Positions 1 to 64,000 of a DNA stretch of 64,000 nucleotides are shown in pieces. The stretch lies in NCBI GenBank assembly GCA_051294375.1, contig CM119266.1, positions 22,603,575 through 22,667,574 of the forward strand, read 5' to 3'. The notes beneath the pieces were generated by a model that worked only from the letters and a program-made list of their open reading frames with translations, did no database searches and was not told the origin of the DNA. The DNA comes from Paraspadella gotoi (taxonomy: Eukaryota; Animalia; Chaetognatha). The position numbers and the translations under genes were made by a program. Position 1 is the first letter of the stretch. Each line of letters starts with the position of its first letter.

Positions 1-534
1 GCGCTAAAAGAGCGAGACGGTCCATCAGTCGAAAGGAATCGCTGCCTCTCCGCGCCGATATGAAAAATGACTCTTTGTCAGCTGGAAAGGATATTAACTG
101 CAGAGTTTTTCTCTCCGGCTCCCGTCCGCCCGAGCAGCGCGACCGCGGCCCCGGCAGCGGCGGCAGCAGTCGCCGACGCGGCGGCTGACGCGGCGCATGG
201 CTGCGACGCTGTCATCCTGCGCGCCCCGGAGGAGAATAATCTTTTAAAGAGCGAGAGAGGACAGAGTCGTCGCTCCAGCGGCGTCGGCTGCGTACGCGGC
301 AGCGGTTTGAAAACGAGAAGAGCGGAGACGTCGTTAACTTAGTCTCTTCCAATCATCGGATGGCATCGAATCCATCTCAACCAATCGGGAGAGAGAATGG
401 CGATGGAAGGACGACGTCGATTCCCGGTTTCGTTGGGCCGGCGCGTCCGGCGACGACGACGACCAAGAAGATGACGAAATGACGACAGTAAGATGCGTTT
501 AGTTGAGTCAGTCCCTCTCTCTCTCTCTTTTTCT

Positions 535-583
<49 letters not shown>

Positions 584-765
584 ATCGGGCAAAGGGTTCT
601 AAGATTTTAAGAAGAATTACGAGGAGAAAGGGGCGCCGGAGCTGCGTCGGCCGGCGGCGTCACGCTGCGTTGCCGCGCAGCTGCGGCGCTGTTTTCGCGA
701 CGCGTGGAAATGGGACCAAACGCGAGGATGAAGAGAAGAAATCTGCGCGAGCGCGATCCGGCGCT

Positions 766-766
<1 letters not shown>

Positions 767-856
<90 letters not shown>

Positions 857-857
857 T

Positions 858-904
<47 letters not shown>

Positions 905-905
905 T
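767..905. repeat. (GA)n microsatellite (one of many GA/CT, GAAA, AAT and GTC tracts in the window)
   Basis: Direct dinucleotide repeat. Similar tracts at 514-583, 39390-39484, 42847-42936, 44990-45060 and 61200-61308; (AAT)n at 4718-4815; (CTTT)n at 42235-42329 and 45470-45570. Confidence 0.95.
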
Positions 906-3335
906 AGAAAGGAGAAAGAGGGCGGATTATAGCACTCGCGGGCAGGGTTATATGATTCCCTTCGATTCGTATCGGGAACTCGTGATTGTTTCTTTTTTTT
1001 TGCTGCCGCCCGTGACGACGATAATGACGACGACGTTGATCGATGGCGTGGGCGGAGAGTGTAGATATGATATGAGAGGGTGTGGTCGAAAGGTATGAGA
1101 TTATTTAATCTAGGATTATCGCTCTTTCATCANNNNNNNNNNNNNNNNNNNNNNNNNNNNNNNNNNNNNNNNNNNNNNNNNNNNNNNNNNNNNNNNNNNN
1201 NNNNNNNNNNNNNNNNNNNNNNNNNNNNNNNNNNNNNNNNNNNNNNNNNNNNNNNNNNNNNNNNNNNNNNNNNNNNNNNNNNNNNNNNNNNNNNNNNNNN
1301 NNNNNNNNNNNNNNNNNNNNNNNNNNNNNNNNNNNNNNNNNNNNNNNNNNNNNNNNNNNNNNNNNNNNNNNNNNGCTAGAAGGAGAAAAAAATTTGCTCA
1401 CGAGAAAAGGCAGCGAGGACTATGATTAAAAGTGTTTGTTGGTAACTGAAAGTGACTTTGGTCGCTCCGCCCAGTGCCCGCCTCGGTTCCCACGATTACC
1501 ACCCTTGAACCCTTTTGTGGAGCACCTTTGTTCGGATCACCACGCCACTGTGTAGTCGCTCTGCCTCGAAAGACCACTCTTGTACTCTCTCACTTCTTTT
1601 TGGCGCCGGGTCTGAACTCATACGTACTTGCCAGCTTTTTCTAACATCTTCAAATTTGTCGGGGAAAGCTGGTTCGATCTCTGGGACTTGCGTTTTCCTT
1701 AAATACTGCGCTACTGACCTTTTTCGTATTTTCTCTTATTTCTACTTTTTTCTTTTTATTTTCTCTTCGTTTTTCTCTCTTTTCTTATGTAGACTTTTCT
1801 CTAATGACAGAAAAGAGTCGAACGGAAATCGAGAACCTAAGGAAACATAGAAAAGCAAAGCAAAGAAAAAGGAAGTAATCAAAGTGGAAAAGAAAAGGAA
1901 AAAAGTCGGGAACGAAAAACGACGAAAATAAGATGGTATTAAGAAAGCATCCTTTTCTATATTTGCCTTCTTCAAGCAATCAAAAATTACAAAGAAATTT
2001 TGCAACGGTTATATTTAAGTAATAATATATATTTTATTATAATAAAAATTTACAATCAAACCATAATTAAAGAAAAATTGTAAAACAAAAACTACAGAGA
2101 ATAAAACAAGTAAAGGATATTTATATATTGATTCAATTACTTTAGCACAACCCGAGTCTAATTTCTGAAATTTTCAGTGAAAATGCTCATATTTGGAGTG
2201 TTAGTCTTTTGTTGCATATGATAGCTCGATACGAGTAGAGATAACTGTCGGAAAACCCAGTAAGTAAAGAAAAAAGAACAAATTTTTGAAAAGTTATCGA
2301 GTTCTGCGTCTCATGTTGCTCGGACCTCCTCTTAAAAATATAAAAAGAATTAAATCAACCTAGATAAAAACTATATAGACTCATAATTAATCTGCCTAGA
2401 TAAAAGCTATATAAACTAACAGTGCTTTGATATTTTTACAAAAACTTTTTAACTTTTTTTTTCAAAACCCGTCTAATATCATTTCTTCTAGATAAAAAGC
2501 TTTAAAATATTTATGATACGTATATAGTAGTTATCGGAATTTTCTTTGGATCCATGACAAAAGCGATCAGAATTTTAAAAACAAATTTTTGAAGCATTCC
2601 GAACAAAAATGTATACGATTTGATTGATATAAAGTTTATTGAACAACGTTCAAGGCCAAATTTTGTATTCATGACCTTGCAAGCCGTGCACTTAAAATTG
2701 AATTTTGTATTTTAATTATTGTATATAAAAATAACACTGGATAAATTAACTATTGAAAGAGGAGCCGGCAGCCCGATGCGATTAGCATTCCGATAATATT
2801 TTGACTGCGTCTCGGTGAAAATTTTATCAGTAAAATCTATTTCACTTATTTGTTTTGATTATTTTTGGTCTTCATGCACTCGTTGTATGTGTGCTGTGTA
2901 GTAATCGAAGCTTACGACTAACTCCAGGAATCTTAACGTCTCACCGATACCGTTATCGACTTAAAGAATTTATAAGTTAAGTAAAACAATAACAAAGGCG
3001 TATGCCCAAATCAACAGAAAAATAAAATTAAGAAAGTCAAGCTTTAAGAAATTTGGGGCGAGAACGTCGCTCAGACGTCTCGTTGGACTCACTAAGTTGG
3101 CAGCTGGACCTCCCTTTTGTTATGAAGCGCTTTCCCGGATTTTTTTTTCATGTGAAATGCAGCGCGTATTATACGAAAAATCATTGGAATATAACTACAT
3201 TGATAGTAAAAGAACACCGTTTGTGAGATGATAAAATTTCGGGACTTGTTGCTTGTCCAAACTGCGAGTGTTGCATTTAAGATACACATCACGTCTTTGT
3301 CTGCCAGATACGAGTATTGTAGATTGAAAAACGCC

Positions 3336-3967
3336 AGAGTGTCTCAAGCGTGCAGTCACTTTACAAATGAATACAGTGAATCAGTACAGTAATAAAAAAT
3401 TAATTTACTGTATTCGTTGGATCCAGAAGTTCCTACAGTTTTATATGATGTCTTTAATTTTAAAAGCAAACAATTATATCACATTTTATCAATACTCAAA
3501 GCCAATGTCGAAAATATTTTTCGTCAATTTTAAATGCTAAATTTGTAGCATTTATCAGTTTCCTGAAGGGAAACCTAATGAGCGTTTATAAAAACAAATT
3601 TTCTTTGTAATCATTCTTGGAATCTTCTCTTCTGAAATCATTATCATCATCGTCAATCATTCCCAATTCACAAAATTCTTAGTAAAGGGCACAACAAACA
3701 TAGTCGCCTACAATAATATAATATGCACAATTATTTTTTTCACTAAAAGCAGGACTATTTTATAATTTTATAATAAAATCTTTTGATCGACTCTCAAAAC
3801 AAAATTTCCCTTCATTTTAAATTTGTATTGTATCAATAAAAATACAAATAAACATGATAAAAAACTGTATGAACTTATCTTTCTGGTGGTTCTATCAAAT
3901 TGATTATTTACTATACCAATTTGACACAGCGTTCATTAAAAATAGTTTTAAATATTTCCGAGACTCT
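3336..3967. mobile_element. Non-autonomous MITE-like DNA element, inverted partial copy of 26675-27370
   Basis: Begins agagtgtctcaagcgtgcagtcactttacaaatgaa, and the body matches the reverse complement of 26700-27370. Right TIR degraded. Confidence 0.7.
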
Positions 3968-4398
3968 ACTTGTTCACGACGCATCTTTAAAAAAAAAAAA
4001 AAAACATAAACAAAAAAAAGAGACGGGCCAAGTTTTTTTTATGAAATTTCTTCGACTCCGCGAAACACGAGGCATATTTCCGAGGCCGATGTTGCGTAAA
4101 CATATTTTCACTTTCACAGCGACTCAGTTGGAATCGTCTGGACCAACTCAGACGAAAGAGCTTCAGACGAAACAGTCCTAGACGAAACAACCTCAATGAC
4201 GAAACCTTTCACACCGAAGACCTTCTCGGACGCGTCAACTTCCGTTAAGTGTGTTTTCGGACTGGATTCTTTTGCTAGGCGCTATTTAAGCGAGAAAGTT
4301 CCCTCTCTACGTCACTTCGTCTCGACGCAAATGGATAAAACCCGATCGAGGGCAATTAAATTCTCCACACCTTCCACGAAGACGCGGCCCAACGCAAA

Positions 4399-6039
<1,641 letters not shown>

Positions 6040-6227
6040 TTAGAACAATAAAAATCAAGAGTGGATGTTCGTTTTACCAATTGTTTTTTATACTAATTTC
6101 TGAAACGATTTCTGATTGAAATAAAAAACAAATTGTCTTGGAAAATTTTACTTGTTTCTAGTATATCAGTGCTTTTTTCTTATGTTTAATTCTGAAAATA
6201 CTTGAGAAGGAGACCTACCTACCTACT

Positions 6228-6459
6228 ATGGTGGACTAAAATCCACCAAACGTTCATCAGCGGCCCTTGGTGCCGGAGGCAAGTCATTCGCCTCCCAACC
6301 CAAAAGGTCCGGGGTTCTAGCCCGGTGCTCGTCTGGCAGTTAAGAGGGACGGGGCGCTTAACCCGCCTGTAACGTGGTGTTACAGCCTGATCCGAAGCTC
6401 AGGGACTGCTTATATTGAACGGTTCGGTCATTAATACTTATCAATAATTACTGTCTCTT
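6228..6459 (+). mobile_element. tRNA(Gly-like)-headed SINE-like element, subfamily A, carrying a twister ribozyme
   Basis: 5' hairpin ggtggactaaaatccacc. tRNA-like head ~6260-6332 with A box tggtgccggagg and B box ggttctagccc. Near-identical copy at 13362-13593; degraded copies at 33165-33380, 40272-40432(-) and 18747-18807. Confidence 0.85.
6336..6409 (+). ncRNA. Type P5 (circularly permuted) twister ribozyme; predicted cleavage U6359/A6360
   Basis: P5 gcagtt/gactgc; GA+CGG pairs with the L4 loop T-CCG-AAGC; TAA-CCC-GC-C; P3 tgtaac/gttaca; P4 cctga/tcagg. Matches the twister core UAA..GCC..U-CCC-AAGC..GA-GGG by eye. Confidence 0.85.
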
Positions 6460-6576
6460 TACTACCTACTTTTATTTTTATCACTTTGATTGAGAGTAAT
6501 TCAAAAGCATTAAAAAGGTTTTGGTTTAGTTGAATATCACACATGATTCTCAAAAAGACTAAAAATATGTCTCTTG

Positions 6577-9462
6577 CTACAATGCAGATTGGCGCTGGGA
6601 ATCCACGGACAGGGCCTTCAACGCAGGCTTCTTTGATTTTCGGGTTTGATCCCTTTCGTCTTCGCCTATATTCGGATCGAAGTAATACCTGGCCTCGTCG
6701 AAAGTTCCGCTTCGCTTATCTTGGTTCTACCGGGCGTTGGCGGGAAATAAATGGATGGGTGAGAAAGTGGCGTGGAAGGGGAGCGGAGGATAAAATGGAT
6801 GACCGAACTTTCCAACAATGCAGACAGAAAACTCGATTAAAATTGGCGCGCGCTTACCAACTGAAAATGCTTGGTTGTGGACCAGATTTGAATATTTTTT
6901 TTACAGTTGTCGACCCAGACTTTAGCCTCGGGGAAAACGGTGACCAGATGATTGACAACGGGGATTGGAACGTACGTCAGGAACTTGACCTTGGGGCAGC
7001 GATTCGATTGGATGAGATGAGATATGTAGGTCTAATAACATCTTCAGACTAAACTCTTTCATTTTTCAACCGACCGCCCATTCTCTTGTGACCTGACGAA
7101 ATTACGACGCTTAAGATACTTAAGTACCTGAATGGAAGGTTGCTCATTCGCCTTATTTCTATCCATTATCGGTTCGGGCGTGATGTCTTTCGCTCTCTCC
7201 AAATCTCCCTGTTCCCAAAATTCCCCCAAAAGCTGTTCTACCAAATAGCGTTGTTGAGGAAACGGCATGAAACTTCCGTGGAGGTCCGTCGACTGAAGAA
7301 GTGAAGAATGTTTATTTTAAGAAATTTTGCAAAGAGAGCTTGGTTAACAAACTTACTGTCATGATTATACTCATTAACAACTTGCGGTGTTCTGGATCGT
7401 TCCAGCAGAAATCCTCCTCCGGCATTTCTGAATACAGATCATTCAACTCTAAAAAAAGAATGATGAAAACAAGACGGACGGTGGAAGAAAAAGAATTAAC
7501 AAACAAAACCTTTACAAAGTAAGAAATAGAGAAATAAAGAGAGAGAGACACAATAACAATGAAAAGGCTAAAGACTAAATGACCTTAAAGTGGTCAGAAG
7601 AACCCAAAAAGGGTTGGCCCCTCACCCCTTCATAAGTCATTAAAGACACAGTTCCACGCGTCAGTTTTCACGTAGGCTCCCCAGTCTTCATTGAGACCCT
7701 TCCCAGGTCCACTACTGTGTCGTCGAATTTCAAGTGCTTCGCGAGTTTTAAGGTCATGGATCAGTTTTTTTGTTTTTTTTCCGGACATCGTTTTAATAAT
7801 ATTTGCGTTGACAAAATCCGGGGTTAGTTGACAATCTTTATAGTGTTTGGAGATTCTGGAGTGTTGCCATTGTTCTTTTTCAATTGCTTTTTCATGTTCT
7901 TTCTAGCGTGTCTGAAAACTGCGAGAGGTTTGACCAATATACACGGCTTTGTCCGAACATGGGCAGTTGTATTTATAGATTCCCTTTTTTTTTCTTGGGT
8001 CAGGGTGAGTACGGTTTTTGGTGCAAAGAATGTCCTTTAATTTTGTGCCTGATGTTCTTCTGACCACTTTAAGGTCATTTAGTCTTTAGCCTTTTCATTG
8101 TTATTGTGTCGCTCTCTCTTTATTTCTCTATTTCTTACTTTGTAAAAGTTTTCTTGTTAATTCTTTTTCTTCCACTGAAGATGACATAGAAACTTATGTC
8201 GAAATATATGGAAAATTTATAAATTTCTTTTTTTGCACTGCACTCAATTATGAAATTGAACTTTTTAATCATTATAGTAACTGTGCATGAGATGACGTTA
8301 AAAGAAAGACAGACGGTTTCTTATTTGAATGGTGAATGAAGCCACAGATGTGACAGAAAATTGTTTTTTCTATGTTTCGACTAAAAGACATCAGAAAGGA
8401 AAACTTGTATTTTTGTTGCTGAAATTACAGCTGAAATTCATCCAGTCATAAAAATCATGTTGTGATAAACGAAATTTTTTACCTCTGGAATGATTTATAC
8501 CCACAGGAAGGTCAGTACATATTATGCAATACTTTATGCATTCCACCAACAAGTTATAACCTTCCTTGGGCCAGTCAACCAAAAAATTTGTTTGTGGATG
8601 GGCTAACAAAATTAAAATAATTATTGACGCGGAATTTGAACATAAAAAAATCTTAAAAGTATATGGATTTCGACAGACCTTACTATGAAAGAAAATTAAT
8701 GAAAAAGTACTATTATCTAATTTGCATATTGTAGTAAATCATAATGACGTGGAAATTCAAGCAAAGAAAATGGACACACATTTCAACTTCCTTCACTGCT
8801 CACTAATGGAACTTGTAACTAGATACATTGTTTGATAGTTAAACCATAAACCGGCAAAAAAAGATAGAAATTGTTTTTTATTTTTCAATTTTTCAATTTC
8901 AATATGTAGTTTAGTTTTTACTTGTTTTCCAATCATCCAATCTTTGGTTTTTATTGAGCGTCCTACCTTGTTTTTATTAGAGACTCTTTTTATGTGAAAA
9001 AAAATTAAAAAAACTTTTACACTGTTACTGTTTATGATTATGTTAATACTGTTTTTGGCAGAGATGTGGAAGCGATCGATTTTCCACCGCTGCCAATCCG
9101 GCGCTCCCGAGACCCCTCCCGCTCCCGTTTTCGGGTGCAATCCTTACTTTTTTAAGCCCGGATCGCTTTCGGTTTCGAGTGCACATCGATTCCTTCCTTT
9201 AGAAATATTACATTTGTTATTATTTATAAAAATACTCTCTTTAGACATGTAATTCATTAGTAAAATAATTTCAAACAATCTTTTTTGTTAACAAATTGTA
9301 AGATTACTTATTTTACTATATAAGACATTTGATTGTTGCGATATAATCCTTTTTTTTCATTGTGTTTGAGATTTAGAAAAAAGTTTTGAAATTTTTTCAA
9401 CAACGATTTTTATTTTTCATAGAAGATAGAGTTTGTGAAAATATTGGCAAATTATGTGTAAA

Positions 9463-9502
<40 letters not shown>

Positions 9503-10520
9503 AAGAGAGGGAAAAAAGTTTTTAATACAGAGTTAAGAAAAGGATAGTAGTCCGAAGGTAAGGACAGATAGAGTAAGTTTTGAAAAGAAGTGAAAATGAT
9601 CAGAGAGAGAGAGAGAGAGAGAGAAAGACATTTGGTAAATAATACATTTCGTAATGTTCAACAAAGATAAAAATTACATTACAAAATGTATTATTTACCA
9701 ACTGTCTCTCTCACTCTCTCCCTCTCTCTCTGACCATTTTCTTTTTTTTTCAAAACCTACTCTATCTGTCCTTACCTTCAGCCTGTCCTCACTTCTAACC
9801 ACTATTCTTTTCTCAACTTTGTGTTGAAAACCATTTGCCCTCTCTCTCTCTCTCTCTTTCTTTCTTCTTTTGCAAACATAATTTGCAAATATTTTTTCAA
9901 ACTCTTAATGCTGATGAAGGCTGGAATTATAAGCGAAACATGTCTGTTTTTCTATGAAAAATAAAAATTGTTGTTGAAAACATATTTCAAACTTTTCTAT
10001 GTAATATAAATTTTTTGAAAACTATTGAATAGAGAAGGGAGAGAGAGCCTCTTTTTCTTTTTATCTCTCTCCCTCTGTTTATCTTTCTCTCTTTCGCTCT
10101 CTCTCTCTTGCTCCTTGTAGTATATAGTTATTTTTTGTTTATTAATTCTTGAAAAGAAAAAATATATACATTTATATAAAAAAAGAGATATAGACCGAAT
10201 ATAAAAATAAAAGAAAGTTTTTTTGAAAAATAATTCCTTAATTTTCTTTAGACTTTGGTTAACAATTAAAAATTATCTGAATGTCAAATTTGAATTAATA
10301 TTAAAAATAAATAGAAAAAACAGAATGAAGTATTTTATTCAGTTCTCTCTAACCCTGGCTCCTGATTCCTTTCTGTTTTTTCTAACAGATATATGAGAAA
10401 ACATTTCGAATCTACCCATAATATCATTGAATGATGCATCATATAAAATCTTATACATATTTTTTTCTATTTAATAAAAAAAAGAAAGATATGATATGAT
10501 AGGATTCAAATTCACCATTT

Positions 10521-10563
<43 letters not shown>

Positions 10564-13500
10564 TTCTCTCAAGTATGGATATGTATTTAAATTATGAATG
10601 TTCAATTTATTGATTTTTTTTAGCCGGATCTGTTTACAGCAGATCTCGGCTCTATAATTCACTTTGTCGGTCCGTCGGTCCATCGGTCCACCCCCACAAT
10701 CTTGTCGGTAAGTCACCTACATCATCTCAGAATATAGAATTATGATAAATTATGCAAAAAAATTGATGTCTCTCCGTCTGTCCCCCCTTAGCAAAAAACT
10801 ATAATTACTCATGATTGTATGGCGCGATTGACTTGAAATATTGTATGTGGGTAGGAAAGTGTGTGATTGTGCAGGAAATCAAGTTTCGATGGAATCATCC
10901 GAGTGGAAATAAGTTAAAATGGAAAAGACAAAAATATATTTCACTATTTGAACACCAATTACTCCTGAGTGGATGGGGCGATTGACTTGAAATTTTGTAT
11001 GTGGGTAGGAAACTGTGAGTTTGAGCTGGAAATCAAGTTTCGATGGAATCGTCCAAGTGGAAATGAGTTTAAATGGAAAAAAACAAAAAACCTGTTTCCC
11101 TATTTGCTTATGTTTTTTTTATTAAATGTAAATACAAGCTGCATTAATTATTCAATTAATAAATTAACTAATCACTAATCAATCAAAACTTAATGAATCA
11201 ATTTTTAAATCAATCAATTAATTAATTAATCAATCAACTAATTAATCAATTTATTTATCAATAAATTATTAAAAGAACTAATATAATTAATTAATTAATA
11301 AATTAATCAATCATTAAACAATGTCAGTGTTATCATTGTCGTCATCTCCAACGTTGTTGTTGGTTTTGTCCTGGTCAGTGACCTGACAAAAAGACCTAAA
11401 AACAAACAGGCCTGATATGAATTTCATTTAATTGATCAAACGATCATTCAATTAATCATGACGTTATTGTCGTCGTCGTCGTCATAATCATCATCATCAT
11501 GGTCGTCAATTCTTTTGTCATAATGAAAAGACGAAAAGACAAACAAGTTTGAGCTAACAATGCCAGAACTGATCAGTTAATTAATTATTCATTCAATTAA
11601 TCAAATATTCAATCAATCAATAAAAAAATCAAGCAATCAATCAATTTATCATCGTCGGTGTTATCATTGTCGTGATCGCTATCATTAATTATTTAATTAA
11701 TTAATTAATTGAAATTTTTTTATAATGTTTGCGAGAATTTGTAGAAAATTTTAGGCGTGTTTTTTGTGATAAAGAAAAAACGTGTATTATCAAAAAAGCA
11801 AAAAGCAAAAACGATAAAAATAATAACAACAACAACTAGTATTTACATTGGCTGAGAAAAAGGTTAGCCATAACAAGATCATTTATGTTCGGGTAAGAAC
11901 AGGTCATTCTTATTGACCACTACGGTACTACGGGTCACAAAGTACAAAGACTTCGTCGTCGTCTTCGAAATTGTTGTCGTCGTCGTCGTCGTCGTCGTCT
12001 TTGTTCAAATCATTTGAGATCCCAAATGTTCAATGTTATTCTTTTAATTATTCAATGTGTAATTCGTTAAATAATTTATTATTTTTTAACTAATTAATTA
12101 ATTAATTAGTTACCGCTAATGATTGTGGGCAGATCTGGCATTTTTTGCTCAAACTTGTTTATTAATCATTTTGATTTATTTATGAAATTGGTACAACCAA
12201 TATAAAAATTATCCATTCATTTAATAAATAAGCTATCTTGTCCTTGACTTTGGACTGGCTTATTTTATATATATTTTTTTTATTTGCTTTTTTGTTCACT
12301 GCGAGAGGGGGGAAAAGAAAGAAAATAGAGAGAGAGAGTGTGTGTGTTAGAGTATGTATAAGCACACTATTATGCAATATTGCCAATAAAACAGATCAAT
12401 CATTTTTGTTCAAACTTGTTTGTAATATGAAAAACCTTATAGATTTTTAAAAAAGTAGACTTTTAAATTTAAAGAAAAACAACAAAAATATAAGAAATAA
12501 AATTTTTAGTTTTATAAAACTAAAAAACTTTTATATATATATTAATTTAACTTATAATTACAGTTTTTTTTCAGACAGAAAATATATTTTTTTCAGCTCT
12601 GATTTTATTTCAATATATTAAAAAGAATAATTAAAAAAATAAATATGTAATTTTTTTCATAGATTTTCAACCAAAGAGGAAGAGAGAACGAAAGAAAACC
12701 AAAAAATAAAAGAAGAGAATAAGAAAAAGTGAATAAAAAAAATTAAGAGCAAACAATTCTAAATGTTGAAAATAAATGTTAAAAAAAATTCAAAAAAGAA
12801 AAATCAAAAAAGAGCAGGGGGTTGCAAAAATTGTAATACATTAAATGCCTTTCATTTCTAACCAATAAAAACAAATGATCATGAAGCGAACACGCAGGGT
12901 TATTATAGCTTCCTCAAAAATCGGCCGCTTCCACTGTGTTTGCTTACGCTTTCCGGATCGCGTCCACATCTCTGGTTTTTGGTATTAAAAATTTAAAAAA
13001 ATTAAAAATAGAATAGGACAGTGGTTCAACCTGGACTATGATGCGATGATAATTATTCACTTATGTGAAGGTAATCATTCATTAATGCGATGATAAGCAT
13101 TCATTGACGTGATGATAATCATTCATTGATGTGATGATAGTCATTCATTGATGCGATGATAACCATAGTAATTGATTGATTGATCGATGTAATTGTAATT
13201 GATTGATTGATGTAATAGTAATTGATTGATTTATGTAATAGTAATTGATTGATTGATGTAATAGTAATTGATTGATGTAATAGTAATTGATTGATGTAAT
13301 AATAATTTATTGATGCAATGATAACCAAACATTGATGCGATGATAACCAAATATTGATGCGATGGTGGACTAAAATCCACCAACCGCTCATCAGCGGCCA
13401 TTGGTGCCGGAGGCAAGTTATTCGCCTCCCAGCCCAAAGGTCCGGGGTTCCAGCCCGGTGGTCGCCTGGCAGTTAAGAGGGACGGGGCGCTTAACCCGCC

Positions 13501-16500
13501 TGTAACACGGTGTTACAGCCTGATCCGAATCTCAGGGACTGCTTATATTGAACGCTTCTGTCTCTAACACATAACAATAATCACTGTCTCTTCAATGCGA
13601 TGATAACCAAATGATTGATGGGATGATAATCAAATGATTGATGCGATGATAGTCATTCACTGATGTGATTAGTCATTCATCGTAAATAAAACAAACAAAC
13701 GCGTGTATGAGTGAGAGAGAGAGAGAGACAAAAACAGAGAATGTACGAACTTTGTTTCAAAAAATAAAACATATTCTGACTAAATCTCAGAGCCGTAAAA
13801 TAAATTCACGAAAATCTCGGATGTAAATTTGGGATTTTGTATTGAGAAAAAAGCGCGGAATAAATGGCGATAATAAAAGTTTTTAGAAGGAAAAAAATAA
13901 TCAGAATTTTTCGAAAAACGCACGATCACGCAAGAGATCGTACAGAGAGAGACAGAAAGAGACAGAGAATTGAATTTGAATTTGAAAAACAAAAGTGCGA
14001 GCTTTAGGCTTGTACTTTAAACAGAGAGAAAGACACAGAGAGAGAGACACACAGAGAGAGAGACAGAGAGAGACACAGAGAGAGAGAGACAGAGAGAGAC
14101 AGAGACAGAGAGAGAGAGACAGAGAGAAAGCTGGACAGCCGCTTCAGAGCTGAACTCGTTTTTAGACGAATCAGAATAGGGTCGAACTCCTTTCCTTTCT
14201 AAAAATAAATATTAAAAATCTTAAAAGCATAAGAATCGTCGCAATTGTATAAAAAAATTATGGACCCATGACAAACTTTGACACTTAAAAAATCAAATTT
14301 GATAAAGCAAAACTATGTTTTATATATAAATCAATTAAAAAAGAGAGAAAGAAAGAGAGAGAGAGAAAGAGAGAGAGAGAAAGAAAGAGAGAGAGAGAGA
14401 GAGAAGCCAAATCGTTTTCGGACGAATCAGCAGCGGCGGCAGCAGAGGCAGCTGAAAAAAAAAAGAAATCAAAACGCAGCAGCAGAAGAAGCAGGAGAAA
14501 AGAGAGAAAAAGAAAAAGCCCCTGCAGAGCCAGCTGCAGACTCGTTTTTTTTCCCTATGAATCAGCCTGGGGAAAAGAGAGAGAGAGAGCTACATAAAAG
14601 TAAAAGAGAAAAGAGAGAGAGAAGGAGACATAAAAATAAAAATAGAGGAAATTTGTTTGATATGATATCACACTTTCAATAGCCATGATTGCAAAAAAGC
14701 GTGACGCCGACGACGACGACGACACAAAGAAGCTAAAGCGAATTATTATAGAGACAGGACGGGCTTCACCCGGTCTGTCTCGATAAAAACATATTTCATC
14801 ACATTTATTCTGTACCGAGAATCTGAACAGCCATTCGAAAGTGATGAAATTCCATGGAGGATTCCGAATGCAAAAGCCCAATCGTGCTCACTTGTTCGAT
14901 CATAAATCTATTGGTCCTTCCTCTATGGTCAATGTCGTGGCAAATTCCCGCAATGAACAGACCCAACGATTCTAAGACTGTGAATTGATGCTGACAACTA
15001 TGTAGAATCGAAAATATTTTCTGGAAAAAGTTTTCATTTTACGGTAACAATGTTTAAAAAACAATAATAGAAAATACTTGTCACCCACCTGACAAACTTC
15101 GAAAGCGTGATGAAAATTATGATATGGTAATGTGCTTCTATAGTTTTTGTAAACCACGAGAAAAAATGTTTTCAACTTCTCAATGCTGTACGAGGTCAAA
15201 TTAAAAAGTCGTTCATACATTTGTACAGCATTGTGGACCTTCTCGAGGGCCGGCTCATGCCACCCAAAATATTCAAGCGTTTCAAGTTCTGGATTCCAAG
15301 GCTTTGTCTGAAAGACGAAAACATCATTCCGTTCAAATGACGTTCAATAAAAAAATTAAATAAATATTATTCATAATGTTTAACTTCGATTTTAGTTTTT
15401 CTACAAATGCATACGTACCATGATGGAAAAAAAAATTGTCGCGGTTTCTTTCCAGCCATTTTTCGGCATTTTAATGTAAGAATCAAAAAATAAAATTTAA
15501 ATATTGGCTTTTTGTAATTCATATTAGCTTTACACGGTAGGGCAGAGAGGATGTGAAAGAAACAAAAAAAGTGCCATCTCTGAAACCTATAAATTCTTAA
15601 AGTATACCCATGAGACACTTAATGTGGTAGGTCAGTAAAATTCGATAAAGGCAGGTTTTTTTTTAAATGCTCATTAAAGTTTTTTTATTTTTTTATAAAA
15701 ATTTTTAAGTAGTTTAGTGAATATACTTACAATTTAAATGTCTATATGTCTATCATTATCTACAAAGCATAAGCTTTAATTTGAAACCACTTCCAACTTT
15801 CTATTACTTTTTGCTATTGAAATATAGTAAAAATTAAATATTTTTTTTTTAAAGATTAATCAATTAGTACTATTGAACAGATTATTTCTTAAAAATAAAA
15901 ATATAAATATGTTCTTAAAATACAGTTCTACTTATTAGGCTTTCAAAATAAGTTTTTTTTAATTAATAATAATTTTAATATAAAAATTTTAAAAATGAAA
16001 AAAATATTTTGAAAAATATTAATATATACTCTAATTAAGTATTAAAAGTTAAAGCATTATGTTTGTTAATATTTTTACACATTTGTTCTATTAATAATAT
16101 ATATCAAATATTGAGTGAGTTATTATTATAATATATTTATGAATTAAAATTTTTTTTGATAAGTAATAAATTATATAATTACTTTTTTAAAGCTGGATAT
16201 GATTTTGAATTAAAGTGCTCAACTAATATTTATCTGTTATTTTATTTGAGATTAAGTTTTAATTAAATATCACATATTTTTCTTAAAAAAATAAATTAAT
16301 TAATTCGCAATTTGGCGATTTCGCACTGAACTACATCTAGCGTTCTAGTTATGGCGATTTCGCCTAAACTAAACTCAGATTAGGGTTAGGGTTAGGGTTG
16401 AGTTTGGTTTAGGGTTAGGGTTGAGTGGTAGTAGTAGGGTTAGGGTTGAGTAGTTTAGGGTTAGGGTAAGTAGTTTAGGGTTAGGGTTAGGGTTAGGGTT

Positions 16501-19500
16501 GAGTTAAGTTAAGTTTATTTTTGGCTTATTATTAATGTCAATTTTAGGGATAGGGGTAGGGAGGGTGTTGTTGATGACCAAGAGGCCCGCGTTAGGGTTT
16601 AGCTTAGGGAAGGTACTGGCGAGGGACATTAGGGATTAGGTTGAGGCACGGAGATGTACGGGAGGCCTGGGCCCGGTTTAGGGTTAGGGTTGGGAGAGAG
16701 GCCGTGGCTTATATATCAAAGGCGATTAGGTTAGGGTTGAGGTAGGAGATGTACGGGAGGCCGGGCCTGGGTTAGGGTTAGGGGAGAGGCATGGAGTTGA
16801 ACGGGAGGTTGGTTTAGGGTTTAGGGTTGGGACCCATGGTTGATGCATCAAAGGCGGTTAGGGTTAGGGTTGAGGTACGGAGATGTACGGGAGGCCGGGC
16901 CTGGGTTAGGGTTAGGGGAGAGCATGGAGTTGAACGGAGGGCTTGGTTTAGGGTTAGGGTTGGGGGAGGGACCCATGGTTGATGCATCGAAGGCGGTTAG
17001 GGTTAGGGTTGAGGCACGGAGATGTACGGGAGCCAGGCCTGGGTTAGGTTAGGGAAGAGGCATGGAGTTGAACGGGAGGCTTAGTTTAGGGTTAGGGTTG
17101 GGGGAGGGGCCGTGGTTTGATGCATCGAAGGCGGTTTAGGGTTAGGGTTGAGGCACGGAGTTGAACGGAAGGCTTTGGTTTAGGGTTAGGGTTGGGGAGG
17201 GGCCCGTGGTTGATGCAACAAAGGCGGTTAGGGTTAGGGTTGAGGCATGGAGATGTACGGGAGGCCCAGGCCGGGTTAGGGTTAGGGGAGAGGCACAGAG
17301 TTGAACAGGAGGTTTGGTTTAGGGTTAGGGTTGGAGAAGGAGCCTGTAGTGATGCTCATCCCCGTGTTAGCTGCGCTTTTCATTATATTCGCTACTTTTA
17401 TCACTGGCGAGGTCGCCAGTGGGGGGACTGGCGACATCGCCAAAGCCCTGGCGATATCGCCATGGCGAAGTCGACAACCAACTAGAACCTTCTTTTTTAT
17501 TTTTTTTATATTTACATTTTTTATTTATATTAATTTCCGGTTTTTTTTCTTATTTTTTTAGTTAAACCAATACTATTAAAAGTTCCTGCCTCAGTCTCAT
17601 GTCAAATGGTTATTGCATCATCTCTATTAAGATAGATTCAGGGATGAATCTTAATTCATATGTCAAAAAAAGCAAAATTATAAATATATTGATGCTGTAG
17701 ATGCTCCAGAATATTATTTTTAAAGTTTAAAGCATCAATAAAAGTTATAATGCTCCGGATAACCTTTCTGTAAGCAAAATTATTATTTTTATTTACCTTT
17801 TTATGTATTATCAGAATCAAATATCAAACATGACAAAAAAAAAATATAAAATTTTGTTAAGTGAAAGACAATGAATTATCACATTATGCAGCAACAACTG
17901 CCAAGTACTATTTTTTGCCCTAAATCTGATAAAAAATATTATGTCAGAGATATAATATTAATAATAATGTGAGTAATCCTCTTAATCAAAAGGAGGTGAA
18001 AACTGTTAGAGATAACCTCTTTTGGAAGTATTTGTATGCATTAAATAATTTTATGCTGTTAAAAAATAATCATTTTATTCAGGCCTATCAAAACCTATAT
18101 ATTATCCAAAAAATATTTTTGACAATAAATTAACTGACTTTTCCAAAACGCAACAATTTTTTTTCTATCATGGTAAAAATAAATAAACAATAAACAAAAA
18201 TCATTAAACTTACGTTTGAAATGATATTAAACTTTTCCCATTCTCTTTTATTTGGTTGAGTGTGCGAGGCGTGCATGTCCATAATAATCGTCCGCTTAAG
18301 CTCTGCTGAATTAAGACGGTCATACAAATCCCCATTATGCAATGCGAGTCCGCAGTAGCTGGCCAAATGTTTCATTGCAGCGACTTCTCGAGACGAAAAC
18401 AAGCAGTCCGAGGAGCTCACGACGGTGATCACTAAAGGGGTAAAAAATTGTTTGTTATAGAAAATATGTTATGTTATTACCTGCTCTACATCTCATATTA
18501 ATTATCTCAGTCTACTGTCCTTATTTATTCACCCCAGTTTAATAAATAAATAAGTATAATAATTGAATAAAAGACAGCCTTGTTTAATGTTAAGTGCCTG
18601 ACCCTCCTTTCTCTCACCACTGTAGAGCTCTCAGAAATATCATACATTTATGAAAGTTCCTGATACCTTCAAAGTTTTTTGTGCCAACTGTAGTGGAGAA
18701 AACGAATATCACAATAAAAAAATTTCTTGGATGCTCATAACATGGAGTTACAGCCTGCTTATATTGAACGGTTCTGTCACTAACTCAACAATAATTACTG
18801 TCTCTTCATATTGTGATATTCGTTTTCTCCACTAAATTTGGCACAAGAAATTTTGCAGGTATCAGGAACTTTCAAAAATGCATGGAATTTCTGGGAGCTC
18901 TACTCACCAGCGCACACGTTTTTTCCTGCTGGTTGATGGTGGATTAGAGTTGTGCTTGAGTGATCGGATGAATAAACTAAATAAATTAATAATTAATGAA
19001 ATATTAATTTTACCAATCATCTATCTTTTTTGTTTCATGTTCCTTAACTAACGATGAGATTCCTCATTTTTTTCCGTCATTTTCTCGCTTGTGAAGACGG
19101 GAACGCTGAGCAAGGACCTATAGGAACCAGTGGCTGCGCCAATACATGTAAATCACTTCCAAGGGCTTAAACTGAACTGTTACTGCGGCACTAATAATAT
19201 TTTGCTCCTTGCAAAAATATTTTATAAATCAAAATAATATTATTTTTGTTTCGATATATTATATAAGATTAAAATGCTTTGATAATACATAGAATAAGAA
19301 ATATAATAAAATAAAATAAAATATAAAAAATGTTTAATAAAAATATCAAAATAATATTTTAAAAAAATATAAAATAATAACAATTTTCAAAAAAATTACT
19401 ATTTTGTTGAAGATAAGGTCCAGATAAAGTTTATTTTGAATGTCCCTTTATCTTAAAAAAAGCTTCTTTCTTTGTAGGGCCCCCTAATAGAATAGGGACC

Positions 19501-22500
19501 CTATTAGGGTAAAAACATAAAAAAAAAAAATTTAATAGAAAAAAAAAAGATTTAAACCTCTGGTAGATATGTGGCGTTCGTCACAAATCGCCACGCGCAA
19601 CTGTGCCTCACTAATTAATATCAAGGATAAAAGCTGTTTCTAGAACAAAAACTTGTATTTGTTCAATATTAAAATCAGACCTTAATAAAATAATCAAACC
19701 ATATAGATATTCAGATAAACAGAAAATCTATATGCTCAAACAAACAAAAGCAATAGCAGTAATAACATCTGACACATAATTATTGAGACAAAAGATTGAA
19801 TGTGTTAAAGTTTATAACATTTTATTGTAAATATAAATACAAAATATATTTTTTTAATACTAATAACGTTAACTAAATACAGACGAACAAGTTGAACCAA
19901 AAAAAGTCACGATTTTATAGTGAAATGTGGCGTAGGGACCTCCCGCCAGCTTTCTCGTAGAAAACCCAACTTTATTTTCTATTCCTTTCATGATGGTGCG
20001 CGACTGTCTTGCCGTGAGTTTTCTTGGCCGCCCTGCGCATTTTTTGTGCTTGAGAGTATCTCCAGACTTTACTCTTTGTATTACGCGATAAATAGATGGA
20101 CAGCTAACATTTAGCTTCAAAAATACTGTAAAGTAAACGCTGCTCCTTCTTGTTCATGATTTTGGTAGAATTGGGCAATGACTTGACGGCGCGCTTCAGA
20201 GGAAATTTACTGCATCTTAAAAACGCGCGGGCCGATAAAAAAAAAATTCACAGTTTGGTAGACAAACGATCAAGGCTTCATTTAAAAAAAAAGATTTTTA
20301 CGGCGTTCTAGACGCCGACTACAGGTCCCGGAAGCCGTCTCAATAATTATGTGTCAGATGTTAATATTAATCAATAACATTAAAATAAAAATAAACCTTA
20401 ATACTGTGACAGTAAACATTTAACATGGTAGAAGAATTCCTTTGTGAAAGGAGAAGGAAATAAAAGTCATAACAATGTGAATGGTTATGATGTTCATTTG
20501 TCTTGACATGATTATACTATCATGTTAAAAATAGTTAATATAATTGGAATATTTAAAGTAAGGTATTGAGATGGTGAAAGTGATTAGTCCCGGGATCGAA
20601 TCCCGGAGATGACTCTTTTATTTGATTTTGATAAATCGTTTATAATGTAACATATGTTAAATAAAAGTTGAACTTATTTAAAATGTTAGTTGGCGATTCA
20701 CGATGCTTCTTCAGCTGTGAAGGCGAGAAGCCTAGATCAAATCCTACATCCCCCCCAGACGAGGAACCCGGAGGTGACGAGGATAAGGTTTCTTGATGGT
20801 TAGGCTCAATATCGTCGTTTTGCTGGAGGATGATGTGACTCAAGACCGCGCCATAATCTGGGCGTGTCGCGGCGTTGGCGCTGGGGCGACAGCAGGCATC
20901 TGATGGCTTTGACCTCGGGTATGGGAGAAGGCCGAAACAACGACCTTGTCATGGAGTTGGCGTCACGGAACGGGGCGTTGGCTGACGTAGTGGCCAGGAG
21001 GCGGGAGACGTTGGCGTCGCAGTGGGTGCGGCTGGAAATGGCTCATTTGGGTCGTCGTCGTTATTTTGTTAGTTTGTTTCTGCGCGTGTTTGAGTTGGCA
21101 GAGGAAGGCGACGACACCGACGCTTTCTCGACTCGACGCGACGAGGCGGTGGTGGTGGCAGCGGCGGCGCTCGCCGTCCAGCATCCTCTTCTGCCAAATC
21201 ATCGCTGACTTTAGCAGGTTTTACTAGAGATATAGCGATGGTCTCGATGTCACTGCCAAAGATGTCGACTTTGAAATTAAAATTGTCTCGTGACGTCACC
21301 CGGAAAGGGCCTTCGTAGGGAGCGGTGAGTGGCGGACTAATGCCGCCGCGCCGGATGAAAACATGACTGGACGTGGCGAGGCTGTCCGGGAGATGTACTT
21401 GAGGTACTCGATGGCTGCTGGTCGGTGCCGGTTGAAGTCGTTCTACTTCAAGTCGGAGCTCGTCTCTGAGGCATTGACGAGCTGCTCGTTCTTCCTCTTT
21501 GGATTGACTTGGGCCAATAACGTTTCCGGGCACTGCGAGGCCGTCTCCGTAGACTAATTGCGCTGGAGAGGCTTCAACAGCTGGCTTGATAGTGGTGTGG
21601 ATGGCTAGCAGCGCCAAAGGGAGCCGCCAATACCAATCATTCAGATTGTCTGATGAGCAACTTCTTCAGGCGGCAGTGGAAGCGTTCGACCAGTCTGCTT
21701 GCCTCCGGATGGTAAGCTGCTGTCAAACAAAGTTAGCATCCCCACGTCTGGGTGAGCTGCCTCCAGATCTTTGACGAAAACTGGGAACCGCAATCCGTCG
21801 TGATTTCTGAGGGGATGCCGAATGATGCAACCCAGTGATGTGCGAAATTGTCAGCGACGGTGGTTGCAGTGATGTCCTTTATCGGCACCGCCATCGGCTA
21901 TCTTGTGAACCTGTCGATGGCGGTGAGCAGGTAGAAAAAACTGTTTGACGAAGGCATTTTGACTAAGTCTACGTGGACATGCTGGAAGTGGCGCGAAGGG
22001 ACGACGAACTCGCTGATTTCTGAAATAATGTGGTGCGTCGCGTTGGCAAGCAACGCATTCACGCGCCCAACGCATCATGTCCACACGCAGCAATGGCCAA
22101 GCAAATTTCTCGGCTACGGCGTCTCGAGTTTGCGCGACACCCAAGTGGCCGAGCTCGTGGATTATCTCAAAAACTTAGCGACACCATGTCTCTGGAACGA
22201 AGGGTCTCGGTGGACCGTTTGAAAGATCGACCACAATGGTTTTGTTGCCAAGTTTGATTTGACGAAAATGTAGTCCGGTGGCTGAGTCCTAAGAAAAAAC
22301 TGTTTGACGAAGGCATTTTGACTAAGTCTACGTGGACATGCTGGAAGCGGCGCGAAGGGACGACGAACTTGCTGATTTCTGAAATAATGTGGTGCGTCAC
22401 CTTGGCGCGTTGGCAAGCGACGCATTCACGCCATGTCTCTGGAACGAAGGGTCTCGGTGGACCGTTTGAAAGATCAACCACAATGGTTTTGTTGCCAAGT

Positions 22501-25500
22501 TTGATTTGACGAAAATGTAGTCCGGTGGCTGAGTCCTAGAGAAGTCGACGAAGGTCTCGATCTAAAGACTGTTGTCATGCCAATTCGCGAAGGTCGATGC
22601 CTTGGTGTTGCACAGCAGCTACGACGAGGGCTTTTTGGCGCTTGGAGGCTTACTTGAAATGTTGTAACCTTGGTTCGGGCATGAGAGGGCATCAGCCACG
22701 ACGTTGGCCTTCCCCTCGATGTGGCGAATGTCCGTCGTATATTCCGCGATTGCAGAAAGCTGGAACATGTCTTCTTGTGAAGCGCATGAATTAAACTCAT
22801 GTTATCGTCCGGAATTGGCTGCCATTCGATTTGATTCAATAGCCTTTACCGTCCGTTGCACACAAGGTCCCGAACTTCGGATCGGGCTGTAGTCCGACAC
22901 TACAGGTGGGTTAGACGCCCCGTCCCGCTTTTACTTGTGTGAATCAGCAGGGCGCGAACCCGAGTCCTTTGGGTTGGGAGGAGCTCGTGCTACCTCCGGC
23001 GCCATAGGTGCTGCTGATTCTCGGACGAGTAGTGGGGTATGAAATACTACCACTACATGATGGACCTAAAGGCTATTGAATCAAATCGAATGGCAGCCAA
23101 TTCCATTGGGCATCACTCAATTTGGCGGAAAAGAAAGCTAGCGGTTCCCAACCCTGCGGGCCTTGTTGCTCCAGGACCGCTCCTATGGCATGGTCAGATG
23201 CGTCGGTTGTCAATGAAAGAGCAGCGCCAGTTTTTGGATGTTGAAGGAGGACCGCATTCGTCAAGGGTTCCTTGACGGCGTCGATACCATGTTGGCATGC
23301 CGATGACCAATCGAGGCGGCGCGGTTTGCCTTTGAGGGCATCGTACAGTGGCATCGTGTGATGTGCCACTCTTGGAATGAATCCCCTATAGTAGTAGGGT
23401 AGCAGTCTTGTCAGACACCTCTCAGGCCTGAAGAACCAGAGTGATGTCTTGGCCCAGGGTTCCTGGGGTGGTATATTCATACCGCCTCACGTCCATCATT
23501 GTTCAGTCATCAATCTCAATGGCTCATGGGGGGAACACGCCATCCCAGGTGTGTTCCATTCCCAGTCCTAACAACTTTCCTCTGCTTTGGCAAGCGAGAC
23601 TGTCAGGACTGGAGGCGTCACTGAGGGTTGGAAGCCCCCTAAGTTAACAGTTAGATGTCCCTTCCCAATGGGCATCACAGGCGACCCGGCTGTTGCCATA
23701 TTAGCTCCGTAACCTTGGATCTGACTGTTAGTCAGCCACTCATGTGCGTAAGACAGATTTTCCTTCCGTCGTCATACGGTTTGGGAGAGTGAATGTTTTT
23801 CTAAAGACTTAATTTGAATTCCTTAAATACTCTTACCTTATTTTCAAATCCGGCTTTAAGTTATCGATACTCTCGTTGTAATACTTTGAATTCTCAACGT
23901 CACAAACATTGTATGTTTTTCCTTAAAAAAAAGGAATGACAAAAATTGGTTGGTTTTAACAGCGGCAGAGATCAACCGTACGAGGCGCTTGGCATCGCAC
24001 TTGTTAACGTTAAGAGATTCAGAACCTTATATGTTCCCTCCTATCACAGCTGCGGTAAAATTCATCGCATCAGGCGGGTTTGAGCCCAGAATGCGAGGGT
24101 TGTATTCTACAATCAGATTTAAGTCTCTACAATAGGCTACTCAAATTAATCATTATAATGAATATGTTTGGTCATGATTTGGTTTACTCTGTACTCTGCA
24201 GTAATATAAAAAACAATTCCTTTGAACACCCAGCACCGTTAAAACTTTTATCATCTTAAATCTTGAAATGTAACTAAACTTACTCTCGAGCTGTGATTTG
24301 ATTGACATAGTTTTATTACGTTAACTTTATAAGAATATCTGCTGACCAGTAAACGCTGCTCTTCCCGAGATTCCTGTTTCTAATGGCCATATTCGACTTG
24401 TATCATCATCTTCGACTTCAAAGGCCATTCTATTAAAAAAATGTTTAAATTAAAAGAAATCTTTAGCCAAAGCTACTGATAAAAGAGGGTGTGACCATTG
24501 ACCAATTCCTGCTGTGTGTGTGGCCAGGGGTGGCGAAAGAAATGGCGGGCCCCTCCACTGGCCCCCTGTGCTCTAGAGTGGAGCACTCAAGAAAAAAAAT
24601 TATTTGAGTGAATAAACAAGGATATTTAAACGTGAGAAAGTATGATTAACTAGTACAAAAATATTTTGTTCATGGTCTTGAGAACAGAATAGTAAAATAG
24701 AATATATTTGTATTCAATCTTTTTTTTTGTAAGTTTAAGGAGTATAACGAAAAATCTGTCTGAACAACAATTTATTATTTTTTATTCTCTGTAGTAAAAA
24801 CCTATATATGTTAAAATGTTTTAATCGTTTTTTGTGGTCTAAACATTAAAATTGCATATAACATATTCTATAAAAAATATTAATTTTTTTATGGCGAATC
24901 AAACTCTGTTCTCAAAAATAAAAATAAAAAATATTTTAAAATTTTATGATTTTATAAGGATATTACTACAAGAATAATTCAATTCACTATACTGTTATGC
25001 TTAAAAAATTTTTTAAAGGATTTAAAATTCATGGGCAGAAAAAAAATAATGTTCTATCGCTCAATCTTTTCATCACTCCACCCTAATGTGCGCCCTCCCA
25101 GTCTCCATAATTTTAGTTTTGTTTTTGATTACCAACTTTCTACCTTGAAAATTGCTACAGTGCTCTGGTGTTTTACTGAAACTTTTTTTTTATCACAATC
25201 ATTGTGCCTCTCTTCTAATCTGAGCAAAGGGTCTAAATTTAATAAACCTTCTGACAATGAGATTTAGCACTTATTTTTTACAATGAGATGAAATAAAGAT
25301 AGGGTTATATATCACAATCATAATCATTTTGCTGTGACGGTATATTCATACTGCCTCACACCCAGCATTGTTCAGCCAATCCCATTGGCTCAGAGGGGGA
25401 ACGCACCATCCCAGGTATGCCCTCACAACTCGCGCTCTCTCTCCCACTATGGTAACAGTCTTGTCAGACACCTCTTAGGCCTAGAGAACCTGAGTGATGT

Positions 25501-28500
25501 CTTGGCCCGGGGATCCTGTGGTGGTATATTCACAATGCCTCGCACCCATCATTAATTAGCCAATTCCATTGGCTCAGAGAGGGAACACACCATCCCAGGT
25601 GTTGCATTCCATCCACAGTCTAACAACTTCTCTGCATTGGCCAAGCAAGACTGTTCTAGGGTAACCGCGCCAGTGAGGAAGCACCTAAATCCAACAGTAA
25701 GATATCCCTTCCCAATGGGCATTACAGGTAACCCGGCTGTTACCATAGTGCCTCTTTTCTAGACTGAATGAGAGTTCTAAATTAGTCAAACCTTTTGAAT
25801 AGAAAAAATATGGCTCTAATTTTTAAACATTAAAGGCTGTACAGTAAAAAGATTTAGGAAAACATAGAAAATGGCAAGAACTTAGTAGAGTCACTCAAAC
25901 AAGTTCCACAAGTTCAACAAGCTACACAGCCCAGGCCCTTCGCCTCTTGCCGCCCCTGCGTGTTGCTTATCCCCAAACTTAGCCCCATAGTCCTGAAGAT
26001 TGTTTTTCTAAAATGCTCTAAATTTTAAAATTTTGGATAAACCGCAGACAGACGCTTACACTCTGGCACTATTATTTGGATAAGGCATAAGTATATACAG
26101 CAATAGAATGGGTCCAAGGCTTGGATTAGTCTTGGGTATTTTTCATAGCGGTTTACCGCCTTCCTTACAGTTCCGGTCTGGTATCTATGGTCATGAGTTT
26201 ATGGTTCTACTCAAAGGGCCACCGTGCTAAAGTTACCGGTGCGGTGAAGTTTGCACTGTATTACGTATATAGCACGGTAAACCATTTCAATTGTCTATTA
26301 TCTAACAGGGTCATTATGCTTTACCAATTGAGTAAATTCGGAAGAGCGTTGGCCTCGTGTAATAGTAATAGTAATTTATATATAGACTCAGGACAGGATA
26401 ATCAAATATACTGATCAATATCTTCCAATAATTTTAGCTATTTTGGCTAGAGATTAAATTTACCTCTGAACCGCTTTTTTTATTGGTTCTGTACCTTTTG
26501 TCGCACTGTGGGAAGACAACATATAAAAATTTAGGATTATATTCAAATTAACTGTTACACATCTTAAAAGTTTCACCTCTCAAAAATCTCTTTTTCTCCG
26601 AAAGTATTTCCATCATACAGTCCCAATCTATTCCTATTGCCTTGCACCTGAAACAGAATTTTTTTTAAAATACAGAGTATCTCAAGCGTACTGTCACTTT
26701 ACAAATGAACGCTGTGTCAAATTGGTATGGTAAATTATCAATTTGAAAGAACCACCGGAGAGATAAGTTAATACAGTTTTTTTTATACCTATATTATCAT
26801 GTTTATTTTTATTTTTATTGATACATGAAAAATTTTAAATGAGGGGAAATTTTGTTTTGAGAGTCGATAAAAATATTTTGGTGATATTAAATTTATCAAG
26901 TAGTCCTGCTTTTGGTAAAAATTGTGCATATTATATTATTGTAGGCCACTATGTTTATTGTGCCCTTTACTTAGAATTTTGTAAATTGGGAATGATTGAC
27001 GATGATGATAATGATTTCAAAAGAGAAGATTCCAAGAATGATTACAAAGGAAACTGATAAACGCTACAAATTTAATATCCTATGATTCAGCATATGATAC
27101 ATGGAGTACATTCTGCTGCTAAAACTATTTTTCAGCTGACTTCAGCTCATAAGTATTGCTAATGTAATTGGCTCTGTCAAACAAGCTGCAAAAAATATTT
27201 TCGACTTTGGCTTAGAGAACTGATAAAATAAAATTGTTTGATTTTAAAATTAAAGACATCGTATAAACCTGTAATAACTTCTGGATCCAACGAGTACAGT
27301 AAATGAATTTTTTATTACTGAACTGATTCACTGTATTCATTTGTAAAGTGACAGTACGCTTGAGACACTCCATGCAAGAAAAACATTGGTAAAATTATTT
27401 TCGTATAAAGCAACAAAGAGAAAGGATGAGGGACAGAAAGAGAAAGAAAGAGAAAGAGAGAGATTCAAAGGACAAACCCAACCCCAAAAAGAGAGAGGCA
27501 AGAGGATATAACAAAGGTTCAGGGAAAGAGTAAAAGAGAGGGTGAGCTCAGGTTAAACTTAAAAAAGTTTAAAGGTGAATGGAAAACTTATTAAATTCGG
27601 AGTACAATAAATGTACAACAAAAATTTTCAAAGACAGTCAAAGTTTTGAGACATTAACAGTGTATTGGCGTACGCGGTTGCCAACACGAGCGTCGCCGTG
27701 CGGGGAGACGGCTCGGCGTCGGACGACTAAAGAGTGACTGGGCAGTGATTTCGATTCGGTTATTTTCAACAATGAAATTGGAACTTAACTAATTATTATT
27801 CCTTTTTTCCCACTGATAAATATGAAAAACTCTTTATTTACAAAAACAGTTGGCTATAGTTATAACATAGATCTCACTGGGTGAATTTCTATGCTTTAAA
27901 AATACTGTAAGACAGAATTCTTTTTAAGGTATCAGCCCTAATTAAGAAGAAACTTGAAACGATTTTTTATGGTAAGAGCAACTTTTAAAGATAAAAATGC
28001 TCGTAGGATCTATCACGTTTTTTAGATATACTACTGCTTAGGCAAAAAAACGGCATACTAAATTATAAAACTTTTTTCCTTTTATTCTACTCATTTTCTT
28101 ATTTTCTTTCTCTTTTGAGCTTTCTCTCTGTCCCTCTCTCTTTTTCTCTGTCTTTTACCCTTTCTCTTACTTTTCTCTCTTCAAAATTATCTGTGTCATC
28201 CCTTCTTTTCTTCCTTTACCTTTATTTTCCTTCCTCTCTATATCTGCTTTTCTCTCCCTCTCTGATTCTCTTTCTTCCATCTTTCTTATCTTTTCTTTTC
28301 TCTTAATCATTCTCTTTCTCCCTCTTCTCCCCATATATTAATTTCTTAACAATCTTTCTCCTTCTCCCTGCCCCTTTTTTCACACATGCTCTCTTTTTTC
28401 TTATATTTTTCTCTTTCTCATTCATTTTTTGAATTTAAATCATACTGAATATATAAAAATCTTTCAAATATATTGTAAGAGAAAAACTAGGGTAGAACAA

Positions 28501-31500
28501 TAAATTTTTTATAAAAAAACGTGTCGATTGGGACAAAAAATGTTCAGACACTTCCCATGACTTTGAAAGAATGCGGTTTTTTTTAAATATTGAACATTAG
28601 TAAGTTTCTCATCTGATGAAACTATATAATTAGCTAAAAAACAAGTTTTAGTTTTAAAAAACGCACCTCACAAAACCTCACAAATTAAAAGTTGGCTTAA
28701 AAATATTTTTGCAGCCAAAGTACTAAATTTTTTGCACTAATTTTTTAGGTGTTGAAAACTCAGTTGATAAGGAATAATTTCCTAGATTTGTAAGTAAATC
28801 AAAATATTTTTGTTTAACAAATTGTAAAAAAAACTAAAAATGTGAGTTTTTGACTAGTCAATTTTAAAATTAATTCAAAGGTAAACAATATATTTTTAAT
28901 TTAATATGAACTGACTCAGAAGTAAGGAAAATAAAAAGGACCTGAAAGCCAAAGTAAAATTTTTTTTTCCAATAATCTTGGCGTTCAAATCTCAAGACAA
29001 AAGTCAAAATGGACAAAAATGGACATAATTTTTTTTATTAAAAGTAGGGAAAATGATATTGATTCTTGATTAGAAAATGCAGCAGATGATTTCAATTAAT
29101 CCGTAGGCCAGCCCACTTTGTCTTAGGGTTCAAATTTAATCCATTTTGTAGGAAATATTCTAGCAATATTGCAAAAAGTGGTTTTTTTGCTGAATTCCTC
29201 GATAGAAATCACTGCCCTTGATGATCTCAAGTTTCCCTGTTTCGCAATCGAGAGTCGCGTCGATGATTTATTTGAAGAAGAGGGGGAAAAAAGGGGTTAA
29301 TTTCTCAATCGTCGTCAACAAAAAAGTCAGCCAAATAGCTACGAGTTGGGGTATAGGGTTGATGTAATGAAGTTTAAAAAAAAATAGAAAGTAAAAAGTT
29401 AAAAACAAGAATGAAAGAGAGGTTTTTTCTTCATCAATGTCAATAAATCATAATTTGATAGGCTCTTCATTTACCTTATCATTTCGATGGAAGTCAAAAG
29501 TAGTTTTATTGAAAATTTTATTTGGAGGTAGGTCCGTCTCACTAAAGGGCTCTACAAAAATTGAAAAAAATATTTACTTCATTAACAAAAGCATAATGAA
29601 TTTGTCAGATTTCGATTTATAATATTATTTAAAGTAGTAATACCACTAAAACAAGAATTGCTTATTCTATCTCTGTATACGGGTTCGGACTTAAAACTTA
29701 CCCCCCGTAGGAAATATTACTATTTCCTTAGATAATTTGTATTTTAAAATTTAGTTTGATCAATTATTTGATTAGTCATTTTACTTCATGTCAGCTCTTT
29801 ATTTATGAAGTATACAGATCTGCTCAAAAAAAAGTTTAATAGTAGTGATAAAAGCATTTAATTTCGTTAATTGAAGGAAAATTACATTTTTTATGACTCA
29901 GTTAATTAGTACTTGGTCGGACCACTATTTGCTCACAGGGCTGAAAGGGAAAACAATAATATAAATAGACATGAATCAAATAGACAATGTTTAATAATAA
30001 CATGCATCGGCAAGTTCAGAGTCTTTGAGATTGTCCATGATATTGTCTCCAACACTGCTTCCATGCGACGAGGGAGAGAGTCATAGAGGCTGCGCAAATA
30101 TGAAGGGTTCAGCTCCCGCCAAATGAGTTTTACAATTTTTTTTATTTCATCGACTATCGTAGCGTTGTACTGCAAAATATCCCTTTTCATCCTTCCCCAG
30201 ACGTTTTTAATGATGTCACAGTCAGGCGAGTTTCTGGGCCAACCTTTGAGCACCTTAATCCCATCTTTCTAATGCCATTTTTCGGTGGTTTTGGCTTTGT
30301 GTCCAGGAGCTCCATCCTTCATAAAAAGACGCCTATTCCCTGTTTGAGGACTGACCACAATTCTTCTTTCTTTCCATTTTTTTTTTCAACTGGTTTGCAG
30401 AAGCCTTACGGTCTTGTATTGCAAAACTTTTGAGGTACTTGTCCTCACTCTCCGTGGTCATGCGAGACCGCTTACTTCCAACAGCTCATCCAAGGTCTCT
30501 AGTTGCTTCAAATTTCTTGACAACTCTGCAGATGGTGGTTGGAAAGAAATTCAATTGTTTGGCGATCCTACATTTTGATAAACCCGCCTTCCAAAGTTGA
30601 ATAATTGCAGCTTTCTTCTTGGGGTTAGCTGTTTTGAAGTTTCCATGGTAAAAAACACAAAAAATTACAAAAAACAAAGATGGATAAAAAGTTTTTTTAC
30701 TCAGAAAAAGTAAAATGTAAGACAAAATTTTGATCCTTTTTTTATTTTAGCACAGCTTCTATAATATTTAGCCAAAAAACCTCGACTGGGCTCAAATGAA
30801 AGATCTTTATCTTGGCTTAAAAATGAACCCAAGTTCTAATTAATAGGACGACAGATAATTGAGATAGTAGGGGGTCCAAAGTTTAAACTTTTTTTTGAGC
30901 AGATCTGTACCTTCCTTAGGTCCTTAGTCTTTTGGTACAGTTGAGCATCATATTTATTTCGCCCTATACTGCATTAATTTAGAGCTCCCAGAAATACCAT
31001 GCATTTTTGAAGGTTTCTGATACCTGAAAAGTTTCTTGTGCCAAATTAAGTGGAGAAAACGAATACCACAATAAAAAAATTTCCCTGAATGCTCTTGATG
31101 GATTTTCAACGCCAGTTTTTGCGTCGTACCCCTTCCGGTTTCAAAGGAGGATGTTGAAGGAGGACCGCATTCGTCAAGGCTTACTTGACGGCATTGAAAC
31201 CATGTTGGCATGCCGATGACCAATCGAGGCGGCGCGGTTTGCCTTTGAGGGCATTGTACAGTGGCATCGTGTGATGTGCCACTCTTGGAATGAATCTCCT
31301 ATAGTAGTAGGGTAGCAATCTTGTCAGACACCTCTCAGGCCTGAAGAACCAGAGTGATGTCTTGGCCCAGGGTTCCTGCGATGGTATATTCATACTGCCT
31401 CACGTCCATCATTGTTCAGTCATCAATCTCATTGGCTCATAGCTCAACACGCCATCCCAGGTGTGTTCCATTCCCAGTCCTAACAACTTTCCTCTGCATT

Positions 31501-34500
31501 GGCCAAAGCGAGACTGTCCTAGGGACTGGAGGCGTCACTGAGGGTTGGAAGCCCCCAATGCTAACAGTGAGATTTCCTTTCCCAATGGGCATCACAGGCG
31601 ACCCGGCTGTTGCCATACTTAAATTAATCAAAATAAAGTTATTAGTAACCTTATTACTAAATTTTTTGTTGTGGTTTATAAATAAGTTTAAAAAATTATT
31701 ATTACGAAAGATTTATAATTAGAAATTATTATTTTTTTTAAGCCAAATCGTCCCTGACCAAATTACTCTACAAATTCTAATAATATTTTATAAGAAAGTA
31801 TGATTTGGTTATACAAATAGAACTCTCTAAGGGATTTTTAATATTTAATCCTTAGGCCAAGATATTGGCCTTTAAAGGTTTGCCAAATGATGCAAAAAGA
31901 AAGTAGCAAATTAGATAGAAGGCGCCTTGGCCTTTGTGGCAAGCCTCCCACTCAACCTTAACCCTAAACCTCTCCCCCAACCTAAACCTTAGCCCAGGCC
32001 TTTTATTCATTTGCAAGCCTCAACCCTAATCTTAATGTCCCTAGTACAAGCCTTTTTAAGCGAGCTAACAGCAAAATTATCATTTGGCGAGGTTGCCATG
32101 ATTAAGTATTGCGATTTTTCAATTTGGACGGGCTCAGAAAAGGGCAGGAAGCTTGGGTTAGCGTTAAGGAATGTCCTGGGGAAGGAAATTAAGGATTAAA
32201 GATTGGCCTTATTGATGGCAAGGAAGCAGGGATGCCTTAGTTGAGGCTGAGGTGAGGATTGGTGGAGAGGCTCTGGAGTGATGCAGGGTTAGGGATCTGG
32301 CATGAGGCCTAGGTTAGGGTTAGGGCTAAGGAAGTTGCTCTCTGCAGATGTCACCAGCCAGGGAAACAGGTTAGGGTTTGGATTAAGGACCGGTTTGGGG
32401 TTAAGTTTTAGCAGGAAGTACACTAGCTTGGGTTAAGGTTAGAAGAGAGGCTGCTCGGGTTAAGATACAGACTTGGGGTGAGACAATAAGCTCACGTCAG
32501 GGTTAGAGCTTGGGTTAGGTTAGATATCCCAAGCAAGGGAAACTGATTAAGATTAAGGTTTTGTTTAGAGCCCAGTTTAGGGTTAGGGTTGAGTGAGAGG
32601 CTTGCTAGCTGCAAAGGCTAAGTCGCCTTCCATCTAATTCGGTACTTTCTTTTTGCATTACCTGGTAAACTTTTTAAAGGCCAATATCTTGGTTTAAGAT
32701 TAAAGATTTAAAATCCTTTAGACAGTTCTATTTGTTTAACCAGATAGTAAAATTTAATTAAAATTAGTAGAGTAGTTTGGTCAGGGCCGTTTTGAATTAA
32801 AAAAATTATGAATTTTTAACTTGAAGCCTTTTGTAATAATATTTTTATAACCTTATTTATAAACAAAAAAAAATGTTGGTAACTTTATTTTGATTAATTT
32901 AAGTATGCTGGCATATTTGTTTCCAAAAATCCCGAATTTTTAAAACCGGAAGTGGTTCGACACAAAAATTTGCGTGGAAAATCCATAATGGGAATCCATG
33001 AAAATTTTTTATTGTGATATTTGTTTTCTCCACTAAATTTGGCACAAGAAACTTTGCAGGTATCAGGAACTTTCATAAATGTATATTTCTGGGAGCTCTA
33101 TGCATTATCCATAATCTTAGTATATATGTTAAATGATAAATTAAGTTTCAGTATATAATAATTTATGGTGGACTACAATCTATTACCCATTTATCAGTGG
33201 CCATTGCTGCAGGAGGCAAGTCATTCGTTTCTTCAACCCAAAGGTCCGGGGTTCTAGCCCGGTGGTCGCTTAGCAGGCGTTTAACCCTCTGTAATACGGT
33301 GTTACAGCCTGATCCGAAGCACAGGAATTATTTATATTGAACGGTTCTGTCAGTAATTCATAATAATTATTATTATTTCTTTAAATTTAAAATTTCAGAA
33401 ATTAATATTTTAATATTCTTTATTGTTTTATTATTATTTATAACAAAATTTTAAAAAAATATCATATTTAAAAAAAAACGATAGTTTTTTATGATTTATG
33501 AGATTTACTCTCTCACCAACTCTTATATTATCTCTCTATAAATCGTTGTTTCTGTTTTTAAAAACTTTTTTTTTAAACCAAAAATATAACTAAGAGTGAC
33601 CTAATAAAATGTTTAATAATATTTTTTTTTAATTTTGTAAAGAATTAAAAAGAATAGACCAGAAATCTTTCGCCCGTGTATCTTATCAGCATTTTTAATC
33701 TCAGTGTTGCATTTAAGTCTTTTCGGAGGCGTGGGTTCGAATCCGACAACTGCCACCACATTTAAATAAGTAGACAGAAATTTCAACATGAAACCAAAAA
33801 TGTATTTTATTCTTGAGAAATATAATATGCGAAGACCGTGTCAGAATTTGAGCAGATGGATTCAATACAAAATAGTCTGGAATTTATACAATACAATCGG
33901 ATCATTGACACGGGCTCGTTTCCCGATGGCATGAAGCCTCTCTTCTCATTGGTCCGTTTCGATGATGATTCATCCAATCACAGAGTCCTAGGTAAATTTT
34001 ATCCGAGTCGCCGATCCGATTCCATTTTTGGTTCCGATTCCATCTGCGATGGTTGTTACGGTCTTAATTTTTCTTTTCCAAAAAGAAACGAACTATATTT
34101 TTTCATCTTCTTTCTCTTCGTTTTCCCATAAACCTCCCGAGCGTATTAAAATCCAGGATCGCCACTTAATGTTAAAGTAAGACTGTCAAGAATTAATTAC
34201 CTGTAATGCAACCATCCGTGCAAGTCTCGTAACCTGAAGTTAAACATTAACATATTTGAAAAATAGAACTAATTTTATTCCGTTTTTTAACTGTCAAAAA
34301 TTTATTAAGAATGTCATTTTGTACAAAAATTATGCTATTAAGAAGATTTTTTTAAATTATGGGCTTTAATAATTTTTAAAATAGTATCGTAATATTCTGG
34401 TGGTCCTATCACCACAGATGGATTAAAGCTGTTTCTTTCACAGCGCCTCAGTGGCTCAGTGGCCTAATGCACCATCCCAATGTGCGTCCCTGGTTCGAGC

Positions 34501-37500
34501 CCTGAGGTTGTCATGTAGAAAGTGGGATGGACCGGGTAACCCGCCTGTAGGCAAGGGCCTACTGCCAGATCCAAAGCTCTGGACTACATGAACATGCTGT
34601 CTCGCTGTCGCCATGAGGTGACACCGCTGCGGGTGTAGCGCTCTGTAAAACCAGCCTCTTCAATATTAAAAAAAAAAGAGTTAGAAGGGTGAGATTAAAA
34701 CGAAAATAAAACTAAAAGTATTAGTAATACTAAAATAAAAGTAATAATTTTTTAATTGGATCAATTAGTGGATTGAAAGAAGATCTAAATATACATTATA
34801 CAATATCTCTTAGAACAAATATTTGTTTTGAAATACAAAAAAATTAAAAAAATTTTCTTACTGTTGTTTTCTATATTTGAAGGGTCTTTTTTCTCTTTCT
34901 TGACCGCTGGAAAAAAGTCATTCTCACTATTTCTATATATTTTTTTTAACAACTTTCTTTGCCTGTAGACGAGCTGAAGTTGATTTGTGATTCCATCTGC
35001 TTGAGCGGTTTAAAAATTTGAATGTCCATGCTTGACATAAAGACCGATGAATCTAATAAAAGCATTTTTATAATCATTTTCCACTATTTCGTAGACTTAT
35101 ATACGACTTATGTAAAAGCATAATCAAAACTAGACACTTTGATCAGTTTTTTATTTTTACAGTCATGTGCAAAAAATAAATGCGCCACTTTATATCAACC
35201 TGTATGTTATATTTTTTTTTTAATTTAAAAGTAAATGAAAAATTAGTAAAATATAAATTTTATAAAAATCGGGCTATCTAATTGGAGGCAGTAATTTAAA
35301 AAAAACAAACTTTAAAGCAAAACTAAACGTTAAAAAAATTGATTCAGTTAAGGTTAATCTTTTTTATTTTTAAATTCTTTTTATGATTTTTATAATAAAT
35401 TAAAATAAAAAAAATTATAAGACATATCCAGAAGAATAGTTAGCTAACTGGATTGACTCAGATCTTTAAATAATAATTTGAGCAAACAATGTCGGATCTG
35501 CCCACGATCATTATCGGTAATTTAATAATTAATTAATAATTATAAATACAGGGGCTAAGAAAGTTTTTTACTCATGTCATGTCATATCATGTGATCAAAG
35601 GGAAATACACGTGAAAATAAAGTCACTGCGGCGCAGCACATTGGAATCACTGTTCTTGTTCAAATATTATCATATTCTGCAAATTGTTTTGTGCTTTTTT
35701 TGTCTTTGAATTATATTTAATATTATTATTTTAATGTATTCACTCATTGAAGTAATTAAATATTTTCTGATATATAAGAAATCACTTTTTTTTAAATTTT
35801 AATTTTTAAGTACGGTTTATATAAAAGAGATCAAAAAGTTGCATAAAGGTCATTACTACTACTTTACTACACATTCTTTTCCTAGTCAGAGTTTAAAAAA
35901 AAAGAATACCTGCGGTAGCATCAGAAATTCCAGCTGAATTTCCAGCTAAAGTTCCAGCTCTGCACATTCAGATAAGATATCTCAGTTTCGAAATCAAACT
36001 TTTTAACAGTCTTTATCAGATCAAGGAAAAATTAGCTCTCAACTTCAACAAACATCATCCTTGGGATTAATTAATTTAAATTAAGACTATTATAGTGCTG
36101 ACTGATTTCGAAAAAAAGATGAACAAACGGAGATATGAAAGAACTTTGTTGCGTTCCACTGGCTACCGAAGGTTCATTCGTTCCTCCCCCTGAGCAGCAA
36201 TGGTTTCAATAAAGAAAATTAAGATTTTAATTTAACATTAAATTCTATGATTCGTTACTTGAAAGAAACGACGACTGCAGCGGCGAGATTAGAAGGATGA
36301 AAACTTTTACGAGGTATAAACTTTTTGTTTGACATATTTATATGATTGGTTAGACTAGATTAGACGCGACTCTATAAGTAGGGAAGTCTGGCGTTTAGCG
36401 ACCGAGATAAAAATTAGCGAATAAAAAAGTTGTTATTTTACTCACTGAATAAAAATACTTAAAATACTTACAAAATACATAAAATTGATAAAATTATTAT
36501 TGCGAAAACATTGTTCAATCACATGCAATATATCTAGTGCCTTTTTTTTTTATTGAAATCGATAGAAATTAACTAAAAATATTAGAATTAATTTTTCTTT
36601 TTGATATAATAAGAGAACCAAATTTCCGTCACTTGATGTCGTCATGATACTAGTAAATATGCGTTTGAGGATTCCAAATCTGTTTTTAAAATTGACCTAC
36701 GTAGACGCGCATAGACGCGATATGCCTTGAAAGCAAGTTGTTTGGTTTGGTTCCACTTAAATTTTTAGCTTCGGCCTAGTCTATTGGTAATAAAAAAATT
36801 GATTTTCTTTGATATCTTTTTAACCAAAAATGATAGAACAATGAGACTGGTATCATATTAAAGCCATAATTATGGGGCAAATTTTCCATATAATTTTTTA
36901 AAATGTTTTAAAGGATTTTTTTAAAATCTTGATCGGAATCTTAGTCAAAAGTATAACAACTTTTGAAATTAAATTAAACACACTTGGCCACATTAAAAAA
37001 AAATAAATATAGATTCTGGAAGAGAAAAGATTGAATTATGTTTCTGATATAAACAAAAATTTTCTATCCCTCAAATGTTTATATAATTACTAAGGATAAT
37101 GATTATCATTTAGTTGAAAACAAAAAAATTCATGTAGGAACCTTAAAAAACATATGATTTAATTATGATAATTTAGTAGTTCAAACTTTGTTCCCCCTGA
37201 TTTAAAAACTACTGAAATAGGGCTAAAAGACTGTATTATCAGATTTTTAAATTTTAAGATTTAGCTGTGTCTACGAGGCCTGGCAGAAAAAAATTATCAC
37301 AATTTTTTTGTTTTATGTCATAATGCTATCATAAAATAATCTTAATGCATTATGAGGTATGAGGTATCATATGATAGCTAACGATGTCTGCTACATGACA
37401 GCACGTGAAAAAAAATTTTCTTAATAAAAAAAAAAAATCACCAGACTACCCTACTATAAGACGCTTTTTGGTCTGTCTGTTCGTGGATAAAAATTAAGCT

Positions 37501-39395
37501 TTGCAATAATTTTGTTCTAGAAAATTTTTTGCATATTGATTCGGGTGAGCTTCTTTGTGACGTCGTCGTCGTCGTCGGCGTCGTCGTCGGCGTCGTCGTC
37601 GTCGTCGTCGTCACGCATTTTTATATAAAAACTACTACGCTTTTATAGGTTTGGCTGGGACTTACCGTTTTTTTTTAAATAAAAATTATCATGAACTATG
37701 ATAAAGTTTTTCAAAAGTGTGCGATCATAGTAAGTTAAAAATTTAGATATGGCTTCTCATCTTGAAATAGCTTTGATATTTTCTTATTACATTTAGACTT
37801 AAGTATTTTTTTTTTTAAATCTATAATAAAAATGGGAAATCAAAGGACCTTTTTAATGAGAAGCTATATCTTAATTTTAATACAAATAAAAATAAAATCT
37901 TTTACAAGCTATGATTGGAAAAAATTGTAAAAATTTCCAATTGTAAACAATTGTAACATTTTTTTACTTTTTTTTATTTCTTTAAATTATATATATATTT
38001 TTCTTCCTATTTTTGTCAGTTGCTGCCTTTTCAGAACCCTTTAAAAACGAGTTCAGGCTCTGCAGTAACTGTTCAGCTGCCTTCCAGCGGCTGTCCAGCT
38101 TTTTCTCTCTTTCTCTCTCTGTCTCTCTTGTCTCTCTCTTTTTCTTTCTGTTTCTCTCTGTCTCTCTCTCTCTCTGTACGATCTCTTGCGTGATCGTTTT
38201 TTGAAAAATTTTGATTATTTTTTTCCTTTAAAAACTTTTATTATCACCATTTATTCCGCGATTTTTTCTAAATCCCAAATTTACATCCGAGATTTTCGTG
38301 GATTTATTCTCTTTCTTTCTCTCTCTCTTTCTTTCTCTCTCTCTCTCTTTTTCTCTCTCTCTTTCACTCATTTGTTTGTTTTATTTATGATGAATGATTC
38401 ATTGCGTCAATGAATGACTATCATCATATCAATGAATGATTATCATCGCATCAACCAATTGGTTAATATCACATCAATCATTTGGTTATCATCACATCGA
38501 TCATTTGGTTATCATCGCATCAATTATTGGTTATCATCGCATCAAATTTTTGGTTATCATCGCATCAATATTTGGTTATCATTGAAGGGAGGCGAGATCC
38601 TATTCTTTTAAGTTTTTTTATGTTCGATTTAACGAAGCCAGAAAATCAAAAAAAATAGTAACACCTTTTTTTTTTCTCTTCTCTTGGAAATAAAATTTAT
38701 AACTCACTCCGGTATATAATTCTACATCCAATCGTAACTTGATCAATTATTAACCACTTCACTTTATTCTCTCGCTTAACTATGAAATTTATCTCTCCTT
38801 TTAGTAGATAAGATAACAATTTTCATCCTACTAGTCTCGTTGTTTGCGTGTGACGAAACGACGACGGCGCCACCGACTTCTTTTGCGTCGAACCCGATTC
38901 GGAGGTGGTCGTCTTCAGCCGAATCGTGCCTTTGGTCGAGTCCACTAAGAAAACCCACACGTCGCTGGACTGGCGGTTAGTGTAGGATTTCGGGAGGGGG
39001 GGGAGTATATTAACAAAATTTGGAGGCGAGACGAGCTTAACGCTGAAATTTAAGAAAGAAGAGACCGATGACTTTGTTCTAGGGCATATCAGCAGCAACA
39101 ACCGAGTCGAAACTGTATTGGTGATTGAAGCTATATGCATTTTTTGTAAGTGTAATTATTGGTTAATTAGAATTAGTTTTTCCCCCCCGTTTCATTCTCA
39201 CCCTCAAGACCATCTGACGAGCAAATTGGGAGATCTTCTGAATCTGTTGATCGATCGATGTGATTTCTTGGAAAAGTTCGCTGCCCAATTTCGCAAGGAG
39301 GTCGCTGCATTTCTTCTCGTTCATCAGGTCGGTGTAGTTGACTGCCTGATGCAGCGTAATGCCGCCTGACCCGAATGGGATTTTGTTGAGAGAGA

Positions 39396-39489
<94 letters not shown>

Positions 39490-42082
39490 ACTTTTCCTCA
39501 CCCCAGAGAAGGAGGTGATAAACTTTCCTCGCGTCGTTGTTTGTGAAGGGCCTGTATCCCTTCTCGAAAGATCGACGGATCTCGAAAATGGCGATGGAAT
39601 CTCCTTCGCAGTCTTCCATCACCTGACAGATGACGGACAGCCGCTTCTTGGGCGAGTCTGGAAATTCGGCGCAGGTGCAACGCACCTGTCCAAAAAGGGG
39701 GGGGTGAATAATCTTTTAACTTAAATAATAAATAATAAATAATGAGGAGTACAAGTCTCACCCAGGAGGATTTTCCCTTTTGAGGACAATCCGAGCCTCC
39801 GCAGCTGAAGAAATCGAAGCAAATCGATTCCTTGTTGCAGGCGACGGAGGCGGCGACGGAGGTACCCACCTTGACCTATTCGTGGAGAAGAAGTTGAGCT
39901 CAACCTGAATCAGATCTCGTCCCAAACAACGGAAATACGAGATAACGCGGCATTCTGAGAAGTTGTAATCAGTAGACGAGACTCACGTCAACTGGTCTGT
40001 AGGTCGCCGCTGGACGAGGAGTTGACTGGGAAGCTGAAGGACACTCCAGAACGGTCGGATAAATCTTTTGTTTACTGAGGAAGAGATGATTTTTTTAATT
40101 CTAGCCGGATCTGATTACAGCAGATTCCGGCTCTGTATTTCACTTTGTCGGTCTGTCGGTCCGCTCCCCCAATCTTGTCGGGCATTCACTTATATCATGT
40201 CAGAACATCGAATTATGATAAATTATGCAAAACAAAATGATGTCCCTCCGTTATTATATATATCGTGATGTGAAGAGACAGTAATTATTGATAAGTGTTA
40301 ATGACAGAACCGTTCAATATAAGCAGTCCCTGTTACAGGCGGGTAACCCCGGTCCTTTAGGTTGGGAGGCGAATGACTTGCCTCCGGCACCAATGGCCGC
40401 TGATGAACGGTTGGTGGATTTTAGTCCACCATAGATGTATATCATTTTAGAGCCACACGACAGGACAAAGAACCGCCTGTTATTTGCTAGTTTCAGAAAC
40501 TTAGGATCGGACTCTCGTCCGCCACTACAGGTGGGGTAGACGTCCCGTCCCCCTTACTAGCATTGACACCAATGGGGAGCGAATCCAAGACGGCTTGGTG
40601 GGAAGAGAGCAATTTTGCTCTTTCGCCACAGGAACTACGCTGATGGACGCAGGCAGGTGGCGATAATGATTTTGTTGCCACGTCGTCATATATCGAGATT
40701 ACAAATTCCGAAAAAATTATGGTCTTGGAGTCTATTCACTCGGAGTTGAGGGGTTACTTGGTGATTTCGTGAAATTCCCTCACTTATTCGAAAAAAGATA
40801 CGGGATGAGGTCAACTTATCGAATCGCTTATCCGTTTCAACTTACTCATCTGTGTAGAGATACAGAATGACCTCGTCGCAAAGAAGCACACGCGACAGCA
40901 AACTCTGAATCTGTTGCAAGAGTCCGAACTCGTGGTAAGGAGTGCAGCACTTGTGAGCCAACTGGAAGAGCGGTAAAAATATATTATTAGGACGCGATTA
41001 AATTGATTTACATGTTGATTATAATTTGTGATTTATGGCTTTTTCCATTTCAGTGACTTAACCTCCCAGATCAGTTCCTTGCGAGCTTCGGCTTTTGCCT
41101 CCATGTCAGTTATCTCTTGCTCTCTGGGAACTTCCGACGCCCTAATCAGAATTTTCGATCCGAATAAAAATGCGAAATACATTGTAATAATAATAATAAA
41201 TAGCCTTACTTGTTGCTGTAAATCGAGAGATTGTTAATGTAGTCCTCGCCAAAAGTCACTTCTCGATCATTGAACTATAAAAGTTTTAAAGATTATATAA
41301 GCAACTTACTATTTTCCAATCTGACTTTCGCAAAACAAAAAGGGAGATGGAGTGCAAAGGCACGCTCAAGCACGCAAGCGGCCCGGGAATTTAAAGACTC
41401 GCCTCGAGCGCGAATTCTGGGAAATCCCTAAAAAAGGTCTTGGTGACTTCTTGGCCAAATCGTGGATGAGCGTGGAACAAATCGACCAACTTTCCCTCTG
41501 AGATGGCGCGGAAAAAAAACCTCGTATCCTATTAGTTTTCATATTCTTTCTCCATCCTCACCCTCAATAAACTTGTCCATGTCCTCTATTGTTACACCGT
41601 ACTTCCCCAGCAGCTTCGACACCTCCGCCTCCGTCATACGGCTGCGGCGTTTCCCGCTTGATCCATCGCGAGACTTGGAGGAGGAGCGTTTAAAATCGTC
41701 TTCGCTTGCCTCATTTGTGGACGAGCTCTCAGACTGAGACGATGAGTGAGAGATGGAAATAGAGAAAGTAAATAAGTATGAGGCGATCTTAAAAATTGCC
41801 GGATTTTTTTTTTCAATGAAGATTTTTGTGAAAATCTGATCACAAAAATCGGTCAAAAATAGATCTAAAATATAGATTTTGTTATTAAACGAGATTTATA
41901 TTATTTAATATTATAGACAGCATTCCGAAGAATTTTTTTATAGAAATGGGAGGGAATTTTGTTTTCCTGTATGGTTCTGCTAAAAAACTTAAGAATCCAA
42001 CAACATTTTTAATTTGTAATTTAATTTATGAAATTTATGGAATTTAACTACTCACGTCTTCTGAACTTGGTTTCCAGCTCAT
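6577..42082 (-). CDS. PDE10A: PDE10-like dual-GAF cyclic nucleotide phosphodiesterase (multi-exon)
   Basis: Phase-consistent exons, 5'->3': 42082-42056, 41733-41562, 41497-41403 (GC donor), 41274-41210, 41141-41063, 40961-40846, 40074-39987, 39875-39762, 39685-39502, 39365-39202, 38969-38832, 26647-26577, 26505-26464, 24429-24347, 23921-23837, 19117-19053, 18925(or 18928)-18908, 18431-18214, 15307-15089, 15020-14816, 8602-8483, 7448-7357, 7292-7128, 6989-6858, 6726-6577. GAF motifs GTSVAASVA, GISGRAAFTGKTYNV, RSLLSVPV and YCGLALHN. Catalytic motifs PYHNFHHA, CHDIDHRG, MEFHH, CTDL, TSTDL, EFWEQGD, PIMDR and the invariant Q. First and last exons, and possible extra exons at 34200-35050, are less certain. 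The PDE10 assignment is from recalled similarity only. Confidence 0.9.
7481..8215 (-). mobile_element. 5'-truncated Penelope-like retroelement (GIY-YIG endonuclease remnant) with inverted pseudo-LTR
   Basis: Minus strand 8040-7630 reads GIYKYNCPCSDKAVYIGQTSRSFQTR*KEH...REALEIRRH...GLNED, with a stop and a frameshift. 7481-7603 is repeated inverted at 8054-8175, as is typical of PLE insertions. Confidence 0.9.
8170..8213 (+). ncRNA. Minimal type I hammerhead ribozyme in the Penelope pLTR
   Basis: ttcca-CTGAAGA-t-gacata(gaaact)tatgtc-GAAA-TATA-tggaa. Stem I ttcca/tggaa, 6-bp stem II, palindromic mini stem III. Confidence 0.75.
9375..9998. repeat. ~620-bp imperfect palindrome, probably inverted Penelope-type pLTRs
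   Basis: 9375-9650 is the reverse complement of 9680-9998, centred at ~9665. The right arm carries a hammerhead core. Confidence 0.75.
9906..9949 (+). ncRNA. Minimal hammerhead ribozyme motif (degenerate stem I)
   Basis: CTGATGA-ag-gct(ggaattata)agc-GAAA-CATG-TC, with palindromic ACATGT stem III and a GUC cleavage triplet. Stem I is weak. Confidence 0.55.
10620..12150 (+). mobile_element. HINE/DINE-1-like (Helentron-associated) non-autonomous element
   Basis: Starts after a T run with subTIR gccggatctg plus a 5' hairpin, followed by a (GGTCC/GTC) microsatellite. Ends cagatctggc-attttttg at ~12130-12147. A 5' fragment recurs at 40100-40250 and a 3' end at 35488-35520(-). Confidence 0.55.
13040..14180 (+). 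repeat. Dispersed repeat containing a ~22-bp minisatellite (tgatgcgatgataaccaaatat variants)
   Basis: Inverted related copies at 38040-38581 and 48290-48640. Interrupted here by the SINE-like copy at 13362-13593. Confidence 0.75.
13362..13593 (+). mobile_element. Twister-carrying SINE-like element, subfamily A (ribozyme 13469-13542)
   Basis: Near-identical to 6228-6459. Flanked by an atgcgatg duplication, which is weak evidence because it lies within a minisatellite. L4 AAGC is changed to AATC. Confidence 0.85.
16342..17488 (+). repeat. Interstitial TTAGGG-rich element with a ~120-bp higher-order unit and short terminal inverted repeats
   Basis: Ends gttctagtt...ggcgatttcgcc and ggcgaagtcg...aactagaac. 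(TTAGGG)n at 16380-16500, then about 5 units of ggttagggttgaggcacggagatgtacgggaggcc... Confidence 0.8.
18623..18902. mobile_element. MITE (tagagctc... TIR family) with an internal SINE-A fragment
   Basis: Arms 18623-18720 and 18810-18902 are inverted. Same family as the arms at 30980-31145 and 32940-33100. Confidence 0.75.
19765..20361 (-). mobile_element. Internally deleted Tc1/mariner element
   Basis: Perfect 25-bp TIR acatctgacacataattattgagac with TA on both sides. Retains an HTH/GRPR N-terminal fragment (IYRVIQRVKSGDTLKHKKCAGRPRKLT). Confidence 0.9.
22811..23104 (-). mobile_element. Twister-carrying SINE-like element, subfamily B, bounded by a perfect 38-bp inverted repeat
   Basis: Minus strand reads hairpin, tRNA-like head (tggcgccggagg ... 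gggttcgcgccc), then twister. 22811-22848 is the exact reverse complement of 23067-23104. Confidence 0.8.
22859..22941 (-). ncRNA. Type P5 twister ribozyme; predicted cleavage between 22913 and 22912
   Basis: P5 cacacaag/cttgtgtg; GA-CGG/T-CCG; P1 ggcgtc; TAA-CCC-AC-C with L4 AAGT (compensatory T2); P3 tgtagt/actaca; P4 cccga/tcggg. Confidence 0.85.
23397..23698. mobile_element. ~300-bp TA-flanked, hairpin-rich MITE-like repeat (copies at 25450-25745 and 31310-31616)
   Basis: Imperfect TIR (t/g)ggta(g/a)cagtc...ggctgtt(g/a)cca with TA on both sides in three copies. Partial tandem copy at 25337-25420. Confidence 0.7.
24525..25958. mobile_element. Non-autonomous hAT-like element
   Basis: TIR caggggtggc / gccgcccctg. 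8-bp flanks tgtgtggc / cgtgttgc (2 mismatches). Confidence 0.55.
26675..27370. mobile_element. MITE with ~35-bp TIRs
   Basis: gagtatctcaagcgtactgtcactttacaaatgaa ... ttcatttgtaaagtgacagtacgcttgagacactc. Second copy at 3336-3967. Confidence 0.8.
29815..30907 (-). mobile_element. Tc1-family transposon, internally deleted pseudogene
   Basis: TIR cagatctgctcaaaaaaaagttta at both ends with TA flanks. N-terminal HTH (AIIQLWKAGLSKCRIAKQL) and C-terminal DGAPGH..WPRNSPD..NVWG motifs, with stops. Confidence 0.9.
30980..33100. mobile_element. MITE arms (30980-31145 and 32940-33100) enclosing nested insertions
   Basis: The arms are inverted copies of each other and of the 18623-18902 family. Confidence 0.75.
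31616..32906. mobile_element. Foldback element with ~350-bp inverted arms and a degenerate TTAGGG-rich core
   Basis: 31616-31970 is approximately the reverse complement of 32575-32906. ggttagggtt motifs inside. Confidence 0.75.
33165..33380 (+). mobile_element. Degenerate SINE-like subfamily A copy (ribozyme 5' half deleted)
   Basis: Aligns by eye to 6228-6459 but lacks ttaagagggacgg. Confidence 0.75.
33717..33758 (+). pseudogene. 3' half of tRNA-Leu with encoded CCA (retrocopy)
   Basis: gtctttcggaggcgtgggttcgaatccgacaactgcca-cca resembles the variable arm, T arm and acceptor end of eukaryotic tRNA-Leu. 5' half absent. Confidence 0.65.
34399..34662 (+). mobile_element. Twister-carrying SINE-like element, subfamily C
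   Basis: Hairpin ggtggtcctatcacc; A box tggctcagtgg; B box ggttcgagccc; twister; tail ending ctcttca as in subfamily A. Confidence 0.75.
34511..34591 (+). ncRNA. Type P5 twister ribozyme; predicted cleavage U34537/A34538
   Basis: P5 tcatgtag/ctacatga; GA-TGG pairs with T-CCA-AAGC (compensatory T1); P1 accggg; TAA-CCC-GC-C; P3 gtaggc/gcctac; P4 ccaga/tctgg. Confidence 0.85.
36377..37456. mobile_element. AT-rich TIR element inserted in a HINE-like 5' end
   Basis: agtagggaagtctgg ... ccagactaccctact. The flanks rejoin to gacgcgactctataag-acgctttttggtctgtctg. Confidence 0.5.
40272..40432 (-). mobile_element. SINE-like subfamily A copy with the ribozyme core deleted
   Basis: Reverse complement matches 6228-6459 with two internal deletions. 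Confidence 0.8.
40460..40681 (-). mobile_element. Degenerate twister-carrying SINE-like element, subfamily D (ribozyme 40485-40562)
   Basis: Hairpin gtggcaacaa..tatcgccac and a decayed tRNA head. P5 tgctagt/actagca, GA-CGG, P1 gacgtc, AC/AAGT. P3, P4 and TAA are mutated. Confidence 0.7.
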
Positions 42083-42236
42083 CGCAATGTCGACTCGGAT
42101 TTAGTCCACGAGGACAACGACAACGACAACGCCGACGACGGCGATGAGACGAACTGAAAATAAACAAGCGTTGATTTTCGCTCCACTCAATTTGTAAATA
42201 TCATTTTTAAAAATATTTTATCTTTCTTTTTTCGTT

Positions 42237-42328
<92 letters not shown>

Positions 42329-42842
42329 TTTTAATTCTTTCAGCATGCACCTTGGTTCTTGTAAATATAGCTGTACGATGAATGTGAAGAACTTTTTTAA
42401 TACAATTATCGTCTCTAAGGCAGTTTACTTCTCTAAGAAAGACTTTTATTGAATAAATCTATTGGTTTACAATTTCGTGTCAGCATTTTACTGTAGTTAA
42501 AAAAACGGAAAGAAATGTTTGGTCTTCGAAATTAAGCTTTAGTTTTCGTTATAGGGTTATTCTAACAAATTGATAACAACGAGATCTATTTAAAAGTATT
42601 CAATCAATATGCATTTTTTTTTCAAAGCGACCAGAGTTCCTTTTCTCCTCTTCCTCTTCCTTCTCAATTCCACTTCGGGCGAACATCAGCAGATGGCAGA
42701 ATTGGGTTTCCAAGTTGAAAGCCAATCGATGGAATCGTCGAACTCTGATGCAAGAACGACGACGACGCTCGGCGGATTGCGTCGGAATCGATCCGCGGAA
42801 TCGGAAACGTAAAACAAGTGGCCAACGAATCGTTTTTTTCTA

Positions 42843-42942
<100 letters not shown>

Positions 42943-44314
42943 ACCCGAGGGAAACCTCCTTTCATATCACCTCAATGCCACCCGCGGTGACGCCTGTCAA
43001 CTTATTCTCCCCGGCCTCGCTATAAGTGGCTATTTCTTTCTCCTTCTTTTTCTATTTTCTTTTCACTCTTTTCCCTTTCACTTTCTCCTTTTTCTTTTTT
43101 AATCCGCAGGAAATTTTCTCTTCTCTTCTCAGCTTCGACCCGCGGAGAAAGGCCTCGGGGCGTTGTGGAGTGATTGCGTGGTTGGAAAGTGTGAACTGTG
43201 GATGGTTCGAAGATATTTTTTAAGAATTAAATCGTTGTTCGTTTTAATTTTTTTTCCGTTGCTTTATTTGTTTAAGATTGAAATGAATAGTTTGTTTACA
43301 ACAACGACTTTTATTATGAAACGGAAATTTCGTAAAGTTTCATAATAAAATTTATTTTCTACCTCAAAGAATTTAATCGTACAGAACATGTTGAGCCAAA
43401 AGTGTGGTTGACATGTTCAGCCTAAAATGGAGCTTTGATCGAAAAGGGGAAGTAGAAGATCTCGGAAATGAGATGAGCAACAAAAAGGTCGAGGTTTCAC
43501 CATAATTTAGTAGAAATTAAAAAAAATTGAGACATTCAGCGGTGTCATAAGTTTACCCACGGTTTTCTCCTCTCCTTTTAAATATTGTAAGTAATAAGGT
43601 AATAGCGTAATTTTAAATACGCGTAGATAGACTTTAATTCGTATTATTGTATATCAAACTACTGTCTTTCGTATTGAATCCCCTTGTCGAGTTTTTTTTT
43701 GTCGTTTTGTTTTGTTTTCTTTCTTTCTTGTTTTTCAACTCAAATTTGGGTCTTTGAGGTGAAAGCCTTTGACCCGCGAGGAAGCCCGATTTCAATGTCT
43801 GAGGGATTTGAAAAAGCGGGGAGAGAGGGTGGGGTGGGGTGGGGGGGTGGAGGAATAGAGAAGGGAGGAAAGAAGGAAAGGAAGACAGGGAAGACAGTTT
43901 CCCTTGACGGAAATCGATTTTATCAAGTCTGCAATGAAGAATATTGTCAGAGGTAATTTATGAAATTTTAGAAATGAATGAAATTTTATAAACCAAAAAT
44001 GCGGTTGTAACTTTTAAATTCAACAAACACTAATACAAAAAATGCACGGAATAAAAAGGGGAAAAAAACCCCGACTAGTTTCATTTCCTACGATTTCGCC
44101 CGGCATCGGAAATTCCCACAATTTATAGGTTTATTGGAGTCTCCCGTGGAAAACCGCCGAGTGGGGAGATGAATGGTCTTTCATGCGGGGCCCCGAATGA
44201 GGATAAAACCTTTTCATCATGGGGCACCGAAAGTTTTACGCGAAAGAGAAGGAGAGAGCGGGGGATATGGGGGGAGACAGTTCTTCCGGCTCGACCGTGC
44301 TCGAATATCTCACA

Positions 44315-44406
<92 letters not shown>

Positions 44407-44986
44407 TGGAACCCAGTTATTTGACAATCAACGTTACAACGCTCGAATCGGCCTTTTGATTAATGAGCATCCATTACATCACCATACCGGAGGAAGAAAG
44501 AGAGAAGAGAGGAGAGAAGAGGAGAGAGAGAGAGAAGAGAGAGAGAGAGGAGGAGAGAGAGAGAAGAGAGAGGAGAGAGAGAGAGAGAAAACAAACTTTT
44601 ATTAAACATAATTTTAGATTTTAATTGTTTCAATTATTTTAAATAAACGTTACAGTTTACGAGAATTACAATCATTTAATTCGGAGACTACCCGAATAAG
44701 AGCATTGTTTTAATTCAAAGGGGTTTAAAAATTCAATCATTTCCCCACCAAAAATGTTTTTAAATAAAACAAAAGAATAAGTGAAGAAGAAAATAAAAGA
44801 AAGAAAAGGAGTTTTACTCTTTCATTCTTAGTGGAATTCTTTCTTCTCCTTCCCTCGGCTTTCCTTCTTCGAAGGAGAAGAAAAAAAAACTCTGGATTGG
44901 ATTTCGTGTTGAAAAAAAAAAAGTTTCTTCTCTCTCCTTTTTCTCTTTCCCTCCATTTCCAAAGCCGGTGATGTTGACCTGCGAAA

Positions 44987-45064
<78 letters not shown>

Positions 45065-45479
45065 ATCTTCTGTTTTTATCTAGGTCGAAATAAGAAATTT
45101 AAACAGGTTGAACTGAAAAACAGAATTAAACACATCATCTTTGTAGACATCTAGCTTAAAAATATACCTTTGATCGCTTCATACAGACATTCCAAACTAT
45201 CGCTCTTTCTCAAATTCGATGGTCGCGCGAACGACGCGATAACCGTTTCCTGAGCAACGCTCTTCGCGGAACGGTGGTTGCTAGGTGGACGCTGGTTGCT
45301 AAGGCGAGAGACGCGAGAGGCGCCAAAGTCCGGGGGGAGAAGGGAAAGGAGATTGGCGTGACCTTGATTATTTTCGGCGAAAGGAAGCTCAGGTTCAAAG
45401 GTCGTTGGACTGAGGAAGAAACGTCTTAGATTTAAAATTTCGCCTTTTCTCTCGATCTCTCTCTCTTTCTTTCTTTCTC

Positions 45480-45570
<91 letters not shown>

Positions 45571-45876
45571 CTCTATTTTTTCTCTCTCTCAGACTCTCCT
45601 CTCCCTTTGGTCGTTTCTCTCTCCATCTCTTCAAAAAGAACCGATTCAACTTTGAATTTGAAAGGAGCTCTTTTCTTTACAATGAACTGCGCCCTTCTCT
45701 ACATTGAGCCCCTTCTTTTACCCCTATGTCTCCAACTCAAATATAAGAGAAAGAAAAAAGCCAGAAAGAAAAAAAGAAATAAGGAGAGAAAAAATAATGA
45801 AAGAATAAGTATAATATAAAAGAAAAAATATATAAAATAAAAGAGAAAGAAAAAAATATGGCAAGAGAAATAGAAA

Positions 45877-45964
<88 letters not shown>

Positions 45965-48361
45965 AATAGAGAACGAGAAAGAAAAAGAAAGAAAAAAAAT
46001 AAAGAAAGCGAGAAAGAAAGTCAGCAAGTACATGAACTAGATAGAAAAGAAAGAAAAAGAAAAAAGTACCGCCTCCTCCAAAAAAAAAAAGAAAGTAAAA
46101 CAAAATAAAGGAAGAAAACAAAGGAAAGAAAGAAAGGAAAAGAAATCGGCGACGCGAACGCGAATCCTTTTGAGGTGGCGATGGAGATGGGACGAAGATG
46201 GCGCCGGAGTTCGAGTCAAAGTCGAGGAATCGGATGGCGCCATGATGGGAGGGTGCTGGAGAAGATGAGGCCGGCGTGATGGAGTGTTGGAGAGAAAAAC
46301 GAGTGAGAAATAGTGATGGGTTATGACGAGTGAATCGCTCATTGGGTCTCAATATATATTGAGAGTGTAGGCAATGTTCAAATTTTTTATTAATTTGTAC
46401 CTAGTTTCTTGATGATCATGAATTTTTACGTGAATAATAATGAAAGCGAATGGGACGGCGGTTCGTAAGAACAATATTTTTTTGGCAGAGGGAGAGGAGT
46501 AAAAGAGAGGGGAGCGTCGGATCGACCGACAGCGGCGGCGGCNNNNNNNNNNNNNNNNNNNNNNNNNATGCAATCGCGAAATTAAAGCCAGACTTTTAAG
46601 GAGTCGGCGTCGCCAGAACCCAAAACCCAGAGGTACGGTTTGTTTTAAGGGTTCTGTGTCATTAGATTCGGGATCCCTTTTTTTATTAGAAGGATAGAGA
46701 CATATATTTCCTTCGTCTCTTGATATGATACTCGATCCACTCTTGCCCAGACAATTTTTCCATAATATTTTTTATCACTTATCTTCGGCTGATGAATTGA
46801 CGAAAAGGTTTTTTTTTTGCCTTAAAAAAAATTCCACGAGGGAACAGCGTTGACCTTGAGAAATTCCATAACTTGCTCAATACGGTTCTTATTCATTCCA
46901 TTCTCTACAAAATGTTATGGATGCGATTTTTAAAAAATTCCACATTTCTAGCTTACAAAAAATAATATTAATTTTAAAGTTACAAAAAAATGGTGCCCTA
47001 TTTTTTGAAGCAAATAAAAATATAAGTCATTTAAACTTATTGCAAAAAATCCATTCCATGATGATTGTAGAGAAAACCATAAATTTTCCAAACAGTGCTA
47101 ATCAGTATATGTTTTATTATTCGATAGTTATTGAGTTGATCGATTTTTATGTAAAAAAAAGTTAGCAAGATTTTTCTTACAAAAGTTTTTTTCTCTGCTG
47201 TTCCTTGTGTTTGTTGATTTTTCAATTTTTTTTCCGGACTTGCAAAGTGACCTGAGAAGACATTAGAGTTCATCGTGCATGACGCGAATAATAAGCGAAT
47301 CAACAACGAATTCTTTTGAAAAAAAAGCTTGATAGAAAATCGTCTCTTACCTGATTGTTTTCTTTTTTTTAAAGCAAACATTGTTTATCATTTTTTTTCC
47401 TCGTACACTGAATTTAAAACATTTTTATTAATATCTTCTGACTGCAAAGCAGAAAGTTCCATCAGGGCTGGTGAGTAAAACGAAACTATGTTCATAGGTA
47501 TAATTCATTAAGAATAAGGATTCTCAAAAACATTTCCTTTCTTTTGCCTTATGCTAGATTATACACTACTACTACTTTGTTCAAGTTCTCTGGGCTTCGC
47601 CTTTGTGGCTGAGACTTTGTCGTCTTCAACACTTGAGCGTCATTTAGGACCGGTTTGCCAATTCTTCCTCTGGCGCTATTCGCACAAAAATACCATATGC
47701 TTTATTTGGCGTAGATAGCCCGGAAAAGTTAGCAAGTTCAATGAAACCACTCAAGCTGGAATACTGCCATAATTGTTTTTGCACTAAGATTTATCGTTGT
47801 TTATTACAGTAGTCTCTAGTAGAAATTAATACTTCATTTTTCTTGCTAGGTTCAAAGAGACCCTTTTTTATTTCTATACAAACAAAATTTATTAGTAAAT
47901 AATTGTATTGTATGTATTTAACAGTCTGCTCTCTCTCACTGTCTGGTCTGTCTTATCTGGTCTGTGTTCTCTCTCTCTCTCATCTCTCTCTCCTGTTTTT
48001 TATCTGAGCCAGCGGGCAAGCCGTCCTGGTCTAGATTTTGATTTCGGTTTTAGCTTTCTCTGATGACCGCTTTTTTGCAAATCAGGCTCTGAAAGTTGAT
48101 GATATCATAGGGAGTTGAAATTTGATATTGTTCGCTTCTAATTCATCCAAGATCTTTAAAATTCTCATTGTTTCATATCAATATTCGTATATGTTTAGTG
48201 TTTTATTTACAAAACGAAAACGTTTTAATTATATGTCGCTCTCTCTCTCTCTTTTCTTTTTAAATACATGGTCGCTCTCCTCTCTCTCTTTTCTCCGTCA
48301 CTGCTTCTTCATGATTTGTCTAAAAACGAGTTTCGGCTTCTGCAGCGTCTAGTTCAGTCTT

Positions 48362-48406
<45 letters not shown>

Positions 48407-51400
48407 TCATCAACGCTATCTTCTGTTTTATTGGACCGTACTCTCGCATCAGGATGAATGGACAATCATCGCATCAATGAATGGACTATTCATCACAGCA
48501 GTGAATGACTATCATTCCCATCAATAATTGATTATCATCGAATCAATAATCAATTCCTATTACATCAATAAATTACTATTGTACAAGATACATATCATTA
48601 TTAGTATTTACCTCAGAGAATCAATTACTATTACATTCAATAATTCGTTTTTTCCCGGGTTTTTTCATTAATTGTTCTTTGATAGTGGGCTCTGGCTCGA
48701 TCTTGAGTTGCTTTTTAAGAATTTTTTTTCTCTCTCTCTCTCTTTCTCTCTCCCGTCCTCCTCTTCTCTCTCCATATCCTCGATCTTTTACTGTCATTGT
48801 CTCTTTTCTGTTCTCACTTCTATGTATGTGACTTTCTTAAATCCTATATAATTTACTGTTAAGAAAATGAAAAAAACTGTTTAAAACATATTTACATTTT
48901 TAAATATTTTTGTTGTTTACAAAAAGTTTTTTGTTTCAAGAATCTAAAAATTAGAGATTTCTTCCGTTGGGACTACTCCGATTCTTGGACACAAAGTAAT
49001 TTTCCACCTGCCTAGGACTGCTACTATTATTATTTGTGGAGCTATACTCCAGGAATAGGGGAGCTCCAAGTGATTTGGAGAAAGAGAAATTTGTGGGGCA
49101 AAAATAGTTATTTCTTAAAGGGTAATGAGTGGTAGTAGTTAATAACTCGCAGAATCGTGGCCCACGCGCAGTAGCTGGACGGCATGCACCTTGAGAAAAG
49201 ACTGGGATCCAGCGTACGTTGGTATCACCGTTTCTCATTTTCTTCCATTTTTCTCTGCTTTCACAGTTCGTTGGGGACCTTAACCGCCTGACTATATGCC
49301 AATAAACGAAAATACTTCCACCCCAGCATGGTTATAAAGTTCTCCATTTTCTTCCAGTGTCAGCGTTAATACAATATTTTTTACATTATTTAAAGACGGT
49401 AAGAGTACTATCAAGTAACATGGAAACGAATATTAACAACATTATTGATGAAACTTTGTTCAAAAAGATCCTAGATGCCTGAGTAGTACAAAAATATATT
49501 TGTTAAAAACAAAAAAAAAAAAAAAAAACAAAAACGAACGAAAAAATAAAAAAAAAGAAAAGAAAACTAGTATAGTTAAGCTGAATAGAAAAAAGTAAAC
49601 AAAGAAAGAAACCATAAAACTACATAACATTACGGGTTTATTGATAGAAGTTTTGTTATAGCTTTATGACGGCACATCCTATTTTTATTTATCCTTAGCC
49701 GATTCTGTTTTTTTCATATTGTTTCCTCTGTGTGGTTTATTATTTCTTTCTAATTGAGTTTTATCGATTTAGCATCTGTTATAATTTTCGAAATCTAATT
49801 TTGAAATATCCAATATTTATAAAATATTAAATATCAAATATGTCTAGAATACTAAGCTTATTCATTAACATATCGATTGTCACGCTCTAATTCATCACCT
49901 TCACTCTGTTCTCAGACGATATCTCCCTTCATCTCCCCCCCACAAAATAATTTATATTATATCTCTATCCTTAACTTTATTCTCCAAATTCATCTTGTTG
50001 TAAAGCGGAGTTCTCCAAGGGGTCTTCCCCTGCTCTCGTTTCTACCCGATAATTTACGGAGATCTGCTGATTATCTCCGGCTAATCAATACCAACCTTAA
50101 TCTCCTTACGAGAGATATAAATAAATTAAAGTAGTTTACTATCCACGAAAGTGAAAAAGGGGAAGTTCTGGTTCACTCCAGTCACTGGTACGGCCCGACT
50201 ACCAATCACAAGCCAGGTGGGAAATTACTTGGGTGTGATCGATCGTGCGACTTCCAGAATTAATCGGATTAGTCCCAAGCAATCTACGGTAGTGTTGTTG
50301 TTTGTGCTCGATTCTTCTTGTAATTTTGGAAGGAGGAAAGAAGTACCAGAGAAGAAAATATCTTCTGGTTAGACATTCGAGCACATCTGGGCGGTATCTA
50401 ATTTCTGGTGTGGGATTATTCTTTCTTGAAGAGGGCGCAAAAGAAGAGAATACCCACTATCTATCCTGACGCCGATTGGTGTTGTCCAACATGTCGGCCA
50501 CCCACGTTCGTTTCTACAACAAAATAGTGATTAAATTATTTAAAAACAATCAGTTGGCTAAATAGGATGTGTGTTTTAAAAAATCTAGTTGTCTCTTTGT
50601 ACATTGTTCTTAAGCTTAGACAGTTAAAAAGAGGATGTATTCTAGGGGGATTTTTAAGGAAGAGGATATGGAAACCAAATAAAAGGTGGAAAAAAGGGAG
50701 GTGGATACAATGACAAAGTAGTACGGTTAGAAGCAGACAAAGAGACAATGACAGTTTTAAAGATCGTAAGGGATGAGAGCAGAGACTGATAGGGGGAAGA
50801 TTGAGCGAAGATGGAGAGACGATGCCCAGGGAGGACGAGGAAAGGAAAGAGAGACGAGAGAGAGACGAAGAGAAAAGAAAAGATCCTTTTAAAAGATCAA
50901 CCGAAAGATGGAGTGGACTCGATGGGCGATAGGGGAGAAAAGACCGAACCAGCCACAAAAAAAAGGGGAGAGTGTTAAGAGAGTGGTAGGATAGCGGAGA
51001 TATGGAAGCCCTCCACTATTCAGTGGTGGACAAATGGGAAAAAGGTGTAAAGGGTATTATGTGAGAAAAAAAGGAGGGGCAGAAACTCGCAAAGGAGAGG
51101 ATAGGGAAATAGGTAAGTGTAAAAGAGGAGAGAGCGGAAGAAAATAAAAGAAAGAAAGACGAGGGAAGGATGGAAGAAAAAGGAGAAAAAAATTGCGGCA
51201 GAGAAAAAAAGTGGAAATGGGAAATAGTAAAAATTGGGCGAACTGGTAAATTCGGAGGTGAGAGGTGGGAAAGGTGTGTGAAATAGGTGGATAAAAAGAA
51301 TTAAAGGTTGAGTGAGAGGGTGGAATAATAAGATAGGAGGGAAAATGGAAAATTAACTGAAGGGATAAAGGTGGGAAGAATGTGGAATTGGAGAAAAGTG

Positions 51401-54400
51401 GCAGGAAAAAAAAGACGAAAGAGAAAGAGCGCAAAGGAGAAGATATAGGAAGGTTGAGGAAGAAAAAGGGGTGGTAAAGAGAGTGGTGAAAAGTAATGAT
51501 GTCGCGAATATGTGGAAGTAAGAAGAAAAAAAAGAGAAAAAGTAAAAGTGTTGCAAATACAGGAGATAAGGTCAAATATATAATAAAAGTGGAAATGAAA
51601 GTGGAGACAAAGGATTCACTGCTGATGGGGAAATATGAGAGAAATATACATATGCGTTGAAATGCGCGTAGAAAGGATTGAGTGGAGGTAATATGATTGC
51701 GTATGGAAAAAGAGAGACAAGGAGAGTGGGAAAGGTGAATAGAAGAATAGAGATAGGCAAAAAACAAGGGATGCGGCGGGAAAAGGTTGAAAAAAAAGGA
51801 AATTGAGAAAAGTTGGTGTATGAGTGAAAGAAGAGGAGAGAGGAGAGAGGGTGGAGATAGAAGGGGATGATTAGGGGCGGGATTGGGAAGGACGAGTAGA
51901 AATTTTTAGAATGAGTAGTAAAGTTGCACATGGAGTATCTGAACAGACGAGCTTAAGTTCTCTGACCTCATGTCTAGTAACCGGAACTCGTAATTTCAGC
52001 TACCCAGAAAAACCATAAATAGTCTAATGAGAACTCACCCTCGAGTAATGACTCATATGAAGTCAGCGAAATTTCCCTCCCCGTGTCGTCACGATGGATT
52101 AATTAGACGAGAAGAGGAATGTCGAGACTGAGCTAGCTACCTGATGTAATATTTAAAGTAAAATTCACAGGATGCAGATTAGAAAGATTTACATTGCGAG
52201 TCAGTATCAAAAAAGGTGCTGATTACAAGTTATAAGTTTATACACAATGATTTTAGTCGTTTATGGTTTATGTAAATAAACATTAACATATACGATTATT
52301 GATATTGGAAACATGAGGGAATTTTTTAGTGTCAATGAAAGATTCTTGAATGTTAGTAGGGAGCCAGTTATATATCAAATTTTCATATAACCACTCCCGT
52401 GATTGAATCACATTCTAATTCACTCACTCTTCACGTTCGAGCACTTTTCATTTTATATAGGGTTGACATATAAAATCTTAGTCGATCTAACCGAAGAAAA
52501 GCTAAACCGGAATCAAAATCTAAGCCAGGACGGGCTTTTGTTATCATTACGACACATCTGTGGGCTACGATAAAAAACATGACAAACTAGAGAGAGATGA
52601 GGACTATGAGATGAGACCCACAGGACAGGATTTAGCACAGGACTAGCAAGTTAGATGAGAGAGAGGATAAGTTAGTTCTAAGGGGTATTTAACTATGCAT
52701 TTAGATACAATACATACTTAAATATTTCTAATAATTTTTGGTCTACCCACGATTTTCTTTTTTTGGTGTACAAGTAAATATAAAAAAGTCATCATTTTGA
52801 AAGACAACTATGGCAAGAACCATAACTGAACTATATTCATTTCGAACTCTTGGTCCTCCATCTGATGTGTTTTCTAACTATATAATATAATAAAATTTCT
52901 TTGAGCATTGAACAATTAGTTTATCGTGAAAACAAATAATCTGCTATTTCCAGGCCTTATGTGTGAACGATACGGTATAATGATCAGAAAAGCGACACGC
53001 TTGAGACTTTGTAACTTTGTGATTTCGTCCGAGCGCCTTTTCCTACGCCAAATAAAGCCCCAATTAGACACGAATAATTTCTGTCTCGCCCGACTAGCGC
53101 CTGAGATTGGAGCAATTGATTGTGGTTAAGTGTGGCTCATAACCGGGCTCCGTGTACTATCTGCATCGCCTCTCTTTGGGACTCGCCCAAGTTAGTTCTC
53201 GCAAGACGGACCAACGTCTCGCTCCGCACACATAGGCGCGAATCCAGCATGGAGCTTGACCTCATGTATTGATGGAGTAGTAGTTTATGTTTTGTCATAA
53301 CTCTGGAAATTTATTGTATTAACTGCCTCAAGCAAACGGAAATAGCGTTCAGATTGCAACATTTGATTTGTATAGTGAGAATCATAGGCATCATATATGT
53401 ATCCTCCCCATAGACACCTCGGACTGCTCTCCACGGAGTTGGCATGGTCATCTAATGTATCCCTTCTCCTACTACGCACCAAGTGCCAGAGTAGGAAAGA
53501 AAGAAAGGTGATTTAGGGACTGCTTTGCAGTATGTCACGAGAAGAGTGGAAGGGTTATAGTCAACTGGGGTTTTAATGAGTTACCGTTTTCTGGCTAGGA
53601 GTGCGAAAGTAATGTGAGAATAACACGGAATAGTGTGATTCCTCTCGCTTTGGTGTAGTGACTTAAGAGCGTATGTACGATACGCAATAAGTATAAAAGT
53701 CCACAATTTTACATATCAATCCCTATCTGCCTATATATTTTTCCCTTCCAGGTTCTCTCGTGTCGTGTGATAGTCTGCGACTTAATATTTTCGCGCTCAT
53801 CTTTCACTGCCATCGGTGAATTCTCCGTTAATCTTCTATGTATCTTTCTCCGCTACTGCATTCAATGAGCCCGGACCGTCTGCTGTGATGAAGAAAGACA
53901 AAAAAAAACGTAAGATAGCGGGTTTAGAGTTATAACTCGGGTTGAAGCGGCCCCACGAGTCGGGATAAATAATTGAAAAATCACAACAACCCAGCTAGAG
54001 TAAAAAAACTTTTTGCGTCAGAAAAATCTTTAGCCTCACTTTTTTTATCATAAAAAATCGCGATAACTCACATAGATACACTATTATTGCGGGAATAATT
54101 ATTCATAAACGTTATACTGATGTTGCACTTTTTTGGCTCCAATTAATTTATTCGCGCTTTCCTTTTGACAATCTTCGAATGGACTAGAGTGGAATTTTTC
54201 CACATTAAAGCTTAATGACTTATATTTTTTTGTGTGAGAGAGCTCTTCAAAAAATTAGAAAAGATCTTATCTTGTGCGCATCATTTTATTTCCTGCTGTA
54301 ACTTTGAAAATTAACTATCTTTTATGCTAGCTAAAAATGTGTTTGTTGGAATTTATCAAAAATCCAATCCATGCATGTAGATTATTGAGGATATATAAAG

Positions 54401-57032
54401 AACCTCATGAGTGCAAGTTTGGATAATTATTGCATTACAAGCCGAAGAGATCAATATACGCTAGTTTTACCTCGAGATAGGGAATTGTTTTTAATGTCAT
54501 AAAAATCCGGTTCTCCTTGTCATTGCCATTCGATTCTCTATGAGTATTGTAAGCGACAACAGGGTTCCCCGACTGAAGGTGATACTGATGGAAAAATATT
54601 CGACAAATTGTTTCTGCGTGACAGGGCAGTGGTACACTAGATTTCGAAGTATCATATCAAGAGACGAAAGTGAAAAAAATATTATGTCTCTTTCTCTATA
54701 TAAGGAGATCCTCTTCTGAATCTAATTGATAGACATCACTTAACACCACTCAATTAAGAACAACGTCAGACACGTAAAACTGGAGGCGATAACATAGCAT
54801 ATTTAATGTAAGTGGGACAACAAGCGACGGATCAGACAATTGAATACTCGGTATCACAAAGTTGACCGATATTTATTTGACCCCCTGGATGACCACAGGA
54901 CCGGACCCCCGGTACTCCAAGAAACCTCCGAGCGACCGACAGACCCGGGAAGGAAAACCAGGAAGTCGAAAAGTTGACTTATAGGGAAGTTGCTCCGAGA
55001 GCTGAGTAAGTACTCGTGGCGCAACTAAAGAAAAAAAACCCTAATTGGATGAATTTCATAGACTATAACTCTAGAGAGAGAGAGAGAGAGGCGTAACCCA
55101 GAAGTACTATATGAATGAAAAACAGAAAAATCAATACAAAAATCTAAGTTTTATTTTAAAAAGAAACGCACTATATACAATATTACTATATTCATGTTGG
55201 TTCAAAAAAGATCAAAAGTGAAAAGGGGAAAAGAAGAAAATCAAAAGGAGACGTCGATGCCAAGGGCTTAGAGGAAATGGAAAATCTCGCGGGATTTTGA
55301 AAGAGAAAGAAAGGAAAGAAAGAAAAAAAAGGAAGAAAGGATTGAACTTTGAAAGGAAAGGAACCAATAGGGAAAATAAAGGAGAAAGAGAAGAGAGAAG
55401 GGAAAATAAAGAAGAAAGAGAAGAGAATTTGGGAAAAAAGGGAAGAGAGATGGGAATCTCTTTCGTTATATAATCTTAAAGGAACGCGGAGCCATTTGAA
55501 TGAATTTAAAAGAAAAGAAAAAAGAACTTGGTTCATTAGATGTGGTTGAATACAGAGAAACAAAATGTAAATAAAGGGGGGGAAAAAGAGACAAGGATGA
55601 AAAGGAAAAAAGTAATAAAGTTAAAGAAAGTGGAAGTGAGGAAATACAAACAAGAAGAATAGTAATGTATTTTGATTAATATTCTAACTCTAATGAGCCA
55701 CTTCGGCGGGGATAGTGTAAACTAGTCTTACAGGCCTTAAATTTAACTTTTTCTTTTTCTTTTTCGCACGATTTTTTTTTAATAAATAAAAAAAAAATCT
55801 CTCCCTCCAAAAAAAGGGCGCCGTTTAATTTTCGATTAGTTTCGGGCCAACGAAAGGATCTTGAACCGTCGCTCGCACAGCAGATGCCACAAAACAAACG
55901 TCATCTGAATTTCAATCCGCAATTAGGAGGTTGGCCATTTGACTTTGGCTACTTAATCTTTTTCTAAAAGTTGAGGTAGGGAACATTTTGTTTAAAAAAG
56001 AGCCTCACCAAGAAAAAAAGGTGTTGAGAAGAGAAAAGAAAAAGGAAAAGAAAAGAAAAAAAAAGAGAGAGAAAGAATTAAAGATAAAAAAGAAAGAAAG
56101 AAAGATAGAAAAAAGAAAGAAAAAAGAAAGACAGAAAGAAAGACAGAAAGAAAGAAACAAACAAAGAGATGAGGAGGAAAGAAACAAAAAAAGGAAGTAA
56201 AAAAGAAAAAAACTTTAAAAAATGAAATAAAAAAAAGAAGAAAAGAAGAAAGGCAGCTAAGAAAAGACTTCTTCAATTTTTTATCCATTCATCTCTCTCC
56301 CATTGGTCCGACTTTTTCAATCTTTAACGATTCCCGATTGGTCGATCCATAGTCAACGCTTCGCTATAATTGGCCCGTTTGCCTCAGTGGATTGAATGAC
56401 ATTCGTGGTTCGGGGACGCTAAGGCTGTCAAAATCTCGGGCCACCCGATTTTGATGTAACGAAAATTAACGAGGGTCTGGCTGGCTCTCTCTCTCTCTCT
56501 NNNNNNNNNNNNNNNNNNNNNNNNNNNNNNNNNNNNNNNNNNNNNNNNNNNNNNNNNNNNNNNNNNNNNNNNNNNNNNNNNNNNNNNNNNNNNNNNNNNN
56601 NNNNNNNNCTCGGGATGGTTTTAGTAGAGAATTTCAGACCGCAGAACGACTCATTCTCAAGACGAACCTCCAATTTGTTAAAGGCGGGCCTTGGACTAGA
56701 ACTTTCAGTTTACAATTTAAAGATGAGAATATTTTATTAATAGGGTATGAAAAATAGCACGAAGAGTAAAATATTTAAACAGTAAACTATTGTCAAATAT
56801 CATTTTAGCGACGGGACATACTATGTTGGTAGATAATCAATTCTCAAATTCAAATACTCTTTACTAATGCAAAAAAAAATAAACTTTTTTAAATTAAAAT
56901 TGGCGTATTTTAAATTCGTTTAAACTTATGTTTATCGACCTCGTGACGACGACGGGTTTTTCATAAAAGAAGCGAAGTGTTTGTTTTTCCCGCGGGAATC
57001 TCAGATTCAAAACTTAAGTCGAAACGTAACAA

Positions 57033-57082
<50 letters not shown>

Positions 57083-58756
57083 ACCTCTCCCTTCTTTTCT
57101 CTTCCATTCCTTTCACAAAATCTCGCACCCCCTTTCATTTTCATTATCCAACTTCTTTCTTTTCTTTTCCTCCGCCCCTTTTCTTTTTTTTCTCTTCTCC
57201 TTTCCTTTTTTCTCTTCTCCTTTCCTCCGTTTTCCTCCCGAAACCAGAATTTGATGCGGAATTGGTTTTTCCGTGTCATGCAAATCGGCGTCAGGCGACA
57301 TTTTAGAATCCCACCAAAAAGACCTCATTTGCATATTGACGGATTTTCCCCCCCTTCTTTTCCTCCTTTTTTTTGTTTTTGGGGTCACGTGTTGGGGGAG
57401 ATTGGTAGTTCGTTTCAATTCTGACATTTTGTTGTATAGTTGTGATTTTGGTTGCTTATCTTTTCGGTTTTACCTGTCAGTTTGAGAAAATGAGAAAATT
57501 CGCAATTTATTTTTTCAATTTGATTTTTTGATTCAACGGAACCCTAGATACGTTTATTTTTTTGAAAGAGAAGTGCTTGGCCGCGCTTCCTCCCTCGCTG
57601 CTTTCAATTTTCAAAAGAGGCGGAGCCAGGATTCGATTTCTCTTTTTTAATAAGATTAAATTCCATTTTATAAAAAAAAAAATTATTTATTTTTCGCTTC
57701 GAAGATTTCAAATAAAAAAGTTCATGAATTTTGCATTTATTTATTCTCTCTCTTTTTTTTTTCAGTCTTTCATTCAGCTCCTCTTTACCCTCACCCTTCC
57801 CTCCGCTTGGCAGGAAAAAAAAAAGAAAAAAAAAGAAAGTTCTTTTTTTTTCTCTCGTTGGCGTATTTACATTCCGCGGACCGAGAGTTCAGCGCGCTTT
57901 GCCACCCATGGCGCGATTGCCTTGAATACGCGCATAAAAAAAAAACCTGGGGCAGCTTCGAATCTTTCGTCTCGACTTAGCAGGCGCGTCGCTCTGCTCC
58001 GGCGACCCGAAGCAGAAAGCATTAACTATGAAGACTCTGATTAACTTACCTGAATTTCGGGTTTATGTATCTGAGTTTTTTGGTTTTTTTTTGTTGGGGG
58101 GGGATCTATCTTCTCTTAAAATGGGGTAAAAATCTAATTCTTGACGCCGTCAGTTTGATCAAACTATTCAATAATTAATTAGCGTAATTTTCATGACTTA
58201 TTTAAAATATTTTCAATATCCACACTTTGATAATCTAACTTTAAATTAAATTATCTTATATTTTCTCCATTATCCCCTCCTCCTCTCTTATATTTTTTCA
58301 AACTACCGTACTCGAGAAAAAATGTCCTTGGAAGACGTCGACGAGCGACGAACGACGACGAATTAAGACGACGATGACGTTGGCCAAGAATTCTCTACCC
58401 ATGTTTAATTCAAATCCTAATCTTTTCAAATTTCCCTCAAGGATTTTCGGTTTTCATCTCCGTCGGACTTTTGTCAAACTTCGTCCTTAATTTTTTCGAT
58501 CCGGATTCTTCGAACTGTTTATGTTGAAAACGACGGCGGAGAATGAAACTAGTTTTATATTCTCAGAACGCGGGTTAAAAATAGTATTTCTTATTGTACA
58601 TATATGTTTTTTTTTTCGTGGTATCACCGTTTAAGTTGAACTTTATTTGTTGAATGTGATTGTCTGAAGTTAAGTTTTAAAATAGATATTCAAGAAATTT
58701 CCCGATGAGTCAGAGACTCCACTTTGCGATCTCTTTTCACGCTTTCAATCCTTCTC

Positions 58757-58793
<37 letters not shown>

Positions 58794-61195
58794 TTTTCCC
58801 TTAATCTCCTCTTCTTTCCTCCTTTGTGCCTCCGAGCGTTCCCTCCCCTTTTTCAATTTTTTAAAAAGTCGCAAACTTCAGCTGGAATTTCAATTTTATC
58901 TGCTTTGAGAATTTTATTAACATCTTCTTTTTAGAATCGGAGGCGAAGAAGAAGAAAAAAGAAAGAAAGAAGGAAAAAAAGAAGGAAAGAAAGAAAGAAC
59001 ATGGGAAATTTCCTTCTTTTTTTTTTCCTTTTCATTTCTTCTTGCGTATTATCTTCGGCTTAACGAAGAATCTCCGATGAAAAGAGACGGGAGGCACAAA
59101 GAAGCGATTCCTCCGTCGGAGAATCTCCGATCTTTCAGTCGCGGGTTTCATTCCTTTTTTTTTCATTTTGAATGGACGGAGGAAAAGAGAGAAAAGAAAA
59201 GAAAATAAAAAAAGGAAAGAAAAGAAGATACAAACAAAACAAAAAAAAAGAAAGAGTTTTGACGAAAGCGGTGACTCAAAAATGGACGAATATATTTTCA
59301 AACTCAACTGTAAATATTTTCTCTTTTTTTGTGAAGGGAATAAAATTTTTTTCTAAAAAAAAAAAATTGTCGTTTATGCTAAAAATATCGATAAAGATGT
59401 GAGAGTGGGAAGTGACGAGGGAATAATACGAAGAAGGGGAGGGGGACGGTACTGTCAGGAAATAAAAGATATAGAGCTTGGTACTGTCAGGTGATAGTAA
59501 GGATTTGAACGGACGGTTGAAAGAAGGAAAGAGAAACATATAAATGTAAGAAACGTTTTAATTCAACAGCAGCAGCGCGTGGAAGAAAAATAGTAAGTTT
59601 AGGAAGGAATCATTAAATAAAATCTGAGATCAAATATTTAGGTTACTTGCGTGTAACAATTTCAAAAGTTAGAAATAGTTTTCAACTATCTTTTCAACCA
59701 TCTCATAGCTTACTGCTCAAGTCGGGGGAAAAGTGGAACTGGAAGAAGCCTAAGAAGAAGATACATCTCAGACAGAACTGCCGAAGAAAGCCGAGTATGA
59801 GAAGGAGACGAAGCCGAAGAGAGAAGGAGAATCAGGAGAAAAGCAGAAGAAGAGTTCAATCCTTGAATCTCTTTCGCTCATCAGAAATGCATGAATGAGT
59901 TGATCCCGGCGGGGATGGGGACGGGACAGCTGTGGAAAGTGGCGTGCCCTCGAGGAAGAGAGAGAGGGGGGATGCGGAGAGAAGGGTGAGGATATGACGG
60001 GAGAGAGTTGGGAAGAGAAAGAGGAAGACAGGTAGAAGTAGGCGACGAGAAGAGACTAGAGATGAGAAAGGGATGGGACAAACTGAATGATAGAAAGACA
60101 AAGTGGTGAACGAATTAGTTGATGTAATGGAAGTGAGTAAGGGTATGATGGGAAGGTGTAAGCGTGGTACGTGGTGGTGGTTAGTGTCGTGACCGAAGAA
60201 AGGGTAAGGGTTGAATTGATAAGGGTTGAAGGGTTGATAAGGGTTGAAGTGATGGAATCGTGTCGTAGTGATAAATTCGAAACTCATTCGTCGATTTTGT
60301 GATAAGAATAAGACGGTGAAAGTCAGTGAAGGGAAGATAAAAGATTGAGGGATGACGACGATAGACGCAGTCGTGAGATTGCACTCTGGACGAAAATCTT
60401 TGGAGGAGTTTCGCTGAAGATGCTGGGGACTTGAGGATTGTGAAAGACAGCGCCTCCAAAGTAATGGAAGTGAGTGGAGGCGCTCGAGAAGGAAGGATTG
60501 GGAATTAACGAGTCGACGTTAAGGCGCGGGGTGTTGAAGTAGAGAAGCTGCTTGAGAGAAAACGAAAAGAATGAAAATAGTATAAGCTTTGAGGATATAG
60601 AAATAGTTAACCGAATAATGAGGTTATTATATAAAGTTGACAGTGAATTGATGTCCAAGAAACTGTTTTAGTATGTTTATTAGTCTGCGGCTGCCGTTGT
60701 TATTTGTTATTGTATTAAATATTATTATTATTATTATTTTTCTCATACCGCATATTTAAAAAAAAACAACTGATAATCTGTGCAAAACTTTGAAACTTTC
60801 GACTCGGAAATTCGCCGAGAAACTTTTTTGAACTTGAAAATTTTCCCAAGTGAGCAAAGTGAGACGATTCTCTGGGGCCGACGTAAAACCGTTAAGATGA
60901 TACAAACGCTTTCGGGGGCGATCGGGTGGGCGTGTCTCTACGGCGCTTCCGGGCGGAGACGAGTTATTACCCCTTGGGATGAAGAAAAGGGGCAGAGGAA
61001 TCAAAACATTTCACAACCTCATCTTATCCGTTATCTTTGGGTGAAATGACCTCATCGCAGAAAAGAGGAAACAAGAAGATGAAGACTGTGAAAAAAGAGA
61101 AGGTGAGAAATTGTGAAAATAATTCCATCCGCTCACCAATAATCGAGAGGGAAAAAAAATTTCTTAGTGGGTGAGGAAGCTTGTCGGCTAGTGGG

Positions 61196-61313
<118 letters not shown>

Positions 61314-63717
61314 TAAATGGAAAAAATATTCATGAAAATAAAAGAAAATTATGGGAGGAAAGTAAGAGAGAGTGAGATGGAATAAGTAAAGAGATACTGA
61401 AGAAATGAGGAAAAAAATATGCGGGAAAAGATCGAGAAATCATTGGGCAAAAAAAAAAAGGACGAACGACGAAATGAAACAGAAAATTATAAAAACAATG
61501 ACAAGAAATTTTTTAAGTTCAAATATTGCCTTACGAATTCTTTTTTTCGTTTTTAAACTACATATGCATCATTTGACATTTATACATTTTTTCTTACATT
61601 CCTCGTATTATTTGTTTACGATTCAAGAGCAAAGCAGAGAAGAAAAACATAACGACGCATAATACGGCATAACTAGAAAAATAAAAAAACTTTCCATTGT
61701 AAAAATATGAAGCGAATTTAAATGAGGAAAAAAAAATTGAAGGAGGGAAAAGAAAAAAAAAAGTTCTTCGGAGAATTTTTCGAAGCCTTTTGTGTCCCGA
61801 GGCGCGCGACAAGGAAATTGTTTAAGGCTTCAACAATGGCGGCGGCGGCGGCGGCGGCGGTGGTAGCGGGGATGTTGAAAAACGGCGGGGAGTGACGCAG
61901 CGCACGTGAGTGAAAGTGGCGGCGAGTGGCGTCATGTTCTTAAAGATGACGGGAGATCGAAAAGGTTTCGCCGAAACGAAAACGGAGTTGTTGGGGTCGA
62001 AGTTGATTCTCAATCTGCAACGAAGCTACCGTTGATATCAAAAACTACATTCAAGGTCGTTCCTAGCGATGGCGTCAACCATCGTTACAACTTCCGCCGG
62101 CGGAGAGCGTCAGTGTCGGGAGTGCCGNNNNNNNNNNNNNNNNNNNNNNNNNNNNNNNNNNNNNNNNNNNNNNNNNNNNNNNNNNNNNNNNNNNNNNNNN
62201 NNNNNNNNNNNNNNNNNNNNNNNNNNNNNNNNNNNNNNNNNNNNNNNNNNNNNNNNNNNNNNNNNNNNNNNNNNNNNNNNNNNNNNNNNNNNNNNNNNNN
62301 NNNNNNNNNNNNNNNNNNNNNNNNNNNNNNNNNNNNNNNNNNNNNNNNNNNNNNNNNNNNNNNNNNNNNNNNNNNNNNNNNNNNNNNNNNNNNAGAGAGA
62401 GTGAATAAGAGGGGGGAGGGATTTTCATTTGAAATTGAAATTCGAAGATAAATGGCCTCCCTTGGCTCGAAGCTTTGAAACAAAGAGGAAACACAATCGC
62501 AAAAGATGACACTCTTCTTGTTTTTTTTTTTGTTTATTTCCTTTTCTTATTTTTATTTATCTTTCATCTTTTTATTCTTGCGGAGTTGGGGACGCCGCTT
62601 GTTTCTCGCTTGTCCTTCTTTTTACTCTTGTTTTTATTTCGTCGGAGATATCGTGTACTTGTGGCGATACACTGACGCTCGGTTTACCATAGGGGCGATA
62701 TCAAGCNNNNNNNNNNNNNNNNNNNNNNNNNNNNNNNNNNNNNNNNNNNNNNNNNNNNNNNNNNNNNNNNNNNNNNNNNNNNNNNNNNNNNNNNNNNNNN
62801 NNNNNNNNNNNNNNNNNNNNNNNNNNNNNNNNNNNNNNNNNNNNNNNNNNNNNNNNNNNNNNNNNNNNNNNNNNNNNNNNNNNNNNNNNNNNNNNNNNNN
62901 NNNNNNNNNNNNNNNNNNNNNNNNNNNNNNNNNNNNNNNNNNNCGGCAGCGGCGCGGTGGGATGGGTTGTTATGGAAACAAGCGGAGCGTGTTTAAAAGG
63001 TTTGGCGAAGGGTGGTGGCGAGAGTGCTACGAGAGTGAGAATGAATATCGAGCTGTGAAAAGTGATTCGCCTTATAAGAGAAACAACCAAGGGGTGATCA
63101 AATAAGCGAGAGATGATAGTCGAATCTTGGTAAGTTTCGCCCGATTGTTAGTGGCTGGTGAGTCAGTTTCAACCACCAATAGAGATCAGCACTGGTGGCT
63201 GAGAAAAAGATCCGGCGTGAAAGGATTAAATTCCGCAGCATCGATGGAAGGAGAAAAAGAGGGAGGAGAGAAAGACGCGGCATTGGTGGGAGTGGCGGCG
63301 CCGAAGCGTGAAGGCNNNNNNNNNNNNNNNNNNNNNNNNNNNNNNNNNNNNNNNNNNNNNNNNNNNNNNNNNNNNNNNNNNNNNNNNNNNNNNNNNNNNN
63401 NNNNNNNNNNNNNNNNNNNNNNNNNNNNNNNNNNNNNNNNNNNNNNNNNNNNNNNNNNNNNNNNNNNNNNNNNNNNNNNNNNNNNNNNNNNNNNNNNNNN
63501 NNNNNNNNNNNNNNNNNNNNNNNNNNNNNNNNNNNNNNNNNNNNNNNNNNNNNNNNNNNNNNNACAAATCGTTTCGTTTTAGAAAAAACCTCACTAAGTT
63601 TTTAAGAAAAAAAGAAGCGGATGAAAAAGCAAAGGAGATGAAAATATTAAAAGAGTTTCGAAGCGTCATAAATCAAGTGGTTTTTTAAAGCGTTCGCGCC
63701 ACTTTCCCTTGCCAAAC

Positions 63718-63753
<36 letters not shown>

Positions 63754-64000
63754 CTCGGTTTATGACGCGTAAAACTCGCCACAACAGAGGTCCGTCATTT
63801 ACCCGTCCGTCTCAATCGTTGAGGCGATCCATTACAGGTGCCGCTGCGTCAGCCGGTGGCGCAGGTGGCGCAGGTGACGCAGGTGCGACCTAATGTCGTT
63901 GAGTAAAAGCGAGTGTACGAGAATGCGAGTGCGCTTAAAGTGGAGAGCGCTCGTGCAGGTGCCGACTCTCGACGTTCTAAAGAATTCAGAATCGAGGGCG

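What the first reader, a model, noticed from the sequence alone, without database searches (positions are those of the whole stretch)
6350..6360. Twister P1 is a loopless 6-nt palindrome: probable dimer-dependent ribozyme
The P1 segment is ggcgct (6353-6358 and the 13362 copy), ggcgtc (subfamily B), accggg (C) and gacgtc (D). It is always 6 nt and self-complementary or nearly so, too short for a stable intramolecular stem-loop. Minimal Penelope/retrozyme hammerheads are known to use a palindromic stem III to cleave as dimers. By analogy, two twister units would swap P1 strands, so cleavage would occur only in tandem or concentrated RNA and would spare host pre-mRNA. P2 also appears shortened, to CCC with a bulged partner strand.
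Basis: partly seen in the sequence, partly recalled or inferred. Interest (0 to 1): 0.8.

Follow-up and report, generated by a model that had tools for sequence, protein, structure and literature searches.

The report
Paired twister ribozyme in retrotransposon ends
The end repeats of a very abundant jumping element in this genome carry a tRNA-like piece followed by a twister-type self-cutting RNA fold whose first helix is shrunk to a six-letter near-palindrome, so two copies likely pair up to cut, but cutting is untested and a single copy may also cut.

Summary
At 6353-6358, and in three diverged families, a type-P5 twister fold has only a 6-nt P1 linker: GGCGCU, GGCGUC, ACCGGG, GACGUC. Positions 2/5 pair in 5 of 5 copies with four pair types, the centre is always CG, and self-duplexes rank in the top 1.1-3.4% of all hexamers. 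Family C has an A-G end mismatch that is fixed across the family.

The carrier is a very abundant 235-267 bp repeat with 4-bp target duplications. In family C it is flanked by a tRNA-Trp primer site and a purine tract, so these are solo LTRs of the tRNA-bearing Helenus type, likely moved by a CsRn1-like gypsy element. The natural 'tandem' would be the two LTRs of one transcript, as in plant retrozymes.

A shared P1 between two copies is my best reading (0.5). Strict dimer dependence is less likely (0.25), because published type-P1 twisters cleave without P1. I found no twister-bearing LTR and no dimeric twister in ten literature searches. No RNA or cleavage data were available.

The parts
6227..6461 (+). 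Family A solo LTR (235 bp), T-A start, C/T-A end
   Evidence: Loose ends pile up at 6227 and 6459 and depth jumps about 10^4-fold in four runs; 4-bp duplication CTAC at 6223-6226 and 6462-6465
6229..6248 (+). 5' hairpin at the LTR start; a hairpin lies at the same place in B and C
   Evidence: Sequence, folds
6260..6334 (+). tRNA-like region, A-box-like 6268-6279 and B-box-like 6313-6323; likely Pol III promoter
   Evidence: Motif scan; ARAGORN finds 0 tRNA genes in the window; no run of four T on the sense strand of five copies
6336..6409 (+). Type-P5 twister fold: P5 6336-6341/6404-6409; P2 6344,6346,6347/6362-6364; GA 6348-6349; T2 6350-6352/6392-6394; T1 6365-6366/6397-6398; P3 6367-6385; P4 6386-6390/6399-6403
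   Evidence: 92% of 115 cells paired over 23 pairs (P5 not counted), 6 pairs with two-sided changes including T1 and T2; no Rfam hit
6353..6358 (+). 6-nt self-complementary P1 linker GGCGCT
   Evidence: only variant above 3% in family reads is C>T at 6355 (0.2-5.4% of depth)
6359..6361 (+). UAA triplet, predicted cut between 6359 and 6360
   Evidence: By homology to the twister consensus (PMC8501958); untested
13361..13594 (+). Second family A solo LTR, P1 13486-13491; one T1 pair is broken; intronic and antisense to the phosphodiesterase gene
22848..23057 (-). Family B LTR piece (3' end not placed), P1 GGCGTC at 22919-22914, compensatory T1; lies inside a gypsy remnant
34396..34662 (+). Family C solo LTR (267 bp), P1 ACCGGG at 34531-34536, compensatory T2; other genomic copies are followed by a tRNA-Trp primer site and preceded by a G-rich tract
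   Evidence: primer-site identity from Fig. S2 of PMC10886601
40436..40690 (-). Family D copy (ends approximate), P1 GACGTC at 40544-40539; decayed (UAC triplet, P3, P4 and T2 mismatches)
33164..33383 (+). Family A copy lacking the P2'/GA/T2 strand; 4-bp duplication AATT
   Evidence: (end and duplication read by eye)
40271..40433 (-). Family A copy lacking most of the twister; 4-bp duplication CATC
18738..18808 (+). 3' fragment of a family A copy
21069..23486 (-). Broken Ty3/gypsy remnant (RNase H, integrase tail with GPY-like motif, purine tract near 20750); the kind of element that could move these LTRs
   Evidence: RT_RNaseH_2 E 3.5e-19; 57 gypsy Pol relatives, best 61% identity; sequence

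Best explanation
This is a type-P5 twister fold inside the tRNA-bearing LTR of a Helenus-like gypsy-type element, and its six-letter P1 likely pairs with the same six letters of a second copy, most likely the other LTR of the same transcript, to give a back-to-back double twister that would cut both LTRs. Shown: the fold and its covariation, the hexamer, the repeat's ends and 4-bp duplications, and primer-site and purine-tract flanks for family C. Inferred: Pol III starts in the tRNA-like part of the 5' LTR and, meeting no T4 run, reads on into the 3' LTR. Each core would then be built from the 5' half of one LTR's ribozyme and the 3' half of the other, on a shared 4-6 bp P1. Two cuts would release a unit RNA with no terminal redundancy, which would have to be circularised to be reverse-transcribed from the tRNA-Trp primer by a CsRn1-like gypsy element, as proposed for plant retrozymes. 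Pairing would raise the rate; lone copies (solo LTRs in host transcripts, or the finished circle) would cut more slowly, but probably not at zero rate.
For: Hexamer length fixed in 5 of 5 intact cores. Pair 2/5 holds in 5 of 5 as G-C, G-U, C-G, A-U; pair 1/6 holds in 4 of 5; the centre is CG in 5 of 5, although that CpG decays after insertion like others. Self-duplexes in the top 1.1-3.4% of hexamers. Swapped dimer 11.7, 10.1 and 10.3 kcal/mol below two twister-form monomers for A, B, C; the whole-LTR two-strand optimum uses the exact palindromic register for B. No intramolecular partner for the hexamer is shared by all families. LTR evidence: 4-bp duplications in 5 of 5 copies whose two ends could be placed; in family C, loose ends after the right end match the tRNA-Trp primer site of Gypsy-32_NVi at 17 of 18 letters in two runs (7 and 9 contigs pooled, agreement 0.62 and 0.59; weaker in the other two runs) and a G-rich tract precedes the left end in two runs of one sample. 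CsRn1 is defined by a Trp primer site and 4-bp duplications (PMC3630058). Precedent: hammerheads with a palindromic short stem III cleave as dimers (PMC6765202; PMC7761336). The Trp-primed wasp Helenus-2_SyJa/SyUm LTRs carry, by eye, a hammerhead at the same place after the tRNA-like part, which suggests a ribozyme matters at this position.
Against: Twisters lacking P1 cleave at almost wild-type rate (PMC5408937); P1 imperfections did not lower cleavage in a large type-P1 screen; P1 breathes in SHAPE probing (PMC6101554). Six nucleotides can probably span a helix end (my estimate, not modelled). Only four related families were compared, and the central dinucleotide never changes, so palindrome and 2-nt loop are not separated. 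C has an A-G end. The whole-LTR two-strand optimum does not use the palindromic register in 4 of 5 copies, the core-only two-strand optima are other structures, and the energies omit both pseudoknots. Swapping needs the 6-8 bp P5 of the first LTR to reopen. Primer-site and purine-tract flanks were seen only for family C; no two-LTR copy is in the window and the internal length is unknown. No RNA holder was listed.
Confidence: 0.5

Rival explanations
1. Monomer ribozyme: each LTR twister cuts on its own, with P1 reduced to a 1-2 bp stem closed by a 4-nt or CG 2-nt loop, or to a plain linker. The element would still work as a twister retrozyme, and the palindrome would be a by-product of a tight hairpin.
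For: P1 is dispensable or tolerant in type-P1 twisters. A type-P3 twister works with P1 shortened and closed by a GAAA loop (PMC5052635). A 2-bp stem predicts the same 1/6 and 2/5 covariation. Plant retrozymes are described with one hammerhead in each LTR.
Against: One closing pair is unfavourable by 2.2-3.9 kcal/mol and 2-nt RNA loops are rare (recalled). It does not explain why the loop would be self-complementary CG in all four families. Thousands of solo copies would be live cutters, and a unit circle would recut itself.
Confidence: 0.3
2. Dimer-initiation signal: the hexamer is a kissing palindrome that pairs two genomic RNAs for packaging by the gypsy helper, like retroviral dimer-initiation sites (recalled), and only secondarily affects cutting.
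For: GC-rich 6-nt palindromes are the form of known dimer-initiation sites (recalled). In the monomer optimum of A and B most of the hexamer sits in an 8-nt loop. The carrier is an LTR element.
Against: The hexamer sits exactly where P1 must be, directly 5' of the cut, at fixed length. Autonomous helpers are not known to need it in the LTR (recalled).
Confidence: 0.12
3. Inactive relic: the fold no longer cuts, and the elements move as ordinary TRIMs with a normal terminal redundancy.
For: Rfam does not recognise it. P2 is shortened. Monomer optima pair the T2 or catalytic G strand with CCC. A UAA-to-UAC variant makes up 10-14% of family C depth in one sample and about 0 in two others, and D carries the same triplet.
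Against: GA, U, A, T1 and T2 are kept with two-sided changes across families that are only about 70% alike. About 94% of tested type-P1 twisters cut despite imperfections.
Confidence: 0.08

Closest known systems
Helenus TRIMs / TRIMp3 (Kojima 2024, PMC10886601; main text parts 1-4 of 6, supplement parts 1, 7-10 of 11 and searches read)
   Same: Short LTR with a tRNA-like A/B-box region, 4-bp duplications, gypsy-type primer site and purine tract, many solo LTRs; Trp priming occurs in two wasp families.
   Different: The paper has 0 mentions of twister and proposes standard LTR replication. None of 12 L4-like motif hits in the supplement lies in a twister context by eye (line breaks may hide some). 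Here the tRNA-like part is followed by a twister; the internal length is unknown.
Type-P5 twister ribozyme (Rfam RF02684)
   Same: Strand order, GA-NGG, UAA, T1 and T2 pseudoknots, P4/L4.
   Different: Rfam consensus has an 8-bp P1 with a tetraloop and 4 P2 pairs; here a 6-nt near-palindrome and a 3-bp bulged P2. No Rfam hit at E up to 10.
Plant LTR retrozymes (Cervera 2016, PMC4918200 passages; PMC7761336 passages)
   Same: A ribozyme in each LTR, 4-bp duplications, primer site and purine tract, gypsy helper; double cleavage removes the R repeat and leads to circles.
   Different: They use type III hammerheads and a tRNA-Met primer; metazoan retrozymes are described as lacking LTRs. Circles were shown there and are untested here.
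Minimal dimer-cleaving hammerheads of Penelope-like elements and amphibian satellites (PMC6765202, PMC7761336 passages; Luense 2017 not held)
   Same: A helix next to the cut is shrunk to a palindrome that two units could share.
   Different: Stem III is needed by hammerheads, whereas twister P1 is reported dispensable; different ribozyme class and host element.
T-variant twisters of Perere-3, Schistosoma mansoni (PMC8501958; abstract, sections 17 and 19)
   Same: Twister serving a retroelement.
   Different: Type P1, at the very 5' end of a non-LTR element, with P1 completed by flanking DNA; here type P5 in mid-LTR and copies do not start at the cut.

Membership tests
Twister ribozyme | Conserved core nucleotides (GA, UAA, L4) | tested here: met
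   Present in A6227, B and C; D has UAC and A13361 has an L4 change
Twister ribozyme | Two pseudoknots T1 and T2 with covariation | tested here: met
   T1 G-C in 3, A-U in 2; T2 C-G in 3, U-A in 1, one unpaired; five sequences only
Twister ribozyme | P2 and P4 stems | tested here: met
   P2 3 invariant pairs with a bulge; P4 92% paired with a two-sided change
Twister ribozyme | Intramolecular P1 stem | tested here: not met
   6-nt linker; one closing pair is unfavourable
Twister ribozyme | Score above an Rfam twister model | tested here: not met
   0 hits at gathering score in the window; no twister hit at E up to 10 on 6100-6600
Twister ribozyme | Site-specific self-cleavage | not testable with these tools
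   Needs an assay
Helenus / TRIMp3 | tRNA-like sequence with A and B boxes inside the LTR | tested here: met
   A- and B-box-like motifs in A, B, C; C folds with z = -4.2, A does not stand out
Helenus / TRIMp3 | 4-bp target duplications (animal families) | tested here: met
   5 of 5 copies with both ends placed; B, D and the 18738 fragment could not be scored
Helenus / TRIMp3 | Primer-binding site after, and purine tract before, the LTR | tested here: met
Helenus / TRIMp3 | Short non-coding internal region between two LTRs | tested here: inconclusive
   No two-LTR copy in the window; end-to-start joints for A in 6 and 3 contigs with unknown spacer; no genome held
LTR retrozyme | Self-cleaving motif in the LTR | tested here: met
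   Fold present; activity untested
LTR retrozyme | Circular RNA spanning cut site to cut site | not testable with these tools
   No run on record as RNA
tRNA-derived SINE | Starts at the tRNA 5' end, simple-repeat tail, variable long duplications | tested here: not met
   Starts about 35 nt before the tRNA-like part, ends sharply, 4-bp duplications
Dimer-dependent ribozyme | Palindromic short helix kept by covariation | tested here: met
   moderate strength, centre invariant
Dimer-dependent ribozyme | Monomer inactive, dimer active | not testable with these tools
   Needs kinetics

The most novel reading that the evidence does not exclude
An obligate double twister that counts LTRs: it cuts only when the 5' and 3' LTR of one Pol III transcript swap strands on a shared 6-bp P1. 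That would make this a circular-RNA LTR retrozyme with a twister, and would leave thousands of solo LTRs and the finished circle uncut.
Probability: 0.25. Interest if true: 0.85.

Novelty: new variant of a known kind. Interest (0 to 1): 0.68.

Why it matters
If the pairing is real, this would be a natural dimeric twister, a form my ten literature searches did not find, and would show that hammerheads and twisters converged on the same dimer trick. It also joins two published element types, Helenus and retrozymes: a ribozyme behind the Pol III promoter in the LTR removes the terminal redundancy and implies a circular intermediate in what appears to be an animal. The overlooked hammerhead in wasp Helenus LTRs suggests the design is wider. 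The claim is cheap to test with a 75-85 nt RNA, and a two-copy-gated twister would be a useful RNA switch.

Tried and rejected
Rfam: 0 hits at gathering score, no twister at E up to 10. No whole genome is held, so tandem arrays and full-length elements could not be searched genome-wide. No RNA holder listed; X8 is only guessed to be RNA and is held as contigs. tRNA-SINE reading dropped. The guess that the window's C copy had mutated from a perfect palindrome was rejected. Metagenome pattern scan: 120 loci, nearly all chance; 4 passed a T1+T2+P4 filter. Of 10 six-nt linkers, 2 are perfect palindromes (L017, L099). L099 has both pseudoknots and a different palindrome centre, but the set was pre-selected by pattern, so model E-values (100 of 120 loci searched) are not valid, and L042 scored higher without the features; kept as a weak lead only. 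Prokaryote genomes: 47 matches with 4-8 nt linkers, 1 passed the P2+P4 filter and looks like chance. Viral scans: 46, 90 and 9 matches; real hits were long-P1 type-P5 (L129, L165) or tandem type-P1 units (L130, L146, L159); only 20 of the 46 were run against Rfam. No gypsy relative in viral contigs. No primer site in the window. A covariance model found no further family in the window. Homologue search with the phosphodiesterase exon found nothing and the larger search had not finished when I stopped, so the organism is not identified; 'animal' rests on TTAGGG repeats, the gypsy type and the gene, and is inferred. The CHiTA supplement could not be read and might hold relevant sequences. Literature searches without a report of a dimeric twister or a twister-bearing LTR; subscription papers and Repbase were not searchable.

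Full report
Observation. The window is eukaryotic and no genome is held. Around the finding the + strand reads as a type-P5 twister: P5 5' strand 6336-6341, P2 partner 6344-6347, GA 6348-6349, T2 strand 6350-6352, the hexamer 6353-6358, UAA 6359-6361, CCC 6362-6364, T1 6365-6366, P3, P4 with loop L4 6391-6398, and P5 3' strand 6404-6409. BLAST, an HMM and a covariance model find five copies with the core, in four families about 70% alike, plus three deleted A copies. On the five-copy alignment 92% of 115 cells pair, with two-sided changes in T1, T2, P1, P3 and P4; 0 of 500 shuffles reach the paired fraction, but the sequences are few and related. Rfam does not recognise the fold; its type-P5 consensus has an 8-bp P1 and 4 P2 pairs.

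The hexamer. It is 6 nt in 5 of 5 cores. Pair 2/5 is G-C, G-C, G-U, C-G, A-U; pair 1/6 is G-U, G-U, G-C, A-G (mismatch), G-C; the centre is always CG. Self-duplexes of -6.3 to -8.3 kcal/mol fall in the top 1.1-3.4% of hexamers. Given the CG centre, the chance per family is 0.18-0.40. Family-wide reads show no P1 variant above 3% in A except CpG decay at 6355 and none above 2% in C, so C's mismatch is real. One intramolecular pair is unfavourable, and a swapped dimer lies 10-12 kcal/mol below two twister-form monomers. These energies omit the pseudoknots, and the unconstrained two-strand optimum uses the palindromic register in only 1 of 5 whole LTRs.

The carrier. Summed contig depth over 6227-6459 is about 10^6 against about 10^2 in the flanks, with sharp ends (not a copy number); family C behaves alike over 34396-34662. 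Five of five copies with both ends placed have 4-bp duplications. A tRNA-like region with A- and B-box-like motifs precedes the twister, and no T4 run lies on the sense strand. In family C, pooled loose ends behind the right end match the tRNA-Trp primer site printed for Gypsy-32_NVi at 17 of 18 letters in runs X1 and X3, less well in X2 and X5, and a G-rich tract precedes the left end in X1 and X2. These are therefore LTRs, mostly solo. A Trp primer site with 4-bp duplications defines the CsRn1 gypsy lineage (PMC3630058 passages), and a broken gypsy remnant with a GPY-like motif lies at 21069-23486. For A, B and D the LTR reading rests on shared layout and, for A, the duplications.

Comparison. 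tRNA-bearing short LTRs with 4-bp duplications are Kojima's Helenus (PMC10886601; main text parts 1-4 of 6). That paper does not mention twister, and 12 of 12 L4-like hits in its sequence file are not in a twister context by eye (I read parts 1 and 7-10 of 11). Two Trp-primed wasp families carry a hammerhead at the same position, by eye. Plant retrozymes have a hammerhead in each LTR; double cleavage removes the R repeat and yields circles (passages). Dimer cleavage through a palindromic stem III is described for Penelope and amphibian hammerheads (passages; the primary paper was not held). Earlier unchecked notes of this scan report type-P5 twisters with palindromic P1 in Naiad elements of other genomes; these are leads I did not test, and the element here is not of that kind by its ends.

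Mechanism. Likely, Pol III transcribes from the 5' LTR through to the 3' LTR, which puts two twisters on one RNA. They could swap strands so that each core takes its 5' half from one LTR and its 3' half from the other, stacked on a shared P1. Two cuts would give a unit with no terminal repeat, to be circularised and copied by a gypsy helper. Lone copies would cut less well, which would protect host transcripts and the circle. All of these steps are inferred.

Against. P1 can be deleted with almost wild-type rate (review passages); its defects did not matter in a screen of type-P1 twisters (section 32 part 1; scope); it breathes in SHAPE probing. Another paper calls P1-less cleavage inefficient, and aptamers attached to P1 of a type-P3 twister gave about 10-fold switching, so a closed P1 can matter. 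A 2-bp stem with a CG loop fits the covariation equally well, because the centre never varies here. Searches of metagenome, prokaryote and viral collections gave no convincing extra family. There are no RNA data.

Verdict. Real feature, new variant of known kinds. Shared P1 between two copies 0.5, monomer ribozyme 0.3, packaging signal 0.12, relic 0.08; within the first, strict dimer dependence about 0.25 overall. Interest 0.68: a specialist would find a twister-bearing tRNA-LTR and a possible double twister surprising, and the test is simple. 'Not in print' rests on ten searches of open-access text.

Noticed in passing
PMC10886601 supplement DataS1, Helenus-2_SyJa-LTR and Helenus-2_SyUm-LTR: By eye, a type III hammerhead core with complementary loops I and II lies right after the tRNA-like part of these Trp-primed gall-wasp LTRs; the paper does not mention it. 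Not run through any tool.
   Followed up: partly
L146 and L159 (phage contigs), also L130: Two type-P1 twisters in direct tandem, joined by a 6-nt linker between GAGGG and the next UAA; such tandems could be the source of type-P5 forms with a 6-nt P1.
   Followed up: no
L099 44-122 (-): Twister-like match in an AT-rich metagenome contig with both pseudoknots paired and a perfect 6-nt palindrome with a GC centre; 1 of 120 pattern hits, may be chance.
   Followed up: partly
window 34539: A>C in the cleavage triplet is 14% and 10% of family C depth in two runs of sample S1 but 0.04% and 0% in S2 and S3: perhaps a recent expansion in one individual of a variant that may not cut.
   Followed up: no
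window about 6840-18470 (-): Exons of a cyclic-nucleotide phosphodiesterase gene, PDE10/PDE5-like (E about 9e-4; motifs). Three A-family copies in or beside it are all antisense.
   Followed up: partly
window 22810-23100 (-): The family B piece sits in the RNase H region of the gypsy remnant between 38-bp inverted repeats, one arm being gypsy coding sequence; looks like an insertion with local inversion.
   Followed up: no
window 16629-17336: Interstitial tandem array of 43-95 bp units containing TTAGGG telomere-type repeats.
   Followed up: no
window 29933-30268 (-) and about 31200 (-): A Tc1/mariner-like transposase fragment by eye (no Pfam hit) and a second gypsy RNase H-like fragment.
   Followed up: no
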